From an uncultured Chloroflexia bacterium (GTDB taxonomy: Bacteria > Chloroflexota > Limnocylindria > Limnocylindrales > CSP1-4), in assembly GCA_963709605.1 (NCBI GenBank), contig CAVPWX010000020.1:401337-465336 (forward strand): a stretch of DNA of 64,000 nucleotides, given 5' to 3'. Shown one piece after another: positions 1-64,000 of this stretch. Numbering within the stretch: the stretch's first letter is position 1; the number at the start of each line of letters is the position of its first letter. Under the pieces are notes generated by a model. The model made no database searches. It was not told where the DNA came from and saw only the letters and a list, made by a program, of their open reading frames with translations. Made by a program: the position numbers and the translations under genes.

Positions 1-108
1 CCCGACGACGCATAGCCCGTCCCGGGCGGCCGGCGGCCCGGCGAGGCGGCGGGCCGTCGCGACGCCCGAACCCCGAACCCCGGCCCCCGGGGCCGGAGCG
101 TCCTCCTT

Positions 109-141
109 GCATGACTATGCGAGCGGCGTGTATAGTCATGC
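109..141. promoter_or_regulatory. Candidate ARG box (ArgR operator) upstream of argC. It is a perfect 10-bp inverted repeat, GCATGACTAT-N13-ATAGTCATGC, and the left half is itself TGCAT-N4-ATGC.
   Basis: The palindrome is read directly from the sequence. The TGCAT...ATGCA architecture resembles actinobacterial ARG boxes. It lies about 140-250 nt upstream of the likely argC start. Confidence 0.45.
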
Positions 142-280
142 GCGACATGAGAAGCCCGGCGCTCCGGCTCGACCGGCCCGACCATCCCGCGCCTGCGTCG
201 CCGCCCTCGAGCGGCCCGGCCTGCCCTGCCCGCGCGGCCGTGCCGGCCGCGCGCCCGTGAGCACGACCACCGGGGGATCG

Positions 281-1405
281 GTGCGGGTCGCGCTGGAGCG
301 CCGGGCCGTGCCTCTCCCCCGCGGGCCGCAGGCGGACACGCAGAACGCCCGGATCCGCGTGGCGATCGTCGGGGCCACCGGCTACGTGGGAGCCGAGCTG
401 GTACGCCTGCTGACCCGCCACCCGCACGTAGAGATCGTGGGGCTCGTGGGCCGCGGGCGCAGCCAGGAGCCGATCGGCGGGACCCACATCCACCTCGACC
501 GGACGGGGCTCCACGTCGACGCGACCGTCCCCGACGCCGATGCCGTCTTCCTGGCCCTTCCCCACGGCGCCGCCGCCGAGATCGTGCCGGAGCTCGCCGC
601 GACGGGAGCCGCCATCATCGACCTGGGGCCCGACTTCCGCCTTCGCGATGCCGCCGACTACCCTCGCTGGTACGGCTTCGAGCACCCCCGCCCGGGACTC
701 CTCGCCCGCGCCGTCTACGGGCTGCCGGAGCTCCACCGGGCCGAGCTGGCAGTCCTGCGCGACGAACGGACGGCGATCGTCGGCGCGCCGGGCTGCTACC
801 CGACGGCGACCCTCCTGGCGCTTGCTCCCCTCGCCCGGGCGGGCCTGATCGGCGACCTCGTCGTCGACGCCAAGTCCGGCGTCTCGGGCGCCGGCCGCGA
901 GCCAAAGCAGGACCTCATGTTCGGCGAGGTCAACGAGAGCGTGAAGGCCTACGGCGTGGGCGGCCACCGCCACGTCGCCGAGATGGAGCAGGAGCTGGCG
1001 GCCCTCGCAGTCGCCGGCGGGCACGGCGCGGCCGCCGGCCCGGGTGTCGATGGTGTCGACTTCCTCCCCCACCTGGTCCCGATGACCCGCGGCATCCTGG
1101 CCGCCTGCCACGTCCGGCCGACGCGGCCCGTCGCGCAGCGCGAGCTCGACGCCCTCTACGTCGACGCGTACGAGGGCGAACCGTTCGTCCACCTTGTCAC
1201 CCAGCCTCCGGCGACCAAGCACGTCCTCGGCAGCAACGGCTGCCGGATCCACGTCCGGGCCGACGAGCGGACCGGCCGGGTCCTCGCGATCGGGGTGATC
1301 GACAACCTCGTCAAGGGCGCCGCCGGCCAGGCGGTCCAGGCGTTCAACGTCGTCCACGGCCTGCCCGAGACGGCCGGCCTCGAGCAGCTCCCGCTCGCCC
1401 CGTAG
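281..1405 (+). CDS. argC: N-acetyl-gamma-glutamyl-phosphate reductase
   Basis: The ORF from 107 to 1405 contains VAIVGATGYVGAELVRLL (Rossmann fold) and is ArgC-like throughout. The true start is uncertain: in-frame GTGs at 257, 281 and 359, and the TTG at 107 lies inside the putative operator. Confidence 0.85.
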   Translation: MRVALERRAVPLPRGPQADTQNARIRVAIVGATGYVGAELVRLLTRHPHVEIVGLVGRGRSQEPIGGTHIHLDRTGLHVDATVPDADAVFLALPHGAAAEIVPELAATGAAIIDLGPDFRLRDAADYPRWYGFEHPRPGLLARAVYGLPELHRAELAVLRDERTAIVGAPGCYPTATLLALAPLARAGLIGDLVVDAKSGVSGAGREPKQDLMFGEVNESVKAYGVGGHRHVAEMEQELAALAVAGGHGAAAGPGVDGVDFLPHLVPMTRGILAACHVRPTRPVAQRELDALYVDAYEGEPFVHLVTQPPATKHVLGSNGCRIHVRADERTGRVLAIGVIDNLVKGAAGQAVQAFNVVHGLPETAGLEQLPLAP

Positions 1406-1418
1406 CTGGCGATCGACG

Positions 1419-2843
1419 ATGACGGACGAGCGAACCGCCCCGCCTCCCGTGCCTGCCGCGCCGCTCGACGGCCTCCTCGCGCCGCTCCCCTCCTCCCTTC
1501 CGGAGGTCGTGACCGCGCCCGTCATGCCGGCCGGCTTCGCCGCCGGCGCGACGACCGCCGGCATCAAGGCCAGCGGCCGCGCCGACCTCGCCGTGATCCG
1601 GACCACCGCCGGCCCGGCGTCGGCCGCGGCCGTCTTCACGACGAACCAGGTCGTCGCGGCGCCGGTCCAGGCCTCGCGGGCGAACCTGGCGATCACGCGC
1701 CCCGAGGGCCGGGGTGGCGGGACCGATCATTTCGGGCGCGCCCAGGCCATCGTCGCGACGAGCGGCTGCGCCAACGCCGCGACCGGCCTCGCCGGCCTCG
1801 GCGACCAGGCCGCGATCGCCCACGCGGCGGCGGTTCACCTCGGCGTCGACCCGCACGGGGTCCTGAGCCTCTCGACGGGCATCATCGGGACGCGGCTCCC
1901 GGTGGAGAAGGTCGCCGTCGGGATCGTCAACATCGCCGCCGGCGGCCTCGCGGCCACCGACGCCGGGCTCCTGGCGGTCGCGGAGGCGCTCCGCACGACG
2001 GACACGGTGGCGAAGCTCGCCACCGCGGAGGTGCAGCTCCCGGGCCCCGACGGCGTGCCGGCGACCGTGACCGTCTCGGGCATCGCCAAGGGCGTCGGGA
2101 TGATCCACCCGCGGATGGCGACCATGCTCGCGGTGCTCCTCACCGATGCCGCGGTCAGCCCGGCGACGCTCCACGGGCTGCTCCGCGAGGCCACCGTGCG
2201 GACCTGGAACCAGCTCTCCGTCGACGGCGACACGAGCACCAACGACACGGTCTTTCTGCTCGCCTCGGGCGCTGCGGCGGCGACCCCGGTCCTGCCGGGC
2301 ACCCCCGGGGCGGCGACGCTGGGGGCCGCGATCGTGGCCGTCGCCCGGTCGCTCGCCCGCCAGCAGGCCGCCGACGGCGAGGGCGCGACGACCCTGGTCA
2401 CCTGCCAGGTCTCCGGCGCCCGCGACGACGTGGATGCCCGGGCGGTGGCCCGCGCGGTGATCTCCAGCAGCCTCGTGAAGGCCGCGATCCACGGGCGCGA
2501 CCCCAACTGGGGCCGGATCGCCGGCGCCGCCGGGAACGCCCGCCTCGGCGAGGTCCGCCTCCTCGAGATGGCCGGGCTCGCCCGCGCGGACGCCTGCGCC
2601 CGCGCCGGATCCCCCGCCTACGTCGACCCCGGTCGGATGCGGATGGCGATCGCCGGCCACCTCGTCTCCGACGGCTCGGCCGGTGGCCCGGTCGCCTTCG
2701 ACCGCGCCGCGGTCCGCGCGGCGATGGACGCGCCCGAGGTCCTCGTGCGCCTGGACCTGGGCCTGGGCGACGGGACCGGGGAGGCCTTCGGCTGCGACCT
2801 GACCGAGCAGTACGTGATCGAGAACGCGGAGTACACCACGTGA
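1419..2843 (+). CDS. argJ: Bifunctional glutamate N-acetyltransferase/amino-acid acetyltransferase (ornithine acetyltransferase)
   Basis: ATML autoprocessing motif (MATMLAVLLTDAAV). ArgJ-like throughout, and it follows argC. Confidence 0.9.
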   Translation: MTDERTAPPPVPAAPLDGLLAPLPSSLPEVVTAPVMPAGFAAGATTAGIKASGRADLAVIRTTAGPASAAAVFTTNQVVAAPVQASRANLAITRPEGRGGGTDHFGRAQAIVATSGCANAATGLAGLGDQAAIAHAAAVHLGVDPHGVLSLSTGIIGTRLPVEKVAVGIVNIAAGGLAATDAGLLAVAEALRTTDTVAKLATAEVQLPGPDGVPATVTVSGIAKGVGMIHPRMATMLAVLLTDAAVSPATLHGLLREATVRTWNQLSVDGDTSTNDTVFLLASGAAAATPVLPGTPGAATLGAAIVAVARSLARQQAADGEGATTLVTCQVSGARDDVDARAVARAVISSSLVKAAIHGRDPNWGRIAGAAGNARLGEVRLLEMAGLARADACARAGSPAYVDPGRMRMAIAGHLVSDGSAGGPVAFDRAAVRAAMDAPEVLVRLDLGLGDGTGEAFGCDLTEQYVIENAEYTT

Positions 2844-3628
2844 GCGAGATCCTCGTCCTCAAGCTCGGCGGGACGACCCTCGCCGAGCAGCAGCAGGTGC
2901 TGGCGGAGGTGGCCGTGGTCGCCCGCCGCCGCCCCGTCGTGATCGTCCACGGCGGCGGCAAGCGGATGACCGAGTGGCTCGACCGGCTCGGCGTCCCCAC
3001 CCGTTTCGAGGGCGGGCTGCGCGTCACCGACGGGCAGGCGATCGAGGTCGCGGCAGCCGTCCTGCGCGGGGTGGTCAACTCCGAGCTCGTGGCGGCCCTG
3101 CGGGACCTGGGCGTCGACGCAGTGGGCCTCTCGGGCGTGGACGGCGGGCTGCTCATCGCCGAGCGCGTGCCCGGGATGGGCCTCGTCGCCCACGTCGTCG
3201 GCATCAAGCGCGACCTGCTCGACGCGATCCTGGTGACCGGCCAGGTGCCGGTGGTGGCGCCGCTCGCCCGCGACGAGGGCGGGATCGTCTGCAACGTCAA
3301 CGCCGACGATGCCGCTGGGGGTCTCGCCGCCGGCCTGGGCGCGCGCCAGCTCGTCCTGATGACCGATGTCGACGGGATCCGCGGCGCGGACGGGACGAAG
3401 GTCGCGACGCTCACCGCCGCCCGGGCCGAGGCCCTGATCGCGGACGGGACGATCTCCGGCGGCATGGTCCCCAAGATCCGGGCGGCCCTCGCGGGGATCA
3501 CCGGCCCGGGGGCCGAGGCGATCATCTGCGACGCGGCGGCGCCCGGGGCGCTCGCGCGGGCCCTCGGCGATGCGGCCTTCGGCACGCGGGTCACGGCCGG
3601 CCGAGACGCCACCGGAGGGCCGGCATGA
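2840..3628 (+). CDS. argB: Acetylglutamate kinase
   Basis: N-terminus LVLKLGGTTL and the amino-acid kinase fold. The start overlaps the argJ stop. Confidence 0.9.
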   Translation: MSEILVLKLGGTTLAEQQQVLAEVAVVARRRPVVIVHGGGKRMTEWLDRLGVPTRFEGGLRVTDGQAIEVAAAVLRGVVNSELVAALRDLGVDAVGLSGVDGGLLIAERVPGMGLVAHVVGIKRDLLDAILVTGQVPVVAPLARDEGGIVCNVNADDAAGGLAAGLGARQLVLMTDVDGIRGADGTKVATLTAARAEALIADGTISGGMVPKIRAALAGITGPGAEAIICDAAAPGALARALGDAAFGTRVTAGRDATGGPA

Positions 3629-4248
3629 GCACCCCGCCGTCCGCGGGGACCCGCGCGCCCTCCCGCCGGGTCGGCGCCGGGGGGACCCACCGCGCCGCAC
3701 GCCGCCTGGCGATCCTGGACCTGGTGGCCGCCCGGTCGATCGGCAGCCAGGAGGAGCTCGCCGGGCTCCTCCGCGAGCGCGGCTTCGCCGTCACCCAGGC
3801 CACGGTGAGCCGCGACATCGCCGACCTGGGGCTCGTGAAGGCGGCGCGGGGCGACCACCACGCGTACGTCACGCCGCAGGCTCTCACCGGGGCACCGGAG
3901 GCAGCACGCCTGCGAGAGTCCGGGGCGACGACCGAGCCGGCCCGGGAGCTCCCCGACCCCGGCGAGACCCGGCTGCGGCGGATTCTCGCCGACTATCCCG
4001 TCGCCATCGCCCGCAGCGGCCTGACCCTGGTCCTCGTCAGCCGCCCCGGGGCCGCATCGGCGATCGCCCAGGCGATCGACGAGTCGAGCCTCGACGACCA
4101 GGTCGGCACGCTCGCGGGAGACAACACGCTCCTGGTCCTCTTCGCCGACGAGCCCGCCCTGGAGCGCTGGCGGGCCCGCTTCGATGCCCTCGCAGCCCAG
4201 GCGGCCGCCGGCCTGCCAGGGGCCGATCTCACCAGCACGTACCCCTAG
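3625..4248 (+). CDS. argR: Arginine repressor
   Basis: ATG at 3625 overlaps the argB stop (ATGA). It has a winged-helix N-terminus (QEELAGLLRERGFAVTQATVSRDIADLGL) and a C-terminal oligomerisation domain. Confidence 0.8.
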   Translation: MSTPPSAGTRAPSRRVGAGGTHRAARRLAILDLVAARSIGSQEELAGLLRERGFAVTQATVSRDIADLGLVKAARGDHHAYVTPQALTGAPEAARLRESGATTEPARELPDPGETRLRRILADYPVAIARSGLTLVLVSRPGAASAIAQAIDESSLDDQVGTLAGDNTLLVLFADEPALERWRARFDALAAQAAAGLPGADLTSTYP

Positions 4249-4274
4249 GTCCCAGAACGGAGGCAGGCTCAGCC

Positions 4275-5567
4275 ATGAAGAAGAAGGTCGTTCTCGCCTA
4301 CTCGGGCGGTCTCGACACCTCGGTCGCGGTCGCCTGGCTGCGCGAGCAGCACGACGCGGAGGTCGTGACCCTCACCGTCGACGTCGGGGGGACCTCCCTC
4401 CGCGAGGGCGTCGAGCGACGCGCCATCTCAGCCGGCGCCTCCCGGGCCTACGTCGTGGACGCGAAGGAGACCTTCGTCCGCGACTTCTGCTGGCCCGCCC
4501 TCCAGGCGAACGCCCTCTACCAGGGCGCCTATCCCCTGGCCACCGCCCTCGCCCGCCCCCTCATCGCCCAGCTCCTCGTGGAGGTCGCCCAGAAGGAGGG
4601 CGCCGACGCGGTCGCGCACGGCTGCACCGGCAAGGGCAACGACCAGGTCCGCTTCGACGTCGCCGTCCACGCCCTCGACCCGGGGCTGACAGTGATCGCC
4701 CCGATGCGGGTCGGGATGGGCCTGACGCGCGACCAGTCGATCGACTACGCCGCGGCGCGGGGGATCGAGATCCCGATCACGAAGTCCTCGCCGTACTCCA
4801 TCGACGTCAACATGTGGGGCCGCTCCTGCGAGACCGGCGTCCTCGAGGACCCATGGGTGGCCCCGCCGGCCGACGCCTTCGCCTGGACGGTCGCTCCGGC
4901 CGACGCCCCGCCGGCGGTCGAGATCGTCATCGGCTTCGAGGGCGGGATCCCCGTCTCCATCGACGGGGAGCGCCTCGGCCCGGTGGCCCTCGTGGAGCGC
5001 CTCAACGCCCTCGGCGGAGCGCACGGCGTGGGACGGATCGACCACGTCGAGGACCGCCTCGTCGGGATCAAGAGCCGCGAGATCTACGAGGCGCCGGCGG
5101 CGGTCATCCTGCACGCCGCGCACACGGCGCTGGAGGGGCTCGTGCTGTCCAAGGACACCCTCCGCTTCAACCGCGTCGTGGCCCACGAGATCGCCCAGCT
5201 CACCTACGACGGGCTCTGGTTCAGCGCCCTCCACCGCGACCTGCGCGGCTATGTCGCCAGCTCCGACCGGACCGTCTCCGGCGAGATCCGCGTCCGCCTG
5301 GATCACGGCTCCGCGACGGTGAACGGGCGGCGCTCGCCGCTCTCGCTCTACGACAAGAGCCTGGCGACGTACGACGAGGGCGACGCCTTCGACCACGCGA
5401 GCGCGGTCGGGTTCATCGAGATCTTCGGGCTTCCGCTCCGCGTGGAGGCGGCCCGCCACGGCGCGGTCGGCGCGCACCACGGCGCGGCCTGGACGTGGAC
5501 CGATCCCCTCCTCCCCGACCTCCCGGCGACGGTGACCGACCCGGCGCCGGCGGGATCGGCCGGCTGA
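4275..5567 (+). CDS. argG: Argininosuccinate synthase
   Basis: MKKKVVLAYSGGLDTSVAVAWL PP-loop motif. RBS GGAGGCAGG upstream of the ATG at 4275. Confidence 0.9.
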   Translation: MKKKVVLAYSGGLDTSVAVAWLREQHDAEVVTLTVDVGGTSLREGVERRAISAGASRAYVVDAKETFVRDFCWPALQANALYQGAYPLATALARPLIAQLLVEVAQKEGADAVAHGCTGKGNDQVRFDVAVHALDPGLTVIAPMRVGMGLTRDQSIDYAAARGIEIPITKSSPYSIDVNMWGRSCETGVLEDPWVAPPADAFAWTVAPADAPPAVEIVIGFEGGIPVSIDGERLGPVALVERLNALGGAHGVGRIDHVEDRLVGIKSREIYEAPAAVILHAAHTALEGLVLSKDTLRFNRVVAHEIAQLTYDGLWFSALHRDLRGYVASSDRTVSGEIRVRLDHGSATVNGRRSPLSLYDKSLATYDEGDAFDHASAVGFIEIFGLPLRVEAARHGAVGAHHGAAWTWTDPLLPDLPATVTDPAPAGSAG

Positions 5568-5650
5568 GCGTTGCGGGCGCCACCCCTCCGCGGACGCCCG
5601 CCACCACCGGGACGGGCGCCCGCCGCCCGATCGCGCGACAATCGCCGGCA

Positions 5651-7012
5651 ATGACGAACCTCGGTCGCATCCCGCGCCCCCGGTCGCCGGCCGTCGGGCC
5701 CCCGGCCGCACCCGCCACGCCCGGCGGCGAGAAGCCCACGGCGCACCCGGCAGCCGGGGCCGAGATGCTCACGCCGGACGCCGACATGCTGCGAACCCTG
5801 CGCGAGCTGTCCTTCCTCCACGAGTTCGCCCAGCTGGCCACGCAGGCGCGCGACTGGGACGAGCTGATGCACACCGTCGTCGACCGGACGCGGGAAGCGC
5901 TCCACGTCGAGGTCTGCTCGTTCTACGTTCTCGAACATGCCACCGACCGGCTCACGCTCGCGGCCACCAACGGCCTCGACCGGGAGCACATCGGCAAGGT
6001 GAGCCTCGCCCTCGGCGAGGGGGTCACCGGCGCGGCCGCGGCCGCCCGGCGGCCGATCGAGATCCCCGACGTCCGGCTCGACCCGCGGTTCAAGTACCTG
6101 CGCGGCTTCGACCTCGCGGGGCTCACCTCGATGCTGTCGGTGCCGCTCACATGGAACGACCTCGTCGTCGGCGTCCTGAACGTCCAGACCGTGGCGACCC
6201 GGCGGTTCACGCCGCGCGAGGTCAACTTCCTGGTGACGATCGCGGCGCTGCTGGCCGGCATCGTCGAGAAGGGGCATCTCCAGCAGGCGCAGGAGCAGCA
6301 GCTGCAGGCCCTGCAGGAGCTCGACGAGGCCCGCGCGGATCTCCTCTCCCTCGTGACCCACGAGCTGCGGACGCCGCTGTCGGTCGTGCGCGCCTACATC
6401 GACCTCCTGGCCGACGCCGCCGAGGGCGTCGGCGACGCGCCCGCCCGCGCGAGCTCCGGGGACTGGCGGAACGCCGCCGTCGACCAGATCAGCCGTCTCG
6501 ACCGCCTCGTCGATTCCATCCTCGTGTCCGTCCGCGGCGAGGGGCTGGCGGCCCTGGCCCGCACCCCGTTCGACGTCGGCGGCGCCGTTGCCGAGACGAT
6601 CGAGGTCCTGCGCCCGCTCCTGCGCAACCACGACCTCCGCCTGGGAGCCACCGACCCCGGGCTCACGGGGCTCGGCGACGAAGCGCGCTTCCGGCAGGTC
6701 ATGGAGCAGCTCCTGGAGAACGAGGCGAGGTACGCTCCGCGCGGCTGGGGCGTCTCGGTGGGAGCGTGGCGCCAGGCCGGCGAGATCCGGGTCTACGTGA
6801 CCGACGACGGTCCCGGGGTCCCCATCGAGGAGTGGGAGACGGTCTTCGAGGCGTTCGTGCGCAAGGCGCGCCGCCGCGGCCGCGGCTCCGGCATCGGCCT
6901 GTATGCCGCGCGCCGGCTGATGGACGCCATGGGCGGCCGCGTCTGGATCGAGGGAAACGGGTTCGGCGGCAGCCGCTTCGTGGTGGCCCTGCCGGAGGCC
7001 GCCGAGGCATGA
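5651..7012 (+). CDS. Soluble GAF-domain sensor histidine kinase (GAF-HisKA-HATPase_c). No transmembrane segment is evident.
   Basis: GAF region (ALHVEVCSFYVLEH...), HisKA H-box (LVTHELRTPLSVV) and a C-terminal ATPase with G-boxes. An alternative start is the ATG at 5765. Confidence 0.75.
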   Translation: MTNLGRIPRPRSPAVGPPAAPATPGGEKPTAHPAAGAEMLTPDADMLRTLRELSFLHEFAQLATQARDWDELMHTVVDRTREALHVEVCSFYVLEHATDRLTLAATNGLDREHIGKVSLALGEGVTGAAAAARRPIEIPDVRLDPRFKYLRGFDLAGLTSMLSVPLTWNDLVVGVLNVQTVATRRFTPREVNFLVTIAALLAGIVEKGHLQQAQEQQLQALQELDEARADLLSLVTHELRTPLSVVRAYIDLLADAAEGVGDAPARASSGDWRNAAVDQISRLDRLVDSILVSVRGEGLAALARTPFDVGGAVAETIEVLRPLLRNHDLRLGATDPGLTGLGDEARFRQVMEQLLENEARYAPRGWGVSVGAWRQAGEIRVYVTDDGPGVPIEEWETVFEAFVRKARRRGRGSGIGLYAARRLMDAMGGRVWIEGNGFGGSRFVVALPEAAEA

Positions 7013-7037
7013 TGGACGGAGTGGAGGTGCGCGCGCG

Positions 7038-7742
7038 ATGACCATGCCCCAGGCATCCGCCGGGCTGCGAATCCTCGTGGTGGACGACGAGCCGGCGATG
7101 GTCGGAGCGATCACGGCCCTGGTCGGGACCGCCGGCCACCAGGTGATCACCGCCTACGACGGCGATACCGCCCTCCGCCGCTTCGAGGAGGAGGCGCCGG
7201 ACCTCGTCCTCCTCGACCTGGCCATGCCCGGCCGGGACGGCGTCGACGTCTGCCGCGAGATCCGCAGGACGAGCCGGACGCCGGTCATCGTGCTCACGGG
7301 CGAGGCCGACGAGCTGGCCAAGGTGGAGGCTCTCGACGCCGGCGCCGACGACTACGTGACCAAGCCGTTCGGCAAGCAGGAGCTCCTCGCCCGGATCCGG
7401 GCGGTGATGCGCCGCCTCGAAGGAGGCGATGCACCCGCAGGGGGGCTGCGCGTGGGGGCCCTGGTCCTCGACACCGGCCGCCACGAGGCCGTCGTGGATG
7501 GGCGCGTCCTGGCCCTGACCCGCACCGAGTTCGCGCTGCTCGCGTCGCTGGCGGCCGCGCGCGGGCGGGTCGTGCCGCACGATCGCCTGCTCGCGGCCGG
7601 CTGGCCCAACGATCCCGACCCGGACCCGCAGTGGCTGAAGCCCCACCTGGCCCGCCTCCGGGCGAAGCTCGAGGAGGCCGGCGCACCGCTCCCGACGAGC
7701 GTGCGCGGCGTGGGCTACCGGCTGGAGGCCTCTGGGGAGTAG
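7038..7742 (+). CDS. OmpR-family response regulator
   Basis: Receiver domain (LRILVVDDEP...LVLLDLAMPG) followed by a winged-helix trans_reg_C domain. Paired with the upstream kinase. Confidence 0.85.
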   Translation: MTMPQASAGLRILVVDDEPAMVGAITALVGTAGHQVITAYDGDTALRRFEEEAPDLVLLDLAMPGRDGVDVCREIRRTSRTPVIVLTGEADELAKVEALDAGADDYVTKPFGKQELLARIRAVMRRLEGGDAPAGGLRVGALVLDTGRHEAVVDGRVLALTRTEFALLASLAAARGRVVPHDRLLAAGWPNDPDPDPQWLKPHLARLRAKLEEAGAPLPTSVRGVGYRLEASGE

Positions 7743-7748
7743 CGGACC

Positions 7749-7787
7749 TTGCGTGATTGCGCAATGACGCAACTCCGCTGCTACAAT
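7749..7787. promoter_or_regulatory. Near-perfect 24-bp palindrome, TTGCGTGATTGCGCAATGACGCAA, followed by a TACAAT -10-like hexamer.
   Basis: 22 of 24 positions are self-complementary. It sits in the intergenic region between the response regulator and the downstream membrane protein. This is one of the few AT-richer spots in the area. Confidence 0.35.
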
Positions 7788-7865
7788 CCGGCTGCCGCGA
7801 CAGGAGGGCCGCGCCCCTCACCTGGCCGGCGACGCGAGCCCACCCGGGAGCACACATGAGCGAGG

Positions 7866-8447
7866 TTGCCCGATGATCAACCAGGGGGAGACCGTGCGGC
7901 CCGGCCCGCCGGGGCGCCAGTGACCGCGCCGCTCCTCCGGCGCCTCCCCTGGCTCGCCGACCGACGGTATCTCGCCTGGTCGACCGCCGGGAGCGTCGTC
8001 GGCCTCGTTGCCTTGGGCCTCTCCAGCGCGATCATCCCGAACCCTCTGTTCGGCCGCCAGATCCCGCCCGAGCCGTTCGCAATCGCCGTCTGGCTCTCCT
8101 CCGCGATCCTGATGGGCCTCCTCGCCGGGACCTATCTCGCGCCGCCGCCCGCGGCCGTGATGGACCCGCCCGACCCGGGCCGCGCCGTGGCCGCGACGGG
8201 GGGCGACCCCGGCCCCGAGCGCCGCACGTCGGCCCTCGGCTACGCCGGCGGGCTTGCGGCATTCCTGGCGATCGGCTGCCCCGTCTGCAACAAGATCGTC
8301 CTGGTCCTCCTCGGGACGAGCGGCGCCCTCGCGGTCTGGGCTCCCCTCCAGCCGCTGATCGGGATCGCCTCGCTGGCGCTGCTCGGGGCCACGCTTGCCT
8401 GGCGGCTCCGGATGCGGGCCCGCGGCAACGCCTGCCCGGTCGGCTGA
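7866..8447 (+). CDS. Hypothetical membrane protein with an intramembrane CPVC motif
   Basis: Several hydrophobic helices and an IGCPVCNKIVLVLLG motif. The start may be the GTG at 7920. Confidence 0.45.
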   Translation: MPDDQPGGDRAARPAGAPVTAPLLRRLPWLADRRYLAWSTAGSVVGLVALGLSSAIIPNPLFGRQIPPEPFAIAVWLSSAILMGLLAGTYLAPPPAAVMDPPDPGRAVAATGGDPGPERRTSALGYAGGLAAFLAIGCPVCNKIVLVLLGTSGALAVWAPLQPLIGIASLALLGATLAWRLRMRARGNACPVG

Positions 8448-8462
8448 CCCGGGGTCCGCGGG

Positions 8463-9353
8463 TCAGCGGCCCTCGAGCGCGCCGGCGATCGCGGCGACGT
8501 GGGCCGCCGTTGTGCCGCAGCATCCCCCCACGACCGAGGCGCCGAGCTCCACCGCCCGCCGGGCGTAGACGGCCGCGTCGGCCGGCGTGGCCGGGTAGGT
8601 CACCGCTCCGCCGGGGCCCACCACCGGGCGGCCGGCGTTCGCCTTCGCGACGAGGGGGAGCCCGGGCGCCCCCGCCCGGAGCCCGGGGAGGACGTCGAGG
8701 ACCGCCTCGAACCCGGTTCCGCAGTTCGCCCCGGCGGCGGCGACCCCGAGGCCGGCGAGCGCCTCGGCGACGGCTTCCGGCCTGTCGCCGAAGAGCGTCC
8801 GGCCGCGCTCGAAGGTGAGGGTGGCGACGATCGGCAGGCCGGGTGCGGCCTCACGGGCCCCCTCCACGGCCGCCCGGGCCTCGGCGAGGTCGGCCATGGT
8901 CTCGACCCACAGCACGTCGACGCCGGCAGCGAGGAGCGCCGCCGCCTGGGCCGCGAAGGCCTCCCGCGCGGCGCCCGGGTCCAGCTCGCCGTAGGGAGCC
9001 AGCAACGCGCCGGTCGGGCCGATCGAGCCGGCGACGACGACGTCCCCGCCGGCGGCCGCCCGGGCGACGGCGGCGGCGGCCCGGCAGACCTCGGCCGTCC
9101 GTCCCGCGGCCGGCCCGTCGGCGAGCCGCAGCGGGTTGGCCCCGAAGGTGCAGGTGAGGACGACGCGGGCGCCGGCCGTGACGTGGCCGGCGTGGACACC
9201 CGCCACGGCCGCCTTCCCCGCGTCGGTCAGCAGCCATGCCTCGGGCGCCAGGCCCGACGGCAGGCCGGCAGCGATGAGCGCCGTGCCCATCGCCCCGTCG
9301 GCGGCGACCGGGCCGGCGGCCAGGAGGTCCGCGAAGCGCGACGCGTCACCCAC
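8463..9353 (-). CDS. Homocysteine S-methyltransferase (homocysteine-binding domain) family protein
   Basis: GANCGTG and GGCCGTTAAHVAAI motifs are typical of the Pfam S-methyl_trans family (MmuM, and the MetH N-terminus). Confidence 0.65.
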   Translation of the reverse strand: MGDASRFADLLAAGPVAADGAMGTALIAAGLPSGLAPEAWLLTDAGKAAVAGVHAGHVTAGARVVLTCTFGANPLRLADGPAAGRTAEVCRAAAAVARAAAGGDVVVAGSIGPTGALLAPYGELDPGAAREAFAAQAAALLAAGVDVLWVETMADLAEARAAVEGAREAAPGLPIVATLTFERGRTLFGDRPEAVAEALAGLGVAAAGANCGTGFEAVLDVLPGLRAGAPGLPLVAKANAGRPVVGPGGAVTYPATPADAAVYARRAVELGASVVGGCCGTTAAHVAAIAGALEGR

Positions 9354-9407
9354 GGGCGCTGTCCTGCCGCGGGGGACGGGGCGGTGACGACGCGACCGGC
9401 CCGCGGC

Positions 9408-9899
9408 TCAGAGAGGGACCGCCACGGCGTGCTTCAGGTCGCGGGCGACGGCCTCGATCTCGTCCTGGTCCCTCGAGTGGGCGAGGAGGGCGATCATCAT
9501 CTCCTCCTCGTCGAGGTGGACCCGCACGATGGCGTGCAGCCGGTAGAGGACGCGCCGCAGGGCCAGCGCCTCGCCGCGGTGGTACGGACCCTCGCCGTGG
9601 GCCGCGCAGAGGCGGTCGAGCTCGTCGATGAGATGACGGACCTCAGCGTGCTCGCGGCGCAGCGGGGCGAGCGCCCCGGTGTCGGAGAGCAGGACCTCCA
9701 GGCGGGGATAGACCGCGCGCTCGCTGGCCTCCATGTGCGGGATGAGCGTCCCGGTCAGGAAGGCCCGGGTCTCGAGGACGCGGGGTCGGAGCTCCTCGCA
9801 GGACGCCGTCCCCACCATGCGGGCGGTCTCGAGCAGGTCGTCAATGCGCGGGATGAGCTGGTCGTGGTGCTCGTGGACGGTGTCGGCCAGGGTGCTCAT
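9408..9899 (-). CDS. Hemerythrin HHE cation-binding domain protein
   Basis: Repeated H/HH/E motifs (HEHHDQL, HMEASERAVYP, REHAEVRHLIDEL, HLDEEEMM). Confidence 0.6.
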   Translation of the reverse strand: MSTLADTVHEHHDQLIPRIDDLLETARMVGTASCEELRPRVLETRAFLTGTLIPHMEASERAVYPRLEVLLSDTGALAPLRREHAEVRHLIDELDRLCAAHGEGPYHRGEALALRRVLYRLHAIVRVHLDEEEMMIALLAHSRDQDEIEAVARDLKHAVAVPL

Positions 9900-10107
9900 C
9901 GGTGGCCTCGTGCTGCGGCAGGGGGAACGCGCGACGATCGTCCCCGCGCCGGTGGACTCTCGCCAGAGCCGGACGGCCCGAATCCGGCGCCGTTCGAACC
10001 CGGCAGATGAGATCGAGTCTCATAGGTGGGCAGCGGGCCGGCAGCCGGCAGAGCTCGACGACCACGGCACGGCAGACCCGGCGGCCTGTGCCCGGCCCGC
10101 GAGTCGC

Positions 10108-13100
10108 CTAGCCCGCCGGCAGCGGCTCCACGAGCCAGAACGCGGTCCGCGACGTCTCCCAGCCGGCAAGGAGCGTGGCGGCCAGGCCGCTTCCCTCGGC
10201 CGCATGGGCGGCGACGAGGGCCCGGACCTCGGCCTCGCGCTGGGTGGCGTCGGGCCGCGGCTCTTCCCCATCCGATCCGGTGCCCAGCGCCCCCAGGCGC
10301 ACGGCGCGCACGCTCGCGTCGTTGAGGCGCAGCGGCGCCCGGCCGTCGGGATCGAAGAGGTAGGCCCGGCCACCGGTCATCCCGGCGCCGAAGTTGCGGC
10401 CCGTCGGACCGAGGACGACGACGACCCCGCCGGTCATGTACTCGCAGCCATGGGCCCCGATCCCCTCCACGACGGCGCTCGCCCCGGAGTTGCGGACGGC
10501 GAAGCGCATCCCGGCTCGCCCCACGAGATGGAGCCGGCCGGCCGTCGCGCCGTAGAGGCAGGTGTTCCCGGCGATGGCCTCCCGCTCGGCGCGGAAGCCG
10601 GCCGTGGTGGCCGGCCGCACGACAACCGTGCCTCCCGAGAGGCCCTTGGCCACGTAGTCGTTGGCGATGCCGTCCACCGCCACCCGGACGCCGTCGGTCG
10701 CGAACGCGCCCAGGCTCTGGCCGGCCGCGCCCGTCGCCCGCAGGTCGACGACGATGGGGCTCGGCCCGGCAGGGGCCGGCCGGCCACGACGCCCCCGGCG
10801 GTCGCGGGCCCGTTCCAGGTCGCCGGAGATGCGGGCCCCGACGGTGCGCTCGGCGGTCGTGAGCTCCGCCGCAAGGACCACCGGCTCCGGCGTCTCGCGC
10901 GCGGCGAGGGCCGCCATCGCCGGCGCGAGCGCCGCGGCCAGCCGCTCGTCGAGCGGGCTCGCGGCCGGAGCCTCCGCGAGCCGGCCGATGCTCTTCGGGA
11001 CGGCCGCCCGCTCCGCCGGGAGTCGCCACGCCGGCGCCTCGACGACCGGCGCCAGATCGAGCGGCGCCCCGTCCTCGACCGCCAGGCGATCGGTCCGTCC
11101 CACGGCGTCGGCGAGCGAGTGGAAGCCCAGCCGGGCGAGCTCGCGCCGGACGTCCTCGGCGAGGGCGGTGAAGAAGGCCACGACCTGCTCCGGGGTCCCC
11201 GCGAACTTCGCCCGCAGGTCCTCGCGCTGGGTGGCGATCCCGGTGGGGCACGTGTCGAGGTGACACTGGCGGGCCATGTCGCAGCCGATCGCGACGAGGG
11301 CGGCGGTGCCGAAGCCGTACTCCTCGGCCCCGAGGAGGGCGGCCACCACGATGTCACGACCCGTCTGGAGCCCGCCGTCCGTCCGCAGGACGACGCGGTC
11401 GCGAAGGCCCTGGCGGACGAGGACCTGGTGGGCCTCGGCGAGGCCGAGCTCCCAGGGGGCGCCGACCGACTTGATCGACGAGAGCGGGCTGGCGCCCGTG
11501 CCTCCGGCGTGGCCGGACACGAGGACGTAGTCCGCGTGGGCCTTCGCGACGCCCGCGGCGATCGTCCCGACGCCCGCCGAGGCGACGAGCTTGACCCCGA
11601 TCCTGGCCCGGGGGTTGACCGCCCGCAGGTCGGCGATGAGCTGGGCGAGGTCCTCGATCGAGTAGATGTCGTGATGCGGTGGCGGGCTGATGTAGGTCAT
11701 CCCGACCTGCCCGCGGCGGAGGGCGGCGATCAGGGGGGTCGCCTTCCTGGCGGGCAGCTGACCGCCCTCGCCGGGCTTGCTCCCCTGGGCCATCTTGATC
11801 TCGAGCTGCTCGGCCCGGGCCAGGTACCGGGCCGTGACGCCGAAGCGCGCCGAGGCGACCTGCTTGATCGCCGATTCGGCGAGCTCGCCGGACTCGTCGG
11901 GCTCGTAGGAGGCCGGGTCCTCGCCGCCCTCGCCGGAGTTCGAGGCCGCCCCCAGGCGCCGCATCCCGATGGCCAGCGCCCGGTGCGCCTCGGGCGAGAG
12001 GGCGCCGAGGCTCATCGCCGAGGAGACGAACCGCCGCACGATCTCCGAGGCCGGCTCGACCGTCGCCAGCGCCACCGGGCGCACCCGCCGCAGCGCGAGG
12101 AGGTCGCGGACCATCGCCGGCTCGTCGCGGACCACGGCAGCCCGGTAGGCGACCAGCTGCTCCTCGATCGCAGCCTGTTCGGCGGCCGGCGCGAGCGCCG
12201 CGCCGGGTCCGACGCCCGCCGGACGGCCGGCCGCAAGCGCCTGCGTCGCCCTGGCCACGGCCGGCGAGAACGCGTGGAGCTCCCCGTCGGCACGGAACCG
12301 GGCGAATCCCGGGTCGGCGAGAGCGGGTGCCGCAGGCACGTCCAGGAAGGCCGCGCCGTGGCGGGCGAGGGCCTCGGCCCCGAGGCGCTCGAAGGTGGCA
12401 GCGCCGGCCGTTCGCGGCGCGGCCGGGAAGCAGCGTCCTGCCACCTCGTCGGCGAGGCCGATGACATCGAAGAGCTGGCCCCCTCGGTACGAGGCCAGCG
12501 TGCTGATGCCCATCCGGGCCAGCACCTTGCGCAGGCCGTGCTCGAGCGCCTCGAGGAGGCGCGCCTCGGCCGCATCCGGCTCGAGGTCTTCCTGCCCCCG
12601 CGAGCCGGCGATCGCGCGGGCCAGGTCGATCGCGTGCCAGGGGTGCACCGCGTCGGCGCCGGCCGCGAGGAGCATCGCGACGGCGTGGACGTCGAAGGCG
12701 TCGCCCGCCTCGACCAGGAGATCGGAGGCGTCCCGCCGTCCGGCGTCGACCAACGCGGCGCTGACCGCCCCCACCGCGAGGAGGCTCGGGACGGGGACGC
12801 GTCCGGGGCCGGCGTCGCGGTCGGTGAGGACGAGGAGCTCGGCGCCCCGATCCTGCGCCCGGCCCGCCGCGGCGACGAGACGGCCGAGGGCCGCGTCGAG
12901 GCCCGCCGGCCCGTCGGACGCCGGCCAGGTCGCATCGAGGGTCGTGACCCGCCATGGCGCCGACCCGTCCGGCCCTCGGCGTTCGAGGGCCTCGAGCGCC
13001 GCGCGGCCTGCGCTCCCCACGAGCGGCCCTGGCAGCTGCACGCAGCGGGGCGCGCCGCGACGAGCGGAGTCCAGGAGCCGCGGGCGGGGGCCCATCGGCA

Positions 13101-14766
13101 CCTCGAGGCTCATCACGATCCGCTCGCGCTCGGGGTCGATCGGCGGGTTCGTCACCTGGGCGAACGCCTGGCGGAGGTAGCCTCCGACCCCGCGAGGTCG
13201 CCGCGCCATCACGGCCAGGGGCGTGTCGTCCCCCATGCTCCACGTCGGCTCTCGGCCGGTCGTGGCCATGGTCTTCACGGTCATCCGGAGCTGCTCGGCG
13301 TCGAGCCCGAAGAGGAGCTGGCGGCGTTGCGCCGCTCCGGCGTCGGGCGGGCTGCCGGCCGCCGCGGCCGACGTCGCCTCCAGGCGCGGCGGCGCCGTCC
13401 CCGCGGGAGCCGTCTCGATCGCCGCCCGCTTGGCGCTTCCGTCCTCCAGGATCCGGCCCGCCACGGTGTCGACCAGGAGAAGCTCGCCGGGACCGAGCCG
13501 CCCGCGGCGGACGATCTCGCCCGGCGAGGCCGGGAGCATGCCCGCCTCCGAGCCGCAGACGACGAGGCCGTCCCGGCGAACCTCGAACGCCGCGGGCCGC
13601 AGGCCGTTGCGGTCGAGCACGCAGCCGACGCGCCGTCCGTCCGAGAAGACCAGCGCGGCCGGGCCGTCCCAAGGCTCGATCCGCGCCACCGCTGCCGCCT
13701 GCCAGGCCGCCAGGCCGGGCACGGGCTCGTCGCGCAGCTCCAGCGCCTCGGGGACGAGGGCCATCGCCGCCGCGTCGATCCGCCAGCCGGCGGCGAGCAG
13801 GAGCTCGAGGGCCTCGTCGAGCGATGCGGAGTCGGAGCCGGCCGGGTCGAGGAGCGGCCGCCCGGCGGCCGCGAGCTCGGCGAGACGCCGGCCCAGCCGT
13901 CCCCCGCCGAGGCGGGCCGTCCGCCCGCGCATCGCCTCGCGGTTGCCGCGCAGCGTGTTGATCTCCCCGTTGTGGGCGACCAGCCGGAACGGCTGGGCGA
14001 GAGCCCACGACGGATGGGTGTTCGTCGAGTAGCGCTGGTGGAAGACGGCATAGGGAACGCGCAGGTCGGCCTGCCCGAGATCCCGGTAGAAGCGGCCCAG
14101 CTCCCCGCCCACGAAGAGCCCCTTGTAGACGAGCGTCCGCGTCGAGAGGGAGGCGACGTGGAACGCCTCGAGGCCCGAGGCGGCCGCGGCGGCCGCCTCG
14201 GCCGCCCGGCGGGCGACCAGGAGGGCGCGCTCGAAGCGTGTCGGGCCCATCCCGGCCGGCCGCTCGACGAGCACCTGCCGGATCTCCGGCGCCGATGCCG
14301 CGGCCTCCGGGCCGAGCACCGACCGGTCCACCGGCACGCGCCGCCAGCCGGGCGTCGCCAGGCCCTCGGCGGCCAGCGCCGCGCCGACGATCCGGCGCGC
14401 CGCGTCACCTGCGGCCGCATCGGCCGGCAGGAAGACGGCGCCAACCGCGAGGCGCGCGGGATCCACGGCGACGCCCGCGTCGCGGGCCAGGGCCCCGACG
14501 AGGTGCAGGGTCGCCGGGAGGGCGATGCCGGCCCCGTCGCCGGTCCTCGCGTCCGCGGCGATGGCCCCGCGATGGGTCAGCGCGGAGAGCGCCTCGAGGG
14601 CCATGGCGACGACGCGGCCGCCGCGCCGTCCGGCCCGGCTCGTCTCGGCGACGAAGCCGACCCCGCACGCGTCGTGCTCGAAGCGGGGATCGTAGAGGGG
14701 CGCGTCGGGGATCGACAGCGGGGCGGGCTCGGCGCGGCGAGGTCGGTCCATCTGGGCGGCCTCCAT
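10108..14766 (-). CDS. gltB: Glutamate synthase large subunit (1552 aa)
   Basis: N-terminal Ntn amidotransferase domain (HDACGVGFVAE), FMN/Fe-S central domain and C-terminal GXGXG domain. No gltD-like small subunit is adjacent. Confidence 0.9.
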   Translation of the reverse strand: MEAAQMDRPRRAEPAPLSIPDAPLYDPRFEHDACGVGFVAETSRAGRRGGRVVAMALEALSALTHRGAIAADARTGDGAGIALPATLHLVGALARDAGVAVDPARLAVGAVFLPADAAAGDAARRIVGAALAAEGLATPGWRRVPVDRSVLGPEAAASAPEIRQVLVERPAGMGPTRFERALLVARRAAEAAAAAASGLEAFHVASLSTRTLVYKGLFVGGELGRFYRDLGQADLRVPYAVFHQRYSTNTHPSWALAQPFRLVAHNGEINTLRGNREAMRGRTARLGGGRLGRRLAELAAAGRPLLDPAGSDSASLDEALELLLAAGWRIDAAAMALVPEALELRDEPVPGLAAWQAAAVARIEPWDGPAALVFSDGRRVGCVLDRNGLRPAAFEVRRDGLVVCGSEAGMLPASPGEIVRRGRLGPGELLLVDTVAGRILEDGSAKRAAIETAPAGTAPPRLEATSAAAAGSPPDAGAAQRRQLLFGLDAEQLRMTVKTMATTGREPTWSMGDDTPLAVMARRPRGVGGYLRQAFAQVTNPPIDPERERIVMSLEVPMGPRPRLLDSARRGAPRCVQLPGPLVGSAGRAALEALERRGPDGSAPWRVTTLDATWPASDGPAGLDAALGRLVAAAGRAQDRGAELLVLTDRDAGPGRVPVPSLLAVGAVSAALVDAGRRDASDLLVEAGDAFDVHAVAMLLAAGADAVHPWHAIDLARAIAGSRGQEDLEPDAAEARLLEALEHGLRKVLARMGISTLASYRGGQLFDVIGLADEVAGRCFPAAPRTAGAATFERLGAEALARHGAAFLDVPAAPALADPGFARFRADGELHAFSPAVARATQALAAGRPAGVGPGAALAPAAEQAAIEEQLVAYRAAVVRDEPAMVRDLLALRRVRPVALATVEPASEIVRRFVSSAMSLGALSPEAHRALAIGMRRLGAASNSGEGGEDPASYEPDESGELAESAIKQVASARFGVTARYLARAEQLEIKMAQGSKPGEGGQLPARKATPLIAALRRGQVGMTYISPPPHHDIYSIEDLAQLIADLRAVNPRARIGVKLVASAGVGTIAAGVAKAHADYVLVSGHAGGTGASPLSSIKSVGAPWELGLAEAHQVLVRQGLRDRVVLRTDGGLQTGRDIVVAALLGAEEYGFGTAALVAIGCDMARQCHLDTCPTGIATQREDLRAKFAGTPEQVVAFFTALAEDVRRELARLGFHSLADAVGRTDRLAVEDGAPLDLAPVVEAPAWRLPAERAAVPKSIGRLAEAPAASPLDERLAAALAPAMAALAARETPEPVVLAAELTTAERTVGARISGDLERARDRRGRRGRPAPAGPSPIVVDLRATGAAGQSLGAFATDGVRVAVDGIANDYVAKGLSGGTVVVRPATTAGFRAEREAIAGNTCLYGATAGRLHLVGRAGMRFAVRNSGASAVVEGIGAHGCEYMTGGVVVVLGPTGRNFGAGMTGGRAYLFDPDGRAPLRLNDASVRAVRLGALGTGSDGEEPRPDATQREAEVRALVAAHAAEGSGLAATLLAGWETSRTAFWLVEPLPAG

Positions 14767-14956
14767 GGGGACGCATGGCCATCCCCCTCACGGCGGGAGG
14801 CCGAACGTACCCGGGCACCCCGGCGCGATCAGTGCCGCGACGGCACGGCCCGGTGCGAATCCGGTGGCGCCCCGGTTGCCGTTGAGGACGGTCCGCAAGC
14901 CGTCACCGGCCCGCCACCGCGCCGCAGCCCGGCCCGGCCGTACGATCGCGTCGCCC

Positions 14957-15670
14957 ATGACCAGCCGACCCTCCGCGCGCCTCCGCGTCCTCGTCGCCGC
15001 CCCCTTGCCGGCGGACGTCGGGGCGGTCGCCAGCGTCCTCGGGGCCGCCGGGTACGAGGTCCTGACCGCCTACCGTGCCGACGCCGCGATCGCCCGCCTC
15101 GTGGCAGATCGTCCCGACCTCCTCGTGGTCGACCCGGCGATCGGCGACGGACCGCCGGCCGATCTGGTCGCCCGGCTCGGGGGCTACAGCGACAGCCCGC
15201 TGCTGGTCCTCGCGGACGTCGTCGACGAGGCGGTGGTCGGGGCGGCCCTCGATGCCGGGGCCGTCGACGTGGTGGGGCGTCCGATCCGTCCCCTGGAGCT
15301 GCTGGCCCGGCTCGGCGCGGCGGCCCGCCGCGGGGCGCCGGCGGCGGCCGCCCAGGGCGTCCTGCCGGACGGTCTCCGGATCGACATGGCGCGGCGCGAG
15401 GCGAGCGTGACCGGCCGCCGCGTCGCGCTCACCCCCACCGAGTTCGATCTGCTCGCCGCCCTCGCCGCCCGCCGCGGCGGCGTCGTCGACCACCGGCTGC
15501 TCGTTCGCGCGGCCTGGCCGGATCCGGCCGCGGTGGACGTGGAGACGCTGCGCACTCACCTTGCCCGCCTGAACGTCAAGCTGATCGAGACGGGGCACCC
15601 GGGCCTGCGGAACGTCCGGGCGCGGGGGTACGCGGTGCGCGTGGAGGGCTCGGACGCGCCAGGGGCGTGA
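14957..15670 (+). CDS. Orphan OmpR-type response regulator, possibly GlnR-like
   Basis: Atypical receiver domain plus a winged-helix domain (LTPTEFDLLAALAARRGGVV). There is no adjacent kinase. It lies between divergent gltB and convergent amtB. Confidence 0.65.
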   Translation: MTSRPSARLRVLVAAPLPADVGAVASVLGAAGYEVLTAYRADAAIARLVADRPDLLVVDPAIGDGPPADLVARLGGYSDSPLLVLADVVDEAVVGAALDAGAVDVVGRPIRPLELLARLGAAARRGAPAAAAQGVLPDGLRIDMARREASVTGRRVALTPTEFDLLAALAARRGGVVDHRLLVRAAWPDPAAVDVETLRTHLARLNVKLIETGHPGLRNVRARGYAVRVEGSDAPGA

Positions 15671-15746
15671 GGCCCCGGCACGGGAAGGGGCCACGCGCCT
15701 CACGCGAGACGGGCGGCCCCAGGTCTGCCTCGAGCTCCCGTCTGGC

Positions 15747-16973
15747 TCACGCCGTGTAGGCCGCCTCGCGGTGGACGGCGCGGTCGAGGCCGGCGATCTC
15801 GTCCGCCTCCCCGACCCGGACCCTGAAGACCAGGTCGACGACCTTGAGGATCGCGAAGGTCACCGTGCCGCTGAAGATCCAGGTCGCGCCGACGGCGATC
15901 ACCTGGTTGACCAGGAGCTGCGGGTTGCCGCTCTCGAGGAGCCCTCCGCCGTTGACCGCGGGGTTGACGAGGGTCGAGGCGAAGACGCCGGTCAGGACGG
16001 CGCCGAGCGTGCCCCCGACGCCGTGGACGGCCCAGACATCGAGAGCGTCGTCCACCTGGAGCCGCTCGCGCAGAAGGATCGCGCCGTAGCAGACGCCGCC
16101 CGCCGCGAAGCCGATGGCGAGCGCGCCGCTGATGTCGACGTAGCCCGACGCTGGCGTGATCGCGACGAGACCGGCGACCGCCCCCGAAACCGCGCCGACG
16201 ACCGACGGCGCCCCCTTGTGGAGCCAGCCGATGAAGAGCCATGTAAGGGACGCGGCCGCGGCCGCCGTGTTGGTGACCATGAGGGCGTTCACGGCGAGGC
16301 CGTTGGCGGCCCATGCGGAGCCGGCGTTGAAGCCGAACCAGCCGAACCAGAGCAGCGCGCCGCCGAGGACGACGTACGTCACGTTGTGCGGCTCGAATCG
16401 CTCGGACTCGGCCCGGATCCGCTTCCCGAGGTACAGCGCCGCCACGAGCGCAGCGACGCCGGAGCTGATGTGGACGACGAGGCCGCCGGCGAAGTCGAGG
16501 GCGCCCAGCTGGTAGATCCAGCCGTCGGCGTTCCAGACCCAGTGGCAGAGCGGCAGGTAGACGAGCGTCGACCACAGGAGGGCGAAGACCACGAAGGCGT
16601 TGAAGCTCTTGCGCTCGGCGAACGCCCCGGTGATGAGGGCCGGCGTGATGATGGCGAACATCATCTGGTAGACGACGAAGAGCATCGCCGGGATCGTGGT
16701 CGCGTACGACCCGGGCTCGGCGCCGATCCCGCGCAGGAAGAGGTGGTCGAGGCCGCCGATGAGACCGCCCTGGCTGGGGCCGAACGCGAGCGTGTACCCG
16801 AAGACCACCCAGGTCACGCTGACGAGCGCCAGGATGAACCAGCTGTGCATGATCGTGGAGAGGACGTTCTTCGTGCGGACGAGGCCGCCGTAGAAGAACG
16901 CGAGGCCCGGCGTCATCAGCATGACCAGGCCCGTCGACATCAGGATCCAGGCGGTGTCTCCGGTGTCCACCAC
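15747..16973 (-). CDS. amt: Ammonium transporter
   Basis: Amt/MEP signature (DTAWILMSTGLVMLMTPGLAFFYGG). GTG at 16973 is preceded by GGAGGGAGGAG. No glnK follows. Confidence 0.85.
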   Translation of the reverse strand: MVDTGDTAWILMSTGLVMLMTPGLAFFYGGLVRTKNVLSTIMHSWFILALVSVTWVVFGYTLAFGPSQGGLIGGLDHLFLRGIGAEPGSYATTIPAMLFVVYQMMFAIITPALITGAFAERKSFNAFVVFALLWSTLVYLPLCHWVWNADGWIYQLGALDFAGGLVVHISSGVAALVAALYLGKRIRAESERFEPHNVTYVVLGGALLWFGWFGFNAGSAWAANGLAVNALMVTNTAAAAASLTWLFIGWLHKGAPSVVGAVSGAVAGLVAITPASGYVDISGALAIGFAAGGVCYGAILLRERLQVDDALDVWAVHGVGGTLGAVLTGVFASTLVNPAVNGGGLLESGNPQLLVNQVIAVGATWIFSGTVTFAILKVVDLVFRVRVGEADEIAGLDRAVHREAAYTA

Positions 16974-17158
16974 GGCTCGCTCCTCCCTCCGTGCCGCGGG
17001 CAGCTCCGGCCCGCCGGCGCGCGGCACGGGCGCGCCGGGCCCGTCCGATGGCCGGACCGTAGGGCCGGCGCGAGCAGGCCTGGCCCACGACCGGCGCGCG
17101 TCTCGGTTCCGCCGCGGTTGCGATTGGGGACGCGCGCCATCTGCGCCACAATGGCGCC

Positions 17159-18163
17159 ATGAACGACTCCCGGCCTGGCCCGGCCCAGGGCGCCCCGGCG
17201 GCCGGCGCCGAGGCCCATCCCACGCGCGTGGCGGTCGTCGGCACCGGTGCCGTCGGCTCGACCTTCGCCTTCAGCCTGCTCCTCTCCGGCCTGGCGGCCG
17301 AGATCGTCCTCGTCGACGCCAACGCGCGGAAGGCCGAGGGCGAGGCGATGGACCTCATGCACGCGGTCCCGTTCGCCCGGAACACCCGCATCTGGGCCGG
17401 CACGATGGACGACTGCGCGGGGGCGGCCATCACGGTCATCTCGGCCGGCGCCGCCCAGAAGCCCGGCGAGTCGCGGCTCGACCTCCTGCGCAAGAACGCG
17501 GCGATCTTCCGCCAGATCGTGCCGCCGATCGCGGCCGCCAACCCCGACGGGATCGTCCTCGTCGCCACCAACCCCGTCGACGTCCTCGCCTACCTGGCCT
17601 ACCGGATCTCGGGGCTTCCGTCGGCCCGCGTGATCGGCTCCGGGACCATCCTCGACACCGCCCGCTTCCGGGCCATGCTCGCCGACTACTACGGCGTGGA
17701 CCCGCGGTCGGTCCACGCACACATCGCCGGCGAGCACGGCGACACGGAGGTCCCGGTCTGGTCGCTGGCGAACATCGCCGGGATGTCGCTCGCCGACTTC
17801 GCGAACGCCAACGGGATGGAGCACGACCCGGCGCGACTGCGCGGGATCTTCGAGGCGACGCGCGACGCCGCCTACCGCATCATCGAGCTCAAGGGCGCCA
17901 CGTACTACGCGGTTGCCGCGGGGATCCTGCGGATCGTCGAGGCCATCCTGCGCGACCAGTCGACGGTGCTGTCGGTCAGCTCGCTGATCTGCGACTACTA
18001 CGGGATCGACGACGTCTACCTGTCCGTGCCGACCGTGGTCGGCCGCGGCGGGGTCGAGCGGACGCTGCGGCTGGCCCTCTCGGCCGAGGAGGCGTCGGGG
18101 CTGCGGCGCTCGGGCGAGCTCCTGCGCGAGACGATCGCGAGCCTCGAGCTCGATCCGTCCTGA
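17159..18163 (+). CDS. ldh: L-lactate dehydrogenase
   Basis: VAVVGTGAVG NAD-binding fold and IAGEHGDTEVPVWS catalytic loop. Confidence 0.8.
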   Translation: MNDSRPGPAQGAPAAGAEAHPTRVAVVGTGAVGSTFAFSLLLSGLAAEIVLVDANARKAEGEAMDLMHAVPFARNTRIWAGTMDDCAGAAITVISAGAAQKPGESRLDLLRKNAAIFRQIVPPIAAANPDGIVLVATNPVDVLAYLAYRISGLPSARVIGSGTILDTARFRAMLADYYGVDPRSVHAHIAGEHGDTEVPVWSLANIAGMSLADFANANGMEHDPARLRGIFEATRDAAYRIIELKGATYYAVAAGILRIVEAILRDQSTVLSVSSLICDYYGIDDVYLSVPTVVGRGGVERTLRLALSAEEASGLRRSGELLRETIASLELDPS

Positions 18164-18181
18164 CGCCCGCGTCCGGCGCCG

Positions 18182-18394
18182 TCAGGACTGGTCCGACCCG
18201 GTCCGGCTGGCCACGGCCCGAGCAAGGACGGCGAGCCCGAGAGCGATCAGCGCGAGGGGCCAGATCTGGTCCCAGTCGAGCTCGGGCAGCTGGAACCCGA
18301 ACGTGTTGACGAGCAGGTAGTAGCCGCCCACGAGCAGGAGGATCGCGCCGAAGATCAGCGCGCCGATGTCGACCTTGTGGCCGGCGAGATGCAT
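18182..18394 (-). CDS. Small two-helix membrane protein (hypothetical)
   Basis: A 70-aa ORF with two hydrophobic helices. Weak support. Confidence 0.3.
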   Translation of the reverse strand: MHLAGHKVDIGALIFGAILLLVGGYYLLVNTFGFQLPELDWDQIWPLALIALGLAVLARAVASRTGSDQS

Positions 18395-18546
18395 CGAGAT
18401 CCCTCCGTCGGGCTCCGGCGCGCGCCGCGCTCATGGGCGATGCTGGTCCGGGCCGGACGCCCGCGCCGAGGCTCTGCGCTCCGCGCGGCCCGCGCAAGTG
18501 CCGTTGGTCCCCTCGCCGTCCTTCGCGCGTCGCCGCCCTCCGGGCG

Positions 18547-19973
18547 CTACGCCCCGGCGGTCTCCAGGCGTGCCCGGGCGGCGGCCAGGGCCGCGTCGAC
18601 GCGCCCGGGGGCCGTCCCGCCGACGACGTCGCAGGACGCGAGGGCCGCTTCCACGGTCGCCGCCGCGCGGAGCTCCCCGGGGAGCGCGGGGTCGCCGGCC
18701 AGGCCGAGGGCCGTCGTGTCGCGCCCCTCGGCCAGGGCAGCCGCGATCGTCGCGTCCGGGAGCTCGCCCAGCGCCACCTCGTCCCGCTCAGCCTCCGCGA
18801 CCAGGCGGCCGACCACGCGGTGGGCGACGCGGAACGGCACGCCCCGCCGGACGAGGGCGTCGGCGACGGCGGTCGCCGTGATGTACCCCTCCTCGGCGGC
18901 CCGCCCCATCGCGGCGCGGTCCACGGCGAGAGTCGCCACCATCCCGGCCATGACATCGAGCGACGCCTCCAGCGTGGCGCAGGCCTCGAAGAGCGGTGGC
19001 TTGTCCTCCTGGAGGTCGCGCTGGTAGGCCAGGGGCAGGCCCTTCAGCAGCGCCAGGAACCCCGCCAGCGAACCGATCACCCGGCCGGCCCGCCCCCGCA
19101 CCAGCTCGGCCGGGTCGGGGTTCTTCTTGTTGGGCATCATCGACGAGCCGGTCGAGAAGGCGTCGGCGGCCCGGACGAAGCCGAAGCGTGGGTTCGACCA
19201 CCAGGTGATCTCCTCGGCCAGCCGGGAGAGGTGGACCATCCCGAGGGCGCAGGCGAAGAGGAGCTCCGCCGCGAAGTCGCGATCGGAGACTGCGTCGAGC
19301 GAGTTGGCGGTGACGCCGTCGAAGCCGAGCTCGCGGGCGGTCGCCTCGCGGTCGAGCGCGTAGCCGGCCCCGGCGAGCGCTCCCGAGCCGAGCGGGCTCG
19401 ACGTTGGCCCGGCGGCGGCAGTCGGCGAGGCGGCCCCGGTCCCGTTCCAGCATCTCCACGTAGGCAAGGAGGTGATGGGCGAGGAGCACCGGCTGGGCCG
19501 GCTGGATGTGGGTCGTGCCCGGGCAGGACCGCGTCGCCCTCGCGGTCGGCGAGGTCGACGAGCGCCCGCTCCATCCCCAGCATCGCCGCGTCGAGCGCGT
19601 CGATCGTCCGCCGCGACCAGAGGCGGAGATCCGTGGCCACCTGGTCGTTCCGGGAGCGGCCGGTGTGGAGCTTCCCGGCCAGCGATCCGATCCGCTGGGC
19701 GAGGGCCTCCTCGAGGTTCATGTGGACGTCCTCGAAGGCCGGGTCCCAGGCCAGCGTCCCCGCCTCCACCTCGGCGCGCAGGCCGTCGAGGCCCGCCACG
19801 AGCGCCTCGACCTCGTCGGGCGCGAGCAGGCCCGCCCGTCCCAGCCCCCGCACGTGGGCGACCGATCCGGCCAGGTCGTCGAGGGCCAGCGCACAGTCGA
19901 CATCGATCGAGCGGGTGAAGTCGGCCGTCAGCGCATCCGTCGAGCCCGTGAACCGCCCGCCCCAGAGCCGCAT
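18547..19973 (-). CDS. argH: Argininosuccinate lyase, disrupted by two frameshifts about 100 nt apart
   Basis: N-terminal part ([10 protein letters not shown]...) is in one frame (the upstream part of this frame in ORF 19137..20348 is non-ArgH read-through). [20 protein letters not shown] is in a second frame, and [10 protein letters not shown]...C-terminus in a third (ORF 18547..19467). ATG at 19973 has a GGAGGG RBS. Confidence 0.8.
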
Positions 19974-20104
19974 ACGTCCCTCCGTCTCGCGCCGCCGGCA
20001 GCCGCCGCGGGTCGCCCCGGACCGGCGGCGCGACGGCCGCCGCTCCCGTGGCCGCTCCTCAGCCCGGCACCGGCGGCAATGGTACCTGCCGCTCGAAGTC
20101 CTCC

Positions 20105-21268
20105 TCACGCGCGACCTGCTCCCCGGTCCGCGGGAAGACCGCGTAGGCCAGGACGGCCGCGCCGAGCGCGAGGAGCGTGGCGAGCGACGAAGACGATCTC
20201 GGAGCCGAAGGCGCCGTAGAGGAGCCCGCCGACGACGTTCGCCAGCACGGCGGCCAGCCCGAAGCCGGTCAGCTGGTAGAGGCCCTGGCCGGTCGCCTGG
20301 AGCCGCGGCGGGAGGAGGACGGCCATCGTCAGGACGCTGCCCACCCACAGCCCGGCGAAGCTGAAGCCGGTCGCGACCCGGGTCGCGACGATGAGCGAGC
20401 GGGCTGTCGAGGACGACCCACGAGGCGAAGCACGCCGCGTAGACGAGGATGCTGGCGGCGATGAGGCCGCGGATCCCGACCCGCGCGGCGATCGCAGCCG
20501 ACGACGAGCATCGCCGGGATCTCCGCGAAGGCGGACACGCCCGCCAGCAGGGCCACGTCCGAGGGGCCGCCGCCGAGCTCGAGGAGGCGCAGGGGCAGGT
20601 AGGTGAAGCCGGCGATGATGCCGATGTGGACGAGGAGGATCGCCAGGAGGACAGGCCAGAGCCGGGGCTGGATCCGCAGCGCGACGCCGAACGAGCCGCC
20701 CCGCACGTGGCCGCCGGTCGACCCGCTCCAGGTCGGCTCGGTCGACGTCGGGCGCCCGGAGCGCGGCCAGGCCGAGGAGCACGGCGAGCCCGGCGCAGAG
20801 CGCGAACGCCGGGCCGTAGCCGGTCACGTTGTAGAGGAAGCCGGCGAGCGTGGCGACGACCGCGAACCCGACCGAGGAGAGGAGCCGGATGCGGCCGTAC
20901 TCGCGGCCGTGGTTCGTGATCGCGTTCACCGCCAGGGCGTCGCCGAGCGGGCCCCAGGCGCTCTCGAAGAGGCTGAAGCCGACGAACCCCAGGGACATGA
21001 CGACGAGCGGGACGGGGCGCCGGCGATCAGGACGAACACCGCAGAGCCGACGGCCGCGACGGCCAGGGCCCGCCGGCGTCCCAGGATCGACGTCGGCGAT
21101 GTGGCCCCATGCCGGCACGGCCAGCGAGAAGGCGGCCGACGACGCGGCGGTGATGAGGCCGATCCCCTCGGGCGACACGCCGCGGTCGTCGAGGATCACG
21201 GCGATGAAGGGGTAGAAGACGCCGAGGGCCGCCCCGTTGAGCAGGAAGACGGCGCGTAGGGCACGCAT
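20105..21268 (-). CDS. MFS transporter (apparent frameshifts)
   Basis: MFS-like N-terminal half with 12-TM character. The middle segment is in another frame (ORF 20329..20706). Confidence 0.6.
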   Translation of the reverse strand: MRALRAVFLLNGAALGVFYPFIAVILDDRGVSPEGIGLITAASSAAFSLAVPAWGHIADVDPGTPAGPGRRGRRLCGVRPDRRRPVPLVVMSLGFVGFSLFESAWGPLGDALAVNAITNHGREYGRIRLLSSVGFAVVATLAGFLYNVTGYGPAFALCAGLAVLLGLAALRAPDVDRADLERVDRRPRAGRLVRRRAADPAPALACPPGDPPRPHRHHRRLHLPAPAPPRARRRPLGRGPAGGRVRLRGDPGDARRRLRSPRGSGSAASSPPASSSTRRASPRGSSSTARSLIVATRVATGFSFAGLWVGSVLTMAVLLPPRLQATGQGLYQLTGFGLAAVLANVVGGLLYGAFGSEIVFVARHAPRARRGRPGLRGLPADRGAGRA

Positions 21269-21393
21269 GCGTCCTCATGGTACGGGCTGGCAGTCGGGAT
21301 GCGTCGGTCCCTCGGTCGCTGGGCGGGCCCGCCGGCGCCCTGCCGAGCGTGGCAGACTCCGCCGGTGACCCCCGAGCCCGGCCGGCGCGAAGC

Positions 21394-22358
21394 CGTGGCC
21401 GATCTGCCCGCGCCCGCCGCCGATCTGCCCGCGCCCGCCGCCGATCTGCCCGCGCCCGCCGCCGGGGCACCCCGCCCGTCGGCCTCGTACGCCGTCCTGC
21501 TGGGCGCGCTGTCCCTCATGTGGGGCAGCAGCTACCTCTTCATCAAGATCGGGGTCGAGACGCTCCCGCCGCTGAGCCTCGTGCTGCTGCGCGTGCTCGT
21601 CGGCTTCGCGATCCTGCTCCTCGTCGTGGCCGTCACGCGGACGCCGCTGCCGCGCGACGCCCGCACCCTCGGCCACCTTGCCGTCCTGGGTGCCGTCAAC
21701 ATCGCGATCCCGTTCTGGCTGATCGGCTGGGCCGAGCAGCACATCGACTCCGGCCTCGCCGGGATCCTCCAGTCGACCGCGCCCTTCTTCACTCTCGTCA
21801 TCGCCGCGACGTTCGTCCACGACGAGCAGGATCACCCGGGGGCGGCTGGCCGGCATCGGGCTCGGCTTCCTCGGCATCCTGGTCCTTTCTCTCGAGAACC
21901 TGGCCGACCTGGGCAGCGCCCTCGGCGCGGAGCGGCTGCTGGCGGAGCTCGCCGTCGTCGGCGCCTCGCTGGCCTACGCGGTCGGCAACACCTACGCGCG
22001 GCGCACCCTCCGGAACACCCGCCCGCTCGTGCTCTCGACGGGCCAGGTCGGGTGGGCGGTTGTGCTGGTGGCGATCCTCGCCTTCGTCGTCGATGGCGGC
22101 GTGACAATGCCGGCGGTGCCGGAGGCCGCCTTCTCCGTGCTCTGGCTCGGGGCGGTGGGGACCGGTTTCGCCTACATCGTCTTCTTCCGGCTGCTTACCG
22201 GCTGGGGACCCACGCGGGCCAGCCTCGTGGCCTACCTCCTGCCGGTCGTCGCGGTGATCCTCGGGGTCGTCGTGCTCGGCGAGACGGTGGACGCCCTGTT
22301 CCTGGCGGGTGCTGCGCTCATCGTCGCCGGCGTCTGGGTCGTCAACCGGAAGGGGTGA
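21394..22358 (+). CDS. EamA/DMT-family transporter (single-base insertion frameshift near 21827)
   Basis: Two EamA halves (LMWGSSYLFIKIG..., ...LGAVGTGFAYIVFF). The frame breaks at caGgatcacc. The start must precede TM1 (YAVLLGALSL), and the GTG at 21394 is a candidate. Confidence 0.6.
21398..21460. repeat. Perfect 3 x 21-bp tandem repeat (GCCGATCTGCCCGCGCCCGCC). If translated it encodes (ADLPAPA)x3.
   Basis: Direct reading. It lies between the divergent MFS and EamA genes, and may be inside the EamA N-terminus if the GTG at 21394 is used. Confidence 0.8.
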
Positions 22359-22439
22359 CGCCAGGGCGCGGCGTCACGCCGCGCCGGCCCGGCCGATGCC
22401 CCCGCTCAGGTCTGACCCCTCCGGATCTCCTCCCCCGCC

Positions 22440-23070
22440 GCGCAGCCGACGATATGGTCGTTGACCAGGCCGGTGGCCTGCATGAACGCGTAGCAGACGG
22501 TCGGGCCCGACGAAGCGGAAGCCGCGGCGCTTCAGCTCGCGGCTCATCGCCCGCGACTCGGCCGTCTCGGCCGGCAGCTCGCCGAGATTGGCCGGAAGGC
22601 GATCGAGCGGCACGCCTCCGACGAAGCTCCAGAGCAGGTCGACCAGCGAGCCGCCGGCGTCCCGGAGCGCGAGCACGGCCCGCGCGTTCGCGATCGCGCT
22701 CTCCACCTTGAGCCGGTTGCGGACGATGCCGGGGTCGGCCAGCAGGCGGGCCACGTCGTCGTCGCCGAAGCCGGCCACGACGGCCGGGTCGAAGCCCGGC
22801 GAAGGCGCGCCCGTACCCCTCGCGCTTGCGCAGGATCGTCGACCACGAGAGGCCGGCCTGGGCGCCCTCGAGGACGAGCATCTCGAAGAGGTGCCGCTCG
22901 TCGCGGGACGGGCGGCCCCACTCCTCGTCGTGGTAGGCGCGGTAGAGCGGGTCGCCCTCCACGCCCCAGGCGCAGCGGGCGACCCCATCCGGGCCGACGG
23001 TGACGGTCCGCGTCGCCCACGGGTTCGCCGGCGCACCGGTCGCTCCCGCCGCGCCGGCCAGATCCGCCAT
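22440..23070 (-). CDS. tag: DNA-3-methyladenine glycosylase I (apparent frameshifts)
   Basis: CAWGVEGDPLYRAYHDEEWG, MLVLEGAQAGLSWSTIL, then ...RFVGP continue in other frames. The ATG overlaps the stop of the upstream permease (ATGA). Confidence 0.7.
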
Positions 23071-24758
23071 CAGTCCACGTCCCGCCGCCGGAGGCCCCAC
23101 GCCCCGAGGAGGATGCCGCCCACGGCGATGACGAGGCAGGCGGCGACGCCCACCAGGTCCCACTCGCCCACCATGGGCTTGCCGAAGTGGGCGGTCAGGG
23201 CGAGCTGGTGGAGCCAGTCGGGCAGGTTCAGCGGCGGCGCCACGAGGTCGAGCAGGTAGGTGGCCACCACGACAAGGGCGGCGATCTCGGCCGCGATCGA
23301 CGTCCGCCAGACGCCGCCGACGGCCACGCCGATCCCGACGATCGCGGCCGCGTACAGGCCGAGCGAGGCACAGCCGAGGAGGGCGTCGCCCGAGCTGAGG
23401 CCGCCGATCGCCGACCCGATCCCGACACCGGCCGCGAACAGGACGGTCGTCACGACGACCGCGAGGAGCGCCGCCACGCCGCCGGCGACGACCCAGCGGG
23501 CCCGCGCCAGCGGCGTCGCCAGGACCAACTCGAGGCGCCCGTCGCCCTCGTCCGACGCCCACCTCGCCACGAACGTCGCCGCGGCGAAGCCGGCCGCGAT
23601 GAACAGCAGCTCCGCGTAGAACTGCATCCACCCGCCGACCGACGCGAAGTCGGCGTCGGGGAAGAGCAACGAGAAGCTGTCGAGGAGCCCGCCCGAGCTC
23701 GAGATCGTGTCGGCCAGCGACCCGGCGAGGGCCGTGTAGAGGACGCCGATCAGGCGGAGGCCGATCCCCCAGGAGAGGGCCCGCGGGAGCTGGTCGCCGA
23801 ACGCCCGGGCCGTCGGACCGTGGACCCCGAGGACCGCCGCCGGCAGCTGCGGGAGCGAAAGGCCGGCCGTGACGCCCAGGTCGCGGCGCGAGAACAGCTC
23901 GATCCCGATCGCGAGGAGCGCGACGCCGACGATCCCCACGAGCGCCAGCGACGGCCAGTCGTAGACGCCGACGAGCGGGATGTGGTCGAACGTCCAGCTG
24001 AACGGGCTCAGGAGGAGCAGCGGGCCGCCGACGTTCAGGCCGTTCGTGATCCAGAGGGCCGCCATCGCGAGGCCGGCGACCCCGGCCGAGCCGGCCCGCC
24101 CGAGCAGCGGCGAGAGGGCGAACGCGAGGCCGCCGAAGAACATGGCGAGGCAGCCGATCCAGAGGGCGAAGCCGGCCGACGACAGCAGCGAGATGTGGTC
24201 GCCGAGGGCGGCGTCACCGAAGACGTTGGAGCTGAAGGTCGTCGCGAGGGCAAGAACCACCATCGCCAGCCAGAGCAGGGTCAGGTGGGCGGCCAGCTTC
24301 TCGAGGGCGATGCGACGCTTGCCGAACGGGGCGGCCGCGACGAAGTCGAGGCTGCCGCGGCGCGCTTCGCCGGCGAGCGTCCCAGACAGGGCCATGATCG
24401 ACCAGATGGCGGTGCCGAGGGCGAAGATCGCGCTGTACTTGAAGGTGACGTAGCCGCCGAGCGTGCCGACCTTCGCGCCGATGAGGTCGACGTTGCCGAA
24501 CAGCCGCATCATCGACTCGGGGATGCTCCCGAAGAGCGCGTCGACCTCGAGCCGGGCGGCCGGCGTTGGGAAGATGTTCGACACCGCGGCACCCATGACG
24601 AGCGCCATCCCGCCGAGCAGGCCGGCCGCGATGATGAAGGCGAGGCGGGAGTCGCGGATCGTCTTGCCGTAGATGGAGCCGAAGCCGTAGAGCTTCCGGC
24701 GCAGAGGGATCGGCGGGAAGGCCGTCGCCCGCTCGGGGCTGCCTGCCTGGATCGCCAT
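23070..24758 (-). CDS. ABC-2 type exporter permease (large, multi-TM)
   Basis: 562 aa and highly hydrophobic. Immediately downstream of an ABC ATPase. Confidence 0.65.
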   Translation of the reverse strand: MAIQAGSPERATAFPPIPLRRKLYGFGSIYGKTIRDSRLAFIIAAGLLGGMALVMGAAVSNIFPTPAARLEVDALFGSIPESMMRLFGNVDLIGAKVGTLGGYVTFKYSAIFALGTAIWSIMALSGTLAGEARRGSLDFVAAAPFGKRRIALEKLAAHLTLLWLAMVVLALATTFSSNVFGDAALGDHISLLSSAGFALWIGCLAMFFGGLAFALSPLLGRAGSAGVAGLAMAALWITNGLNVGGPLLLLSPFSWTFDHIPLVGVYDWPSLALVGIVGVALLAIGIELFSRRDLGVTAGLSLPQLPAAVLGVHGPTARAFGDQLPRALSWGIGLRLIGVLYTALAGSLADTISSSGGLLDSFSLLFPDADFASVGGWMQFYAELLFIAAGFAAATFVARWASDEGDGRLELVLATPLARARWVVAGGVAALLAVVVTTVLFAAGVGIGSAIGGLSSGDALLGCASLGLYAAAIVGIGVAVGGVWRTSIAAEIAALVVVATYLLDLVAPPLNLPDWLHQLALTAHFGKPMVGEWDLVGVAACLVIAVGGILLGAWGLRRRDVD

Positions 24759-24759
24759 G

Positions 24760-25664
24760 TCAGCCCACCTCCACGGCTTCGCGGCCGTACTGGGCCAGGA
24801 ACGTCTCCTCGAGGCTGGGCTCGCGGCTGACGAAGTCGAGCAGCTCGTAGCGGGCGGCCGCCTGCACGACCGGCGTGATCGCCCCGGCGACGCGCAGGCG
24901 CAGGACGTGGTCCTCGACGATCACCTCGCTGACGCCCGGCAGCGCCGCGAAGGCGGCCGCCGGGACCTCGCCCGCGAAGCGCAGCTCGACCTGGTGGTGG
25001 GCCAGGTCGCGCAGGTCGTCGACCGTGCCGACCTTGACCAGGAGGCCCTCGCGGATGATCCCCACCCGGTCGGCGGTCTTCTCCACCTCGGAGAGGATGT
25101 GGGAGGAGAGGAAGACCGTCGCCCCGTCGGCCACCGCCTCGCGGAGGACGCCGAAGAACGTCTGCTGGACGAGCGGGTCCAGGCCCGCCGTCGGCTCGTC
25201 GAGCAGGAGCAGCTCGGGGCGGTGCTGGAGGGCGATGACGAGGGCGACCTTCTGCTTGTTGCCCTTGCTGTACTCCTTGAACTTGCGCGACGGGTCGAGG
25301 TCGAAGCGCTCGACGAGGCCGGCCTGGTAGGCGGGGTCGACGCCGCCGCGCAGGTTGGCGAAGTACTCCAGGTGCTGGCCGCCGGTCAGGCGGTCGTAGA
25401 GGGCGAACTCGCCGGGCAGGTAGCCGATCCGGCGGTGGATCGCCACCGGGTCGGCGCTCGACTCGATGCCGAAGACGCGGGCCGACGCCCGAGGTCGGCC
25501 GGATCAGGTCGAGCAGGGTCCGGATCGTCGTCGTCTTGCCGGCGCCGTTCGGGCCCCAGGAAGCCGAAGATCTCGCCCTGGGCAACGGCGAGATCGACCT
25601 CGATGATCCCGCGGTGGCTGCCGTAGCTCTTGGTGAGCTTCTCGGTCTCGATGACGGCGGTCAT
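24760..25664 (-). CDS. ABC transporter ATP-binding protein (apparent frameshifts)
   Basis: Walker A (GPNGAGKTTT) lies in a different frame from the N-terminus (MTAVIETEKLTKSYG). The C-terminus is in the ORF 24760..25446 frame. Confidence 0.75.
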
Positions 25665-25677
25665 GGGGGCTCCTTTC

Positions 25678-26361
25678 TCAGGCGAACCAGACCTGCATGG
25701 CGTGAGGGTCGACGAGGACGAACGAGCCGGCGCGAAGGCCGAGGATCCGCTCGATCGCTTCCTCGTAGGCGGCGATGCGCCGCTGGGCCGCGGTGAACGG
25801 GACCCGGCCGTCGAGGCGATCCATGAGGAGGCTGACGAGCGCCTCGCCCGAGCCGGAGAAGAAGGCGACGAGGATGACCGCGCTGTCGTCGGGCGACGAC
25901 GGGTCGAACGTGCCCTCGGCCGCGCCCTGCCGGATGATCCGGGCGAAGAGCGGCACAAGGCGCTCGGCGCCGGCGCGGGCGACCCGGAAACGCACCAGAT
26001 CGTTCTCCCGTCCGTGCCACGAGCGGATCAGGGCGAGGAGCAGGTCGCTGCGCTCCGTCTTCCACGCCCCGGCGGTCGAGAAGACCGCCTGGAGCTTGGC
26101 GGCCGCGGGCAGGTCGGGATCGGCGACGATCGGCTCGACGAGCGCCATCGCCGCGTCCGTCATGCGCTCGATGACTGCCTCGAGCAGCGACTCCTTCGAG
26201 CCGAAGTAGTGATAGAAGGCACCCTTCGACGCGTCGAGCTCGTCCAGGACGTCCTGGATGCTCATCTGCTCGTAGCCCTTCGTCCGGATGAGGCGCTCGG
26301 CGGCGTCGAGGAACGCCTCCCGGCGGATGGCGCGGCTCGTGGGGTTCAGCGTGCGTGCCAC
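25678..26361 (-). CDS. TetR-family transcriptional regulator
   Basis: HTH region (AFLDAAERLIRTKGYEQMSIQDVLDELDASKGAFYHYFGSKE). A GTG start near 26361 is preceded by GAGAGG. Confidence 0.75.
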   Translation of the reverse strand: MARTLNPTSRAIRREAFLDAAERLIRTKGYEQMSIQDVLDELDASKGAFYHYFGSKESLLEAVIERMTDAAMALVEPIVADPDLPAAAKLQAVFSTAGAWKTERSDLLLALIRSWHGRENDLVRFRVARAGAERLVPLFARIIRQGAAEGTFDPSSPDDSAVILVAFFSGSGEALVSLLMDRLDGRVPFTAAQRRIAAYEEAIERILGLRAGSFVLVDPHAMQVWFA

Positions 26362-26371
26362 CGGCCTCTCG

Positions 26372-26400
26372 ATAATCGGACCGACCGTCGGTCGGATTAT
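26372..26400. promoter_or_regulatory. Candidate TetR operator. It is a 14-bp-arm inverted repeat, ATAATCGGACCGAC-c-GTCGGTCGGATTAT, with one mismatch.
   Basis: Read directly. It sits immediately upstream of the TetR start in the divergent intergenic region. Confidence 0.45.
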
Positions 26401-26466
26401 ACGCGGCGCCGGTCCCCCCGTCCCGGGCCGTTCGGCCCTGCCCAACGAGCCGTCGAGCGGGTGTAC

Positions 26467-26486
26467 AATTCATCCGTCGATGAATT
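26467..26486. promoter_or_regulatory. Perfect palindrome AATTCATC-cgtc-GATGAATT, a second operator candidate, about 50 nt upstream of the ABC ATPase gene.
   Basis: Read directly. AT-rich in a high-GC background. Confidence 0.45.
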
Positions 26487-26536
26487 CCAGCGCCGCGGGG
26501 GCCGAGCCCTCCCTGGCGCGCAGGACGGAGGCTGTC

Positions 26537-27304
26537 ATGACGGTCGCTCCCTCGGCATCCGGCCCGACCGCCGATGAGCTGCCGCCCGCGGCGATCCGGG
26601 CCACCGGCCTGGTCAAGGTCTTCGGCGCGATTCGGGCCGTCGACGACGTCAGCTTCGACCTCGCCCCCGGCCGGATCTACGGCCTGCTGGGGCCCAACGG
26701 CTCCGGCAAGACGACGCTGATCCGGCTCCTGACCGGCATGGCCCGGCCCACCGCCGGCCGGGCCGAGGTGCTGGGCACCCCGATGCCGTCGCGCCCGATC
26801 CTCGCCCGGATCGGCTACATGACCCAGGCGGACGGGGTCTACCCGACCCTGACCGTCGGCGAGAACGCCCGCTTCTTCGCGGCGGCGTACGGCGTCCGCG
26901 ATCGGGCGAGCGTCCTCGAGGCCCTCCGCCTCGTCAACCTCGACGACCGCCTCGACGCCGTCGCCTCGACGCTCTCGGGGGGCCAGCGGCGCCGGCTCTC
27001 GCTCGCCTGCGCCCTGGTCCACCGGCCGCCGGTGCTCTTCCTCGACGAGCCGACGGTGGGGATCGATCCCCTCCTCCGGGCCGAGTTCTGGGCTCACTTC
27101 CGGGACCTCGCCGCCGCCGGGGCCACGATCGTCGTCTCCAGCCACGTCATGGACGAGGCGGACCGCTGCGACGAGCTCCTCTTCATCCGGACCGGGAAGG
27201 TGACCGCCCGGGGCAGCGGCGCCGAGATCCGGGCCCGGGCCGGCACCGCGAGCCTGGAGGACGCGTTCCTGCGTCTCGGCGGCGCCGTGGAGGCGACCCG
27301 ATGA
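26537..27304 (+). CDS. ABC transporter ATP-binding protein
   Basis: Walker A (GLLGPNGSGKTT), signature (LSGGQRRR) and Walker B (LFLDEPT). RBS GGACGGAGG. Confidence 0.85.
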   Translation: MTVAPSASGPTADELPPAAIRATGLVKVFGAIRAVDDVSFDLAPGRIYGLLGPNGSGKTTLIRLLTGMARPTAGRAEVLGTPMPSRPILARIGYMTQADGVYPTLTVGENARFFAAAYGVRDRASVLEALRLVNLDDRLDAVASTLSGGQRRRLSLACALVHRPPVLFLDEPTVGIDPLLRAEFWAHFRDLAAAGATIVVSSHVMDEADRCDELLFIRTGKVTARGSGAEIRARAGTASLEDAFLRLGGAVEATR

Positions 27305-28445
27305 GCGGCCATCGCCTCTTCGCCTTCTTCCGCCGGGTGGCCCAGGAGATCCGCCGCGACCGCCGCTCGGTGGCGCTCCTCTTCGTCGTCCCGATCGTCA
27401 TGACGGGGCTCGTCACGTTCATCGTCCGCGAGGGCGAGACGCCGGTCGTGAACGCCGCGGTCGTCAACGACGCCGGCGCGGCCGGGATCGGCGCGACGGC
27501 GGCGCTCGACGCCGCGCTGGCCGAGGACGGCGGGTCGGCCGAGGTCGTCGCCGACGAGGCGACGGCACGCGCGGCGCTCGAGGACGAGGCCGTCTCGCTC
27601 GTCATCTTCCTCCCGGCCGGCCTGGGCACGGCCGACCCCGGGACGGTGACGCTCCTCACCGACGGCCTCGACCCATCGGGGAGGCGACCCAGGTCGCCGC
27701 CGTCCAGCGGGCGATGCTCCGGGCCGTCGGCACGCTCACCGGTCGGCCGCTGCCGACGATCGAGCACACGACGCTCTACGGGGTGCCGAGCGACGACCCG
27801 ATGGCCCCCTTCGCGCCGGCCATCCTCGCCTTCCTCGCCTACTTCTTCGTCTACATCCTGACCGGCATCAGCTTCCTCCGCGAGCGCGTCGGCGGCACCC
27901 TCGAGCGCCTCATGGCGACGCCGATCACGCGCGGCGAGGTCGTCCTCGGCTACACCCTGGGCTTCGGGCTCTTCGCCGCCCTCCAGGTCGGCCTGCTGCT
28001 CCTCTGGTCGCTCGGGACCGTCGAGGTGCCGGCGCTCGGGCCGCTGCCGGCGTTCTCGGTCGGCCTCGGGCTCGCCAATGCCGGCAACCCGCTCCTGGCC
28101 TATCTCGTCGTCGTCATCGCCGCCCTCGGCTCGGTGAGCCTCGGGATCTTCGTCTCCACGTTCGCCCGCACCGAGCTGCAGGTCGTCCAGTTCATCCCGA
28201 TCGTCATCGTCCCCCAGTTCCTCCTGTCGGGCGTCCTCTTCCCCGTCAGCAGCCTGCCGGAGGTCCTCCAGCCGCTCGTCTGGCTCATGCCCATGACCTA
28301 CGCCGCCGACGGCCTCCGCCAGGTCCTCATCGCCGGCGCCGACCTGGCGACGCCGGCGCTCCAGCTCGACCTCCTCGTGCTGACCGGCGTGGCGCTCTTC
28401 TTCGCCGGGATCGCGGCGCTCACGATCCGGCGCGAGGTCGCGTGA
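27301..28445 (+). CDS. ABC-2 type exporter permease (frameshift near 27690)
   Basis: The ATG overlaps the ATPase stop (ATGA). The second half is in the ORF 27714..28445 frame. Confidence 0.7.
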
Positions 28446-29200
28446 GCATGCCGGCCGGGCCCGGCCGGCAGCACGTCCGATCCGGGCGGACGGGGCGCCG
28501 GCCCGGCGCCAGCGACACCCGCGAGCGGATCCTCGCCGCGGCGCGCGCCGCGTTCGCCGAGGCCGGCTTCGACGGCGCGACGATCCGGGCGATCGCCGCC
28601 CGGGCCGGCGTGGACCCGGCCCTCGTCCATCACTACTTCGGGACCAAGCAGCGGCTCTTCGTCGCGGCGATGCAGCTGCCGGTGGACCCCGCGGCCGCCG
28701 CCCCCGTCCTCCTCGCAGGGGACCCGGCCAGCGTCGGGGCCCGGATCGTGCGCTTCGTGCTCGGCCTCTGGGACGATCCTGCGACGCGGCCGGTCATGCT
28801 CGGGATCGTCCGCTCGGCGGCGTCGGACCCCGTGGCGGCCGGGATGCTCCGGGCGATCCTCGCCGAGGGACCGTTCGCCGCGATCGTCCGCGCGGTCATG
28901 ACCGAGGAGCCTTACGCGACACTCGTCGGGCCGCTCGGGCGGGCCGACGCCGAGCTGCGAGCGACGCTCGTCGGGAGCCAGCTCGTCGGCCTCCTCATGG
29001 CCCGCGCCGTCGTTGCGGTCGAGCCGCTGGCGTCGGCGCCGACGGAGGTCATCGTCGCGGCCGTCGGACCGACGATCCAGCGCTACCTCGTCGGGGACCT
29101 CGGCGACGAGTCGGGGGCGGCGGCCGGGGGCCCGGTCTGCCGCGGCTGCCGCGGCGGCGACCGGGCTCTGACCGGCGGTTGCGTCCGGGCGACGATCAGC
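28442..29200 (+). CDS. TetR-family transcriptional regulator (3' end uncertain)
   Basis: HTH region (RERILAAARAAFAEAGFDGATIRAIAARAGVDPALVHHYFGTKQ). The ORF runs on in high-GC sequence, and the real stop is probably before 29248. Confidence 0.65.
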
Positions 29201-29247
29201 GACCTGTCCCGGCACGGCTTCCGTCCGGCCTGCGGGCAAGGGGTGCG

Positions 29248-29730
29248 TCACAAAGTCCGGTCCGGGCCCCCCTCGGCGACGCGCTTGAGCGTCGCCAGCT
29301 CGGCCTCCAGGCGCGGCCCGAGTGCGCGGCGCTCCAGGCGCAGCACGGCGCGGCCGATTCGCGAGCGCCCCTGCAGGTGGACGGCGCAGACCACGCGCGT
29401 GCCGCCGGCAGCGGGCGCCAGCTCCCAGCGTCGCTCCCCGACGATCGCCGAGCCCGCGATGCCGAAGCGAAAGCGGCGTTCCGGTCGCGCCTCCAGGCTC
29501 TCCACCTGCGCGCTGATGGGAAGCGGCCCCAGCCGCAGGTGCGCGGTTCGCCGGGCGCCCGCGGCCGGCCAGTCGGGGCCGGCCGGGTCGAGGTCGAGGA
29601 GGCCGTCAATCGCCGCCGCGCGCGTAGGGTCGTGCAGGACGAGCCAGACGGCCGCAGGCGGCGCATCGACGAAGAGCCGCCGCTCGACGGCGTCGGCGGG
29701 GAGTCGCGGGGTGGCACGCCCGGCTGCCAT
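29248..29730 (-). CDS. SRPBCC (polyketide cyclase/START-like) family protein
   Basis: 160-aa ORF with an SRPBCC-like pattern (FVDAPPAAVWLVLHDP...). Confidence 0.5.
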   Translation of the reverse strand: MAAGRATPRLPADAVERRLFVDAPPAAVWLVLHDPTRAAAIDGLLDLDPAGPDWPAAGARRTAHLRLGPLPISAQVESLEARPERRFRFGIAGSAIVGERRWELAPAAGGTRVVCAVHLQGRSRIGRAVLRLERRALGPRLEAELATLKRVAEGGPDRTL

Positions 29731-29795
29731 GAACGGATTATCTCACCGGGTGATCCGGCGCCCGTCCGGCTCCCCCGCCGCGCCCGGCGACGAGC

Positions 29796-30899
29796 TCAGG
29801 CGAAGGCGTGCCGCTCCGGCTCCGCACCGGCGCAGGGGCTGCCCCGGCCGTAGACGACCTCGCCCGCGGTGACATCCGCGATCGTCCAGAAGACGGTCTT
29901 CACGGCCGCGTCGCCGCCCGGGGATCCCGTTGCAGCGCCGGGATGACGGCAGATCGAGTCGGGTGCCCCCTCGTGGTCGGCGAGCCAGGACCGCAGGACG
30001 GCGGGCGTGACGGCCTCCGGGGGGCCGGCCTCGGCGCCGGCGAGCAGCGCGCAGGCCCGCTCATACCGGGCGGCGGAGCGCCGGGCATACGCGGGGTCGC
30101 CCTCGTAGAGCACCATGGCCGGCTCGACGTAGTGGTTCGTGTGGGCCAGCGTCTCCCCCACCCCGAGCGTCCGCACGACGGCTGCGCAGGCGCTGCCCTC
30201 GACGTTGACGGCGCGCCCGTCGCGGTGGGCGAAGACCGTGTTGTAGCTGCTGGCGCGGTCGGGACGCAGGGCCATCGCGACCGCCTCGTCGAGCGTGGCG
30301 GCCGTCAGCTGCTCGCGGACCATCAGGAGCCGCGGGACGCCCACCCGCTCGTCGTTCGGGGAGAGCTCGTTCCCGGTGAGCGAGAGCCCGGCGTCGTTCC
30401 AGCCGACGCTGATCCAGGGACCGATCCCCAGCGAGAAGACGACCGGCTCGCCGGGGACGCGCCACTCGATCGCTACCACCCGTGCCTCGCTCGCCTCCTC
30501 GAGGTCGTTGTTGTGAGCGACCCACAGGTGGCCGTCGGCGGTGTGCGGGGGCCCGATGACGAGGTCGGAGCAGCGGCCCGGCACGGGCTCGCGCGTGCCG
30601 GCCTGCGACGGACGCACGGTCCAGATCTCCTCGACCGAGACCGCGAAGAGCGCCAGCGGATCGACACCGGCACCCTCGGCAGCCCCCTCGATCTCCTCCG
30701 CCAGCCAGGGCGTCGCCGCTCGAGTGGCGGCGCGATAGCGGGCGGCGAGCGCCAGCTGCTCGTCGCGGGTCCGGCCGGCAGGCAGGGCGGCCTCGAAGGC
30801 CACGGCTTCGCGGAGGACGGGGGCCGTGGCCGCCCCGACGGCGCGGCCCACCTCGCGGTGGGTGCCGGCGACCCGCACGAGCGGGATCCGCACGCCCAT
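29796..30899 (-). CDS. Peptidase C45 / acyl-CoA:6-aminopenicillanic-acid acyltransferase-like Ntn hydrolase
   Basis: C-terminal 368 aa of ORF 29796..32693 (MGVRIPLVRVAGTHREVG...). C45-like. ATG at 30899. Confidence 0.6.
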   Translation of the reverse strand: MGVRIPLVRVAGTHREVGRAVGAATAPVLREAVAFEAALPAGRTRDEQLALAARYRAATRAATPWLAEEIEGAAEGAGVDPLALFAVSVEEIWTVRPSQAGTREPVPGRCSDLVIGPPHTADGHLWVAHNNDLEEASEARVVAIEWRVPGEPVVFSLGIGPWISVGWNDAGLSLTGNELSPNDERVGVPRLLMVREQLTAATLDEAVAMALRPDRASSYNTVFAHRDGRAVNVEGSACAAVVRTLGVGETLAHTNHYVEPAMVLYEGDPAYARRSAARYERACALLAGAEAGPPEAVTPAVLRSWLADHEGAPDSICRHPGAATGSPGGDAAVKTVFWTIADVTAGEVVYGRGSPCAGAEPERHAFA

Positions 30900-30916
30900 C
30901 GCGGCGGTCCGCTCCC

Positions 30917-33060
30917 CTAGATCCCGGCCCGGGCGGCGGGGAGCGGCGGCAGGCGCTTCTTCCCCCTGACCAGGAAGTGGTCGAACCAGCCGCGCACCTG
31001 GACCAGGTTCTCCACCCGCCGGTAGGGCGTCCCGGAGCGGGTCAGCTCGTGGCTCTCGTCGGGGACGCGCATCAGGCGGACCGGCCGCTTGAGCGTCCGC
31101 AGGACCGCGAACAGCGCCTCGGCCTGGCCGATCGGGCAGCGCAGGTCGTTCTCGGCGTGCTGGATGAGGAGCGGCGTCCGGATCCGGTCGGCGTAGGTGA
31201 TGGGAGAGAGCTCGCGATAGAGGTCCGGCTTCTCCCAGGGCCGAGCCCCGAACTCGAGGACCCCGAAGACGCCCCCGGCGAGGTCGCCGGTCAGCATCAG
31301 GCTGGTCAGGTCGGTGACGCTGCGGCAGGTCATCGCGGCCGCGAAGCGGTCGCTGTGGCCGATGATCCAGTTCGTCAGGTAGCCGCCGTAGGAGCCGCCC
31401 GTCACCCCCAGCCGGGCCGGGTCGGCGACGCCGGCCGCCACCAGCGCCTCGACGTGGGCCATGACGTCGCGCATCGGGCCATCGCCCCAGTCGGGGAGGT
31501 TCGCGCTGTTGAACTCCTCCCCGTAGCCCTCGGACCCGCGGGGGTTCGTGTAGAGCACGCTGACCCCGGCGCCGGCGAGGACCTGGAACTCCCAGCACGG
31601 GGCCCAGCCGTAGAGGGTGTGCGGGCCGCCGTGGATCTGCAGGACCAGCGGCGCCGCCTCGCCCCGCTCCGCCGCGGCGGAACGGAGGAGCCAGCCCTGG
31701 ACATCGCGCCCGTCCACGGTCTCCCAGCGCTCCTCCGGGACCCGGAGGTCCAGCTCGGCGAGGAGCGGGTCGTTGAAGGCAGTGACCCTGCGCAACGTCC
31801 GCGCGCGGAGCGACGCGGCCGTCGGGGCGCAGGTCGAGGACGTGGACGTCGGGCAGCGCCGTGGCCGCGGACCGGATCGCCGCCACGCGCGCCCCGCCGC
31901 CGGGCAGCGCGGCGACATCCCAGCCCGACAGGTAGTGGCGGTCGTCGGTCAGGCGCTCGACGGCACCGTCCACGAGCGCGATCCGCCACAGCTCGTAGGA
32001 GCCGCGGACCGGCGCCGTGAACAGGAGATGCCGCCCGTCGGGGGTGAGCCGGAGGCGGGGCGCCTCGCCCGGCGTGACGTCGCTGCCCATCGTCGCCGCG
32101 ACCATGAGGTCGGTCGGGCCGGAGAGGTTGCGGCCGCCACCGGGATGCGCCTCGGAGCCGTCGGCGGCAAAGAGCCAGACGTCGGTCCGGGAGCCGCCGA
32201 GACGCGGCCAACGATGCCCGGCAACGGCAAGCGTCGTCCCGTCGGGCAGCCAGGCCGGGGTGCCGAAGGCGCAGCCGGCGCCGTCGGTGACGCGCGTGAC
32301 CGCCCCGCTCGCCGACGTCGACGACGAAGACGTCGAACTGGTAGTCGAGGTCGTGGTCGCGGCCGCGCGAAGCCGAGAAGGCGATCCGCGTCCCGTCGGG
32401 CGACCAGGCCGGGCCCTCGTCGGTGGTCGGCCCGTCGGTGAGACGGCGGGCAGCACCGGTCTCGGCGTCGACGAGCCAGAGGTGGCCGACCTTGTCGTCG
32501 ATGAAGCCGGGCCCGTTGAGCACCCCCTGCAGGCGGTCGAAGTACCGGTAGTCGGAGTGGGGCATCTCGCCCGGCTGCGGCGGCTTCGGCTTCCCCCGGG
32601 CCCGGCGATCCTCCTCGCGTGTGGCCCCGAAGGAGGTGGTCCGCACCACGAGGGAACGGCCGTCGGGCGACCACTCGAACGCGTCGACGCCACGCGGGAG
32701 GTCCGTCAGGCGCCGCGCCTCTCCGCCGGTCAGCGGCAGGAGGTGGACCTGCGTGCCGTCCTCGCGGTCCTGGGGCGCGCCCGGCTCCTCCTCGACGAGC
32801 GGGCGCCGGTCGGACAGGAAGGCGAGGGTGCGGCCGTCCGGCGAGAAGCGGGGCCGCGTGTCGTGGCGAGCGCCGATCGTCACCTGGCGCGCTCCGGCGT
32901 TCCCGTCGACGGGAACCAGCCACACCGCGTGCCGATAGCCGTCCCGGCCGGGGGCCACGACCTGGACGGTCATCGCGACCAGAGCCCCGTCGGGCGAGAG
33001 GTGGGGGTCGGTGGGGATCCTGAGCCTGTAGAGGTCCTCGGGGGTCGGCGGTCGAAGCAT
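30917..33060 (-). CDS. S9 family serine peptidase (acylaminoacyl-peptidase/DPP-like; apparent frameshifts)
   Basis: N-terminal beta-propeller region (RFSPDGRTLAFLSDRR) and C-terminal alpha/beta hydrolase with GGSYGG. Split over ORFs 31402..33060 and 30917..31918. Confidence 0.75.
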
Positions 33061-33190
33061 GGCCCCGAGTGTACGACCCTCCGCCCGGTGCGACGGGCCG
33101 TTCCGCCGTGGTCATGGCGCGCCCGCCGCGCGATGATGTGTCCCGAGCCCGCCGCCCGGCGGCTCGGCCTGCCCGCCCGGAGGAGCCCCG

Positions 33191-34096
33191 ATGCGCATCC
33201 TTCTCGCCCTCGACGGCTCCCCGTCCGCCGACCGGGCGCGGGCGCTCGTCACCTCGCTCGCCTGGCCGCCGGGGACCACGATCCGTATCGTCGCCGCGCT
33301 CGACGTCGCCCCCGCGCTGTGGGGCGGGCCCTGGATCCCGGCCGTGCCCGTCGACGCCGACCAGATGGAGGACGAGGCCGTCGCCGAGCTGACCCGGGTC
33401 CTCCAGGAGGCCGGTCCGCCGCTGCAGTCCGCGGGCCTGACGGTGGAGGCCGAGCTCCTCCGCGGGCGCCCTTCGGCCGCCATCGTCGATGACGCGAGGC
33501 TGTGGGGGCCGGACCTCATCGTCGTCGGCAGTCGCGGCCACGGGCCGGTCGAGATCGCGGTGCTGGGCTCCGTCTCGGCGGCCGTTGTCGACCACGCCGC
33601 GTGCCCGGTCCTCGTCGCCCGCGGCGACCACGCCGCGCGGGTGATCCTCGCCGAGGACGGCTCCCCGGCCGGGATGGCCGCCCGGGACGTCGTGGCGACC
33701 TGGCCGGCCTTCGCGACGCTTCCGGTGCTGGTGGTCGGCGTCGTGGACGTCGCCGCGCCGTGGCGCTCGGGGATCGCGCCGACGATGTTCGCCGCCGCCA
33801 TGGACGTCTACACGGAGATGCTCGCGAACGCCCGGAACACCCACCGCGAGATCGTGGCCGCCACGGAAGCGTACCTCCGGGCGGCCGGGCGGCAGGCGGA
33901 CGGCGAGCTCCGGGAGGGCGACCCGTCGGACCAGCTTCGCCGCGCGGCCGGCGACCCGGCCGGCGACCTGCTCGTCGTCGGGTCCCGGGGCCACGTGGGG
34001 ATCACCCGGCTCGTCATGGGCAGCGTGGCCCACTCGGTGCTGACCCACGCCCACTGCTCGGTGCTCGTCGTCAAGGGGTCGCACGAGGGCCACTGA
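33191..34096 (+). CDS. Tandem-domain universal stress protein (UspA x2)
   Basis: Two Usp domains, each ending ...VGSRGHG...VLGSV...H..CPVLVV. Confidence 0.75.
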   Translation: MRILLALDGSPSADRARALVTSLAWPPGTTIRIVAALDVAPALWGGPWIPAVPVDADQMEDEAVAELTRVLQEAGPPLQSAGLTVEAELLRGRPSAAIVDDARLWGPDLIVVGSRGHGPVEIAVLGSVSAAVVDHAACPVLVARGDHAARVILAEDGSPAGMAARDVVATWPAFATLPVLVVGVVDVAAPWRSGIAPTMFAAAMDVYTEMLANARNTHREIVAATEAYLRAAGRQADGELREGDPSDQLRRAAGDPAGDLLVVGSRGHVGITRLVMGSVAHSVLTHAHCSVLVVKGSHEGH

Positions 34097-34126
34097 ACGG
34101 CCCGTCCGGCAGGGGCGCGTCCTGCG

Positions 34127-34461
34127 CCGCCGTGCGCGCCGGGGCCCGCCCGATCGGTCCTGCGATCGGTCCGGTGACGGCCACGCCCGGTGAGAGGGGC
34201 GATCCGTCGGAACCGCCGAGCGATCACGCTCGGCTGTCGCCACCGCGCGCGCAGGACCGATCACCCCGGGGAGCCGGGCTCCGACGTGCGCTTGATCGCC
34301 GGGACGCGCCCCGCCGTGCGCGCCGGGGCCCGCCCGATCGGTCCTGCGATCGGTCCGGTGACGGCCACGCCCGGTCAGAGGGGCGATCCGTCGGAACCGC
34401 CGAGCGATCACGCTCGGCTGTCGCCACCGCGCGCGCAGGACCGATCACCCCGGGGAGCCGG
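34127..34461. repeat. Two copies of a 151-bp element (34127-34277 and 34311-34461, 1 mismatch). Each contains 13-bp terminal inverted repeats, GATCGGTCCTGCG...CGCAGGACCGATC. MITE/REP-like.
   Basis: Direct reading. It is intergenic, between uspA and a convergent permease gene. Confidence 0.8.
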
Positions 34462-34490
34462 CCCGCCGGGCCCCGAGCCGGCCCGCCTGG

Positions 34491-34605
34491 CCTGCCCTGC
34501 CTCGGCCGGCGCCCCGGAGGCGGGCCGGCACCCGGCCCTGCCTCGGCCGGCGCCCCGGAGGCGGCCCGGCTCGGAGGCGGCCCTGCCTCGGCCGGCGCTT
34601 CGGCA
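34491..34605. repeat. Short tandem repeats CTGCCTCGGCCGGCGCCCCGGAGGCG, two copies plus a partial third
   Basis: Direct reading. Confidence 0.7.
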
Positions 34606-34650
34606 ACCCTGCCCGCCGTGGCGGCGGCCCACTCGCGGCCGGAGCCGCCG

Positions 34651-35916
34651 TCAGCGGCTGCGGGCCGCCCGGACCACCCCGCCGACGCTCGGTCGCTGCC
34701 CGTAGAGGAGGACGCCGGCCGCGTAGATCCGGGCCGCGACCAGGAGGGCGATAAGGATCGCCGCGACCAGGAGGCCGATCGCGAGCGCCAGCTCCCACGG
34801 CTCCACCCATCCGACGACGAGGCGCGTCAGCATCAGGTAGGGGCTGAAGAAGGGCAGCCAGGAGAGCGGGGCCACCCACGGCGCGGCAGGGTTGGTCGAG
34901 GCGAAGAAGGCGGCGAAGTACGCCGCGAACGAGAGCATCAGCATCGGGAGGGCCACCTGCTGGACGTCCTCCTGGCGGCTCACCAGCGAGCCCGCCGCGG
35001 CGTAGACGAGCGCGGTCAGGACGAACCCGAGGAGGAAGAAGACGACGAAGGCGGCCAGGATACCGGGTGTCAGCCCGGCGAGGGGCGTGCCGTCGCCGGC
35101 CTCGCCCAGCACCAGGCGGGCCAGCGGCCCCTGGAGGGCCACCACCGCGGCCGCGGGCAGCACGATGGCGGCCAGCTGGGTCAGGCCGGCGCCCCCGACG
35201 CCCACCACCTTGCCGGCCAGCATCTCCCCGGGGGTCGCGGCATTCAGCATCACCTCCATGACGCGGCTCGACTTCTCCTCGGCGACGCTCGTCGCGACCC
35301 ACATCCCGTAGGTCACCGAGGTGACGAAGACGAGGATGACGAGGATCGTGGCGAGGATCTGGTTGCCCGCGGCGTCGAGCTCCGAGCCTCCCGGCCTGTC
35401 GCCCGGGATGGCGTCGGTCACCACGAACTCGCCGATCAGCCCCTTTGCCTCGTCGGCCCGGATGCTCGCCGCGACGGCGACCGCCACGAGCCGGAACAGG
35501 ATCGCCTGCCGGCCGGCCGGGTTCCCGGTGACGTATTCGAAGTCGAGCCGCTCCTCGGCCCCGATCGTCACGACGAGCAGGCCGTCGAGCGTCCCGGCGG
35601 CGACCTCGGCGCGGGCCTCCGGCACGTCCGCCGGGTCGACGAGGATGAACTCGTAGATCGGGCTGGCCGTCGGGTCGAGGCCGGCGCCTTCGTTGAGGAC
35701 GATCTCCAGCGAGCGAAGCGTCAGGTCGGCGGTCCGGGCGTCGGGCGCGCTGGCCGCGATCCGGACGACGGACTCGCGCTCGAGGACGCGGATGGCCAGC
35801 GGGGCGAGCGCGGCGGCAGTGGCCACCACCGCGAGGACGAGCGTGGAGATCGCGAAGGCCCGGCTCCGGACGCGGACGCCGTACTCGCGCCCGGCCACGA
35901 GACGGGCGTTGCGCAC
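34651..35916 (-). CDS. ABC-2/YhgE-like multi-TM permease (orphan, no adjacent ATPase)
   Basis: N-terminal TM, large extracytoplasmic region, then about 5 C-terminal TMs. The start is uncertain (GTG at 35916). Confidence 0.5.
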   Translation of the reverse strand: MRNARLVAGREYGVRVRSRAFAISTLVLAVVATAAALAPLAIRVLERESVVRIAASAPDARTADLTLRSLEIVLNEGAGLDPTASPIYEFILVDPADVPEARAEVAAGTLDGLLVVTIGAEERLDFEYVTGNPAGRQAILFRLVAVAVAASIRADEAKGLIGEFVVTDAIPGDRPGGSELDAAGNQILATILVILVFVTSVTYGMWVATSVAEEKSSRVMEVMLNAATPGEMLAGKVVGVGGAGLTQLAAIVLPAAAVVALQGPLARLVLGEAGDGTPLAGLTPGILAAFVVFFLLGFVLTALVYAAAGSLVSRQEDVQQVALPMLMLSFAAYFAAFFASTNPAAPWVAPLSWLPFFSPYLMLTRLVVGWVEPWELALAIGLLVAAILIALLVAARIYAAGVLLYGQRPSVGGVVRAARSR

Positions 35917-35997
35917 GAAGACGGAGCCGGGGTCGCTGCGACGCACGGGCGAAGTCTGCCGGAACCTGCCTTCCGGCGCCGCCCGTACAATCCGGGC

Positions 35998-36390
35998 ATG
36001 ACCTCCAGCTACCTCCGGGGCGACGACGTGACGGCGCCGCTGCGCATCCACGCCGATCGCGAGGCGCGGACCCTCCGCATCGACTGGGCCGACGGCCACG
36101 TCTCCACATACGGCTTCGACCTCCTCCGCTGGCTATGCCCCTGCGCCTACTGCCGCGGCGAGGCCGGGCTCCCGGGCTGGCTGGACTCGAACCCCACCCT
36201 CACGGCCAAGCAGACGCGGCTCGTCTCGATCGAGCCGGTCGGCGGGTACGCGATCGCGCCGTCGTGGGGTGACGGGCACCACACCGGCTTCTACACGTAC
36301 ACCGCGCTGCGCGCCCACTGCCCCTGCCCAGCCTGCGTCGCCGCCCGAACTGCCGGCGGGCATCCCGATCCGGGCCGCCCGTCCGCCTGA
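35998..36390 (+). CDS. DUF971 (gamma-butyrobetaine hydroxylase-like N-terminal domain) Cys-rich protein
   Basis: CPCAYC...CPCPAC motifs. 130 aa. Confidence 0.5.
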   Translation: MTSSYLRGDDVTAPLRIHADREARTLRIDWADGHVSTYGFDLLRWLCPCAYCRGEAGLPGWLDSNPTLTAKQTRLVSIEPVGGYAIAPSWGDGHHTGFYTYTALRAHCPCPACVAARTAGGHPDPGRPSA

Positions 36391-36501
36391 CATCGGTCGA
36401 TCCGGCCCTCGGGGCCGGGGCGCGAGCGTGCTACGATCGCCGGCCGGACCGAATCGCGCCGCCGGCGCCCGACGGTCCCCCAGGATCGCCGACACGCCCG
36501 C

Positions 36502-38652
36502 ATGACCACCCTCCGCGCGCGCCCCCGCCGCCCCGGACGCCGCCGTCCGGCGGGGGTTCCCTACATCAACCGGGAGCTCTCCTGGCTCGACTTCAACGCG
36601 CGCGTCCTGCACGAGGCCCGCGACGAGCGGAACCCGCTCCTGGAGCGGGCGAAGTTCCTCGCCATCTTCGCCTCGAACCTCGACGAGTTCTTCCAGGTCC
36701 GCGTCTCGGGCCTCATGGAGCAGGTGGCCGCGGGGAGCGGCAGGCGATCCTCGGACGGGCGCACCGCGGCCGAGCAGCTCGTCGCCATCCGCGACCGCGT
36801 CCAGGACCTGGTCAACGAGCACAGCCGCCTCTTCGGGCAGGTCCGGGCGGGCCTCGCCGGGCACGGCATCTCCATCGTGGACCACGCCGCAGTCCCAGAG
36901 CATCACGCCCGCCTCCGGGAGCGCTACCTGGAGGAGATCTTCCCCGTCCTGACGCCGCTCGCCGTGGCGTCCGGCCATCCGTTCCCCTACATCAGCACCC
37001 TGAGCCTCTCCCTGGCGATCACCGTGGCCGACCCGGTGACGGACGAGGAGCGCTTCGCGCGAGTCAAGGTCCCACCCATCCTGCCCCGCCTCGTCGAGGC
37101 CGAGGCCCACATGTTCGTCCCCCTCGAGCAGGTGATCGCGGCGAACCTCGACGCGCTCTTCCCGGGCATGCAGATCGTCCAGGCCCACATGTTCCGGGTC
37201 ACCCGCGACGCCGACTTCGACATCGAGGAGGACGAGGCGGGCGACCTCCTCCTGGCGATCGAGCAGGAGCTCCGCCGCCGTCGCTTCGGCTCTGCCGTCC
37301 GCCTCGAGGTCGAGGAGGGGATGCCAGCCGGGATGCGCGACTTCCTTCTGACCGGGATCGGCCTCGGCGCAGCCGACCTCTTCGAAGTCCCCGACATGCT
37401 GGACCTCACCTGCCTCTGGCAGATCGCGACGCTCGAGGTGCCGGAGCTGCGCGATCCGCCGTGGACCCCGGTCGTGCCGCCGCGCCTGATCCCGGTCGAC
37501 GAGGGTGAGCCCGTCGATGTCTTCGCCGCGATCCGCCAGGGCGACCTCCTCGTCCACCATCCGTACGAGTCGTTCACCGCGTCGGTCGAGCGCTTCATCA
37601 CCCAGGCGGCCGACGACCCGGATGTGCTGTCGATCAAGCAGACGCTCTATCGCACGTCCGGCGACTCGCCGGTCGTCCGCGACCTGATCCGGGCCGCCGA
37701 GCAGGGCAAGCAGGTCGTGGTGCTCGTGGAGATCAAGGCCCGCTTCGACGAGGAGGCCAACATCGTCTGGGCCCGCAAGCTGGAGCAGGCGGGCGCCCAC
37801 GTCGTGTACGGGCTGGTCGGCCTCAAGACCCACAGCAAGGTGGCCCTCGTGGTCCGCCGCGAGGGCTCCGGGCTGCGGCGCTATCTCCACCTCGGAACCG
37901 GCAACTACAACCCCAAGACGGCGCGCCTCTACACGGACCTCGGCCTCCTCACCTGCCGGCCGGAGCTCGGCGCCGACGCGACCGACCTCTTCAACTTCCT
38001 CACCGGGCTCTCGCGCCAGCAGGGGTTCCGGCGCCTCCTCGTCGCGCCCGACACGCTGCGGCCCCGGATCCGCGACCTCATCGCCCGCGAGGCGGACCAC
38101 GCCCGGGCCGGCCGGCCCGCCCGCATCGTGGTCAAGGTCAACGCCCTCGTCGACCCCGAGATGGTCGAGCACCTCTACGACGCCAACGATGCGGGGGTCG
38201 AGATCGAGTGCATCGTCCGGGGCGCCTGCAGCCTCAACCCCGGCCTCCCGGGCCGGTCGGAGCGCATCCGCGTCCGCTCGATCATCGGCGAGTTCCTGGA
38301 GCACAGCCGCATCTTCGGCTTCGCCAACGGCGGCCGGCAGGAGTGGTACACCGGGTCCGCGGACCTCATGGAGCGCAACCTCGACCGGCGGATCGAGGTG
38401 GTCTTCCCGGTCGAGGACCTGGCCGCCCAGGCGCGGATCGAGGAGATCATCGCGGTCCTGCTGGCAGACGACCGCCGCTCCTGGCAGCTCGGCACCGACG
38501 CGACCTGGCGCCGGACGGAGGAGATCCTCCGGGCGCCCGGCTCGACCGACACGTTCGTGACCCTCAAGGAACGGGCCATCGCCGCCGCCGCCGTCGCCGT
38601 GGAGATCGCGCCGGAGGGGCCGCCGACCGCGTCGATGGACCCGCGGGCCTAG
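36502..38652 (+). CDS. ppk: Polyphosphate kinase 1
   Basis: 716 aa. N-terminus PYINRELSWLDFNARVL, and PPK1 N, H, C1 and C2 domains. Confidence 0.9.
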   Translation: MTTLRARPRRPGRRRPAGVPYINRELSWLDFNARVLHEARDERNPLLERAKFLAIFASNLDEFFQVRVSGLMEQVAAGSGRRSSDGRTAAEQLVAIRDRVQDLVNEHSRLFGQVRAGLAGHGISIVDHAAVPEHHARLRERYLEEIFPVLTPLAVASGHPFPYISTLSLSLAITVADPVTDEERFARVKVPPILPRLVEAEAHMFVPLEQVIAANLDALFPGMQIVQAHMFRVTRDADFDIEEDEAGDLLLAIEQELRRRRFGSAVRLEVEEGMPAGMRDFLLTGIGLGAADLFEVPDMLDLTCLWQIATLEVPELRDPPWTPVVPPRLIPVDEGEPVDVFAAIRQGDLLVHHPYESFTASVERFITQAADDPDVLSIKQTLYRTSGDSPVVRDLIRAAEQGKQVVVLVEIKARFDEEANIVWARKLEQAGAHVVYGLVGLKTHSKVALVVRREGSGLRRYLHLGTGNYNPKTARLYTDLGLLTCRPELGADATDLFNFLTGLSRQQGFRRLLVAPDTLRPRIRDLIAREADHARAGRPARIVVKVNALVDPEMVEHLYDANDAGVEIECIVRGACSLNPGLPGRSERIRVRSIIGEFLEHSRIFGFANGGRQEWYTGSADLMERNLDRRIEVVFPVEDLAAQARIEEIIAVLLADDRRSWQLGTDATWRRTEEILRAPGSTDTFVTLKERAIAAAAVAVEIAPEGPPTASMDPRA

Positions 38653-38660
38653 GAGATTCG

Positions 38661-40490
38661 ATGACGATCGGGACCGTGGAGGTGGAGCTCAAGTACCGGG
38701 TCGCCAGCGCGACAGCGGCCGCGCGCTTCGCGGCCGCGCGCTCGCTCGGGCCGTTCCGGGTCGCCGGGCGCGCCCGGCAGGTCCAGATCGAGGATCGCTA
38801 CCTCGACACGTCCGACGGCGCGCTCGGCCGGGCGGGCTACGCCGCCCGCCTCCGGCGCGGCCCCTCGATGACCGTCATCTCCGTCAAGTCGACCACCCCG
38901 GCGGCCACGGCGCTCCACCGCCGCGAGGAGCTCGAGGGGCCGGCCGACCTCTCGCTCGACCCGCACGCCTGGCCCTCGTCCCCCGCCCGGTCGCTGATCC
39001 TCGAGCATGCCGGAGAGGCGCCGCTCATCGAGCTCGTGACCGTGCGCCAGCTGCGCCGGACGCGGATCCTCGCCGACGAGGCGAGCGAGGTGGAGCTCTC
39101 GCTCGACGAGGTCGCGGTGGTCGCGGCGGGCCGGGTCCTCGATCGCTTCCTGGAGCTCGAGGTGGAGCTCCGCCGCGGACCGTCGGACGGGCTCGAGGCG
39201 CTCGCGTCCGTGCTGGCCGGCGATCCCGACCTGGTGCCGGAGACCGCATCGAAGCTCGAGCGGGCACTCGCCGTCGTCGGCACCGGCCCGCGACCGCGCG
39301 GCCGGCCGCGCGCCGCGCCCCAGGCGATGCCCGAGCTCGGGCCCGATGTCGCGGCGCCGGCCGGGGCCGGCCCCTCGAACGGGCCGGCGGGCGAAGAGCC
39401 CGGGGCGCCCGGGCCGGCGGCCGCGCCCAGGGCGCCCGGGCCCGTGAGCGAACCCCCCGTGATCCCGGCGCCGGGGCCGCCGCCGGCGGCGACAGAGGCC
39501 CAGCCGGCGGCGCCGGAGACCCCGCCCGAGCCGCCCGTCGCGCCTCGGCTGGCGGTCGGGAAGTCGCCGGGCGTCACCGCCGACGATGTCCTCGCCGAAG
39601 CCGGCCGCAAGGTCGTCCGCTTCCACTTCGCCCGGATGCTGGCCCGCGAGGCCGGCACGCGATCGGGGAAGGCGATCGAGGAGCTCCACGGGATGCGCGT
39701 GGCCACCCGCCGGATGCGCGCGGCGTGGCGCGTGTTCGGCGACGGCTTCCGCGCCGACCGCACGCGCCGGCTCCGCGGCCGGCTGCGGGTCCTGGCCGGG
39801 CGCCTCGGCGCGGTCCGCGACCTCGACGTCCTCATCGAGGCGGCGGCCGCCCACCAGGGCTCCCTCTCCCCCCGGGAGGCGAGGTCCTTCGAGCCGCTCC
39901 TCGCTGCGTGGCGCGAGGAGCGCGAGGTCGCCCGGGTCGTGCTCCTCCGCGAGCTCGACAGCACGGCCTACGAGCGCCTGGTGGAGGACTACCGGGTCTT
40001 CGTCGCGACGGAGGGTGCGGCCGCGCTCGTGCCCGCCACCCCGGTGGCCCCGCACCGGGTCCGCGACACCGCCGCGTCGCGGATCTGGCTCGCCTACGAG
40101 CAGGTGCGCGCCTACGAGTCGGTGCTCCGCTGGGCGGACATCGAGACGGTCCACCAGCTCCGCATCGCCGCCAAGTGGCTGCGCTACACCCTCGAGTTCT
40201 TCCGCGAGGTGCTCGGGCCGGAAGTCGACGTCCTGATCCCCCGCGTCGTCGCCCTCCAGGACCACCTCGGCTGGCTCCACGACGCCGACGTGACGATCGC
40301 CCTCACCCGCCAATTCCTCGTCGCCAACGCCGGGACCCTCTCCCGTGACGAGACGCAGGCGATCGGGGCGTACCTGACACTCGAGGAGCGGGAGCTGGCA
40401 AGGCTTCGCCGCACGATGGGCGTGCCCTGGCGGGCCGTCAGCGGCGCCCCGTTCCGGCGCCTTCTGGGGAGGGCGGTCGCCGCCCTCTGA
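38661..40490 (+). CDS. CYTH-domain / CHAD-domain protein with a Pro/Ala-rich linker
   Basis: N-terminal CYTH (VEVELKYRV...), and C-terminal CHAD helices containing HGMRVATRRMRAAWRVF (HxxRxxxRRxR). RBS AGGAG. Confidence 0.8.
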   Translation: MTIGTVEVELKYRVASATAAARFAAARSLGPFRVAGRARQVQIEDRYLDTSDGALGRAGYAARLRRGPSMTVISVKSTTPAATALHRREELEGPADLSLDPHAWPSSPARSLILEHAGEAPLIELVTVRQLRRTRILADEASEVELSLDEVAVVAAGRVLDRFLELEVELRRGPSDGLEALASVLAGDPDLVPETASKLERALAVVGTGPRPRGRPRAAPQAMPELGPDVAAPAGAGPSNGPAGEEPGAPGPAAAPRAPGPVSEPPVIPAPGPPPAATEAQPAAPETPPEPPVAPRLAVGKSPGVTADDVLAEAGRKVVRFHFARMLAREAGTRSGKAIEELHGMRVATRRMRAAWRVFGDGFRADRTRRLRGRLRVLAGRLGAVRDLDVLIEAAAAHQGSLSPREARSFEPLLAAWREEREVARVVLLRELDSTAYERLVEDYRVFVATEGAAALVPATPVAPHRVRDTAASRIWLAYEQVRAYESVLRWADIETVHQLRIAAKWLRYTLEFFREVLGPEVDVLIPRVVALQDHLGWLHDADVTIALTRQFLVANAGTLSRDETQAIGAYLTLEERELARLRRTMGVPWRAVSGAPFRRLLGRAVAAL

Positions 40491-40593
40491 CGCCCGGGGC
40501 AATCGTCCGGCGGTCGTGGCCCGGGTCGTCGGCCGCGTCGTCGGCCGCGTCGACCCTGTGCCGCGCGGCGGTGCCGGAGGGCGGACCTCGCCG

Positions 40594-41523
40594 TCAGCCC
40601 GCCCAGCCGTGGGCGAGATCGTCGAGGCGGTCGCGCCACCCGCGACCGGCGCGGGCGAGGGCCAGGACGACGCCCTCCCGGATCCCCTCCTCCACCGCCT
40701 CGACGCGGGCCACCCCGTAGTGGGCCATGAGAGCCTCCAGGATCGCGGCGCCTGCGGGAAGGATCCGGGCCCGGGTCGCGCGGATCCCGAACCGGTCGGC
40801 GACCGTCGCCGCCGGGGCCGCCGCCAGCGTCCGTCGCGCGGTCGCCAGCCGGCGGGGCGTGAGGACCCGGTCGTGTCGCGCCGCGGGGACGATCTTGACG
40901 AGGTTGGACGAGGTGCCCCCCACGGCCAGGATCAGGGCCGGGCTGCCCGGCGGGGCACCGCGAAGGTGGGTCCGGGCCGCCGTCCGCAGAGCAGCCATCT
41001 CGTCGCGCGTCGGCGGATCGTGGGCCACGAGCTCCCGGGTGAGCGACGCGCCGCCGATGGCCAGGGCGCCCGCCCGGGCGCGCGCCCTTGGCTCGACGAC
41101 GACCACCTCGCTGCTGCCCCCGCCGATGTCGACCACGGCGAGGGGCACCTCGACCGGGCGGCCGGCCGTCGCACCGAGCAGGTTGAGAAGGCCCTCCTCC
41201 GCGTGGTCCAGGACATGGAGCGGGACGCCGGTGGCGGCCTCGACCGCGACCACCACGGCCCGGGCATCGGCGGCCTGCCGGAGGGGTTGCGTCGCCACGA
41301 ACGCGATGTCCCGGGCGCCGAGGCCGCGCGCGGTCGTCGCGCACCGGACGAGCTCGCCGACCAGGTCCCCGCGAAACGGCTCCGGGATCGCGCCGTGGGA
41401 CGCTACGACGTCACCGAGATCGAGGATCGCGGATTCGTCGACGAGCGGCTCCAGGCGGTGCGCCTCGCACGTCCGCGACGAGGAGATGGACGGAGTTGGC
41501 GCCGACGTCGACCGCCGCGAAGA
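40594..41523 (-). CDS. ppx: Exopolyphosphatase/guanosine pentaphosphate phosphohydrolase (Ppx/GppA) family, with apparent frameshifts
   Basis: N-terminal AVDVGANSVHLLVA is in ORF 41411..42025, and the body with VDIGGGSSEV is in ORF 40594..41298. Confidence 0.7.
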   Translation of the reverse strand, partial: SSRRSTSAPTPSISSSRTCEAHRLEPLVDESAILDLGDVVASHGAIPEPFRGDLVGELVRCATTARGLGARDIAFVATQPLRQAADARAVVVAVEAATGVPLHVLDHAEEGLLNLLGATAGRPVEVPLAVVDIGGGSSEVVVVEPRARARAGALAIGGASLTRELVAHDPPTRDEMAALRTAARTHLRGAPPGSPALILAVGGTSSNLVKIVPAARHDRVLTPRRLATARRTLAAAPAATVADRFGIRATRARILPAGAAILEALMAHYGVARVEAVEEGIREGVVLALARAGRGWRDRLDDLAHGWAG

Positions 41524-41544
41524 CGGCCCGCCGGGAGGGCTGGC

Positions 41545-41853
41545 TCAGCGGTCGGCCGGCGCAGGGCGCGGAGCCCGGCGGGTGCGCGTGGTCGCGGGCT
41601 TGGCCGGGGTCGCCTTTGCGGCCGGGGTCGCCGTGCCGGCGACCGGTGCGCGTTCCACCGGCGTCTCCCCGAGGACCTCGGCCAGCGCGGCGCGCAGGAC
41701 CGCCACCTCGAGCTGCGCCGCCTCGAGGCGGGACGCGGCCTTCGCTTCGCGCTTCAGGCCGGCCGCCAACGCCATCTCCAGCCGCTCCGCGCGGCGATCT
41801 GGCGGCGGTCCGGCGGCCTTCCTCTTCCGCTTCGAGCGCGTCCCCTTCGCCAT
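41545..41853 (-). CDS. Small basic protein (Lys/Arg-rich N-terminus, coiled coil, Ala/Pro/Lys-rich tail), hypothetical
   Basis: MAKGTRSKRKRK..., with RBS AGGACGAGG. No recognisable family. Confidence 0.35.
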   Translation of the reverse strand: MAKGTRSKRKRKAAGPPPDRRAERLEMALAAGLKREAKAASRLEAAQLEVAVLRAALAEVLGETPVERAPVAGTATPAAKATPAKPATTRTRRAPRPAPADR

Positions 41854-41999
41854 CGTCGCCTCGTCCTTCCCGGTTCCGTGCCGACCCACCGGCCTGTACC
41901 CGACAGTCTGCCATCCCCGCCGCGCGAGCGACACGCCCCGCGACTCGCGGACTGCGACCCGCCACCCCGGCCACGCGCGACGCCGGGTGATCCCGGGTC

Positions 42000-42054
42000 G
42001 TTAACAGAGCGTTGACCGGGCGCAAACCGGTGGTTCATCGCCCCTGTCGACGCT
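42000..42054 (+). promoter_or_regulatory. Candidate PHO box. Five consecutive 11-nt direct-repeat units: GTTAACAgagc, GTTGACCgggc, GCAAACCggtg, GTTCATCgccc, CTGTCGAcgct.
   Basis: The units match the actinobacterial PhoP-type unit GTTCACC. It lies 77-131 nt upstream of the pstS GTG. Confidence 0.5.
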
Positions 42055-42130
42055 GAGGACGTATTTCGGAATGTCCGCCGCCGCAGGCGCGTCGAGCCGC
42101 GCCCGGCGGCAGCCCAGGAGGAAGCACCTC

Positions 42131-43164
42131 GTGACCATCGCATCCCCGAAGCGCATCGGCGCCCTTGCGCTCATGGCGGCCTTCGCCGTCGCGGCCTGCG
42201 GCGGCGGCGCCACGCCCGCCCCGGCCCGGCGCCGGGCTCCGGGCCACGCACCGAGCACGGCAGCGGCCTCCGGCTCGATCGTCGTCTCCGGCAGCTCCAC
42301 CGTCGAGCCGATCTCGACCGGCGTCGCCGAGCTGTTCAGGAGGCGAACCCCGAGTGCAACTACCAGATCGAGGGTCCTGGCACCGGCGACGGCTTCGCCC
42401 GCTTCTGCAACGGCGAGACCGACATCTCCGACGCCTCGCGCGCCATCAAGGACGAAGAGGCGGAGAATGCGAGGCGGCCGGCATCGAGTACGTCGAGCTG
42501 AAGATCGCCTACGACGGCATGTCGGTCATGACGAACCCGACAACGACGGCGATCGCCTGCCTCAGCTTCGCCGACATCTACGCCCTCGTCGGCCCCGAGT
42601 CGACCGGCTTCACGAAGTGGTCGGACGGCGCGGCGATCGCCAAGGAGCTGGGCTCGACACAGCCCTCCCCGACGCCGACCTCGTGATCGCGGGCCCCGGC
42701 GAGGAGTCCGGCACGTACGACTGATTCGTGGAGCTCGTGATCGCCAAGACCGCCGAGTCGCGCGGCCAGGAGGCCCAGACCCGGCCGCGACTACACCAGC
42801 TCGGCCAACGACAACATCATCATCGAGGGCATCAGCGGCAACCCGACCTCGCTCGGATGGGTCGGCCTCGCGTTCGCCGAGGAGAACGCCGGACACGGTC
42901 CGCGAGATCCCGATCAGCAAGGACGCCAACGGGACCTGCGTCGAGCCCAACGCCGAGACGGTCTCCGACGGCAGTTACCCGATCTCCCGGCCCCTCTTCA
43001 TCTACGTGAACAAGGCGAAGGCCGAGGCGAACCCGGCCGTCGCCGCCTACGTCGACTTCTACCTCGCCGAGGGAACGATCGCCAAGGTCCTCGAGACCGT
43101 CCCCTACGTGAACCTTCCCGCCGAGGAGCTCGCCGCGACGCGGGCCGCCTGGGACGCGCGCTAG
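42131..43164 (+). CDS. pstS: Phosphate ABC transporter substrate-binding lipoprotein (multiple apparent frameshifts)
   Basis: Signal peptide with lipobox (LMAAFAVAACGG). PstS segments are in three frames (ORFs 42071, 42165, 42728) plus the C-terminus PISRPLFIYVNKAKAE. Confidence 0.8.
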
Positions 43165-43260
43165 CCGCTCTCCTCTTGCGCGACGCCGGCCGGGTCGGCT
43201 CGGAGACCCGGCCGGCGTCGCGCACGCCGCTAGACTCCGCACTCGGGAGGGTTCTCGTCG

Positions 43261-44208
43261 ATGGCCACCGCAACTGCGCCGGGCGCTCCGGGCGCGCCGA
43301 GCGCGCTGGTCGGCAGCCGCGCCCGCCGCGCCCGCGAGGCCTGGATCGGCCGCGCTCTTCTTCGCCGCCGCCCTCGTCTCGGTCATCATCACCGCCTTCA
43401 TCATCCTCACGGTCTTCGAGCAGGCGGTCGAGTTCCTCCTCAAGATCGACCTCTCGCAGCTGGTCGCGCCGGGCTGGTTCCCGCGCCGCGGCATGTTCGA
43501 CATCGCGACGCTCTTCGTCGGCACGCTGCATCGTGACCGCGATCGCGATGCTCATCGCCGGCGCCGATCGGCATCCTCTCGGCGATCTACCTCTCGGAGT
43601 ACGCGAGCCCGCGGGTCCGGGGCACGGTCAAGCCGATCCTCGAGATCCTCGCCGGCATCCCCAGCGTCGTCCTCGGCTTCTTCGCCCTCACGTTCATCAA
43701 CCCGACGATCGTCCAGACGCTCGTCCCGGGCGCGAAGGGCTTCAACCTCGCGGCGGCCGCGATCGCGGTGGGCATCCTGACGATCCCCCTCGTGGCGACG
43801 ATCTCCGAGGACTCGATGAAGGCGGTCCCCCAGTCGCTGCGCGAGGCCTCCTACGGCCTCGGCGCGCGCCGGGTGACGACCGCGACCCGCGTCGTCCTCC
43901 CGGCCGCCGTCTCCGGCATCGTGGCCGCGCTCATCCTGGGCGTCTCGCCGGGCCGTCGGCGAGACGATGGTCGTGGCGATCGCGGCCGGCGCCTCGGGCG
44001 GCTCGCTCTTCTCCGTCGAACCCCTTCGAGCCCGGCCAGACGATGACGGCGGCGATGGCCGCGCTGGCCACCGGCTCGGACCAGGTCGCCGGCGACAACG
44101 CCGCGTTCCAGAGCCTCTTCTTCGTGGGGCTCCTGCTCTTCGTCATCACGCTCGCTCCTGAACGTGATCGGCGACGCCTTCGTGCGGCGCGTCCGCCAGG
44201 CGTACTGA
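43261..44208 (+). CDS. pstC: Phosphate ABC transporter permease (apparent frameshifts)
   Basis: PstC-like TM segments are spread over ORFs 43261, 43493, 43768 and 43967. Confidence 0.7.
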
Positions 44209-44217
44209 GGCCCGCGA

Positions 44218-45156
44218 ATGGCCACCTCCCCGAACCCCTCCGTCACCACGATCGCCGTCCAGCGCGCCCTCGCCGGCCACGGGCCGGACTGGCGCGGGCT
44301 GATCTTCGCCCTGCTGCTGCTCGGCTCCATCATCGCCACCCTGGCGATCCTGATCTTCCTGCTCATCGACCAGCTCTCCCGCGGCCTGCCGGTCTACCAG
44401 GAGCGCGGCCTCGACTTCCTCACGTCCGGCCTCTCGTCGAACCCCGCCAACGCCGGCATCGGCCAGGGGATCCTGGGCTCCATCCTCATCGGGATCCTCG
44501 TGAGCCTGTTCTGCTTCCCGCTCGGAATCCTCACCGCCGTCTACATCGAGGAGTACGCCCCCGACAACCGGCTGACGCGATTCATCAACATCAACATCCG
44601 GAACCTCGCCGGCGTCCCCTCCATCGTCTACGGCCTCCTGGGCCTGACCGTCTTCGTGGCCTTCTTCGCGTTCCTCGGGTTCCCCAACAACGGGCGCAAC
44701 ATCATCGCCGGGGCGATGACCCTCACCGCGCTCATCCTTCCCATCGTCATCATCACCTCGGCCGAAGCGCTGCGGGCCGTGCCGCGAACGCTGCGCGAGG
44801 GCGGCTACGGCGTCGGCGCGTCGCGCTGGCAGGTGACCAGCCGGCTCGTCCTCCCGGCCGCGCGCTCCGGCATCCTGACCGGCACGATCCTCGCCCTCGC
44901 CCGCGCCCTCGGCGAGACCGCCCCGCTCCTGCTCGCCGGGGCGATCCTCGGCACCTTCTCGAGCCAGGGCGGGCTGGAGAGCCTCCTCACGGGCCCGTAC
45001 ACGGTCCTCCCGATGACCGTCTACGACTGGGCCCGCAAGCCCCAGGAGGAGTTCCGCGCGCTGACCTCGGCGGCCATCATCGCCCTCCTCGTCATCACCC
45101 TCTTCTTCAACACCCTGGCCATCCTTCTCCGCAACCGGTACCAGAAGCAGTGGTAG
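44218..45156 (+). CDS. pstA: Phosphate ABC transporter permease
   Basis: Intact 312-aa ORF with a PstA-like pattern. Confidence 0.85.
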   Translation: MATSPNPSVTTIAVQRALAGHGPDWRGLIFALLLLGSIIATLAILIFLLIDQLSRGLPVYQERGLDFLTSGLSSNPANAGIGQGILGSILIGILVSLFCFPLGILTAVYIEEYAPDNRLTRFININIRNLAGVPSIVYGLLGLTVFVAFFAFLGFPNNGRNIIAGAMTLTALILPIVIITSAEALRAVPRTLREGGYGVGASRWQVTSRLVLPAARSGILTGTILALARALGETAPLLLAGAILGTFSSQGGLESLLTGPYTVLPMTVYDWARKPQEEFRALTSAAIIALLVITLFFNTLAILLRNRYQKQW

Positions 45157-45185
45157 AGAACGACCGTCCACCCGAGGGGGATCCC

Positions 45186-46054
45186 GTGACCACCGACACC
45201 CAGCCGGCCCCCAGCCGGGACGTCCGGATCGGCGCCGACGCGATCGCGGCCGGCGCGAACTCGGCGCTCGACGAGGAGATGGCGTCCCTCCCCACGGCCG
45301 TCTCCCTGCGCAACGTCCACCTCCACTACGGCTCGTTCCGGGCCGTGAAGGACGTGACGATCGACATTCCCGAAGAACCGGATCACCGCCCTCATCGGGC
45401 CGTCCGGCTGCGGCAAGTCGACGCTCCTCCGCTCGATCAACCGGATGAACGACCTCATCCCGAGCGCCCGCGTCGAGGGCGAGATCCTCTTCCACGGCGA
45501 GAACCTCTACGCCGACTACGTCGACCCGGTCGAGGTCCGGCGGAGGATCGGGATGGTCTTCCAGAAGGCGAACCCGTTCCCCAAGTCGATCTACGACAAC
45601 ATCGCCTTCGGCCCCCGGATCACCGGCTGGAAGGGCGACATGGACCAGCTCGTCGAGGCGTGCCTGCGGCGGGCGGCGCTCTGGAACGAGGTGCAGGGAC
45701 AAGCTCGGCGATTCGGGCCTCGCCCTCTCGGGCGGCCAGCAGCAGCGCCTCTGCATCGCCCGGGCGATCGCGACCGAGCCGGACATGATCCTCATGGACG
45801 AGCCCTGCTCCGCCCTGGACCCGCGCTCCACGCTCCAGATCGAGGAGCTCATGGCGGAGCTCAAGGAGAAGTACACGATCGTCATCGTGACCCACAACAT
45901 GCAGCAGGCGGCACGGGCATCCGACTTCACCGTCTTTCTCAACATGGACGATGATCGGGCCGGCTACATCGTGGAGCAGGGTCCGACGGCCCAGATCTTC
46001 ACCAACCCGAAGAACCAGATGACCGAGGATTACGTTTCCGGGCGCTTCGGCTGA
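45186..46054 (+). CDS. pstB: Phosphate import ATP-binding protein (at least three apparent frameshifts)
   Basis: Walker A (GPSGCGKST), [14 protein letters not shown] and [13 protein letters not shown] lie in different frames. A single extra g in cccGaagaaccgg causes the first shift. Confidence 0.85.
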
Positions 46055-46071
46055 GCGGGAGGAGAGAGCAC

Positions 46072-46827
46072 GTGACCGAGCGAGATCCCCAGCAGGAGCC
46101 GGTGCTCGACCGCCAGGTCGAGGAGATCCTGCGCGGGGTCGAGGGCGACATCCCCGAACCCGTGGTTGCGCTGCCCCGCAGGCCCCTCGACCGCGAGGAG
46201 CGGACGATCAAGGATGTTCTCCTCCGGATGGGCAGCATCATCGAGGAGCGGATCCGCCTCACTGTGGAGGCGCTCGAGACGCACGACGACGCGAAGGCGC
46301 TCGCCGTCATCGAGGGCGACGAGGAGATCAACGCCCTCCAGGTCCAGGCGATGGATCACGTGGTCCTGGCGATCGCCACCCAGCAGCCGGTGGCCCGCGA
46401 CCTGCGCTTCCTCCTCGCGCTCGACCGGATCGGCGCCGAGCTGGAGCGGATCGGCGACTCGGTCGCGAACGTCGCCAAGCGGGCCCGCGAGCTCGCCCCG
46501 GTGCCGCCCCTGGAGGGCCACCTGGCGATCCCCGAGATGGGGCGCATCGCCGCCCAGTTCCTCGCCGACACCATGCGGGCGCTGGTCGACAGCGATGCCG
46601 CGGCGGCCCGCGAGGTGGCGACCCACGACGACGACATCGACGCCCTCTACCACCGCTGCGTCGACCGCCTGGTCGAGCTCGCCAAGGCCGACCCCGACAA
46701 CGTCGAGCGGGCGATGAAGCTCCTCATCGCCGCCCGCTACATGGAGCGGGTCGGCGACCACATCACGAACATCGCGGAGGACGTCGTCTTCGTCTCCTCG
46801 GGCCAGCGCGAGGACCTCAACCCGTGA
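46072..46827 (+). CDS. phoU: Phosphate signalling complex protein PhoU
   Basis: Two PhoU repeats. RBS GGGAGGAGAG before the GTG at 46072. Confidence 0.85.
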   Translation: MTERDPQQEPVLDRQVEEILRGVEGDIPEPVVALPRRPLDREERTIKDVLLRMGSIIEERIRLTVEALETHDDAKALAVIEGDEEINALQVQAMDHVVLAIATQQPVARDLRFLLALDRIGAELERIGDSVANVAKRARELAPVPPLEGHLAIPEMGRIAAQFLADTMRALVDSDAAAAREVATHDDDIDALYHRCVDRLVELAKADPDNVERAMKLLIAARYMERVGDHITNIAEDVVFVSSGQREDLNP

Positions 46828-47258
46828 CGGGGGCCGCGCGGGTGCTGGTCGTCTGCACCGGCAACGCCGCGCGGAGCCAGATGGCCGAGGCGTTCCTCTC
46901 CCGCGAGGGGGTCGCCGCGGCATCGGCCGGGACGCACCCGGCCGGCGTCCACCCGCTCACCGTCGCCGTCCTCGCCGAGGTCGGCATCGACTGGTCCGGG
47001 GCCCATTCCAAGGGGATCGGCGAGATGCTCGACGGGCCCTGGGACCTCGTCCTGACCGTCTGCGACGATGCCCGCGAGGCGTGCCCCGTCGTGCCCGGGG
47101 CACGGCGGACCGCCCACGAGGGGTTCCCGGACCCGGCCGCGGCGACGGGCACCGAGGAGGATCGGCTCGCCGCGTTCCGGGCCGCCCGCGACGCGATCGC
47201 CGCCCGGATGACGACCCTCGCGGCGGACCTCCGCGCCGAACGGGAACCCGCCGGATGA
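46824..47258 (+). CDS. arsC: Arsenate reductase, thioredoxin-coupled LMW-PTP family (or LMW protein-tyrosine phosphatase)
   Basis: CTGNAARSQMAE P-loop, and a Cys-X7-Cys pair (TVCDDAREACP) as in ArsC Cys82/Cys89. It lacks the DPYY motif. The GTG overlaps the phoU stop (GTGA). Confidence 0.65.
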   Translation: MTGAARVLVVCTGNAARSQMAEAFLSREGVAAASAGTHPAGVHPLTVAVLAEVGIDWSGAHSKGIGEMLDGPWDLVLTVCDDAREACPVVPGARRTAHEGFPDPAAATGTEEDRLAAFRAARDAIAARMTTLAADLRAEREPAG

Positions 47259-47752
47259 GCCGCGACCTGCCGGGTCTCGTCGAGCTCTGCCTCCTGCGCC
47301 ACGCCCACGCGGGCGACAGCACCACGTGGGAGGAGGCCGACGAGCTGCGCCCCCTGACCGAGAAGGGCCGGCGCCAGGCGGAGCGCCTCGCCCGGCAACT
47401 GGCGGGGGCCGGCTTCGCCCCGGACGTCGTCCTGGCCTCGCCGCTCGTCCGCGCGCGCGAGACGGCCGAGATCGTGGCCGAGATCCTCCGGGCTCCCCTG
47501 CGGATCGATCCCCGGCTCGGCGAGATGCTCGACATGGCTTCCGTCGAGGAGATGCTCGCCGACGCCGGCGATCCGCGGCGCCCGGTGCTCGTCGGGCACG
47601 ACCCCGACTTCTCCGAGCTGGCCTCGGAGCTCGTCGGGGCGCCGATCGCCATGCGCAAGGGAACCCTCGCCCGGATCGACGTCGAACGCCCGCTCGAGCC
47701 CGGCGGCGGCGAGCTGCGCTGGCTCCTGCCCCCGGACCTGCTCAGGGGCTAG
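47255..47752 (+). CDS. Histidine phosphatase superfamily protein (SixA-like phosphohistidine phosphatase)
   Basis: LRHAHA (RHG motif) and a downstream H. The ATG overlaps the arsC stop (ATGA). Confidence 0.6.
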   Translation: MSRDLPGLVELCLLRHAHAGDSTTWEEADELRPLTEKGRRQAERLARQLAGAGFAPDVVLASPLVRARETAEIVAEILRAPLRIDPRLGEMLDMASVEEMLADAGDPRRPVLVGHDPDFSELASELVGAPIAMRKGTLARIDVERPLEPGGGELRWLLPPDLLRG

Positions 47753-47778
47753 CCTCCGGGGCGTCCCGGGGCGAGACG

Positions 47779-48147
47779 TCAGCAGCCGGCCGGCGCCGCG
47801 AGGTTCCCGTAATCGGTGCCCAGGGCGGCACTCACCTCCAGGGCGACCGCGGGCAGGTAGGTCTTCACCTCGTTGGTGGCCCGCAGGTGGGCCATGATCA
47901 CGTCGTTGGCCCGCACCGCCGCCTGGCACAGGCGGAGCCGGTCGACCTGCTCCTGGCTCGGGGCAAGGCCCGACTGCTGGACGCGCGCCACGCTGCCCTG
48001 CTGCTCGCGGAGATCGGCCATCAAGCCTTGCGCCGCTGGGTCGTTCTCGAAGGCCTCGGCGGCGGCGCGGGAGGCGGCGACGGCGGGTGCCTGCAGGAGG
48101 GCCCGGCCGAACGCGACGGCCGCATCCTGGAGCTCTGTGCTGAGCAT
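47779..48147 (-). CDS. YlbF/YmcA-like (UPF0342) helical protein ending in Cys
   Basis: 122 aa, helical, C-terminus ...LAAPAGC. RBS GGGGAG. Confidence 0.4.
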   Translation of the reverse strand: MLSTELQDAAVAFGRALLQAPAVAASRAAAEAFENDPAAQGLMADLREQQGSVARVQQSGLAPSQEQVDRLRLCQAAVRANDVIMAHLRATNEVKTYLPAVALEVSAALGTDYGNLAAPAGC

Positions 48148-48159
48148 CGTGTTCTCCCC

Positions 48160-48585
48160 TCAGCCGCAGCAGCCGCCGGCGGAGCGGCAGTTGGCGGCGA
48201 AGTCGATCCCGATCTGGGCGCTGACGACCGCGGCCGTCTCGCGACACACGCTCTGGAACGCGGCCGTGGCCGCGACGTACGCCGTGACGGACGGGACCGC
48301 GTACGTGGCCTGCTGGAGGCGCTCCAGCTCAACGCGCTGGGCATCGGGGAGGACCCCCATCATCAGCTCCACGCGGAGCTCGGCCTGGCGCAACTGGAAT
48401 GCCTCGATCGCCGATGTCGCGGCGGGATCCTTCGAGAGCGCCCGGTCGGCCGCCATGAGGGCGGTGAACTCGGGGCTGGCGCGGAGGGTCGCACCGAAGG
48501 CGCCGGCCGCCGAGAGCGCCTCGGCCTCCGCCGCCCGGGTGGCGGCCGCGCGATCGGCCGGGTCGAGTGTCGTTGGGTGGAGCAT
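48160..48585 (-). CDS. YlbF/YmcA-like (UPF0342) helical protein with a Cys-rich tail
   Basis: 141 aa, C-terminus ...ANCRSAGGCCG. RBS GGAGG. A paralog of the gene downstream. Confidence 0.4.
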   Translation of the reverse strand: MLHPTTLDPADRAAATRAAEAEALSAAGAFGATLRASPEFTALMAADRALSKDPAATSAIEAFQLRQAELRVELMMGVLPDAQRVELERLQQATYAVPSVTAYVAATAAFQSVCRETAAVVSAQIGIDFAANCRSAGGCCG

Positions 48586-48601
48586 CGGGTCAGGCCTCCG
48601 T

Positions 48602-50471
48602 TCAGGCGACGAGCGCGGTGGGGGCGAGGGTTCGCTCGAGGAGCTCGGTCAGCCGGTCGAGGCCCATGACCTCGCCGTCGAGCAGGGGCACCTCGAGGAC
48701 CGGGACCGAGAAGCGCTGCTCGATGTCGGCGAGGTATGACTGCTGCATGTTCCAGCGCGCCCGCGAGTACGGCGTCTGCAGGGCATCGTCGGGCAGGACC
48801 ATGTTGGCGACGACGAGTCCCAACGGGATCCCGAGCGATTCCAGCTCGGCGATGGCGCGCGTTGCCTCGACGATCGGCGTTGCCTCCGGGTACATCACGA
48901 AGGCGAACGTGCTCTCGGCCGGGTCGCGCATCATCTCGATGACCCGGCTGAACTGGGCCTTCGCGACGTCGTCGGCGGCGGCCGTGTCGACCGAGGCGAA
49001 GACCTTGATGTCGATCTGGCGGCTCCAGTCGATGGGGAGCTCGAGCAGCCGCAGGGTGTGGCCCGTCGGCGCCGTGTCGAAGACGGTGACGTCGAACGCG
49101 TCGCGGCTGGCCAGCTCGATGAACTGGTCGAACGCCGCCATCTCCTCGGTGCACGGCGAGTCGAGCTCCTCGCGCATCGCGGCGATCGAGGCCGGGCTCC
49201 GGCCGCGCGCGACCGCGTCGGCAATGATCCGATCGGTGTAGGCGATGGCCGCGGCCTTGGCGTCGACGCGGGCCGCCCAGAGGCCGTCCACGCCGTCCAC
49301 CGGCGCGGGCTCCGTCCCGACCGTCGCGCCGAGGACCTGCCCGATGTGGGCCGCGGGATCGGTCGTCACCAGGAGGGTGCGATGACCCTGGCGCGCCGAC
49401 CAGAGGGCGGTGGCGCAGGACGCGACCGTCTTGCCGACGCCGCCCTTGCCGGCAAAGAAGATCGTCCGAGGGCTCCCGTTCGGCAGGAGCGCCGCCGCCA
49501 CGGCCGCCTCGTCGTCGCGCGTCGCCCGCGTCGACCCGCGGTCCGCATGGCCGAAGGCCGGCCTCGTGGCGTGCTCGTCGGCGAGGAGCGGGACCAGGGC
49601 CCGCAGCCGCGCGATCCCGCGGACCTCGCCGTCGAGGAGCGGGACGCGCCGGGTCGGCATCGGCAGCTGGCGCGCGATCTCGGCGAGGTAGCGCTCCTGC
49701 ATCGCGATGCGGGCAGCGAAGAACGGGGTCGAGGCCTCCTCGGCGGGCAGGATCCCGTTGACGATGAGCTCCGTCGTGACGATCCCGAGGCGGGCCAGCT
49801 CGGCGCCGGCGCGCCGCGTCTCGGCGATCGCGGTCGCCTCTGGATGGAGCACGAACGCGAACCGTGTCAGCGACTGGTCGCGCAGCGCGGCAAGTGCCCG
49901 CTCGTACTTGACCTTCGCCTCGGCGATGGCCGCCGCGGGGCCGATGCACGTCTGGCCGGCGCCCGCGTCGGCCTGCGAGATGCTCTTCGACCACGCCTCG
50001 GGCAGCTCGAGCAGGCGCACCGTGTGGCCGGTCGGCGCCGTGTCGAAGATCACCAGGTCGAAGCCGGGCGCCGGTGGGCGGCGCTGCGGGGGCCGGCGCC
50101 GTCGGGTCGAGGAAGTCGGCGAACCGATCGAAGGCTGCGACCTCCGCGGTGCAGGGCCCGGCGAGCTGCTCCTCCATGACCCGCACGATCTCCGGCGGGA
50201 AGATCTCGCGGATCGGGGCGAGCGTCCGGTCGGTGTACTCGGCAGTCGCACGGTCGGGGTCGATCTCCATCGCCGACAGGCTCGGCACGCCCACGATCCG
50301 GGTGATCGCGTGGCCGATGGGCTGCTCGAACACGTCCGCGAGGTTGGATGCCGGGTCCGTCGTCACGATCAGGACGCGCGTGCCGGCATCGGCCTCCGCG
50401 ACCGCGGTCGTGCAGGCCATCGTCGTCTTGCCGACGCCGCCCTTGCCGGAGAAGAAGAGGAACTGGGTCAC
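48602..50471 (-). CDS. arsA: Arsenite-stimulated ATPase ArsA (apparent frameshift near 50100)
   Basis: Two halves, each with a P-loop (GKGGVGKTT, GKGGVGKTV) and the DTAPTGHT signature. Cys are present at the expected metalloid-site positions (GPCTAEVAAFDRF, GQTCIGP, SPCTEEMAAFDQF). Confidence 0.8.
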
Positions 50472-50498
50472 CGCGGATCCTTTCGGGAGCGCTGCGGC

Positions 50499-50834
50499 TC
50501 AGGCGTTGCTGGTGAGCTCGGCGCGGAGCTCGTCGAGGGTTGGGTAGGCGTCGGTCTTCACGATGCGTCCGCCCATCACGGTGATCGGCAGGACCTCGAG
50601 CTGGCGCTCCTTGATCAGCTGGTAGACCTCGCGGTTGCGCATGAAGGCCTGGGGGTCCGCGGTCATCATGTGGCGGACCACCGTCCTGCCCTCGGCCTCG
50701 AGCGTGAAGACCGCCTCGCTCAGGTCGACGAGCGTCGTATCGAGCACGGGACCGCAAAGCCCCGTCGGGCAGCAGAGCGGCGGGTCGAAGATCTCGACGT
50801 CGGGGGTCGCGGGGCCGGACAGCTGATCACTCAT
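50499..50834 (-). CDS. arsD: Arsenical resistance operon metallochaperone/repressor ArsD
   Basis: MSDQLSG...IFDPPLCCPTGLCGP N-terminal vicinal Cys motif and a thioredoxin-like fold. 111 aa. Confidence 0.75.
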   Translation of the reverse strand: MSDQLSGPATPDVEIFDPPLCCPTGLCGPVLDTTLVDLSEAVFTLEAEGRTVVRHMMTADPQAFMRNREVYQLIKERQLEVLPITVMGGRIVKTDAYPTLDELRAELTSNA

Positions 50835-51102
50835 GGGACGCTTGCTCCTGTGGGTGGCGGAGTGGAGCCGGGGCGGCCGGCTGGGTGAGCACGAGAGGAT
50901 CGACCGGTGAACGTGCCGCGGCCCGGGCGGCGTCAGCCGCGCTCCTGCCGCGGACCAGGTCACGGATGCGGTTGAACGCCAGCTCGAGGAGGGGCGTCTC
51001 GAAGAAGGGCCCGCAGGCACCTCCCGGGCAGCACGTCGGCTCAGCGAGTAGGTCGGTATCGGTCGCTCGGGGGTTGTCGGTCGCGTCATGCATGTAGAGC
51101 AT
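50827..51102 (-). CDS. ArsD-like N-terminal paralog (truncated or degraded)
   Basis: Contains TCCPGGACGP and LELAFNRIRDL, but the C-terminal half does not resemble ArsD. It overlaps the arsD start. Confidence 0.45.
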   Translation of the reverse strand: MLYMHDATDNPRATDTDLLAEPTCCPGGACGPFFETPLLELAFNRIRDLVRGRSAADAARAAARSPVDPLVLTQPAAPAPLRHPQEQASHE

Positions 51103-51403
51103 CCGACTGCAGAGCCTCGGCGACGGCGCGCTCGATGGCGGAGACGTTGAGCTTCCCGCCGCTGAAGCGGCGGATCCCGTCGATCATCACGACCGGCGGA
51201 ACGGCCTCGCCGGCCGCGATCGCCGCCTCGACGTCCGGGTGTCGGGCCATCTCGGGACCGAAGAGCTCGGCGTACTCGAAGGCGACGGCCGGCCCGAACC
51301 GCTCGGCGAGGCGCCGCTCGACGAACGCCGCGGCCGCCCGCCACGTCTTCCCGGGGTCGCAGGCTGCCATGGGCACCCCTACCACGACGACCGTGCTGGT
51401 CAT
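51086..51403 (-). CDS. Small thioredoxin-fold-like protein (possibly YuzD/DUF1462-like), hypothetical
   Basis: MTSTVVVVGVPMAACDPGKTW...; weak pattern similarity to DUF1462 disulfide oxidoreductases. The ATG overlaps the arsR stop. Confidence 0.35.
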   Translation of the reverse strand: MTSTVVVVGVPMAACDPGKTWRAAAAFVERRLAERFGPAVAFEYAELFGPEMARHPDVEAAIAAGEAVPPVVMIDGIRRFSGGKLNVSAIERAVAEALQSDALHA

Positions 51404-51825
51404 CGCGAGACCTCCGCGGCCAGTGGCAGGCGCGACAGTGGCGACGGCTCGAGACCCGTCGTACTGCGGGAGCCGCAGTCGGTGCACAGGCAGGCCGTGG
51501 CCGCGTCGGTGGTGGGAGTGAGGAGATCGACGACCGCGGCCCGCAGCGCCTCGACCCGCTCGACGTCGAGGGAGTAGAAGACCCAGCGGCCGCTCCGCCG
51601 CTCGCGGAGCAGGCCAACGCCCCGCAGCGTCCGAAGGTGGTGCGAGACGAGTGCCGTGCTCATGCCGAGCGCGTCGCCGACGTCGCAGACGCAGTGCTCT
51701 CCGTGGGCGAGGAGGGCCACGATGCGGGCACGGTTCGGCTCCGCGACCGCCTGCAGGACGGCGAGCTGATCGTGCGCCAGAGGGAGTGCGATCCCGTGCG
51801 CGGGGTGGGCTTTCATGGCTCCCAT
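51400..51825 (-). CDS. arsR: ArsR/SmtB family As(III)-responsive repressor
   Basis: HTH plus the GEHCVCDV metal site, like ELCVCDL in R773 ArsR. A C-terminal extension carries CLCTDC. Confidence 0.75.
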   Translation of the reverse strand: MGAMKAHPAHGIALPLAHDQLAVLQAVAEPNRARIVALLAHGEHCVCDVGDALGMSTALVSHHLRTLRGVGLLRERRSGRWVFYSLDVERVEALRAAVVDLLTPTTDAATACLCTDCGSRSTTGLEPSPLSRLPLAAEVSR

Positions 51826-51850
51826 TCTAACAACTGTTAGACCAACGTGT
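51826..51850. promoter_or_regulatory. ArsR-type operator candidate, ATTCTAAC-aact-GTTAGACCAAC (TCTAAC-N4-GTTAGA palindrome), abutting the arsR start
   Basis: Read directly. AT-rich. Near-identical to the site at 52907-52930. Confidence 0.5.
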
Positions 51851-51861
51851 GTTTGACGGAA

Positions 51862-52083
51862 TCATCCGCAGCATCCGGGCCCGCGATCCGGACCGCAGGC
51901 GAGCGAGGATGGGCGCCTGGCCTGGTGGACGATCGTCGCGAACGTCAGCCGCTGCCGGGCTTCCCGGCTCCCACATGCGGGGCATGTCGGTACCAGTCCG
52001 CCTTCGCGCTCGGCGATCGAGGCGCGAACCTCGAAGGCCTCGCCACAGCGTCGGCATTCGTAGTCGTACAGGGGCACGGTCAC
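51862..52083 (-). CDS. FmdB-family zinc-ribbon protein with an extra C-terminal Cys tail
   Basis: PLYDYECRRCGEAFEV...CPACGS, then ...ACGPDRGPGCCG. Confidence 0.5.
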   Translation of the reverse strand: MTVPLYDYECRRCGEAFEVRASIAEREGGLVPTCPACGSREARQRLTFATIVHQARRPSSLACGPDRGPGCCG

Positions 52084-52153
52084 ACTCCTCCCCGCCGCCG
52101 GACGCATGGCGCGTCATCCTCGCGGCGGATTCCGCTCCGCCCGTCGCGTGCTC

Positions 52154-52843
52154 TCACGTGCTGACCACCATGAACGCCTCCGCCAGGCGCCCGTTCGGGA
52201 GCCCGCCCTCGGCGGCCAGGTCGACCAGGCGGGCAGTGACGCTGCGCTCCAGGTCGGTCATCTGGTCGGTCTGGCTGTGGTGCTCGCGCAGTGCCGCAAG
52301 CCTCCGATCGATGGTGCCGGTGACGTCCACCCAGTGGTTGGGCGTCGGCGCGCCGAAAAGCCAGGCCTCGGGCACCTCCCACTCGACGAGGCCCTCGTGC
52401 CGGGCGAGGGTCGGGTGCGCCAGGGGGTTGCGGGCGTCGGGGTAGATCGCGGCGATCGACGCCTCACCCGCGGCGATGTGGTCGGGGTGAAGCTCGCAGA
52501 TGCGACGCCAGTTGCGCTCGGGCGAGTGAATGAGCATGCGCTGCGGTCGCACCTGGCGGATGACCCGGGTGATGTCGCGGCGCAGCTCCATGGTGGCGAC
52601 CAGCTCTCCGTCACGATAGCCGAGGAAGCGCACGTCGCGGACGCCGAGGACGGCGGCGGCCGCCACCTGCTCCCGCCGCCGCCGGGCAGCCACGTCGGCA
52701 CGGGTGGCGGCACGATCGACGCCGCCGGCGTCGCCGTCGGTGATGACGCAGTAGGTGACCGCGATGCCGGCGTCCGTCAGCAACGCCACCGTCCCGCCGG
52801 CGCTGAAGTCGACGTCGTCGGGGTGCGCGGCGACGACGAGCAC
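52154..52843 (-). CDS. PIG-L/LmbE-family N-acetylglucosaminyl deacetylase (MshB/Mca-like)
   Basis: VLVVAAHPDDVDF and PIG-L fold motifs. GTG start at 52843. Confidence 0.7.
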   Translation of the reverse strand: MLVVAAHPDDVDFSAGGTVALLTDAGIAVTYCVITDGDAGGVDRAATRADVAARRRREQVAAAAVLGVRDVRFLGYRDGELVATMELRRDITRVIRQVRPQRMLIHSPERNWRRICELHPDHIAAGEASIAAIYPDARNPLAHPTLARHEGLVEWEVPEAWLFGAPTPNHWVDVTGTIDRRLAALREHHSQTDQMTDLERSVTARLVDLAAEGGLPNGRLAEAFMVVST

Positions 52844-52906
52844 GCGCTCGATCGAGCCCGGATTTCAGCATGGCAGGGCGGTCCCACGCGACGAGTGGTG
52901 GTCCAT

Positions 52907-52930
52907 GACGTTTATTCTAACCAAGGTTAG
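52907..52930. promoter_or_regulatory. Second ArsR-type operator candidate, ATTCTAAC-caag-GTTAGTACAAC, upstream of the PIG-L gene
   Basis: Read directly. 19 of 23 positions match the site at 51826-51850. Confidence 0.45.
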
Positions 52931-52961
52931 TACAACATGAGTTTGAGAACTTCGGCCCCTT

Positions 52962-52981
52962 GCCCGGGGCCGAACGGCCCG
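52962..52981. terminator. GC-rich hairpin CGGCCCC-ttgcc-CGGGGCCG immediately after the truncated acr3 ORF
   Basis: Read directly. There is no U-tract, which is common for actinobacterial terminators. Confidence 0.3.
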
Positions 52982-52992
52982 TACCCCGCTCC

Positions 52993-53262
52993 TCACCGTC
53001 GCCAGGCCGCGCCCGATCGCACGGCACGCAGCGTGCTCGCCGACACGACCGTCCAGGCGACGGCCTCGAAGCGGACGTTGACCATCATCGGGTAGATGAT
53101 CATGAAGACCGCGGCCGTCGTGACGCCGCCGAGGAGCCCGGCCTGGCTCGTCGCGAACCCGGCAAGCGCGTTCCCGGCCAGCAGGCCGACCACGATGGCC
53201 AGGCTCACGTAGGCCAGCATCCAGCGGTTGAGATGCTCCTGGAGGGAGCGGATCCGGGTCAT
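52993..53262 (-). pseudogene. N-terminal fragment (about 85 aa) of an ACR3-family arsenite efflux permease, terminated by a stop. The remaining roughly 270 codons are absent.
   Basis: MTRIRSLQEHLNRWMLAYVSLAIVVGLL...MIIYPMMVNVRFEAV resembles the ACR3 N-terminus (...MYPPLAKVRYEEL). No continuation in any frame; the PIG-L gene follows. Confidence 0.55.
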
Positions 53263-53650
53263 CGCGCTGCGGCCGGCGTCGCCGTCACCGTGGCCCCGCT
53301 GATCCGTTCGCGGAACACATCGTGCCCGGGCTGGCTGGGGCGGGTCGGACATGGTGCGCCTTCTTCGTTGTCGTCCGTGTGGGGGATGGGCCGGCTCGTG
53401 CTCGGTCCATTTATCTCACCGTGAACTGTGTTATTATGCCCCAAGAGATCCCTCTGCCGTCGGTCACCTCGTTGGGTGCTGATCGGCCTACCGGAACAGG
53501 ACATGCGGGACGGACCCGGCGAGCACACCGCTGAGCTGAGCGGCTCGCCGGCACCGTCGATCGCTGGAGCGGCCGGGATCTCGTTCCAACGCCCAGGCCC
53601 AGCCTCCCTACCCGAGCCTCGCCGCCTCAGCGTTTCAGACAGGTGGCACG

Positions 53651-54689
53651 TCAGCCCGTCGATGCAGCCCGGTGCCCGGCGTGCCGCTCCGCCACGATCT
53701 CGGCCAGGATGCCGAGCGCGATGTCGGCCGGCGTGTGGCCCCCCAGGTCGAGCCCGACCGGGGCGTGGATCCGGGCCAGCTGGGCGTCGTCGAGCCCCGC
53801 CTCGCGCAGGCGCGCCAGCCGCTGGCCATGGGTCCGCCGGCTCCCGAGCGCGCCGACGTAGAAGGCGCCCCGCCGCAGGGCGGTGATGATCGCCGGGTCG
53901 TCGATCTTCGGGTCATGGGCCACGGCCACGACGTGGGCGGCCGCGTCGATGCCGGCCCGGTCGGCGAGCTCGTCGGCCCAGCCGAGCAGCAGCTGGTCGG
54001 CGTCGGGGAACCGCTCACGGGTCAGGAACGCGGCCCGGGGGTCCACCACGACCGTCTGCAGACCGATCGCGTGGGCCAGGCGGACCAGGTAGACGGCGAT
54101 CTCGCCGGCCCCCGCGATGATGAGGCGGGCGGCGGCGAGCATCTCGAGGAAGACGTCGCGCCCGCCGGCCCGGACGATGCGGGAGGCGCCGGCACGGAGG
54201 GCGTCCCGGGCAAGGTCCGCGAGCTCGGCGTCGGCCGCCACGTCGCCAAGAGAGCCGGAGCGGATCCCCGCCGGCGTCGAGGACGACACGCTCCACGTCG
54301 GCGGCCTGCCGACCAGCCGGGAGCGGGGTGGCGATCAGCAGCGCCCGGCCCTCCCCTGCCGCGTCGAGGACCACGTCGGGCAGGACCGGCTCGACGAGGA
54401 CGTCGATCTCGCCGCCGCAGGTGAGGCCCACCTCGGCGGCCCGCTCGTCGGTGACCCCGTAGCGCACCAGCTCGCGATAGCCGCCGCGCCGGGCAGCCTG
54501 GACGGCCTCCGCCGCGGCGCCCTCGACGCAGCCCGCGGAGACGCTCCCGGCAAGCCGGCCGTCGTCGGCGGCAAGGAGGGTGCTGCCGATCTCGAAGGGG
54601 GCCGACCCGACGGACCGGACGAGCGTCGCCCGGCCGAACCCCACCCCCTCGGCTCGCCAGCGAGCGCCGGTCGCCAGGACGTCCCTCAC
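53651..54689 (-). CDS. XdhC/CoxI-family accessory protein (apparent frameshift near 54270)
   Basis: XdhC N-terminal domain (ORF 54015..54689) and Rossmann-like C-terminal domain (ORF 53651..54289, LIIAGAGEIAVYLVRLA). Confidence 0.7.
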
Positions 54690-54726
54690 GGCGCCCCGGC
54701 GCTCGAGAAGGCCGCCCAGCCGGTGT

Positions 54727-55078
54727 TCATCGCGCGTTCTCCTCGGCGTCGAGCACCTCTAGCGCCCACCCGTAGGCGGCCACGCTGGCCGGGAATCCGG
54801 CGGTGGGGATCGCCAGCACGATCGCGTGGAGCAGCTCCTCCCGCGTCAGCCCCTCGGCGAGCCCGCGCCGCACGTGCGAGCGCACGGCGCCCTCCGACGC
54901 CAGGCCGATGGCGATGCCGAGCTTCACCAGGCGCTGCTCGCGGGCGCCCAGCGGCCCGGCCTCGCGAACGCGAGCGGCGAGGCCCTCGTACGCCTCGACC
55001 ACGTCGGGCAGGTCGCGCCGGACCTGCTGGTAGATGCGGGGCGTGTACCCCGGTTCCTTCGACCCGTCGTCCACCATC
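54727..55078 (-). CDS. Carboxymuconolactone decarboxylase (AhpD-like) family protein
   Basis: AhpD-like core pattern (EQRLVKLGIAIGLASEGAVRSHV). ATG at 55078 with a GGGAG RBS. Confidence 0.7.
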
Positions 55079-55179
55079 GTGTCTCCCTGGGATCCGGCCC
55101 CTCGCCGCCACGGCAGCGCCATGCGCGTCGACCACGATGGTACCGCGCACGCCGACCCGGCCGGTCGGGGCCGCGCAGT

Positions 55180-56710
55180 TCACGTGAGCGACGGAAACAG
55201 CGTCCGGTCGGTGTGCGGCAGGAAGAGCGCCGCCGTGTACTCGTCGAAGTAGCGCGGCTCGACGGTCAGCTCGAGGCAGGTGATCGACGAGGCGATCTCT
55301 CGCGCGCGCCGCCACGCCGCGCGCGAGAGAAGCGCTGCATGCGCGCCCGCCAACGAGCTGTTGCCGATGAACTGGATCCGCTCGCGCGGGATGTCGGGCA
55401 GGAGCCCGATCCGTACTGCCTGCTCGATCTCCAGCGATTGGCCGAAGTTGCCGGCGATGAAGACTCGCTCCACGTCAGCAAACGCCAGGCCCGCGTTCGC
55501 AAGCAAGATTTCGCGAACCCGCGTAGAGGGCGGCCTTGTCGCGAATGAGGTTCGCAATGTCGCCCTGCCGCAGCGCGATGTCGCGCCCGACGGCTGTCTC
55601 GTTCGCCGAAGCCAGAACGACCTCGGCGTATCCTTCGCGGCGACGCACGCTGGGCGCGGCGAGGTCGACCTTGCCGGCGCGGTCGATAGCGCCGACCTGG
55701 AGGAACGCGCCGAGCGCCTCGATGAGCCCAGAACCACAGATCCCCCGAGGCGGCTGGCCGCCAACGGTGGCATAGGCGAGACGACCATCGTCGGCCCAGA
55801 CGCGGTCGATCGCGCCGGGTAGCGCTGCCATCCCCCACTCGAGACCGCACCCCTCGAACGCGGAGCCAGCAGAACCTGAGCATGCCATCAGGAATTCGCG
55901 GTTGCCCAGTACCGTCTCGCCATTGGTGCCGATGTCGATCAGGATGGAAAGCGGTTCCTCGTCCGCGATCCGTGTCGAGAGCAGGCCGCCGGTTACGTCG
56001 CCGCCCACGTAGCCGCTCGCCGCCGGGAGGAGATAGAGCGGCGCGCCTTCGCCGACGTTCAATCCCACTTGGGCGACGTCGAGAACCGGAAACGCGGTGG
56101 CCGCCGGCACGTATGGCTCCCGGCGGATACTGCCGGGGTCGAGGCCAAGGAGCAGGTGCATCATGACGGTGTTGCCCGCCATGGCCACCGCCGCGATGTC
56201 GTCCTGGCCGACCCGCGCCTCGGCGCCCAGCGCCGCCACGAGCTCGTTCAGTGAGTCGAGAGCCGCCTGGCGCAGCGCTTCGAGCCCACCCGGTTCCTCG
56301 GCGTGCATCATCCGCGACGTGACGTCCATGCCGAAGATGCGCTGCCCGTTGTAGACGAGGTGAGATCCGAGGACCGCGCCCGATTCGATGTCGACCAGCT
56401 CTGCGACGACCATCGACGTGCCGAGGTCAACCGCGAGTCCCAGCGTGCGCGACGCTTCGCCGAGCGGTACGACGCGGACGACGCGCCACGTGTCGCCCAC
56501 ATCAGCCAGCGTCGCGTCGACCTGCCAGTCCCCGCGCCGCAGCGCTGGACCCAGGTCGCGCAGCACGGCCAGGGTCGGTTCAAGCGAACGGTCATCGAGC
56601 CGCGGCCGCAGCGTGCGCGCAACTCGTGCCCAGTCGCTCGTCGTATCGCTGAGCGAGGGTGGGTCGACCGTGAGAGACACCCGTTGCAGCAGAGCATCGT
56701 CCGCGCGCAT
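55180..56710 (-). CDS. ASKHA-fold DUF4445 protein (RACo-like putative corrinoid reductive activase without an N-terminal ferredoxin domain; apparent frameshift)
   Basis: LAVDLGTSMVVAEL, IDIGTNGETVLG and GICGSGLIEALG motifs match the RACo C-terminal ATPase. The C-terminus is in ORF 55180..55788. Confidence 0.55.
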
Positions 56711-56937
56711 CTGCATCTCCTTGGATCTCCGCGACACCCGCTCCGTCGTCATCGGGAGCCTGCAGTTGGCGTTCGCCATGGCGTCGTCGACCGCGCCGAC
56801 GCCCAATGCTGTCCGAGGCTTCTTGCCGGGCGCGCGGGACTGCGGCATCCTGAACCGTGGCGGGCGCTTCGCCGTTCGTGATCCTAACCCGTCATGGTGC
56901 GGCCGACCTGCGAGGACGACCAGAGGGGAGAGCGCAC

Positions 56938-57105
56938 GTGGAACCGAAACTCGTCATCACCCTGGACGCGGAGGACCTGCAGGAGCTCGAGCGGATCCTG
57001 ATCGACCGGGACGCCAAGGACGCCCTCAGGTTCCTGGATGAGCGCATCGCCAAGAAGGTGAAGGTCGCGAACAGCCCCCACTGCAAGCCGCCCTTCGACG
57101 GCTGA
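56938..57105 (+). CDS. Small hypothetical protein (55 aa)
   Basis: A GTG with a GAGGGGAG RBS, and a conserved-looking ...ITLDAEDLQELERILIDRDAKDALRFL. Speculative. Confidence 0.3.
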   Translation: MEPKLVITLDAEDLQELERILIDRDAKDALRFLDERIAKKVKVANSPHCKPPFDG

Positions 57106-57186
57106 GCTCGACAGGAGGCGAATGGCGCCCGGCTGTCGATCATCCAACGTCCCCGATGGCGTCGCCCGGCGGCGAACAGGAGACCC

Positions 57187-57921
57187 GTGGCTGAGATCAG
57201 GAAGGTCGATCCGGCGCCGGACTACCCGCCCGAGGAGGGCTGCTACCTCCGGGGCAACGACTACTCGCCCGTGGCGGTGCTAGTCATCCTGAAATGGATC
57301 CGGGAGGAGACTCCGCCCGAGATCGAGGCGCTCGTCCGGGTGGGCGTCGAGAGCGGGGCGGCCCTCTCGGGCACCCTCCAGACCGAGAACGTCGGGCTGG
57401 AGAAGGTCATCTGCAACGTGGTGGCCAACCCGAACATCCGCTACCTCGTCGTCTGCGGCCCCGAGTCGCCGGGGCACCACGTCGGCGAGACGATCCTCGC
57501 CCTGATGGCGAACGGCGTCGACCAGCGGAAGCGGATCGTGGGCACCAGCGCCCAGACGCCCTACCTGTTCAACATCCCGGTCGCGTCGATCGAGCGGTTC
57601 CGTCGCCAGGTCACGGTGATCGACCTGATCCACGAAGGGCGGCCGGAGGTGATCCGCGAGGCCGTCGCGGCCTGCTACCAGGAAGAGCCGACGCCCTTCC
57701 GCGATCGCCTCCTGCACGATCCCGGCGCCTGGCCGGATCCGCCCATCAGCGGCCGGATCACCTGGCGCGTCACCGACCCGACGAGGGAACCCAAGAGCGA
57801 GGAGGAGCGGGCCGGGCAGGAACGGATCCGGGCGCTGATCGACCGCGCCAGGAAGGCCGCCGAAGCGAGGCACGGCGGCCCCCCGGACCCGTCGGGGGGC
57901 GAAGCCGGCTCGCCGGGCTAG
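57187..57921 (+). CDS. MtrA-like protein (homolog of tetrahydromethanopterin S-methyltransferase subunit A, cobamide-binding fold), soluble
   Basis: TENVGLEKVICNVVANPNIRYLVVCGPESPGHHVGET is closely similar to the MtrA core (TENLGIEK...NPNIRFLVVCG.E..GH). Confidence 0.55.
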   Translation: MAEIRKVDPAPDYPPEEGCYLRGNDYSPVAVLVILKWIREETPPEIEALVRVGVESGAALSGTLQTENVGLEKVICNVVANPNIRYLVVCGPESPGHHVGETILALMANGVDQRKRIVGTSAQTPYLFNIPVASIERFRRQVTVIDLIHEGRPEVIREAVAACYQEEPTPFRDRLLHDPGAWPDPPISGRITWRVTDPTREPKSEEERAGQERIRALIDRARKAAEARHGGPPDPSGGEAGSPG

Positions 57922-58001
57922 GCGGAATCCTCGAGCCGGAGAGCCTCGTGGTCAGCGCCCTGGTCCAACGGCCGACCGATGCCGCGGGCCTCCGCCCCTG
58001 A

Positions 58002-58256
58002 CTACTCGTCCAACCAGACGGCGATGTTGCCGGCCGAGGGGATCCGTCCCGCGCTCACCACCTTGCCGTCGATCACGAGGCCCGGGGTCGACAGCACGCC
58101 ATAGGCGGCGATCTGGGCGTGGTCGGTCACCTTGACGATCTCGGCTTCGACGCCGGCCATCATGACCGCCTCGCGGGCGTTCGCCTCGAGCTGCTTGCAG
58201 TTGTCGCAGCCGGGACCAAGAACCTCGATTCTCGTCAAGTGAAGGCCTCCATCCAT
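58002..58256 (-). CDS. Small thioredoxin-fold redox-active disulfide protein (TIGR00412-like)
   Basis: 84 aa with a GPGCDNCK CxxC motif. Confidence 0.7.
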   Translation of the reverse strand: MDGGLHLTRIEVLGPGCDNCKQLEANAREAVMMAGVEAEIVKVTDHAQIAAYGVLSTPGLVIDGKVVSAGRIPSAGNIAVWLDE

Positions 58257-58318
58257 GGCGCGCCGGGCGCGCCGTTCTCAGCGGTGGGACATGGCCGCCG
58301 GGCGGGCGGCGCGCATGG

Positions 58319-58648
58319 TCACGCGAGGATCTCCCCGAGCGCCTCGAGCGCCCGCCGGCAGGCGGCGGCGTCGCGCTCGTAGTAGACCCGCCGGGTATCG
58401 GCGCCGACGCGGCTGGCGCGCACCAGCCCGGCGTCGCGGAGGCGGGCGAGGTGGTTGCTCACGTTGTTCTGCTGGGCGCCGAGGGCGGCGGCCATCTCGC
58501 AGACGCAGACGGGCCCGTCGCGGAGCATCCGCACGATGCTGGCCCGGTTCGGGTCGGCAAGGAGCGCGGCGGCCGCCGTGGCATCGCTCACGTCGGGCGC
58601 CGGGAGGTTCATTCGCAGGTCCTGGAGGACCGGCAGCTCAATCGGCAT
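58319..58648 (-). CDS. arsR: ArsR/SmtB family metalloid-responsive repressor
   Basis: HTH with the GPVCVCEM metal-binding site. Confidence 0.8.
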   Translation of the reverse strand: MPIELPVLQDLRMNLPAPDVSDATAAAALLADPNRASIVRMLRDGPVCVCEMAAALGAQQNNVSNHLARLRDAGLVRASRVGADTRRVYYERDAAACRRALEALGEILA

Positions 58649-58693
58649 CGGAGGTCTCCTCTGGCGTGCCGTTCATGGACGTGGCGATCGTTG

Positions 58694-59449
58694 TCATGTC
58701 AGGAGGATCCAGGCGCGCTGGATCGCGAGCGCCACGAGGGCGACGGCGAAGATCCGGGACAGGGTCTGGCTCTTCACCCAGCCGGCCGTGAAGCGAGCGC
58801 CGAGCCAGGCCCCGATGACCGCGGCGATCGAGGTGACGATCACCGTCGGCCAGTCGAAGGTCGCGGTCGGGAGGTGGGTGGCGAAAGCCGAGAAGGACGG
58901 CAGCGTCACCGCGACGGAGTTCGTGGCAGCGGCCAGGCGGGCGGAATAGCCGACCAGGGTGAGCGTCGGCATGAGCAGGAACCCGGGGCCCACGCCGAGA
59001 AACCCGGCGAAGACGGAGATCGGCACGGCCGCGCCGGCGGCCTTCGCCCTGTTGCGGTCGGTGATCTCGGCGACCACCTCGGTCGAGGCGCCCTTCGGCA
59101 GCGCCATCCGGACGGCGAGGAAGAGCAGCACACCGACGTAGAGCCACCAGACGATGTCGACGGTGGCGAACTGGAGGAGCCAGACGCCGAGCGGCGCCCC
59201 GATCGTGGTGATCGTCACCAGGATGAGCGCACCGCGCTTGTCGACCATGCCCTTGCGCCAGAAGGCGATCGCGGCGCTGATCGCGGTCAACCCGTTGAGC
59301 AGCAGCGCCCAGGGCTGGATCTCGTTGATGAGGTCGTAGCCGAACAGCCCCAGGACGGGGATGGCGATGAAGGCGACGCCGAGGCCGAGCATCCCCGACA
59401 GGAACGACAGGCCGAACAGCAGCGGCGTCAGGAGCAGCAGCATCTCCAC
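58694..59449 (-). CDS. TauE/SafE (DUF81) family anion exporter
   Basis: 251 aa, 7-8 TM segments, GMLGLGVAFIAIP and GFLGVGPGFLLMP motifs. Confidence 0.8.
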   Translation of the reverse strand: MEMLLLLTPLLFGLSFLSGMLGLGVAFIAIPVLGLFGYDLINEIQPWALLLNGLTAISAAIAFWRKGMVDKRGALILVTITTIGAPLGVWLLQFATVDIVWWLYVGVLLFLAVRMALPKGASTEVVAEITDRNRAKAAGAAVPISVFAGFLGVGPGFLLMPTLTLVGYSARLAAATNSVAVTLPSFSAFATHLPTATFDWPTVIVTSIAAVIGAWLGARFTAGWVKSQTLSRIFAVALVALAIQRAWILLT

Positions 59450-59453
59450 GGGA

Positions 59454-59906
59454 TCAGGCCACGATCTCGAACGTCGGCTCGACGACGATCTCGGACTTCA
59501 CGGAGTTGGCGACGAGGCTGAATCTCTGCGCCGACTTCAACGCCCGGCGGGCGCGGGCCTCGACGACGGCCGGCTGCTCCGCCCCGGCGCGGATGACGAT
59601 CCGCGGCCACAGCCGCAGGTAGGTGAAGGTCTCGGTCCGGTCGAGCTCGATGAGCTTGGTTCCCTCGGCCCTGCAGTCGTACGACTGCAGGTCGAGCCGG
59701 AACCGCTCGGTCGCCCAGATGAACATCATCATCACGCAGGTGTTCGCCGCGGCGACGAAGGCATCCTCGGGCGTCAGCACCCCGGGATGTCCCTGGGCAT
59801 CGGGTGGAGCCGAGAAGGGCATCTCCGGGCCGTTGCCCAAGGTGATCTGCCCCCAGTGCTCCCCCGTCCACGTCACCGTCGTGTGGTACGTCGCCCTGCG
59901 GCTCAC
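59454..59906 (-). CDS. OsmC/Ohr-family peroxiredoxin-like protein
   Basis: OsmC fold pattern with two Cys (...AANTCVMMMF... and ...DCRAEG...). The GTG overlaps the upstream stop (GTGA). Confidence 0.7.
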   Translation of the reverse strand: MSRRATYHTTVTWTGEHWGQITLGNGPEMPFSAPPDAQGHPGVLTPEDAFVAAANTCVMMMFIWATERFRLDLQSYDCRAEGTKLIELDRTETFTYLRLWPRIVIRAGAEQPAVVEARARRALKSAQRFSLVANSVKSEIVVEPTFEIVA

Positions 59907-60615
59907 GGCCGAGACCCCGTCGGGTGGCAGAAGGCGGCGTACTCGCGCGCGAGCGCGGCCGCGTACTCCTCGTCGGTCCCGGCCGGCACGTCGTTGTAGA
60001 TCTTCACGGTCTCGAGCAGCTCCTTCGCAACCTCCGCGCCGGGCGCCTTCCCCGCGCCGCGGAACTGCTCGAAGATCAGCGGCAGGGCCGCGAGGGGAAC
60101 CGGCCGTGCCGTCCACGTCCACGGTCTGCACCGGGATGGCAGACGCGCACGCACAGCCGGCCTGCGGCGCGGCCTCCACGAACGACCCGCGGCGCCGATC
60201 CCATCGCTCCCCGAGAAGCTCGTCGACGAGGCCGGCGACCCGGTCGGCGGTCACCTCGGCCGCCTGCCGGCCGGCGGCGTCCAGGCGGCGGGCGCCCCGG
60301 GGCCGGTCCAGGCCGTGCTCGGCCAGCAGATCGGTCACGACGACGCTCGCGGCTGGTTTGCCAGAGAACTGCTCGGTGGCCCGCGCCGCGCACCGCTTTT
60401 CGCAGCCGTCGACCGCGATCGTCGGGTAGAAACGGGCGAAGGCCCGGTCGCCTTCCCCGCCGGCCAGGAAGAGCGGCAGGCAGATGGTGACCGTGTCGTC
60501 GGGGCGGAGCTGCTCCAGCACCCTGCAGTGCGGCCAGGCGGGTCACCGTCCCCTCGGCCAGCTCCTCGCCGGAGCATGCGACGATCCCGACCTTGCGCTG
60601 CGGCAGCTCAGGCAT
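59903..60615 (-). CDS. DGC-domain (PF08859-like, Cys-rich putative Zn-binding) protein (apparent frameshifts)
   Basis: MPELPQRKVGIVACSGEE..., then ...ICLPLFLAGGEGD...YPTIAVDGCEKRCAAR..., in shifted frames. Confidence 0.45.
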
Positions 60616-61013
60616 GGTCGGATGCCTCCTCGCGGGAGACCAGGTCGTCGACGACGGTGGCGATCTCCTCGGCCACCGCATGGGCGAGCTGCTGTCCGCC
60701 CTCGTTCAGCTCGGCGATGCCCCGCGGCTTCAGCTCCCGGTTCCGCCGGTACACGTCGAGCACCGCGATGCCCTGGGCGACGTGCCCTCCGCTCTCCTCC
60801 ACCATCTTGGCGGCGCAGGCGAGCTTGCAGCCGTCGATCGTCACCGCCGGATGCGCCCTGACCGCGGCGCGGGCGTCCTCGTCACCCAGGACCAGGAGCG
60901 AGAGGGCCACGAGCCCCGTGGCCCCCGGCCGCAGAGTCCTCGGTGACCTCGTAGGCGGCCTCGCGGCTGACCGTGCCGTACGTCTTGCCGATGCCGCTGC
61001 AGGGCACGACCAT
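60608..61013 (-). CDS. DGC-domain protein (paralog; apparent frameshift near 60935)
   Basis: MVVPCSGIGKTYGTVSREAAYEV..., then ...AVTIDGCKLACAAKMVEESGG. Confidence 0.5.
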
Positions 61014-61033
61014 GACCTTGCGATCTTCGGGGC

Positions 61034-61483
61034 TCACGGCTTCTTCGCTTCCTCTTCAGCCTGGGCGCGCATGACCTCGAAGTACGCCTGCGGGTCCAGC
61101 AGGCGCTCGCGGTCGGCCGGCCAGTCGGAGGCCTCGATGACGGCGAGCCACCCTTCGCCGTACGGATCCTGGTTGATGGCCTCGGGGGACAGCTCCATCG
61201 CCGGGTTCACCTCGACGACCGTACCTCCGACGGGCGAGAGCACCTCCACGTTCGCCTTGATCGTCTCGATCGTCGCCACCTCGTCGCCGGCTGCCACGGC
61301 CGTGCCCTCCGCCTTGACCTCGGCGAAGGCGACGTCGCCATTGAGCTGCTGGAGGAAGTCCGTCATCCCGACACGGACCCGGTCGCCGTCCGCGAGGGCC
61401 CAGGCGCCCTCGGCGGTGTAGAGGCGATCGGTCGCGACCCGGAAGATGAACTTGTCGACCGTGGTCTCCAGGTAGTCGGGCAT
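61034..61483 (-). CDS. gcvH: Glycine-cleavage H-protein-like lipoyl carrier protein
   Basis: GcvH fold with a lipoyl-lysine context (ATIETIKANVEV). 149 aa with an acidic tail. Confidence 0.7.
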   Translation of the reverse strand: MPDYLETTVDKFIFRVATDRLYTAEGAWALADGDRVRVGMTDFLQQLNGDVAFAEVKAEGTAVAAGDEVATIETIKANVEVLSPVGGTVVEVNPAMELSPEAINQDPYGEGWLAVIEASDWPADRERLLDPQAYFEVMRAQAEEEAKKP

Positions 61484-61488
61484 GGGTT

Positions 61489-62913
61489 CTACCGCCTCTG
61501 AAAGTGGATGGTGGCGTCGCGGAAGCCGAGCGCTGCCTCCAGCATCGCCTCCGGCAACGTCGGATGGGCGTGCGTGGTCCAGGCGAGGTCGTCGGCCGTC
61601 GCTCCGACCTGGACCGCAAGAGCCCCCTCGGCGATGAGGTCGGTGGCGTGTGGGCCCAGGAGATGAACGCCCATCACCGTGCCGCTGCCCGCTTCGCACA
61701 CCAGCTTCACCAACCCATCCATCTCGCCGAGGATGCGTGCTCGGGGATTGGCTGAGAACGGGAACTGGGTGACCTTCACGTCTGCTCCCTGCCCTTGCGC
61801 CTGCGCCGCGGTCAGGCCGACGCTGGCCAGCTCGGGCCTCGTGAAGACGACACTTGGAACGGATCGGTAGTCCACGGTGCGACTGCCGCCGCATGCGTTC
61901 TCGGCCGCCATGCGCCCGTCGACCATGGCCTTGTGCGCCAGCATCGGACCGCCGATCGCGTCGCCGATCGCCCACACGTTGGGAACACTGGTCTCCAGGC
62001 GCTCGTTCACGGCGATCGCCCGACCGCTCATCGTCACGCCGACCTCGGCCAGGCCGAGACCATCGGTGTTCGGCCAGCGTCCCGTGGCGACGAGGACCCG
62101 ATCACCGTCGACTCGCGACGGAGCGCCTTTCGCGTCGCGATGGAACACCGCCAAGCCACTTCCGGCGGGCGCGATCTCCTCCACGTGGGCGCCGGTGATG
62201 ATGCCCATGCCCCGTCGCCGGAGCAGGAGCGCCAGGCGCTGGGCAATCCCCTCGTCGGTTGCGCCCGGCAGCAGGGTCGACATCATCTCCACGATGGTCA
62301 CGCGGCTGCCAAGGGCCTCGTAGATGCAGGCGAACTCGAGGCCGATGACACCCCCGCCGACCACGATCAGGCGGTCGGGGATCTCCGCGATGTCGAGCGC
62401 CTCGGTGCTGGTGATCACGCCGGGCAGGTCGAGGCCGGGGATCGGTGGCCGGGCGGGGATCGACCCCGGGGCCAGGATCACGCGCCTGGCCGACACGTTG
62501 ATCGCGTCGCCGGTGTCGGGCTGCACCCGGAGGGTGTCGGGCGCCGAAAGGTGGCCCGTGCCGCGCAGGAGGGTGACCCCCGACCTCTTCAGCAGGTGCT
62601 CGACCCCACCGACCAACGCGTCCACGGCTCCCTGCTTGTACGCCATGAGGGCGGGCGGGTCGGGCACGACCGTCGAGATGGCGAGGCCGAACTCGTGCGC
62701 ACGCCTCGCCTTCAGCAGCAGCTCTGTCGACGTGGTCAGGGCCTTGGTCGGGATGCAGCCGATGTTCAGGCAGGTGCCCCCTACCCGCTGGTTCTCGATG
62801 AGCACCGCGCTCGCGCCCAGCTGCGCTGCACGAAGCGCGGCCACGTAGCCGGCAGGACCACCACCCAAGACGGCCACGTCGAACCGGTCGTTCATCACAG
62901 TCGACAGTGTCAC
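61489..62913 (-). CDS. lpd: Dihydrolipoyl dehydrogenase (E3)
   Basis: FAD fold (VAVLGGGPAGYVAA), redox-active disulfide (GGTCLNIGCIPTK) and HAHPTLPEA interface motif. Confidence 0.8.
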   Translation of the reverse strand: MTLSTVMNDRFDVAVLGGGPAGYVAALRAAQLGASAVLIENQRVGGTCLNIGCIPTKALTTSTELLLKARRAHEFGLAISTVVPDPPALMAYKQGAVDALVGGVEHLLKRSGVTLLRGTGHLSAPDTLRVQPDTGDAINVSARRVILAPGSIPARPPIPGLDLPGVITSTEALDIAEIPDRLIVVGGGVIGLEFACIYEALGSRVTIVEMMSTLLPGATDEGIAQRLALLLRRRGMGIITGAHVEEIAPAGSGLAVFHRDAKGAPSRVDGDRVLVATGRWPNTDGLGLAEVGVTMSGRAIAVNERLETSVPNVWAIGDAIGGPMLAHKAMVDGRMAAENACGGSRTVDYRSVPSVVFTRPELASVGLTAAQAQGQGADVKVTQFPFSANPRARILGEMDGLVKLVCEAGSGTVMGVHLLGPHATDLIAEGALAVQVGATADDLAWTTHAHPTLPEAMLEAALGFRDATIHFQRR

Positions 62914-63017
62914 ATCGCATCGGGGGGCAACGCAGGGCCATTGGTCATCAGTTGCTGGGCTTGGTGGCGACGCCGACCGCTTGACCTTCGAGCGACTCGA
63001 AGGTCTACGATCCCCGC

Positions 63018-63188
63018 ATGCGCATCGCCATTCTCTCCGGCGTCCACTCCAGTCTGCTGGCGCTCGAGGCCGTCCTGGCCCACATCGCCTGGGTCGGCGT
63101 CGTCCGGCGCACGTTCGCGGTGATGTCGTCGGCTACGCGCCCGCTTGAGTTCGCCCGCCAGCTCCGGGAGGCGCGAGGGTACGGGTGA
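63018..63188 (+). pseudogene. Remnant of a metallophosphoesterase (YfcE-like) N-terminus, about 56 codons
   Basis: MRIAILSGVHSSLLALEAVLAHI.... The GDVVGYAP motif is visible only in a shifted frame before a stop. Confidence 0.4.
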
Positions 63189-63556
63189 GAATCTCGGAGC
63201 TCGCCCATCGCGCCGGTGTCAACCCATCCGCGATCCGGTTCTACGAGGAGATCGGGGTCCTGCCATCGCCGATCCGCCAGGCGAATGGCTATCGTGCTTA
63301 CAGCACCGACGACCTCGCCCGCCTGCGCCTGGTCGTCTCGCTCCGGCGGCTCGGACTCGGACCACATGACGCGGGCCGGCTGGCGCGGCTATGTCTGGAG
63401 CGCGGTGGGATCGACGGCGACCTTGTGCCCCTGCTCGCCGACCAGCGGGCGGCGATCGCCCGCCAGCGCGCGGATCTCGACCGACTCGAGAGCGAGCTGC
63501 TCGACCTCGAGCTGACGATCGCGGCCGCTGGCCGCGCAGCAAAGGAGAAACCAACG
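63185..63556 (+). CDS. MerR-family HTH regulator; reads in frame into the next ORF
   Basis: ISELAHRAGVNPSAIRFYEEIGVLPSP...YRAYSTDDLARLRLVVSLRRLGL, then a coiled-coil region. GAGGG RBS before the GTG. There is no stop before 63557. Confidence 0.6.
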
Positions 63557-64000
63557 ATGTCCGAGGCCCCGATCCGCACCCTGTTCGTCTGCACGGGCAA
63601 CAGCGCTCGCAGCCAGCTTGCCGAGGCGCTCCTCGCGCAGTTCGGAGGATCCGATTTCGAGGTCCACTCCGCCGGGACCGAGCCGAAGGGCGTCAACCCG
63701 TTCGCGGTGGAGGTGCTCGCGAGGCGCGGGATCGACTGGTCGCAGGCGACCAGCAAGTCGGTCGACAGGTTTGTGGGCCAGTCGTTCGACTACGTGATCA
63801 CCGTGTGTGACCGCGCCCGCCAGTCGTGCCCGGTCTTTCCGGGCAGCTACAACTCCCTCCATTGGGGTCTCGAGGACCCGGCCGAGGTCGAAGGGACCGA
63901 CGAAGAGAAGCGGGCGGCGTTCGAGCGCACGGCCATGGAGCTGGGCCAGCGACTGCGACCGTTCACGGAGATCGCCCTGCGGGCCGCGGGCCGAACCCGA
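63557..64000 (+). CDS. arsC: Arsenate reductase, LMW-PTP/thioredoxin-coupled family (partial at the window end). Possibly the C-terminal domain of a MerR-ArsC fusion.
   Basis: AAGGAG-N9-ATG, CTGNSARSQLAE P-loop, VITVCDRARQSCP Cys pair. Confidence 0.7.
   Translation, partial: MSEAPIRTLFVCTGNSARSQLAEALLAQFGGSDFEVHSAGTEPKGVNPFAVEVLARRGIDWSQATSKSVDRFVGQSFDYVITVCDRARQSCPVFPGSYNSLHWGLEDPAEVEGTDEEKRAAFERTAMELGQRLRPFTEIALRAAGRTR

Follow-up and report, generated by a model that had tools for sequence, protein, structure and literature searches.

A 151-nt palindromic repeat between convergent uspA-like and permease genes varies in copy number among close strains of an uncultured Chloroflexia bacterium

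The intergenic region between a uspA-like gene and a convergent permease gene contains two almost identical copies of a 151-nt imperfect palindrome, which we term E. On balance we regard E as a lineage-specific palindromic repeat confined to this single locus, the copies of which would be gained and lost by recombination or slippage. E is a new but unremarkable variable intergenic palindromic repeat; the direct importance of the locus is small, and in most respects it is a fairly ordinary example of its kind. Yet at least three structural alleles segregate in natural populations, and these might serve as a metagenomic strain marker for an uncultured organism. Within one species-level lineage the spacer between the convergent genes has grown from about 50 bp to 300–550 bp, and the locus amounts to a small natural experiment on the growth and collapse of hairpin-rich 3′ spacers. 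Throughout, the window denotes the whole 64-kb stretch of DNA that was analysed, of which the G+C content is 73.6%.

The two copies lie at 34127–34277 (E1) and 34311–34461 (E2), as the earlier note had proposed, and over their 151 nt there is a single mismatch, G34192 in E1 corresponding to C34376 in E2. The identity stretches outwards to 34124 and 34308 if one further mismatch is allowed. TRF describes the pair as a repeat of period 184 bp, with 1.8 copies and 99% matches, and a scan of the window shows that no other near-identical repeat in the 64 kb approaches it in length. Each copy includes a 111-bp core (34152–34262 in E1 and 34336–34446 in E2) enclosed by a perfect 13-bp inverted repeat, GATCGGTCCTGCG / CGCAGGACCGATC, and this internal unit, also described before, is present in both. 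The 13-bp motif is found four times in the window, where 0.56 matches are expected. The left arm of E1 (34152–34172, plus strand) has the form GATCGGTCC-TGC-GATCGGTCC, a direct duplication with a 12-bp period. The first 13 nt of this arm (34152–34164) pair with the right arm of the inverted repeat at 34250–34262 (minus strand, CGCAGGACCGATC); the equivalent arms of E2 are 34336–34348 and 34434–34446. The duplicated arm had been noticed in the first reading of the sequence, and it indeed occurs at just two places in the window, both inside E copies, against an expectation of 0.01. The inner palindrome CGAGCG-ATCA-CGCTCG, reported at the same time, is present as well. In E1 it forms the hairpin CCGAGCG-ATCA-CGCTCGG at 34216–34235, which is unchanged in all 13 of the E copies compared.

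The location between uspA and a convergent permease gene agrees with the Pfam assignments of both neighbours. On the left is a gene for a tandem-domain universal stress protein of 301 aa (33191–34096, plus strand), in which two stretches match PF00582 (Usp) with an E-value of 1.6e-41. Its stop codon is 30 nt upstream of E1, and the intervening left flank (34097–34126) is identical in 13 of 14 close-strain contigs, two bases being different in the remaining one (L030), and is unalignable in sister lineages. On the right the gene of an ABC-2 type transporter permease (34651–36099, minus strand; PF12698, ABC2_membrane_3, E-value 1.5e-29) ends with its stop codon at 34651–34653.

The two copies of E are separated by a 33-bp spacer (34278–34310), GCTCCGACGTGCGCTTGATCGCCGGGACGCGCC, that is unique within the window. 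There is no counterpart of this segment before E1 or after E2, and thus the large repeat is not strictly head-to-tail. We considered whether the spacer could be a degenerate third copy, and rejected this; 187 of 1000 shuffled sequences align as well as the spacer does in its best local match, which is to nucleotides 1–27 of E, and neither E nor the flanks resemble the spacer more than they do shuffled sequence. Beyond E2 the DNA is occupied by shorter repeats. A 20-bp tandem repeat of 1.9 copies (34455–34492), GAGCCGGCCCGCCGGGCCCC, begins within the final 7 nt of E2, and there is also a GC-rich array of 41-bp period (34465–34598; 3.2 copies, 82% matches) with hairpin potential. The sequence and copy number of this array vary between strains (compared in the window, L001, L013, L022 and L030). 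A 26-bp repeat reported here earlier is real and belongs to the 41-bp array, but the count of 2.5 copies was not correct; there are three 26-nt cores, spaced by 41 and 45 bp.

How variable is the locus in nature? The region is spanned by 14 contigs, 97–99.9% identical to the window, in assemblies from ENA, JGI and Logan, and these reveal three structural alleles among close strains: a doublet, a singlet, and a singlet with 12 nt of the spacer. The doublet, E–spacer–E (allele A), is found in the window and in L029, an independent short-read contig (k141, megahit) from another sample that has spacer variants of its own. In allele B what comes after copy 2 in the doublet adjoins a single E with nothing between, and this arrangement is present in at least nine contigs (L001, L003, L004, L013, L022, L024 and L026–28). 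Allele C, represented by L030, comprises one E and the first 12 nt of the spacer, GCTCCGACGTGC, which run straight into the short-repeat array with a microhomology of TGC at the junction. The 184-bp period is therefore present in 1.8 copies in the window and L029, and in one elsewhere. The polymorphism at 34192 segregates in the singlets too, of which L004 has G and the others C. Over 1166 bases a single position separates L004 from the window, and yet L004 is a singlet carrying the G allele of copy 1, the pattern expected from a recent crossover between the copies.

The distribution of the alleles can be set against a tree of the flanking DNA, constructed from distances over 1.35 kb of the upstream flank, in which there are two clades. 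Clade I contains the window (A), L029 (A), L003 (B) and L030 (C), and clade II contains B alleles exclusively. Judged from these sequences, the singlet and remnant alleles of clade I would most simply be deletions from a doublet. Either doublet or singlet is compatible with the flank tree as the ancestral state.

Nine columns vary in an alignment of 13 full E copies, one of them through a 1-nt indel in L024 and L026–L028; the same indel is found in the shorter E copies of L023 and L025, which lie outside that alignment. We rejected a coding function for E, given this 1-nt indel in several strains and overlapping open reading frames that have no Pfam match. Variation is not evenly spread along the locus. 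Comparing the window with L029 over a colinear intergenic stretch of 285 nt, five of the six differences fall within 34274–34308 (L029:3583–3617), which comprises the last 4 nt of E1 and the 33-bp spacer, so that there are five differences in about 35 nt. By comparison there is one difference in the first 147 nt of E1 (Fisher p = 0.0013 against the junction, for a contrast chosen post hoc in a single pair). In the same pair the third codon positions of UspA have diverged by 3.3%. The spacer is the fastest-diverging part of the locus; it is variant in L029, and cut back to its first 12 nt in L030. The pattern hints that the core of E may be constrained, or homogenized between copies, while the junction is fast evolving, perhaps hypervariable.

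UspA orthologues form a graded series of 70–100% identity. Sister lineages, in which UspA is 82–92% identical, keep the same succession of genes: S9 peptidase, UspA, ABC-2 permease and GBBH-like protein. Their spacers between UspA and the permease are 51–142 bp in length and cannot be aligned with that of the window, and E is absent. The absence of E from the sister spacers indicates that it is specific to one species-level lineage. One orthologue of UspA, at 87% identity, carries the NCBI name of a Chloroflexota MAG, from which a Chloroflexota host is probable. In one sister (L016:3407–3548, UspA 86% identical) the same spacer has tandem repeats of its own, GGCGAGTCGGGCGCCGAGG-like and in about three copies, that are unrelated to those of the window. 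On the evidence of such sequences the convergent uspA/permease spacer seems to be prone to repeats across the clade.

Our searches for further copies of E covered a wide range of sequence. In the 64-kb window no other copy was found by a mismatch-tolerant pattern, by blastn with a word size of 7, or by nhmmer --max with a profile of the 13 copies, and nhmmer --max over all the loci fetched returned the known E copies and nothing more. The 21-mer of the left arm, GATCGGTCCTGCGATCGGTCC, was sought in one genome from each of 185,579 species (the GTDB representatives), giving six matches that were all unrelated and had no flanking similarity to E. We dismissed these as chance, some of them being microsatellite arrays of the 12-nt sequence TGCGATCGGTCC. 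This 12-mer is the one duplicated in the left arm of E, and it forms microsatellite arrays at L008:447–494 (Pseudonocardia sp. CNS-004) and at L009:7211–7244. The existence of such arrays in unrelated high-GC genomes accounts for the chance matches, and as far as sequence can tell it suggests that the 12-bp duplication of the arm is a product of ordinary slippage. A scan of the JGI metagenome contig collection with the same 21-mer gave one true match, at the orthologous locus L013, together with two chance matches; of the metagenomes scanned, one contains this species, and there the 21-mer was found solely at the E locus. There was no match to E in viral contigs, plasmids or phages. Six-frame translation of E against 5.8 billion protein clusters returned nothing at an E-value of ≤1, a weak test in that the query was of low complexity and 8000 candidates were scored. 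Rfam gave no match at gathering score in the window, and none at an E-value of ≤10 in 34000–34750, and a search for tRNA and tmRNA genes found none. In the sequences searched, E is on balance a single-locus repeat, not a member of a dispersed mobile family.

The earlier note had viewed the region as an array of MITE- or REP-like elements, and this description is not supported. There are no dispersed copies in the sequences searched, no target-site duplication and no Rfam match, the inverted repeats are internal, and E is unlike a REP in size and sequence. It had also been argued that an element unique to this locus and untranscribed would be a simple local duplication. In the data searched E is indeed unique to the locus, but the pair is not a simple duplication, because 33 bp of unrelated DNA lie between the copies and the doublet is an established polymorphism of the population. 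Before an element that resembles a MITE in one sequence is called mobile, evidence of both its copy number and its population distribution is needed.

A mobile origin is nevertheless the alternative that calls for the closest attention. E might be a low-copy non-autonomous element, MITE-like or some other palindromic unit, that inserted twice 33 bp apart in the same orientation and has further copies outside the window. We consider this unlikely. The boundaries of the duplication are sharp and match the complete 151-nt hairpin, unrelated DNA separates the copies, and two insertions of a mobile unit explain these features more easily than does plain tandem duplication, against which both of them stand. 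Moreover the orthologous site is empty in the sister lineages, the 13-bp inverted repeat is perfect, and MITEs of low copy number are documented, some having as few as 1–22 copies per genome (PMC10969869). The insertion polymorphism, E being absent from the sisters and present in one or two copies in close strains, fits deletion or duplication equally well. Against mobility, no further copy was found in the window, the GTDB representatives, the JGI contig subset, plasmids, phages or viral contigs, and the anatomy is not that of a MITE. The 13-bp arms are not terminal, for the 151-nt unit extends 25 nt beyond them on one side and 15 nt on the other, and its outermost parts pair imperfectly. No target-site duplication is seen at the boundaries of the 151-nt unit, flanked by CTGCG and GCTCC for copy 1 and by CGCC and CCCGCC for copy 2, nor at those of the 111-nt core, flanked by CGCCC and ACCCC. 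Finally, allowing up to one mismatch, there is no other match to the 13-mer in the window that could mark the end of an IS. Compared with the Correia elements of Neisseria, ERIC/IRU of the enterobacteria and MITEAba12 of Acinetobacter, E is similar in being intergenic and in the range of about 100–200 bp, in having inverted repeats that permit a long hairpin in DNA or RNA, and in its presence or absence among related genomes. It differs from them in having, in the collections searched, no dispersed copies and no sequence match, in the lack of a target-site duplication, in a perfect inverted repeat that is 13 bp long and non-terminal, and in that no related IS or transposase was identified.

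An alternative that assigns a function to the RNA sees in E a gene for a small structured RNA, present twice in some strains, or an sRNA derived from the 3′UTR by processing of uspA mRNA. The predicted fold of E1 is an extended hairpin, with an outer stem formed by nucleotides 4–18 and 137–151 of the unit. For a single E the calculated energies are −89.2 kcal/mol (z = −2.4) for the plus strand and −90.4 kcal/mol (z = −1.9) for the minus strand, so that by this modelling it folds modestly better than shuffled sequences. The full intergenic spacer of 554 nt departs further from its shuffles, with z = −5.75 for the uspA-sense strand and z = −2.81 for the other. This asymmetry, and the contrast between the core and the junction in the window and L029, would favour an RNA function; gene conversion between the copies would also give a low divergence of E, however. 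The Rfam search is blank even at its most permissive, and no promoter-like or terminator-like site accompanies E. No sigma-70-type promoter was found near it, though that consensus may not apply to the host phylum. Compensatory changes are absent, the 13 copies and their nine variable columns giving zero compensatory pairs, in a sample that is uninformative for or against RNA structure, and E is confined to one species-level lineage. We judge an sRNA gene to be quite improbable. A broader proposal is that E represents either a low-copy palindromic mobile element of an undescribed type or an sRNA gene, structured and species-specific; the doublet would then be the trace of two insertions or duplications, and the conservation of the core beside a fast-diverging spacer would reflect function. 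This strikes us as unlikely.

Two further explanations carry less weight. E could act at the level of DNA as a cluster of binding sites for a regulator, recombinase or nucleoid protein. There are three GATCGGTCC 9-mers per E, two of them direct and 12 bp apart, roughly one helical turn, and the third inverted 90 bp further on; the window has 10 occurrences of the 9-mer where 2.8 are expected, six of them inside the two E copies. The other four matches are at background level, however, and the 12-bp direct repeat resembles slippage, TGCGATCGGTCC arrays arising by chance in unrelated genomes. Both neighbours have their 3′ ends at the spacer, which leaves a regulator no promoter to act on, and we think a binding-site cluster very unlikely. 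The element contains five GATC sequences in 151 nt, which places it in the top 2% or so of windows in a genome that has 9.5 per kb; this density is ordinary for the genome, and we discarded a Dam/SeqA-type signal. Alternatively the doublet could be an artefact in the assembly of the window contig, which was probably built from long reads. Indel errors are suggested by two 1-nt insertions in its S9 peptidase gene, and most other contigs are singlets. Yet the short-read contig L029 has E–spacer–E with its own spacer variants, and L030 retains the first 12 nt of the spacer. These two contigs largely refute an artefact, which is now extremely improbable.

Other classes of repetitive element were rejected on anatomy. 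CRISPR, integron attC, retron and DGR TR/VR structures are ruled out by a repeat of 151 nt that lacks a GTTRRRY-type core. Nor is a cas, integrase or reverse transcriptase gene adjacent to the locus, the neighbours being the S9 peptidase, Usp, the ABC-2 permease, the GBBH-like protein and a polyphosphate kinase. The difference between the copies is at a G/C position and not at adenines, unlike DGR-type variation.

E shares something with several known systems. The REP and BIME sequences are GC-rich extragenic palindromes mobilized by RAYT transposases, often clustered, often found between convergent genes, and implicated in 3′-end protection of mRNA and in termination. Individual REPs are about 20–40 nt in length with a conserved 5′ tetranucleotide, and are present in tens to hundreds of copies per genome. 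E is likewise a GC-rich extragenic palindrome between convergent genes, but it has a unit of 151 nt, observed at one locus, and the window contains no family of short repeated palindromes. The mycobacterial MIRU-VNTRs are head-to-tail units of 46–101 bp that belong to a family at some 40 loci. The resemblance here is in intergenic direct repeats that differ in number between close strains, as one or two copies at the 184-bp period and as variable 41-bp units. By analogy, slippage or unequal recombination is the likely source of the variation in number of both E and the 41-bp units. In contrast to the MIRU-VNTRs, E has an unrelated 33-bp spacer, no more than two copies and no other locus. Lastly, E is similar to the bidirectional hairpin terminators of high-GC bacteria that have no U-tract, with very stable predicted GC-rich hairpins placed between convergent stop codons. 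At this position the spacers of the sister lineages are shorter, and they too could form hairpins. E is nonetheless far longer than the usual terminator (151 nt, and branched), duplicated and devoid of a T-run. No Rho-independent terminator, defined as a hairpin followed by a T-run, was found on either strand in 33900–34900, although hairpins without a T-run are present there.

From the observed alleles, and from the restriction of E to a single locus in the sequences searched, we infer a route of gain and loss for the single-locus repeat, together with a role in RNA. The locus would expand and contract much as a minisatellite or VNTR does. A doublet would become a singlet when its two 151-nt direct repeats recombine homologously, or when replication slips from one to the other. 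The allele of L030 would arise by a microhomology-mediated deletion with TGC at the junction, and the short repeats and the 12-bp duplication of the left arm would expand through slippage in the same manner. In transcripts the long GC-rich hairpins might act as 3′-end structures for uspA and, on the opposite strand, for the permease, halting or stabilizing the convergent transcripts despite having no U-tract. The number of E copies could then tune the 3′-end effect, or be neutral. Among the functions suggested in the earlier note, that of terminator or mRNA stabilizer is the most plausible, and if E has any role it is probably, on the predicted structures, that of a 3′-end hairpin for convergent transcripts. 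Such a role has a precedent in MITEs located at the 3′ ends of genes, which can change the fate of the mRNA through cleavage by RNase III in the case of Correia and by RNase E in that of ERIC (PMC10969869).

Some further features were observed in the DNA around the locus. The S9/Tricorn-type peptidase gene upstream of uspA (minus strand, about 30900–33060) has two 1-nt insertions in the window relative to other strain contigs, at 31801 and at 32311–32315; the comparison was made with L001, L013 and L029 at both sites, and with L023 and L030 at the second. An intact open reading frame of 713 aa is found in L001, L015, L016 and L029, and out-of-frame open reading frames in the window. The split gene is either a pseudogene in the window strain or the result of indel errors in long-read assembly. 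The scan of the whole window for repeats also found a tandem repeat of 21-bp period at 21371–21454, CCCGCCGCCGATCTGCCCGCG, in about four copies. In a coding region on the minus strand, the segments 49034–49461 and 50000–50458 are 82–83% identical and about 970–1000 bp apart, which suggests that they belong to adjacent paralogous genes that may have arisen by tandem gene duplication.

Follow-up and report, generated by a model that had tools for sequence, protein, structure and literature searches.

A bacterial arsDA operon with a Cys-tailed YlbF-like pair: a tentative As(III)-relay accessory of ArsD and ArsA

How ArsA might work without its usual membrane pump is the question raised by an ars operon on the minus strand of the window, i.e., the whole 64-kb stretch of DNA that was analysed. 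The initial annotation described seven genes behind a palindrome, with no arsenite permease and with two YlbF-like proteins in place of the membrane partner. All seven genes were found, in the order arsR, g2, g3, arsD, arsA, ylbF1, ylbF2, with neighbouring genes either overlapping or separated by 12–27 nt. The count of seven holds for the operon, but the module needs an eighth gene, which encodes an FmdB-family zinc ribbon upstream of arsR. The resulting set of Cys-tailed proteins may help explain how ArsA works here. The features are as follows.

46824..47258, plus strand: arsC, encoded apart from the operon
47779..48147, minus strand: ylbF2 (YlbF-b, 122 aa), Pfam PF06133 Com_YlbF, 51.7 bits
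48160..48585, minus strand: ylbF1 (YlbF-a, 141 aa), Pfam PF06133 Com_YlbF, 46.1 bits (cutoff 23.9)
48602..50471, minus strand: arsA, two-domain ATPase, Pfam ArsA_ATPase PF02374 on both pieces
50499..50834, minus strand: arsD (111 aa), Pfam ArsD PF06953, E 4.2e-27
50827..51093, minus strand: g3, small ORF (88 aa) with a CCPGGACGP motif in its sequence
51086..51403, minus strand: g2, thioredoxin-fold protein (105 aa), by AF2 model and Foldseek
51400..51816, minus strand: arsR (138 aa), Pfam HTH_5, E 2.5e-13
51826..51841, no strand: 16-bp palindrome TCTAACAgtTGTTAGA, probable ArsR operator
51862..52077, minus strand: FmdB-family zinc-ribbon gene (71 aa, GTG start), Pfam Zn_ribbon_8, 45.3 bits (cutoff 34.4)
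52993..53352: permease relic ORF, ACR3-like N-terminus and TDT-type C-terminus

The palindrome occurs as a single copy in the window, where 0.01 matches are expected by chance, and part of it coincides with a TAGAAT box that precedes the arsR start by 9 nt; a CTAAC-N4-6-GTTAG repeat lies at the equivalent position in 12 relatives. ArsR carries its CVC motif within HGEHCVCDVGD, and arsR at the same position in relatives shows 67–83 % identity. The CCPTGLCGP motif of ArsD is the counterpart of Cys12/13/18, and ArsA, ~623 aa after repair of its reading frame, contains two P-loops and two DTAPTGHT motifs and keeps the equivalents of Cys113/172/422 (aligned to 1F48 via the orthologue of locus L025). 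These ArsR, ArsD and two-domain ArsA cysteines are shared with E. coli R773 and canonical arsRDABC operons. In contrast to R773, neither arsB nor acr3 is present in the operon or the window, arsC is encoded separately, and there are five extra small Cys-bearing genes. The arsDA operon is genuine, under the control of ArsR and inducible by As(III).

The assignment of the two small helical proteins to the YlbF/YmcA family was confirmed by Pfam, and their fold was confirmed for a natural fusion relative. YlbF1 consists of a helical Com_YlbF domain followed by the tail IGIDFAANCRSAGGCCG, with the C-terminus ...NCRSAGGCCG, and YlbF2 consists of the same domain with the C-terminus ...LGTDYGNLAAPAGC (...APAGC). 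The Cys clusters that had been pointed out at both C-termini are conserved: C114, C139 and C140 of YlbF1, which include the CC pair, are invariant among relatives, as is the terminal Cys of YlbF2 in the window and in 18/18 related loci examined. A tail motif, IG(L/I)DFA..C-x3-6-CC(G), is retained in most of the best 150 representatives of 50 %-identity clusters. Natural YlbF-a/YlbF-b fusions of 260–270 aa occur, and one of them was modelled with AF2 (pLDDT 88.8, pTM 0.79); each of its two domains matches RicA/RicF (6PRK) with a target-normalised TM of 0.68–0.77. The Cys tails are of low confidence in this model, suggesting that they are flexible.

B. subtilis RicA (YmcA) and RicF (YlbF) belong to the same Pfam family and fold as the pair, and they likewise combine one partner with a multi-Cys tail and another with a single terminal Cys; as in RicAFT, the paralogous pair here would be expected to heterodimerise. 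RicF C134/C146 and RicA C141 all lie in C-terminal tails and, with RicT, are ligands of cluster 2, i.e., these cysteines bind a [4Fe–4S] cluster and not a metalloid (PMC6751060). The RicF tail motif is CX3CX5CXC, whereas the tail here is C-x(n)-CC, and RicAFT acts in RNase Y and developmental control, whereas the context here is arsenic resistance. No RicT/PSP1 gene was found among the called genes of the related loci examined. C-terminal Cys tails are thus no novelty specific to arsenic but an inherited trait of RicF/RicA, where they are [4Fe–4S] ligands (PMC6751060).

Whether arsA and ylbF-like genes occur together elsewhere, a question raised by the initial annotation, has a clear answer. 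The order arsA–ylbF1–ylbF2 is found in all 18 related genome loci compared; among metagenome loci, arsA lies immediately 5′ of ylbF1 in 50 of 54 by tblastn and in one more (L082) by HMM, hence ~51/54, and ylbF2 lies immediately 3′ of ylbF1 in 62 of 63. These loci come from Chloroflexota and Propionibacteriaceae, and the association is far above chance. The pair accompanies halo-like ArsA and also canonical ArsA: the Chloroflexota type scores best with the ArsA_halo model, and the canonical type, TIGR04291, is that of Propionibacteriaceae. The pair is also found without arsA, in L108 (ArsD alone) and L037; in L037 and L038 it follows TauE–ArsR–Trx3 with neither arsD nor arsA, which means that ArsA is not an obligatory partner.

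The synteny crosses domains as well as phyla. Plasmid pNRC100 of the haloarchaeon Halobacterium salinarum NRC-1 carries the same gene order, arsD–arsA–hcsL–hcsS (ArsA_halo NF041417, HcsL NF041416, HcsS NF041415), in which a YlbF-like protein ending in CC is followed by a second Cys-terminated protein, as in the bacterial locus. Neither operon contains a permease, and the tails of these "halo-CC-star proteins", as NCBI names them, are homologous to those here (VVSERIGQEFAQSLGGGCC vs. VVSAQIGIDFAANCRSAGGCCG, and the HcsS tail TGVDYTDASDAGSDCC vs. LGTDYGNLAAPAGC). The ylbF1 gene is a homologue of hcsL, the only match of its tblastn search among plasmids, and ylbF2 is the counterpart of hcsS. However, both proteins here score far under the HcsL/HcsS cutoffs (YlbF1 against HcsL: E 2e-14; 53.9 bits, below the 140-bit cutoff), YlbF2 is a full domain of 122 aa compared with 62 aa for HcsS, the tails here end in CCG and C whereas those of pNRC100 end in CC, and g2, g3 and the FmdB gene have no equivalent on pNRC100. 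The claim that the association is undescribed stands insofar as no publication on arsDA–YlbF was found in a literature search, but not entirely, since NCBIfam models for HcsL and HcsS beside haloarchaeal ArsA already exist.

The FmdB gene, whose longer ORF starts at 52107, lies upstream of the operator and just upstream of arsR, and its product also matches TIGR02605 (48.7 bits, cutoff 31.3). Its C-terminal tail, ...ACGPDRGPGCCG, ends in GPGCCG, a C-x(n)-CC type common to this protein and YlbF-a. FmdB homologues with GCC(G) tails occur beside arsA–YlbF genes in L005, L016, L067, L105, L106 and L109, and the gene is the eighth member of the conserved set. The conserved and uncharacterised accessory set of small soluble proteins comprises YlbF-a, YlbF-b, the FmdB zinc ribbon with its C-x(n)-CC tail and the single-Cys thioredoxin-fold protein.

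The reading that we tentatively prefer is that the YlbF pair assists ArsD and ArsA as a thiol relay that binds As(III). YlbF-a and YlbF-b would most likely form a helical heterodimer of the RicA/RicF type, in view of the B. subtilis precedent (PMC6751060), the natural fusions and the fusion model that matches RicA/RicF. Flexible C-terminal tails would then present at least three thiols, C...CC from YlbF-a and the terminal C from YlbF-b, which may bind As(III) in a three-sulfur mode by analogy with the CC-x4-C site of ArsD. The pair would add a further As(III) buffer or chaperone, exchanging metalloid with ArsD and ArsA, and the cytosolic As(III) sequestration or relay first suggested from the sequence is in this sense possible. 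For extrusion, a membrane protein from outside the operon would still be required. The ACR3-like and TDT-type permease genes next to it have been deleted here, so the candidates are an unlinked gene or TauE, which is encoded in the neighbouring cluster under ArsR control. Several points weigh against the relay: the [4Fe–4S] ligation by RicAFT tails (PMC6751060), the HcsL score below cutoff (53.9 vs. 140 bits), the pair without arsD or arsA in L037 and L038, and a window with no identified arsenite exporter and with arsA frameshifted as sequenced.

Alternatively, in line with the initial annotation, the Cys-tailed proteins might replace the membrane partner, with ArsA spending ATP to transfer As(III) to the YlbF pair and the FmdB tails, either for protein-based sequestration in the cytosol or for hand-off to a non-canonical exporter such as TauE or ArsP, so that ArsB and ACR3 would not be needed. 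This appears unlikely, although it fits the finding that no intact ArsB, ArsP or full ACR3 is encoded in the transcription unit or the whole 64-kb window, the lack of ArsB, ACR3 or ArsP within 10 kb in most Chloroflexota relatives, and the permease-free pNRC100 operon; in Halobacterium, moreover, deletion of arsADRC sensitises to arsenite and knockout of the chromosomal arsB does not (PMC3600143, PMC1447603). The window nevertheless retains a relic (ORF 52993..53352) in which an in-frame deletion has fused ACR3-like and TDT-type permease genes, and because of it the lack of a permease at this locus is secondary. The pair, which is almost always alongside TauE, also coexists with an ACR3-like gene, either within its own operon (L105) or in the vicinity (L011, L013), and with ArsP-type permeases (L004, L019, L020, L091–096). 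L108 and L037 have the pair but no arsA, while L112 has arsDA with neither YlbF nor a local permease. The "in place of" claim therefore fails: the pair does not simply substitute for a pump and most likely acts as an accessory. Stoichiometric sequestration is, in addition, a weak means of resistance. That the operon is decaying, with a true frameshift in arsA and a true permease deletion that leave the module non-functional, is highly improbable. As sequenced, arsA does run in two frames, with a break near 50068–50070, and the permease ORF is truncated. However, adding 2 nt regains a single ORF, relatives have an intact 621-aa arsA, and the 96.6 % identical sister locus L111 lacks one extra C found here in a C-run; 13 gaps separate the two sister assemblies over 2950 nt, and both arsA pieces show high GC3 and 89–96 % protein identity to orthologues. 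Because at least 14 frame changes relative to orthologues fall in about 20 kb of the window, also affecting housekeeping pst genes and other nearby genes, the extra C in the homopolymer is likely a sequencing error.

The homology to RicA/RicF in sequence and fold leads to another reading, distinctly unlikely in our view, in which the YlbF tails hold a [4Fe–4S] cluster, perhaps with FmdB standing in for RicT as the third partner, and the complex senses or repairs arsenite or redox damage, or regulates ars mRNA or protein activity, rather than carrying As(III). The recurrence of FmdB as a third Cys-rich partner agrees with it, as do redox-type neighbours in the loci (OsmC, GcvH, an Lpd-like gene, thioredoxins and a CCG/GlpC-like insert), but no RicT/PSP1 appeared among the called genes of the related loci examined, and the linkage is specific to arsD and arsA. 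The invariant vicinal CC pair also speaks against it: As(III) sites typically contain such pairs, and two adjacent cysteines are not known to bind a single Fe–S cluster jointly (PMC6751060). RicF C134/C146 and RicA C141 do provide a precedent for tail ligands of cluster 2 with RicT (PMC6751060). There is, finally, only a very slight likelihood that the Cys-terminated tails, instead of binding metalloid directly, are substrates of post-translational modification, e.g., by an HFCD flavoprotein that oxidatively decarboxylates the C-terminal Cys. In L105 and L107, the gene directly 3′ of the YlbF genes encodes a CoaC/HFCD-family flavoprotein weakly similar to the RiPP Cys decarboxylase CypD, and FmdB-family tails are said by the family's curators to resemble heterocycle bacteriocin precursors; however, the L105/L107 protein is best assigned as CoaC (188 bits), and no HFCD enzyme is found in the window or most relatives.

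The two genes that follow arsR had been described as a small thioredoxin-like protein coupled to arsR and a truncated ArsD paralog. The ATG of g2 overlaps the arsR stop codon (ATGA), and its product has a single conserved Cys (C15) without CxxC and no match in Pfam or NCBIfam. Its AF2 model (pLDDT 87.1) supports the description, predicting a thioredoxin-like fold closest by Foldseek to 1XG8 (TM 0.67), ArsD 3MWH (TM 0.60–0.65) and thioredoxins; g2 is kept in relatives, with distant homologues in L105–L108. As for g3, which has no Pfam match, the ArsD-like N-terminal metalloid motif CCPGGACGP was verified and is followed by a variable Pro/Ala-rich tail, and ArsD matches the g3 region of relatives in tblastn (43–45 % identity over 29–39 aa). 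The N-terminal half of g3 is conserved in L004–L010, L017, L018 and L027, but g3 is dispensable, being deleted in some relatives and only a stub in L011, L016, L021 and L022.

Eight closely packed minus-strand ORFs, all GC-biased at the third codon position as genuine genes are, run from 52077 to 47779 in the window, which has a G+C content of ~74 %.

Genes of the arsDA-YlbF module (window coordinates)
52077..51862, minus strand: FmdB-type zinc ribbon, tail ...GPGCCG
51816..51400, minus strand: arsR, CVC motif (contains HCVCDV), HTH_5 E 2.5e-13
51403..51086, minus strand: g2, thioredoxin-fold ORF, ATG overlapping the arsR stop
51093..50827, minus strand: g3, truncated ArsD-like ORF, CCPGGACGP
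50834..50499, minus strand: arsD, CCPTGLCGP, PF06953 E 4e-27
50471..48602, minus strand: arsA, PF02374 on both pieces
48585..48160, minus strand: ylbF1 (YlbF-a), Com_YlbF, tail ...NCRSAGGCCG
48147..47779, minus strand: ylbF2 (YlbF-b), Com_YlbF, tail ...APAGC

The seven genes of the ars operon described in the initial annotation were all seen as stated, and three corrections were added. As in ArsRDA-type operons, the locus encodes an ArsR/SmtB repressor with a CVC motif behind an operator-like palindrome, an ArsD with Cys12/13/18, and an ArsA that has two nucleotide-binding halves and, as metalloid ligands, Cys113, Cys172 and Cys422. An ArsA orthologue aligned to E. coli ArsA (1F48) keeps these ligands, and their motifs also appear in the window arsA sequence. 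The palindrome TCTAACAgtTGTTAGA at 51826-51841 occurs once in the window. The exact palindrome TAACANNTGTTA was not found in relatives, and a CTAAC-N4-6-GTTAG repeat is kept in 12 of them at the same position, immediately 5' of the arsR start. A scan of 47.5-52.4 kb for sigma-70 promoters and intrinsic terminators, which is uninformative for this phylum, gave no matches.

The arsA gene is spread over two frames, with the change near 50070, and a 623-codon ORF is regained by adding 2 nt. The 96.6 %-identical sister locus L111 reads GCG-CCGG where the window reads GCGCCCGG, i.e., with one extra C in a C-run, and the two assemblies are separated by 13 gaps over 2950 nt. Comparison with the orthologues of the homologous locus L025 revealed at least 14 frame changes in the window, affecting pstS, pstC, pstB, xdhC and both DGC genes, pointing to an error-prone assembly, probably of long reads; ORF-based annotation of the window will split many genes. 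The relatives come from long-read MAG projects with comparable breaks. The 1-nt frameshift in arsA is probably a sequencing error; given the extra homopolymer C, the other frame changes and the breaks in relatives, arsA is provisionally treated as intact in vivo. Programmed frameshifting was rejected, since the shift is missing from the sister genome and is located in a homopolymer. The protein database holds no intact ArsA at least 99 % identical, the top full-length match being at 93 %. Frame changes were located at 42100-46050, 53651-54689, 55180-56848 and 59900-61020, the RACo-like gene also being hit. A 784-aa database protein, P0458, joins a full ArsA (77 % identical) to a Com_YlbF domain; the two may be genuinely fused, or joined by an erroneous read-through of a stop codon.

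The YlbF/YmcA family assignment was confirmed by HMM, both proteins scoring above the PF06133 (Com_YlbF) gathering threshold of 23.9 bits (YlbF1, 46.1; YlbF2, 51.7). Against PDB sequences, a YlbF1 profile matched only 2IAZ, weakly, and a fold search was more informative. In the AF2 model of P0249, a natural YlbF fusion relative (pLDDT 88.8, pTM 0.79), two helical domains match RicA (YmcA) and RicF (YlbF) of B. subtilis (6PRK_A, target-normalised TM 0.77; 6PRK_B, 2PIH, 2IAZ; probability 1.0). A RicA/RicF-like helical fold is thus predicted on the model of this relative, not of the window proteins, and its low-confidence tails suggest flexibility. Among the relatives examined, no variation was seen in the CC pair of YlbF1 or in the last residue of YlbF2, a Cys. 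When 1.84 billion cluster representatives were searched with a profile, 321 clusters (50 % identity) had E <= 1e-3; in most of the best 150 of the 321 representatives the C-terminus reads ...IG(L/I)(D/N)F(A)..C-x3-6-CC(G), and several are 260-270-aa fusions of YlbF-a and YlbF-b domains. Because such proteins are now mislabelled 'competence/sporulation regulator YlbF', the annotation would be useful even if they were merely extra chaperones.

The protein g2 has no Pfam or NCBIfam match, and its profile gave only noise against PDB sequences. Its family is conserved, with 238 database matches, at least 68 % identical among the 120 listed. The AF2 model (pLDDT 87.1) shows the topology beta-alpha-beta-alpha-beta-beta-alpha, and the nearest solved structures by Foldseek are S. 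aureus SA0789 (1XG8, TM 0.67) and ArsD (3MWH, TM 0.60-0.65), together with many thioredoxins at E around 1e-3; the earlier description as thioredoxin-like is therefore correct at the level of the fold. It has a single conserved Cys (C15) and no redox-active CxxC motif. The g3 product, in agreement with its earlier reading as a truncated ArsD paralog, retains only the N-terminal CC-x4-C motif and a short helix of ArsD, to which its likeness is confined; it lacks the full PF06953 domain and has no Pfam match at E < 0.1. Kept in many relatives and reduced to a stub in others, g3 is a dispensable truncated ArsD duplicate. The FmdB protein contains two CxxC motifs (TIGR02605, 48.7 bits vs. cutoff 31.3; PF09723, 45.3 vs. 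34.4).

Metagenomes contain YlbF1 in identical form, together with hundreds of relatives at 68-84 % identity. Wherever flanks were available, the order arsD-arsA-ylbF1-ylbF2 was present in 18/18 loci of species-representative genomes, mostly Chloroflexota ('Ca. Limnocylindrales', uncultured Chloroflexia) and including three Propionibacteriaceae (a MAG, Brooklawnia and Nigerium) and one record labelled Acidobacteriota. Among 74 metagenome loci, the arsA 3' end lies directly upstream of ylbF1 in 50 of the 54 with >300 nt upstream (plus L082 by HMM), and ylbF2 directly downstream of ylbF1 in 62 of the 63 whose sequence extends far enough downstream. Five distant Cys-tailed YlbF-like members (45-67 % GC) were all found in ars-type loci (5/5). 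L105 carries arsR, an ACR3-like gene (247 bits, cutoff 283), Usp, arsD, arsA, arsC, YlbF-a, an HFCD flavoprotein, DsrE, FmdB (...GPGCC), a methyltransferase, a g2 homologue, Zip and YlbF-b; L106 carries arsA, a YlbF fusion, FmdB and g2; L107, g2, YlbF-a, YlbF-b and a flavoprotein; L108, arsR, arsD, YlbF-a, YlbF-b and g2, without arsA; and L109/L110, arsA, YlbF-a, YlbF-b and FmdB. Thus, an accessory set made up of YlbF-a, YlbF-b, the FmdB-CC protein and g2 recurs in ars loci, and the window carries 4/4.

A CoaC/HFCD-family flavoprotein (188 bits on coaBC; the RiPP Cys decarboxylase CypD matched weakly) directly follows the YlbF genes in two distant lineages (L105 6390-7058, L107 954-1544), which hints at possible modification of the C-terminal Cys. 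At L023 6563-7969, and also in L011, L013 and L061, arsD and arsA are separated by genes for a GlpC/HdrB-like iron-sulfur protein with a CCG domain and for a thioredoxin fragment.

No intact permease gene was detected by tblastn in the 64 kb with E. coli ArsB, an ACR3-like protein, ArsP-type permeases and a TDT transporter as queries, which bears out the initial annotation on this point, and a hydropathy survey with Pfam identified only Amt, EamA, ABC-2, Pst, TauE and a MerT-like protein as membrane ORFs. The ArsB or ACR3 permease encoded with arsA in ArsRDA-type operons is thus missing from the window. However, a relic is present: the 119-aa ORF at 52993..53352 (minus strand) is an in-frame deletion fusion, in which the N-terminus of an ACR3-like (SBF) permease (69 residues, 68 % identical to L023) runs on into the C-terminal 22 residues of a TDT/SLAC1-type transporter (77 % identity). 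In L023 and L011 the ACR3-like and TDT genes are separate and full-length, bracketing ~4.4 kb just upstream of arsR; relative to L023, the window lacks ~4.4 kb comprising the two permease genes plus CDF, FmdE and TauE genes. The permease absence in the window is therefore secondary. The full-length ACR3-like protein scores 112 bits on TIGR00832 (cutoff 283). A frameshifted full ACR3 gene at 52993..53352 was ruled out, because only ~500 nt are available and the ORF is fused in frame to the TDT end.

A counterpart of the pair was found in haloarchaea. The top NCBIfam match of YlbF1 is 'halo-CC-star protein HcsL' (NF041416, E 2e-14, 53.9 bits against a cutoff of 140); YlbF2 did not reach the HcsL/HcsS cutoffs (23.9 bits; 17.2 bits against 55 for the HcsS model NF041415), and the intact Chloroflexota ArsA matches 'ArsA_halo' best (NF041417, 610 bits, cutoff 800). 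Of 72,556 plasmids searched by tblastn with YlbF1, only Halobacterium plasmids gave a match, located at hcsL. The pNRC100 genes run in the order arsC<-arsR<- then ->arsD-arsA-hcsL-hcsS-arsR2-arsM, so that HcsL/HcsS and the window pair alike follow immediately after arsA and have a Cys as their last residue or the one before it. The halo-CC-star proteins end in CC, whereas the final residues are CCG in YlbF1 and one C in YlbF2, yet the tails are visibly homologous (HcsL ...VVSERIGQEFAQSLGGGCC vs. YlbF1 ...VVSAQIGIDFAANCRSAGGCCG; HcsS ...TGVDYTDASDAGSDCC vs. YlbF2 ...LGTDYGNLAAPAGC). An arsD-arsA pair followed by homologous Cys-terminated YlbF-like proteins is thus present in NRC-1, Chloroflexota, Propionibacteriaceae and further lineages (45-67 % GC), often together with two further small Cys proteins. 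This arsDA plus Cys-tailed-pair arrangement, of which the module is a bacterial variant, has been recorded before only in NCBI haloarchaeal family models. The claim of novelty stands for the literature searched, though not entirely for the databases: searches found nothing on halo-CC-star proteins (HcsL/HcsS appear only as unrelated acronyms), no paper on YlbF together with arsA, nothing relevant for YlbF plus arsenic, and no experimental study of the Cys-tailed YlbF-like proteins.

According to reviews that cite Wang et al. 2004 (PMC3600143, PMC1447603), deletion of arsADRC made Halobacterium NRC-1 arsenite-sensitive, whereas knockout of the chromosomal arsB did not, and a novel transporter was therefore proposed; by the same reviews, the arsenite resistance that ArsA confers on NRC-1 is independent of ArsB. 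The module bears on this question of ArsB-independent ArsA function, with hcsL/hcsS in NRC-1 as a concrete, genetically testable candidate for the partner, and it brings the RicA/RicF fold into metalloid biology.

RicA and RicF of B. subtilis form a heterodimer, and their tail cysteines (RicF C134, C146; RicA C141) ligate a [4Fe-4S] cluster together with C167 of RicT, without which RicAF carries no cluster (PMC6751060). The window pair has the same architecture of one multi-Cys and one single-Cys tail, which is consistent with an Fe-S or redox function. However, the window-type pair differs from RicA/RicF in its invariant vicinal CC preceded by another Cys, like the ArsD CC-x4-C, and in the same tail being present on the FmdB partner, and RicT/PSP1 is absent from the called genes of the loci examined. 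These three features argue for As(III) binding by the tails; the Fe-S/redox model is considered distinctly improbable. In the reading that we favour, with a confidence slightly short of even, the YlbF-a/YlbF-b tails would bind As(III), the pair would serve ArsD/ArsA as an accessory thiol relay or buffer, and As(III) export would fall to a separately encoded permease. For this and the other readings, we infer every step beyond gene content, homology and synteny.

ArsA is a textbook pump ATPase, and the initial annotation had set the YlbF-like proteins in place of its membrane partner. That interpretation of the operon is supported in part: its gene content stands, and the pair as a pump replacement does not. 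The pair occurs together with ACR3-like genes (L105, L011, L013) and ArsP-type permeases (L004, L019, L020, L021, L059-L063, L088-L096), is almost always a few kb or less from TauE, accompanies a canonical TIGR04291 ArsA (806 bits) in Propionibacteriaceae, and is found without arsA in L108 and L037, and an Aggregatilineales locus has arsD-arsA with neither the pair nor a permease nearby. A pump-independent ArsA working with Cys-tailed proteins is held to be unlikely. Improbable as well, though slightly less so, is the proposal that the Cys-tailed quartet (YlbF-a, YlbF-b, FmdB-CC, g2) is the missing partner that lets ArsD/ArsA resist arsenite without ArsB/ACR3, with HcsL/HcsS as its archaeal form. 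Get3, a relative of ArsA, takes in tail-anchors; likewise, the flexible C-terminal thiol tails would enter ArsA, which would load As(III) onto them or strip it from them, and the carrier would sequester As(III) or hand it on to a non-canonical exporter. If true, this proposal would explain the ArsB-independent, arsADRC-dependent resistance of NRC-1.

At L037 1-2141 and in L038, the pair directly follows TauE-ArsR-Thioredoxin_3 without arsD/arsA, and is therefore not strictly tied to ArsA. A second ArsR-type cluster in the window, at 58005-62913 (minus strand), encodes an Lpd-like oxidoreductase, a GcvH-like protein, two DGC proteins, OsmC, TauE, ArsR (CVC) and Thioredoxin_3; one guess is a lipoyl-dependent peroxidase or dithiol system. 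Most Chloroflexota relatives, and L108 as well, have this cluster alongside the arsDA-YlbF module, and its TauE-ArsR-(ArsP)-Trx3 part is also present in Propionibacteriaceae. Four genes lie between the two ars-type clusters, at 53651-57918.

Genes between the two ars-type clusters (window coordinates)
57187-57918, plus strand: MtrA-like corrinoid methyltransferase subunit
55180-56848, minus strand: RACo-like corrinoid activator
54727-55122, minus strand: CMD/AhpD-like protein
53651-54689, minus strand: XdhC

In L025, MtrA stands beside ylbF2; some connection with the transfer of methyl groups to metalloids is conceivable. At 7965-8444 (plus strand), a small protein of four TM segments, containing the motif GCPVC, matches MerT weakly (E 7e-4, below cutoff); its gene adjoins one for a response regulator. 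Two LMW-PTP-type arsC genes are also present: one at 46824-47258 (plus strand), convergent with ylbF2 between phoU and a SixA-like phosphatase gene in an order (phoU-arsC-sixA) kept in relatives, and one at the window end (63149-64000, plus strand), with a MerR-type HTH apparently fused to it or lying ahead of it.

Follow-up and report, generated by a model that had tools for sequence, protein, structure and literature searches.

The repressors of the ArsR/SmtB family are modelled as binding, several dimers at a time, to inverted repeats that overlap promoter elements (PMC5658604). In Escherichia coli, ArsR (R773 and chromosomal) is a small winged-helix repressor encoded by the first gene of its own operon, with its helix-3 CVC pair set in ELCVCD (PMC5658604), and the R773 ars operon carries arsD and arsA as cargo. 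SmtB, CzrA and CmtR act at 12-2-12 operators, imperfect inverted repeats in the promoter or over the start where two or more dimers bind and repression is relieved by metal (PMC5658604, citing Osman and Cavet 2010); CmtR has multiple operator sites (cited in PMC5658604). In Thermus thermophilus HB27, TtSmtB controls not only its own promoter but also one or more others that carry a similar palindrome, and one transcript begins 3 nt before the start codon (PMC5658604). The ArsR of Acidithiobacillus ferrooxidans binds arsenite with Cys95, 96 and 102, near its C-terminus (PMC6555750), and the ars1 cluster of Bacillus sp. CDB3 is arranged as arsRYCDAT-orf7-orf8 (PMC4562236).

The locus described here belongs to an uncultured member of the Chloroflexota and lies in a window, that is, the whole stretch of DNA that was analysed, of 64 kb. 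It fits the family model and resembles the E. coli systems in having a small winged-helix repressor as the first gene of its own operon, in the helix-3 motif (EHCVCD in the window ArsR) and in the arsD and arsA cargo. It departs from them in an operator made of two adjacent 6-4-6 repeats enclosing the -10 box, in a probably leaderless mRNA, in an extra invariant C-terminal CxCxxC and in the duplication of the cassette within the locus. With SmtB, CzrA and CmtR it shares repeats placed over the promoter; here, however, the arrangement is 6-4-6 twice, the core is AAC-N4-GTT and the likely effector is a metalloid. Whereas the targets of TtSmtB are dispersed on the chromosome at sites of differing affinity, those found here are tandem, near-identical cassettes that arose by local duplication. 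Like the A. ferrooxidans repressor, this clade has cysteines at the C-terminus, which in it are invariant, and the helix-3 CVC comes in addition, so that two known types of site are combined. Like CDB3 ars1, the operon is long, led by arsR and furnished with arsD, arsA and accessory genes, but the accessories are a YlbF-like pair, orf105, a short ArsD-like ORF, an FmdB zinc ribbon and a PIG-L protein, and there is no pump gene in the operon. In the window the neighbouring ACR3 has been deleted. An ArsR that regulates itself and has palindromic operators at two or more promoters follows textbook logic, and as regulation it is fairly ordinary. We regard it as probable that two such promoter-operator cassettes are repressed by the adjacent ArsR and relieved by metalloid, the second being a duplicate that drives the PIG-L and zinc-ribbon genes.

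The initial annotation had quoted two 23-mers, which prove exact, although their positions do not: site 1, ATTCTAACAACTGTTAGACCAAC, lies at 51824-51846 rather than 51826-51850, and site 2, ATTCTAACCAAGGTTAGTACAAC, at 52914-52936 rather than 52907-52930. The palindrome TCTAAC-N4-GTTAG that they were said to share is present in both, yet it is only a part of the element, which is a full promoter with a double inverted repeat, on the minus strand in both cases:

51823..51856, minus strand: unit 1, the promoter-operator cassette of arsR, TCAAACACACGTTGGTCTAACAGTTGTTAGAATG (sequence match, 57.2 bits; the block found before arsR in relatives)
51841-51856, minus strand: first inverted repeat (IR1) of unit 1, TCAAAC-ACAC-GTTGGT
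51826-51841, minus strand: second inverted repeat (IR2) of unit 1, TCTAAC-AGTT-GTTAGA
51824-51829, minus strand: -10 box of unit 1, TAGAAT, with TGT just before it (extended -10)
52913..52946, minus strand: unit 2, the second copy of the cassette, TCAAACTCATGTTGTACTAACCTTGGTTAGAATA (sequence match, 54.7 bits)
52931-52946, minus strand: IR1 of unit 2
52916-52931, minus strand: IR2 of unit 2
52914-52919, minus strand: -10 box of unit 2, TAGAAT

That the two sites are true copies of one 34-nt cassette, combining a promoter with repressor sites, is well supported. Read on the minus strand, the likeness of the units extends from TCAAAC via TAGAAT to the ATG 7 nt further on. They are AT-rich islands, as had been proposed (38% GC for unit 1 and 32% for unit 2, counted by hand, against 73.6% for the window). 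When up to one mismatch is allowed, CTAAC-N4-GTTAG occurs at two places in the 64 kb, the two sites themselves, for 0.05 expected; the 23-nt pattern with up to three mismatches returns the same two sites only, for 0.00 expected. A weight matrix built from orthologous sites gives the units the scores listed above, and its scan of the window, at a threshold of 12 bits, adds nothing except a self-overlap of unit 1 at 13.2 bits.

Each unit consists of two adjacent 6-4-6 inverted repeats, TCAAAC-N4-GTTkGw followed by TCTAAC-N4-GTTAGA, with TC(A/T)AAC as the half-site. The right half of IR1 is imperfect in both window units (GTTGGT and GTTGTA), and IR2 of unit 1 can also be read as a perfect 7-2-7 repeat, TCTAACA-GT-TGTTAGA. 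Over 56 distinct sites the consensus is CAAAC-N4-GTTTG plus CTAAC-N4-GTTAG; the N4 spacers and the flanks vary among orthologous units and the 34-nt block is conserved. This geometry, with repeat centres 15 bp apart, runs counter to the textbook 12-2-12; when the IR2 consensus is compared by hand with that format, 8 of 12 positions match, and the symmetry that is conserved is 6-4-6, twice. The same 6-4-6 geometry is seen in the repeats of a distantly related ArsR subtype from similar clusters, where they adjoin a TATAAT box.

The repeats overlap the core promoter, the -10 box lying inside IR2. Its hexamer is TAGAAT in 88 of 103 distinct units, and an ATG or GTG follows it after 6 nt (40 units) or 7 nt (45), together 85 of the 103. 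A simple sigma-70 promoter scan of 50400-53700 found none and no -35 match, and the promoter is called because TAGAAT is conserved and its spacing fixed, not from a -35/-10 match. Within the unit, TTGACT and TTGTAC were considered as a -35 and set aside, lying only 9-10 nt from TAGAAT. An ECF-type promoter (AAC ... CGT) was likewise rejected on the information profile, which places its would-be -10 in the unconserved N4 spacer, at too short a spacing. Where the spacing is 6 nt, the ATG of TAGAATG is not in frame, which identifies the codon downstream of it as the start. It had been thought that site 1 overlaps the ribosome-binding site of arsR; what it overlaps is the -10 box and the ATG at 51825, and the fixed distance of 6-7 nt between the -10 box and the ATG or GTG leaves no space for a Shine-Dalgarno sequence, the 7-nt gap before arsR included. 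With a start codon 7 nt after the -10 box, an mRNA made from the cassette is probably leaderless, with no ribosome-binding site involved.

The operon that unit 1 precedes comprises the following genes:

51400..51816, minus strand: arsR, 138 aa, an ArsR/SmtB metalloregulator starting at ATG 51816 (HTH_5, NF033788, conserved start)
51086..51403, minus strand: orf105, a conserved 105-aa protein, second gene of the operon, its start overlapping the arsR stop (ATGA)
50827..51102, minus strand: a small ArsD-like ORF of 91 aa with a CCxxxxC motif, third gene
50499..50834, minus strand: arsD, arsenite metallochaperone (Pfam ArsD 91.4 bits; NF033727 102.9 against a cutoff of 90)
48602..50471, minus strand: arsA, two-domain ATPase (Pfam ArsA_ATPase 335 bits)
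48160-48585 and 47779-48147, minus strand: two Com_YlbF-family genes that end the conserved operon (Pfam 46.1 and 51.7 bits; synteny)

The conserved start of arsR is ATG 51816, with M(D/E)AH; ATG 51825 is the first of a 141-aa ORF. The protein has a winged helix-turn-helix (Pfam HTH_5 50.2 bits, cutoff 22; NCBIfam NF033788 89.6, cutoff 55) and falls below the curated cutoffs of PRK10141, Rv2640c, CmtR, BigR, TsoR and SdpR, with 39 bits against 150 for the CmtR equivalog and, elsewhere in that set, 51.6 against 155. Since it reaches 51.2 against a cutoff of 97 for the E. coli type, PRK10141, it is not of the E. coli subfamily. It carries HGEHCVCD in helix 3 and a CLCxDCG cysteine cluster at the C-terminus; among 31 clade members, HGEHCVCD, C111 and C114 are invariant and C109 is conserved in at least 90%. 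The recognition helix, SxALVSHHLR, is invariant across the clade, so that no co-variation with operator variants, which was sought, could be seen. A literature search on this ArsR clade found nothing relevant. The protein encoded by orf105 has no family match; its gene comes next after arsR in 70 of 80 loci and is homologous to the gene of about 100 aa that follows the zinc-ribbon gene in L161 (36%, 8e-12). At the third position, the 91-aa ORF has no Pfam match, and weak ArsD-like tblastn matches occur there in many loci. The window arsA is broken by an additional C at about 50068 (+1), absent from L155, a sibling contig 97.5% identical to the window, and from L001. Other ArsR-family genes are found nearby, at 58319-58672 in the window and at many loci.

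The 34-nt unit precedes the orthologous arsR in all 77 of the metagenome loci that include sequence upstream of that gene. When 185,579 species genomes were scanned with a strict pattern, 74 matches were found, 20 of them in Chloroflexota-type MAGs with a GC content of at least 0.64, one per genome, a contig of 2.69 Mb with a single match among them. Nineteen of these 20 units stand directly upstream of an arsR orthologue, and the remaining one (L145) adjoins the ylbF end of the same operon, where it drives an MtrA-like gene. The other 54 matches fall in genomes of GC 0.23-0.63 without ars homologues, about 40 being expected by chance; their weight-matrix scores, inflated by the GC-rich background model, were not used. 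The cassette is thus found at the regulator's own promoter and inherited together with it; it marks the arsR of a group of uncultured Chloroflexota and is exclusive to this arsR clade. The initial annotation had named wide occurrence at unrelated promoters as an observation that would speak against it; in the 20 MAGs the motif occurs once per genome and at the ars locus only.

The genes and remnants around unit 2 are these:

52865..52906, minus strand: an ORF of 13 codons, MDHHSSRGTALPC then stop, with 7 nt between its start and the -10 box of unit 2
52154..52871, minus strand: a PIG-L/LmbE-family deacetylase (Pfam PIG-L 104.6 bits against 28.2)
51862..52077, minus strand: an FmdB-type zinc-ribbon protein of 71 aa (Pfam Zn_ribbon_8 51.3 bits; TIGR02605 54.3, cutoff 31.3)
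52952..52973, minus strand: a GC-rich hairpin, CGGCCCCGGGCAAGGGGCCG, 5 nt upstream of unit 2
52993..53262, minus strand: an 89-aa deletion remnant, the upstream boundary of unit 2 (weak N-terminal match to TIGR00832, acr3)

When aligned with the starts of arsR genes and with zinc-ribbon-type units from other loci, and compared with the sequence of L155, the 13-codon ORF proves to be a decayed remnant of the 5' coding end of arsR, copied along with the promoter. Its stop overlaps the ATG of the PIG-L gene (ATGCTGA), and it is at this ATG that the protein starts in L155 (238 aa, beginning MLNPGSIERVLVV); in relatives the start reads ATG-CxG-AAY. The window carries an additional A in the run at 52863-52865, so that the frame changes at codon 3, and GTG 52843 is an in-frame alternative start (229 aa). 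The protein falls short of the cutoffs of thiol deacetylases and amidases (BshB2 93 against 195, BshB1 87.9 against 182.5, Mca 41.6 against 277, MshB 35.5 against 224) and has the general PIG-L domain only. It was rejected as an orthologue of the PIG-L found inside distant ars clusters, with 37% identity over 125 aa, and the PIG-L genes of the nearest relatives carry no unit. PIG-L came to lie under unit 2 by a recent rearrangement that is peculiar to this organism. A literature search on ArsR-controlled bacillithiol deacetylases found nothing relevant.

The zinc-ribbon gene has its own Shine-Dalgarno sequence, GGAGGAG, recurs upstream of arsR and is found also inside distant ars clusters. Its product shows the FmdB arrangement of CxxC-N17-21-CxxC counted from the initiator Met (C8, C11 and C35 invariant, C32 in at least 90%) and adds to the four ribbon cysteines three invariant ones near the C-terminus, C61, C69 and C70. 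A literature search on FmdB zinc ribbons in ars operons brought nothing relevant, the matches to 'FmdB' being formylmethanofuran dehydrogenase. From the stop of this gene to unit 1 there are only 5 nt and no terminator (a simple T-tract terminator scan of 50400-53700 found none), so read-through from unit 2 into arsR is likely. Of the idea that the two sites delimit two transcription units, we keep the promoters at both; facing the same direction, they are tandem promoters, not insulated units. On the upstream side, the GC-rich hairpin is a possible terminator or insulator for the gene remnant beyond it (the fold of 52945-53010, minus strand, has -37.6 kcal/mol and z = -2.5). In this remnant, residues ~1-67 of an ACR3 are joined to the C-terminal ~22 residues of a membrane protein of the SLAC1/TDT family, at a position where L055 has an intact ACR3 (350 aa) and SLAC1 (374 aa, ending in STLRAVASGAAWRR then stop).

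Extra copies of the cassette, in the same orientation, drive the zinc-ribbon gene in at least eight other loci (L034, L038, L039, L045, L046, L055, L062 and L084), and L002 has a degenerate one. These extra copies carry a decaying remnant of the arsR start, RTGGAYGCSCAC, from which it follows that the cassette spreads by duplication. The earlier proposal that one ArsR co-regulates the ars operon and the PIG-L/zinc-ribbon pair is strongly supported by comparison in its cis-regulatory part, shared control, for which the basis is the 77 loci, the 20 MAGs with one unit each and the second copies before the zinc-ribbon gene; ArsR binding and the response to arsenite are what we infer. The mechanism would then run as follows. 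At a sigma-70-type -10 box with no recognisable -35, inside the second repeat, transcription would most likely start at or beside the ATG 7 nt downstream, and the mRNA would be leaderless. The ArsR whose gene lies just downstream of unit 1 would occupy the repeats as dimers and block RNA polymerase, until arsenite or a related thiophilic metalloid, bound by CVC in helix 3 and CxCxxC at the C-terminus, frees the repressor; that the effector is a metalloid is read from the cysteine motifs and the arsD/arsA cargo only. Unit 1 would drive arsR-orf105-arsD'-arsD-arsA-ylbF-ylbF, and unit 2, with its 13-codon arsR remnant, would drive PIG-L and then the zinc-ribbon gene, its transcription probably running on into unit 1.

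Against this reading stand the 6-4-6 geometry, the imperfect right half of IR1, the missing -35 match and the other ArsR-family genes nearby. Other explanations have to be weighed against it. The units could be real and yet read by another regulator, such as the nearby second ArsR, about 40% identical, or a global factor; second ArsR-family genes do stand near the operon in L008, L010, L016, L035, L059 and others, in L165 and in the window. We hold this to be unlikely: the unit invariably stands immediately before the gene of the 138-aa ArsR (77 of 77 loci, 19 of 20 genomes), while the second ArsR varies in presence and placement, and autoregulation through an operator at its own promoter is the norm of the family (PMC5658604). 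The invariant recognition helix of the 138-aa ArsR is, besides, in line with the conserved half-sites. It is a shade more doubtful still that unit 1 works and unit 2 is a fossil of duplication or recombination, PIG-L and the zinc-ribbon gene being expressed otherwise. The locus has certainly been rearranged (ACR3/SLAC1 deletion, relocated PIG-L, chimera in L039), the piece of arsR coding sequence that follows unit 2 has decayed and the window PIG-L is frameshifted at codon 3. Yet unit 2 retains every conserved position, scoring nearly as high as unit 1, next to a coding remnant that has diverged; it is identical in L155, and equivalent copies are kept before the zinc-ribbon gene in the other loci just listed. 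The PIG-L frameshift is a homopolymer difference absent from L155, and the lack of a Shine-Dalgarno sequence of its own, with an ATG overlapping the remnant's stop, suggests that PIG-L depends on the promoter and start of unit 2.

That the block is a strong constitutive promoter, its repeats serving as polymerase or UP-like contacts with no repressor, seems very improbable to us. The best-conserved segment does include the -10 box, and upstream contacts could matter where no -35 is recognisable, but two dyad-symmetric repeats of the same half-site are characteristic of sites for dimeric repressors and not of UP elements, and a general promoter would recur in the genome instead of standing at one locus beside a repressor gene. 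Hardly credible at all is the view that the repeats are copies of a small mobile element or of a structured RNA motif rather than DNA for the control of transcription. Several copies per locus in some genomes and the local rearrangements might have pointed that way; the copies are nevertheless confined to the ars locus, in one orientation, always 6-7 nt before a start codon, and contigs of up to 2.69 Mb show no dispersed ones. For an RNA motif, a search of Rfam over 50000-54000 (E<=1) matched no family, and transcription is predicted to start downstream of the block.

We therefore return to the reading of two cassettes under one ArsR. A more speculative extension, possible if on balance doubtful, would make the cassette a portable 'plug-in' with a leaderless start, which in this lineage of Chloroflexota has been copied again and again so as to wire PIG-L, the zinc-ribbon gene, a SLAC1 remnant and an MtrA-like corrinoid protein into one arsenic-responsive regulon, an uncharacterised handling pathway. 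If so, the regulon would unite ArsD and ArsA without a pump in the operon, the YlbF-like pair, orf105, a zinc ribbon with a tail of three cysteines and a deacetylase resembling those of thiol pathways, and the arsR codons left behind would form a leaderless upstream ORF, to which the translation of the recruited gene is coupled.

An ArsR clade that is uncharacterised and common among the Chloroflexota of sediments and soils here receives an operator and a promoter that can be tested. They could help to predict regulons in MAGs and could serve as a compact part for arsenic sensors. The locus is also an example of how a regulon can grow by the copying of a cassette made of promoter, operator and start codon, the second copy being predicted to wire a deacetylase and a zinc-ribbon gene into the same arsenic switch. 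It draws attention, finally, to a conserved set of unstudied genes that travel with arsD and arsA, the FmdB zinc ribbon with its three extra invariant cysteines, orf105, the YlbF-like pair and PIG-L, all of which may share in the handling of arsenic.

The likeness of the two sites is best seen on the minus strand, where it extends from TCAAAC across TAGAAT as far as an ATG 7 nt beyond and takes in a 34-nt cassette (hereafter unit) that would combine a promoter with an ArsR operator. The genes of the region all lie on that strand:

52993-53262, minus: 89-aa ORF, a membrane-protein remnant
52952-52973, minus: GC-rich hairpin between this remnant and unit 2
52946 down to 52913, minus: unit 2, TCAAACTCATGTTGTACTAACCTTGGTTAGAATA
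52906-52865, minus: 13-codon ORF, MDHHSSRGTALPC plus stop, just past unit 2
52871 or 52843 down to 52154, minus: PIG-L/LmbE deacetylase
52077-51862, minus: FmdB-type zinc ribbon, with its own GGAGGAG Shine-Dalgarno sequence
51856 down to 51823, minus: unit 1, TCAAACACACGTTGGTCTAACAGTTGTTAGAATG
51816-51400, minus: arsR
51403-51086, minus: orf105, without family match
51102-50827, minus: short ArsD-like ORF
50834-50499, minus: arsD
50471-48602, minus: arsA
48585-48160 and 48147-47779, minus: two YlbF-family genes

Both units hold two adjoining 6-4-6 inverted repeats with a common half-site, IR1 (TCAAAC-N4-GTTkGw) and IR2 (TCTAAC-N4-GTTAGA, a perfect 7-2-7 in unit 1), their centres 15 bp apart. 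The right arm of IR2 contains the TAGAAT hexamer, which follows TGT in unit 1, as an extended -10, and GGT in unit 2; the units have no -35 match, which is why a simple sigma-70 scan is empty. Both 23-mers quoted in the initial annotation are present letter for letter, at 51824-51846 and 52914-52936 rather than at 51826-51850 and 52907-52930, and they were rightly described as AT-rich islands, since the units have 38% and 32% GC (hand count) in a window of 73.6% GC. With one mismatch allowed, CTAAC-N4-GTTAG matches the 64-kb window at these two sites alone (0.05 matches expected), and the 23-nt pattern, with three allowed, likewise hits no others (0.00 expected). The window encodes a second ArsR-family regulator (58319-58672, minus), within a cluster (58002-61033) of genes for a Thioredoxin_3 protein, a TauE/SafE exporter and DGC/OsmC-domain proteins; in a weight-matrix scan this cluster and every other place in the window outside the two units fell below the listing threshold.

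Downstream of unit 1, the ATG at 51816, 7 nt past TAGAAT, begins a 138-aa ArsR, and the ATG at 51825, start of a 141-aa ORF, is merely that contained in TAGAATG. The site had been said to overlap the arsR ribosome-binding site, but a 7-nt gap leaves no room for a Shine-Dalgarno sequence, so that arsR most likely has a leaderless mRNA. Of 103 distinct units, 88 have TAGAAT as the hexamer, the start codon that follows is ATG in 65 and GTG in 22, and the spacing is 6 nt in 40 and 7 nt in 45. With 6 nt, the ATG of TAGAATG is not in the arsR frame, a comparison which confirms the conserved M(D/E)AH codon as the true start and accounts for the split between 138 and 141 aa among database annotations.

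The protein matches the ArsR/SmtB family definition and none of the characterised equivalogs. It has 341 homologues at E<=1e-10, of which the best 120 are 58-77% identical (the window's own protein aside), typically 138 or 141 aa long and metagenomic almost throughout, one bearing the NCBI name Candidatus Limnocylindrales. The HGEHCVCD motif of helix 3, the recognition helix (SxALVSHHLR) and a CxCxxCG cluster at the C-terminus vary little or not at all. We compared 80 metagenome loci with ArsR relatives (L001-L080), 77 of which include sequence upstream of arsR, and all 77 carry the unit there at 35 bits at least. Its consensus is TCAAACGCACGTTGTACTAACGTCGGTTAGAATG, with the information concentrated in CAAAC, GTT, CTAAC and GTTAGAAT; the N4 spacers are variable. 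The order arsR-orf105-short ArsD-like ORF-arsD-arsA-ylbF-ylbF (47779-51816 in the window, minus) is kept across the clade in these loci, orf105 being retained in 70/80 and arsD in 62/80, and the conserved arsR-to-ylbF operon contains no pump gene. An XdhC-family gene upstream of the ars locus (53651-54289 in the window, minus) is likewise found in L045, L055, L084, L093, L111, L119 and L135, a conserved synteny.

The initial annotation had asked for a genome-wide motif search and had recognised that a motif common at unrelated promoters would speak against its proposal. The search covered 185,579 species, each represented by one genome, with the strict pattern CAAAYNNNNRTTNNNHHAAYNNNNSTTAGAAT, which recovers 44 of 57 known sites and for which some 40 chance matches are expected. 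It yielded 74 matching stretches. Twenty lie in loci of at least 0.64 GC from metagenome-assembled genomes (MAGs), one per genome, labelled mostly Chloroflexi, Chloroflexota, Chloroflexia or Limnocylindrales and in one case Acidobacteriota; contigs as long as 2.69 Mb, 581 kb and 546 kb have exactly one match apiece. Nineteen are directly upstream of the arsR orthologue, and the last, in contig L145 (1431-1464, minus), stands beside the ylbF end of the ars operon, before an MtrA-like gene, with the 7-nt spacing kept. The other 54 come from genomes of 23-63% GC without a homologue of any operon gene, and would be the matches expected by chance. With the high-GC matches confined to the ars locus and the rest at chance level, the motif is not widespread at unrelated promoters. 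The MAG labelled Acidobacteriota (L090, CAVZMJ010000011.1) has the unit and the ars operon at 71% GC, several genes giving fragmented matches; this may be a case of mis-binning, of transfer or of a frameshift-rich assembly.

Unit 2 has counterparts. Extra units in the same orientation are found 350-900 bp upstream of arsR in L034, L038, L039 (three units altogether), L045, L046, L055, L062 and L084, and L002 has a degenerate copy that lost the left arm of IR1. Every extra copy precedes the same FmdB zinc-ribbon gene (PLYDYxCxxCG...CGPxxxxGCCG) directly upstream of arsR, and runs on past the promoter into RTGGAYGCSCAC, the first arsR codons, M-D-A-H, in decaying form; the cassette was thus duplicated as promoter, operator and start codon together. 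As in other extra copies, the 13-codon ORF after the window's unit 2 aligns to the arsR 5' end. In L039 (1533-1860) the third unit precedes a chimeric ORF joining the ArsR N-terminus MDAHLSHPIAPPLA to the C-terminal ~80 residues of a SLAC1-family protein, evidence that recombination between repeated units reshuffles the locus. The 89-aa ORF at 52993-53262 joins residues ~1-67 of ACR3 to the last ~22 of a SLAC1/TDT-family membrane protein. Since L055 has both genes whole at the same position (350 and 374 aa), this ORF is the remnant of a ~2.1-kb deletion that took the arsenite pump from the window locus; the deletion is also present in L155, a sibling contig 97.5% identical to the window.

PIG-L adjoins arsR in only one of the 80 metagenome loci, L001; this contig comes from the window's own organism, as do L155 and L157, where the arrangement recurs. 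The family is very large (roughly 239-aa LmbE-type deacetylases, more than 7,700 clusters at E<=1e-20), and the protein falls well short of the equivalog cutoffs for BshB, MshB and Mca. In its nearest relatives (L163-L165, 74-77% identical) the gene lies just past the 3' end of the ars operon, convergent with it, after an aldehyde dehydrogenase gene, with an ATG, an ordinary Shine-Dalgarno sequence and no unit. PIG-L is therefore a habitual neighbour of the ars operon; in the window's organism a recent rearrangement moved it in between the promoter copy of the zinc-ribbon gene and that gene itself. In L155 it begins ATG CTG AAT (238 aa); this ATG shares bases with the remnant ORF's stop codon (ATGCTGA) and lacks its own Shine-Dalgarno sequence, an arrangement that points to translational coupling with the leaderless remnant. 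At this start the window shows an additional A, one of three single-base indels with respect to L155 (52863-52865, ~50068 and ~53345), all in homopolymer runs; two break window frames, PIG-L at codon 3 and arsA at 50068. As the arsA change is absent from L155 and L001, the indels are probably errors of the consensus and the genes not true pseudogenes.

The zinc-ribbon subfamily (51862-52077 in the window) has, besides four ribbon cysteines, invariant C61, C69 and C70 at its C-terminus (...CGPxxxPGCC), the right number for a putative tri-thiolate As(III) site; we found no literature linking it to arsenic. Distant members (47-59% identical) lie in the clusters of four further contigs, ordered arsR-arsD-arsA-PIG-L-LMWPc-ylbF-ylbF-zinc ribbon-orf105 homologue (~100 aa) in L159, L160 and L162, and RACo-ylbF-ylbF-flavoprotein-zinc ribbon-orf105 homologue in L161. 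Their PIG-L, considered as the same gene as the window's, is a different paralogue (37% identity over 125 aa). It is nonetheless clear from the gene content that arsD/arsA are repeatedly accompanied by orf105, the YlbF pair, the zinc ribbon and a PIG-L-type deacetylase. The ArsR of these clusters is a different subtype, of 131 aa, with promoters of the form AATTCAAT-GTAT-GTTGAACT adjoining TATAAT; tandem 6-4-6 palindromes, ATAGTTCAAT-N4-RTTGAACTAT, stand beside TATAAT boxes in L162 (~200-370; three tandem copies upstream of arsA) and L159 (~300-350). They are a candidate second operator family, and their shared geometry independently supports reading the window's repeats as ArsR-family operators. 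The window's homologue of the MtrA-like, corrinoid-binding gene has a GTG start with a Shine-Dalgarno sequence, without a unit, and adjoins a RACo-like corrinoid activator (57189-57921, plus, and 55475-56848, minus); in L161, too, RACo neighbours the zinc-ribbon gene and both ylbF genes. The arsenic gene set may have a connection with some corrinoid-dependent function.

How the cassette is built, how far it is conserved, that it is linked exclusively to this ArsR clade, how it was duplicated and which genes belong to the two units are established directly; its operation can be proposed from the behaviour of ArsR/SmtB repressors, which bind inverted repeats over promoter elements as several dimers and are relieved by metal (PMC5658604). 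ArsR dimers would sit on IR1 and IR2 and block access to the -10 region; binding of As(III) to the conserved cysteines would release them, and both promoters would then fire. The sites had been taken as boundaries of two transcription units, but the zinc-ribbon stop is only 5 nt away from unit 1, with no hairpin in between, so that, once the operator is free, transcripts from unit 2 would probably extend into arsR. We therefore favour tandem promoters of one co-regulated block over edges of units insulated from each other. The hairpin that precedes unit 2 may shield this block from the remnant further upstream.

It is unlikely that a regulator other than the adjacent ArsR reads the sites, and slightly less probable again that unit 2 is a fossil without function: it keeps every conserved position while the adjoining coding remnant decays. 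That the unit is a plain constitutive promoter is very improbable, its dyad symmetry agreeing poorly with this, and that it is a mobile or RNA element is scarcely credible, given one locus per genome and no Rfam match of any kind. Each of these observations sits less well with all four explanations than with operators of the adjacent ArsR.

Like E. coli ArsR, the SmtB/CmtR operators and Thermus TtSmtB, this would be an ArsR system of the classical autoregulated kind, its small regulon spread over several promoters, and we found no description of the operator sequence in the searchable literature. Of more interest are the history of cassette duplication, the probable absence of an mRNA leader and a cargo that is conserved yet uncharacterised.

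Follow-up and report, generated by a model that had tools for sequence, protein, structure and literature searches.

The open reading frame at 57187..57921 (+ strand) of the 64-kb window, the whole stretch of DNA analysed here, encodes a predicted cobamide-binding protein of 244 residues that belongs to the MtrA family and whose relatives are found in arsenic (ars) operons. Judging from sequence and gene neighbourhoods, it is probably a new ars-operon cobamide protein that acts in methyl transfer on arsenic, with a RACo-type ATPase as a facultative reactivator. The complete account, in which this protein takes a methyl group off arsenic or puts one onto it and RACo re-reduces the corrinoid in some lineages, is the best explanation as a whole, held tentatively and with somewhat less than an even chance of being correct.

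The MtrA homology proposed in the first-pass annotation is confirmed by several matches, all far above chance level. The ORF matches PF04208 in Pfam (E=2.5e-40, covering residues 1-156 of the 173-position profile) and NF002126 in NCBIfam (184 bits, cut-off 161), and the family profile retrieves the M. fervidus MtrA homologue 5LAA from the PDB at E=6.6e-45. A Foldseek search with the AF2 model, which is of moderate quality (pLDDT 66, with residues 1-28, C19 included, below 50), returns only MtrA structures (E<=3e-10), with TM values of 0.81-0.84 for those of the soluble domain. The domain spans residues 6-172 and shares the Rossmann-type cobamide fold with the MtrA of MtrA-H and its cytoplasmic homologues (M. 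fervidus, 5LAA), at about 37-50% identity over about 165 residues. No membrane helix is detected (maximum Kyte-Doolittle score of 1.09 in a 19-residue window), so that the protein is, as anticipated, soluble and stand-alone, like the cytoplasmic homologues. Where MtrA has its juxtamembrane and transmembrane segment, a conserved C-terminal extension of about 70 residues is found instead, consisting of an ITWRVTDPxREPK motif and a helix.

The cobamide-contact residues of MtrA listed in PMC4915002 were placed on the protein through a HMMER alignment. The cobalt ligand His84 corresponds to H97 and the Glu relay residue Glu54 to E67, with Thr53, Asn55, Gly57, Val61, Asn64 and Tyr18 corresponding to T66, N68, G70, V74, N77 and Y20, respectively. 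The mapped positions, which include the nucleotide-tail contacts, are kept in 110-121 of the 121 family members, and the same conservation extends across the wider superfamily, which suggests that a cobamide is bound. Compared with MtrA, an 11-residue insertion follows strand 1, the meander motif GAIPF(Y/F)xEN is replaced by AxTPYLFN, and two family-specific cysteines appear, C19 (Asp17 in MtrA; 121/121) and C76 (Ala63; 119/121), whose aligned positions border the MtrA nucleotide-tail pocket. The genetic setting also differs: methanogen MtrA is encoded with mtrB-H or mtx genes, whereas the present family is bacterial and lies in ars operons. Fusions are known among the relatives: those with a 2x[4Fe-4S] ferredoxin (P0248) and with TusA (P0246) are redox hints, and a further protein is fused to ArsC (P0105).

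The ars context is far stronger than the first-pass annotation could see from a single sequence. Among 77 informative loci, all from MAGs and spread over more than 10 phyla, 72 carry ars-type genes within 5 kb of the MtrA-like gene (Pfam-annotated examples are L001, L172 and L173), and 207 of these 221 genes are co-directional with it. Neighbours counted over 81 loci are ArsR (58), the As(III) exporter ACR3 (51), the ArsE-like thioredoxin Trx3 (44), an ArsP-type permease (PF03773; 31, often directly upstream) and LMWP ArsC (25). In a control set of 78 generic RACo loci, an MtrA-like gene is never present and any ars-like gene occurs in only 2. Median identity of the MtrA-like proteins across phyla is 64.5%, against 28-44% for the adjoining ars genes. 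The family appears to be tightly conserved and horizontally mobile, with the ars operon as its usual home. In the window, the gene is convergent with two minus-strand genes identified by Pfam and NCBIfam, one at 58002-58256 for a thioredoxin-like protein of the ArsE/MTH895 type and one at 58319-58648 for an ArsR regulator; at other loci, these are the genes most often seen beside family members. The remainder of the arsenic island, at 47782..52843 on the minus strand, was resolved by tblastn against annotated loci and comprises PIG-L (52154-52843), Zn_ribbon_8 (51862-52107), ArsR (51400-51825), a conserved protein of about 100 aa (51086-51487), ArsD (50499-50840), a frameshifted ArsA (48602-50471) and two ComYlbF proteins (48166-48498 and 47782-48144, also supported by Pfam).

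The two cysteines and this context could also be read as an arsenic or thiol chaperone that works without cobamide: the conserved C19, C76 and C163 would bind As(III)/MAs(III) and deliver the bound species to a transporter, ACR3 or the ArsP-type permease, with no methyl transfer, the MtrA fold being re-used in analogy to ArsD serving ArsA. Besides the near-invariance of C19 and C76 at the tail pocket, where they could bind As(III) in place of the cobamide tail, it is consistent with this that a transporter gene most often lies directly against the MtrA-like gene or overlaps it, that the neighbourhood contains no partner methyltransferase and that an activase is absent from most loci. However, without the cofactor it would be hard to account for the retention of the cobalamin contacts, the His-Glu relay included; relatives at 50-59% identity that share the C-terminal extension do not keep C19; and the ferredoxin-fused relative, together with RACo adjacency, suggests low-potential redox chemistry. 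Such a chaperone is therefore considered unlikely.

In the preferred reading, a corrinoid would be held base-off/His-on via H97 and the E67 relay with its ring surface-exposed, and would alternate between Co(I) and methyl-Co(III) as a methyl group is moved from or to arsenic. The favoured direction is an O2-independent demethylation of methylarsenicals, in which Co(I) would accept the methyl group of MAs/DMAs and the released As(III) would be exported by the adjacent ACR3. No enzyme is known for the anaerobic demethylation of arsenic, which is now attributed to corrinoid methyltransferases (bioRxiv 10.64898/2026.08.27.747368). The protein may accordingly be regarded as a possible anaerobic counterpart of ArsI, with which it has no sequence or fold kinship. 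ArsI is the Fe(II)- and O2-dependent dioxygenase that acts as C-As lyase and demethylates methylarsenite in aerobes; it occupies a comparable place in ars operons, beside exporters of As(III) and organoarsenicals, and the hypothetical role proposed here is the same.

The opposite direction, methylation of As(III) by the methyl-Co(III) form followed by export of methylarsenite through the ArsP-type permease, appears rather improbable. It would be an enzyme-bound version of the non-enzymatic methylcobalamin reaction. Methylcobalamin is known to methylate arsenite when thiols are present, as do methanogen corrinoid methyltransferases, and the permease is indeed present in 31 of the 81 loci. On the other hand, ACR3 is the commoner neighbour (51/81), no methyl-loading system is encoded nearby, and a SAM-dependent ArsM-like gene is already present in several loci, which argues against a methylase and is neutral for a demethylase. 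No MtrH/MetH/MtaA-like methyl donor or acceptor methyltransferase occurs in any Pfam-annotated neighbourhood, so that, on paper, a catalytic methyl cycle lacks some of its parts. The search for cobalamin riboswitches and B12 genes proposed in the first-pass annotation found none within the 64-kb window, a small sample of one genome and thus weak evidence.

HgcA/HgcB, a corrinoid protein and a ferredoxin that methylate Hg(II), offer a further comparison, as HgcA is a corrinoid protein of anaerobes with a toxic metal as its target, just as the MtrA-like protein would have a toxic metalloid, and as a ferredoxin-fused relative exists here too. The HgcA fold is nevertheless unrelated, with a CFeSP-like domain, Cys-on ligation and a membrane domain, whereas the MtrA-like protein is soluble, has a predicted His-on ligation in the MtrA fold and lies inside ars operons proper. 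According to one preprint, hgcAB is controlled by an ArsR-like regulator, and an arsenic link is proposed (bioRxiv 10.1101/2022.10.17.512643).

Divergent from the MtrA-like gene, three minus-strand genes are found where the first-pass annotation had placed them, two of them split over two frames. The first (55180..56806) encodes a RACo/AcsV-like ASKHA ATPase whose RACo_linker, Raco_middle and RACo_C_ter domains are recognised by Pfam and NCBIfam. Only AcsV positions 111-632 are aligned, and a Fer2 domain is consequently absent, in agreement with the suggestion that the usual N-terminal [2Fe-2S] domain is lacking; the score against the AcsV profile is 346+122 bits, with a cut-off of 800. The ASKHA motifs DxGTT and DIGTNGE are invariant in the alignment of homologues (A2), and the start is likely at 56716 (MQMRADD) or 56806. 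The second gene (54727..55122) was described as AhpD-like; the CMD fold holds (PF02627, E=1.7e-13), but the protein is cysteine-free and therefore has no AhpD CxxC motif. Its start is likely at 55077, because the homologues, present in L170, L171, L083 and L168, measure 115-116 aa. The third (53651..54689) is an XdhC-type cofactor-insertion chaperone, as proposed (XdhC_CoxI and XdhC_C), with no molybdoenzyme partner within the 64-kb window.

An extra A at about 55510 divides the RACo-like gene into 55475-56848 and 55180-55788, and an extra G at about 54266 splits XdhC in the same way (54015-54689 and 53651-54289), both called against contigs L171 (98.2% identical) and L170 (92.6%). Intact homologues exist for both, P0121 on L171 (99% identity) and a 345-aa protein in L170. 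Since both genes are broken, the divergent operon might be dead here and uninformative on function, the shifts being genuine. This is very unlikely: both are +1 homopolymer extensions (AA to AAA and GGG to GGGG) when compared with short-read contigs of 92-98% identity, ArsA and two DGC genes are shifted in the same 13 kb (at least six events), and related long-read contigs carry similarly fragmented genes, such as Aldedh in L082 and ArsA in L167, which fits long-read assembly error. The density of shifts and the intact 92-98% identical contigs make assembly errors the probable cause.

The RACo-like ATPase is only an occasional partner of the MtrA-like protein, and the claim that the latter is paired with its own activase is not supported, as stated, by the comparison of loci. 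None of the 80 genome loci of the MtrA-like family contains RACo, and six of nine close-clade loci (>=80% identity) lack it as well; it adjoins the MtrA-like gene in the other three. In L082 the order XdhC-Trx3-small ORF-MtrA-like-RACo runs on one strand, with RACo downstream across a 115-bp gap; in L083 RACo lies about 0.9 kb away; and in L171, as in the window, the two genes are divergent. In L170, a 96% identical MtrA-like locus, XdhC-CMD is divergent from small ORF-MtrA and RACo is cleanly missing while the rest of the locus is the same, a 1.65-kb presence/absence difference from the window.

RACo, CMD and XdhC could accordingly stem from a separate arsenic-island module (ArsR-ArsD-ArsA-ArsC-RACo-ComYlbF-ComYlbF-flavoprotein-Zn-ribbon) with another target, the MtrA-like protein working without a dedicated activase and the adjacency arising only from shuffling of both genes within shared mobile islands. 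This is a real possibility, held with only slightly less confidence than the main account. The ferredoxin-less RACo subfamily most constantly has ArsD-ArsA-ArsC on its upstream side and a pair of ComYlbF genes on its downstream side, rather than an MtrA-like gene; at 7 of 10 independent loci this arrangement, with both ComYlbF genes directly downstream and ArsDA/ArsC upstream, occurs with no MtrA-like gene within 10 kb. The gene set of the island described above flanks RACo in L084, L166, L167 and L168, and in the window the ComYlbF pair (47782-48498) stayed behind ArsA while RACo lies elsewhere, indicating rearrangement. Against this, to our knowledge corrinoid proteins are the only substrates of RACo-type ASKHA ATPases (NCBIfam names AcsV, RamA), no non-corrinoid one being known, and the MtrA-like protein is the sole corrinoid-type protein seen in these islands. 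Moreover, the two genes come together in three independent ways, divergently, in tandem and nearby, and in L082 RACo lies 115 bp downstream of the MtrA-like gene on the same strand. A facultative partnership is plausible, because both families are arsenic-island specific.

RACo/AcsV activates the corrinoid iron-sulfur protein by ATP-dependent reduction. The RACo-like protein shares its linker, middle and ASKHA ATPase domains and invariant phosphate-binding motifs, and differs in lacking the ferredoxin domain and in its restriction to arsenic islands, sometimes as an ArsC fusion (P0219). In lineages that carry it, it would re-reduce the oxidised, inactive Co(II) form in an ATP-driven reaction. 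Since its own [2Fe-2S] domain is absent, electrons would have to come from separate carriers, for which the ComYlbF-type proteins and flavoprotein usually encoded after RACo are candidates.

The conserved small ORF noted upstream of the MtrA-like gene (56938..57105, + strand) encodes 55 aa with a C-terminal HCKPPFDG and has its own RBS (GAGGGGAGAG) 5' of a GTG start. Among 5.8 billion proteins it forms 17 clusters (63-98% identity, 50-69 aa, mostly 54-55), and the MtrA-like gene is present wherever their contigs can be matched; by HMM, the ORF precedes it in about 14 loci. No match was found in Pfam or PDB. It appears to be an accessory of the MtrA-like gene limited to one clade, and the cysteine-free CMD protein and XdhC may likewise be clade-specific accessories.

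No literature on an ars-operon MtrA-like family was found, and the family is so far undescribed. Its distribution points to a regular, unusually conserved ars-operon gene of uncultivated, mostly anaerobic bacteria, which may mark an unknown B12-dependent step of arsenic detoxification.

The ORF at 57187-57921 (plus strand), which the first-pass annotation had described as a soluble homologue of methanogen MtrA, matches Pfam PF04208 at E=2.5e-40 (138.4 bits vs a cut-off of 25) and scores above the cut-off of the NCBIfam subfamily NF002126 (184.3 vs 161 bits). Its score against TIGR01111, the equivalog of true MtrA, is below the cut-off (129.8 vs 249). A family profile searched against the PDB matched 5LAA, the structure with cobalamin of M. 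fervidus's cytoplasmic MtrA homologue (PMC4915002), at E=6.6e-45. MtrA structures were also the sole Foldseek matches of an AF2 model, which was built from a shallow alignment and has a pLDDT of 66, with residues 1-28 below 50. The homology is thus confirmed, and so is the solubility, as no transmembrane helix was found in the protein (maximum hydropathy 1.09). Compared with the membrane MtrA of the MtrA-H complex, the C-terminal transmembrane anchor is absent; it is replaced by an extension of ~70 aa (ITWRVTDPxREPK plus a helix) that is conserved in the family and has no significant match in a PDB sequence search. An 11-residue insertion is likewise peculiar to the family.

The cofactor residues listed by Wagner et al. 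2016 (PMC4915002) were transferred to the MtrA-like protein through a HMMER alignment. In MtrA, His84 is the axial ligand, Glu54 acts as hydrogen-bond relay, and Thr53, Asn55, Gly57, Val61, Asn64 and Tyr18 contact the nucleotide tail in the DMB pocket (PMC4915002). The first two correspond to H97 and E67, each kept in 121/121 sequences, and the tail contacts to T66, N68, G70, V74, N77 and Y20; overall, the mapped residues are retained in 110-121 of 121 relatives. In the meander, with consensus GAIPF-Y/F-x-EN, the protein reads A122-x-T-P125-Y126-L-F-N129, which retains Pro, the aromatic residue and Asn but neither Gly nor Glu. Judged from its sequence, the protein is soluble, has the MtrA fold and keeps its predicted cobamide site intact. 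Two cysteines invariant in the family, C19 (equivalent to Asp17) and C76 (Ala63), lie on either side of the nucleotide-tail pocket. These family-specific cysteines are consistent with another role that the data allow, that of a cofactor-free As(III) chaperone; little is built on C19, because relatives of 50-59% identity do not retain it. As a side observation, a distant MtrA-domain clade (P0271, P0280, P0286, P0290, P0295 and P0301; 40-51% identity) carries a fused thymidylate-synthase-like domain; there Glu54 is mostly Ala, and the clade has no relation to the arsenic setting.

The family is widespread. The MtrA-like protein has 3,610 database relatives, and the best 120 of these (67-96% identity) come from Chloroflexota, Planctomycetota, Verrucomicrobiota and further phyla. 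Among the GTDB species genomes, 147 stretches encode the family, from which 80 loci were taken, all of them MAGs. Neighbours were counted by tblastn with ars proteins over 81 loci, and the most frequent were ArsR (58/81), ACR3 (51/81), ArsE-type thioredoxin (44/81), the ArsP-type permease (PF03773; 31/81) and LMWP ArsC (25/81); XdhC and the CMD-family protein were each found once, and the RACo-like ATPase in none of the 81. An ars-type gene lies within 5 kb of the MtrA-like gene in 72 of the 77 informative loci, and 207 of 221 ars-type neighbours are co-directional with it. In 78 generic RACo loci used as a control, an MtrA-like gene occurs in none and any ars-like gene in two. This control derives from a RACo-alignment metagenome scan that was otherwise discarded, since its back-translated motifs were too general and 78/80 loci held generic RACo of 38-46% identity. 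The arsenic setting noted in the first-pass annotation is therefore well founded, and MtrA-like belongs regularly to ars operons. No mtr genes were found near it in Pfam-annotated neighbourhoods; unlike membrane MtrA in its mtrEDCBAFGH setting, it is surrounded by ars genes.

Individual Pfam-annotated loci illustrate this organization. In L001, an ArsR-ArsP-Trx-...-ACR3-ArsC operon adjoins the MtrA-like gene; in L172, ArsM-like, ArsN-like, ACR3 and MtrA-like genes follow one another with overlaps; and L173 carries PhoU-ArsC-small ORF-MtrA-like-His_Phos_1. The protein is fused to ArsC in P0105, and relatives are fused to TusA (P0246) or to a 2x[4Fe-4S] ferredoxin (P0248). The median identity of MtrA-like across loci is 64.5%, vs 28-44% for its neighbours, in a set of loci that was chosen by similarity to MtrA-like. 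Regarding synteny, window positions 40597-47503 share the order Ppx-PstSCAB-PhoU-ArsC(LMWP)-His_Phos_1 with L173 2266-11318; in L173 the small ORF and the MtrA-like gene lie between ArsC and His_Phos_1, and in the window they are displaced by 10 kb. His_Phos_1 also recurs just downstream of MtrA-like (L083, L173); its superfamily includes CobC (alpha-ribazole phosphatase) and phosphoglycerate mutases. The small ORF preceding MtrA-like in the window (56938-57105, plus strand; 55 aa) has its own Shine-Dalgarno sequence and gave no significant match in a PDB sequence search. The divergent intergenic region (56717-56937), searched for an ArsR operator, contains just short GC-rich palindromes.

The divergent ATPase gene (55180-56806, minus strand) encodes the linker, middle and ASKHA ATPase domains (PF17650, PF17651 and PF14574), in agreement with its assignment as a RACo-type ASKHA ATPase, and the DxGTT and DIGTNGE nucleotide-binding motifs are invariant among the aligned sequences. 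Its AcsV score (345.6 + 121.9 bits over two frames) is below the cut-off of 800. The reported lack of the N-terminal [2Fe-2S] domain is borne out as well, as there is no PF00111 match and the AcsV match covers only positions 111-632. This domain is absent throughout a ferredoxin-less subfamily of ~508 aa, comprising ~100 clusters at 60-99% identity, and present in relatives at <=52% identity.

The association of the two proteins is less general than the first-pass annotation implied when it assigned MtrA-like its own activase. Three independent arrangements do bring RACo together with MtrA-like: the two genes diverge in the window and in its close relative L171, stand in tandem on the same strand 115 bp apart in L082, and are separated by ~0.9 kb in L083. 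However, it is absent near MtrA-like in 80/80 genome loci, and even within the close MtrA-like clade (>=80% identity) it is found in 3/9 loci and missing from the other six. Conversely, MtrA-like is absent near RACo in seven other loci of the ferredoxin-less subfamily. In L170, whose MtrA-like protein is 96% identical, XdhC-CMD is divergent from small ORF-MtrA-like and RACo is cleanly missing: the gene appears as a clean 1.65-kb presence/absence between CMD and the small ORF (L170 3993-4055 vs window 55163-56809) in contigs that are otherwise collinear and 92-93% identical. The adjacency of RACo to MtrA-like is thus the exception, not the rule.

The ferredoxin-less RACo subfamily has an arsenic context of its own. 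All inspected loci are arsenic islands, with the usual order ArsR-ArsD-ArsA-(PIG-L/CMD/DsrE)-ArsC-[~90 aa]-RACo-ComYlbF-ComYlbF(TSCPD)-flavoprotein (PF02441)-Zn_ribbon_8-[~100 aa], and one member (P0219) is fused to ArsC. No MtrA-like gene lies within 10 kb of RACo in L084/L085, L086, L166, L167, L168 or L169. Upstream there is often a small Fe-S protein of PF04060, together with a GDE_C-like protein and XdhC. In the window its parts are scattered over 47782-52843 (PIG-L, Zn-ribbon, ArsR, ~100-aa protein, ArsD, ArsA and two ComYlbF genes). This RACo-ComYlbF arsenic-island module is conserved and undescribed, and the ComYlbF pair might provide the Fe-S electron input that the ferredoxin-less RACo is missing.

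As for the remaining genes of the minus-strand operon, the CMD protein (131 aa) contains the PF02627 domain and was previously called AhpD-like; it has no cysteine at all, hence no catalytic CxxC, and an AhpD-type peroxidase is ruled out. In XdhC, both the XdhC_CoxI and XdhC_C domains were found by Pfam. No molybdoenzyme for it is present in the annotated part of the window, where XdhC is an orphaned chaperone. Elsewhere, L083 5845-10541 is an arsenic island with a molybdopterin oxidoreductase, NrfD and a 4Fe-4S subunit (Arr/Arx/Psr-like), and in L167 (662-5637) an XDH/CODH-family enzyme lies directly upstream of XdhC; such island molybdoenzymes are likely the real XdhC clients.

In the window, RACo and XdhC are each broken across two reading frames, through an extra A in an A-run at ~55510 (RACo) and an extra G in a G-run at ~54266 (XdhC), relative to L171 (98.2% identity across 3 kb) and L170 (92.6% identity). 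Further frameshifts are located in ArsA (~50062-50106), in the DGC/OsmC gene (~59826-59838 and 60524-60538) and in a second DGC gene (~60934-60939), which brings the number of single-base frameshifts to six or more within 13 kb (48600-61040). Pseudogene formation is an unlikely explanation, because the RACo and XdhC shifts are +1 homopolymer extensions relative to L171/L170. Genes of related long-read-style contigs are broken up in the same way, and an intact RACo homologue of 99% identity exists (P0121). The frameshifts are probably long-read indel errors of the assembly, and given these, ORF-based gene calls in the window are unreliable.

The surroundings are those of an arsenic island that extends from ~46 kb to the right end of a window of ~73% G+C, the left two thirds of which are housekeeping (argC/argJ, gltB, amt, mdh, ppk, ppx, pst). 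No ACR3 was matched by tblastn, and no recognisable ACR3 or ArsB is present in the window. A 119-aa ORF between PIG-L and XdhC (52993-53352, minus strand), with a hydrophobic, membrane-like C-terminal half, has no Pfam match and no tblastn match to ACR3, and may be the remnant of a membrane protein gene. An apparent minus-strand operon at 58002-62913 encodes a thiol/lipoyl redox set under an ArsR: an Lpd-like pyridine-nucleotide disulfide oxidoreductase (61489-62913), a GcvH lipoyl-carrier protein (~61034-61420), two DGC-domain proteins (one with OsmC), a TauE/SafE permease, ArsR and an ArsE-type thioredoxin; the TauE-ArsR-Trx3 and DGC genes also occur in L002 and L082. Across the whole window, no cobalamin riboswitch or other RNA matches Rfam at gathering thresholds, and no B12 synthesis or uptake genes are among the ~45 ORFs scanned, 64 kb being a small genome sample.

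From the cofactor site and the ars setting, we infer that MtrA-like is a corrinoid-binding protein whose Co(I)/methyl-Co(III) chemistry acts on arsenic. For the direction of methyl transfer, anaerobic demethylation of methylarsenicals is favoured, because the commonest neighbour is ACR3, a SAM-dependent ArsM-like gene is already present in some loci, the O2-dependent ArsI is of no use to the hosts, which are anaerobes, and no enzyme is known for this reaction, which has been loosely credited to corrinoid methyltransferases of methanogens (bioRxiv 10.64898/2026.08.27.747368). The Co(I)/methyl-Co(III) cycle would then demethylate methylarsenicals independently of O2 and deliver As(III) to ACR3. 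RACo would act facultatively to reactivate the protein, the part of the absent ferredoxin domain being taken by ComYlbF-type proteins or the flavoprotein. Points that weaken this model are that no partner methyltransferase is encoded near MtrA-like in the Pfam-annotated neighbourhoods, that RACo seldom adjoins it, and that the family-specific cysteines would also suit a cofactor-free As(III) chaperone. Taken as a whole, it is a tentative proposal, rather improbable in its full form, that MtrA-like serves as catalytic corrinoid carrier in an arsenic methyl-transfer pathway that is O2-independent and so far unrecognised, most attractively as a methylarsenical demethylase, activated in some lineages by a ferredoxin-less RACo fed by ComYlbF-type Fe-S proteins. 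If true, the arsenic cycle would gain a B12-dependent branch, and the ars genes a new class.

A literature search on MtrA-like, PF04208, DUF4445 or corrinoid proteins with arsenic, ars operons or acr3 returned no description of the family; matches for 'MtrA' with ars genes concern an unrelated decaheme cytochrome or response regulator. The nearest conceptual precedent for MtrA-like in ars operons is HgcAB, which is reported to be under an ArsR-like regulator (bioRxiv 10.1101/2022.10.17.512643). The corrinoid protein and the activase are of kinds already known; what appears to be new is the siting of a corrinoid-type protein, with or without activase, in ars operons.

How toxic and how mobile arsenic is in paddy soils, sediments and groundwater is controlled by its methylation and demethylation. 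For B12-dependent arsenic chemistry, MtrA-like is a concrete candidate that can be tested, because it is a B12-type protein fixed in ars operons, found in at least 147 species-level genomes with ~3,600 relatives, conserved above the adjoining transporters and annotated everywhere with a methanogenesis function, its database name being 'tetrahydromethanopterin S-methyltransferase subunit A'. If the candidate holds, MtrA-like would become a marker gene for metagenomic surveys, and a second arsenic-island module would be defined around the ferredoxin-less RACo-type ATPase. A widespread misannotation would also be corrected, since 'subunit A' matches in bacterial MAGs would be no evidence of methanogenesis or methanopterin metabolism.
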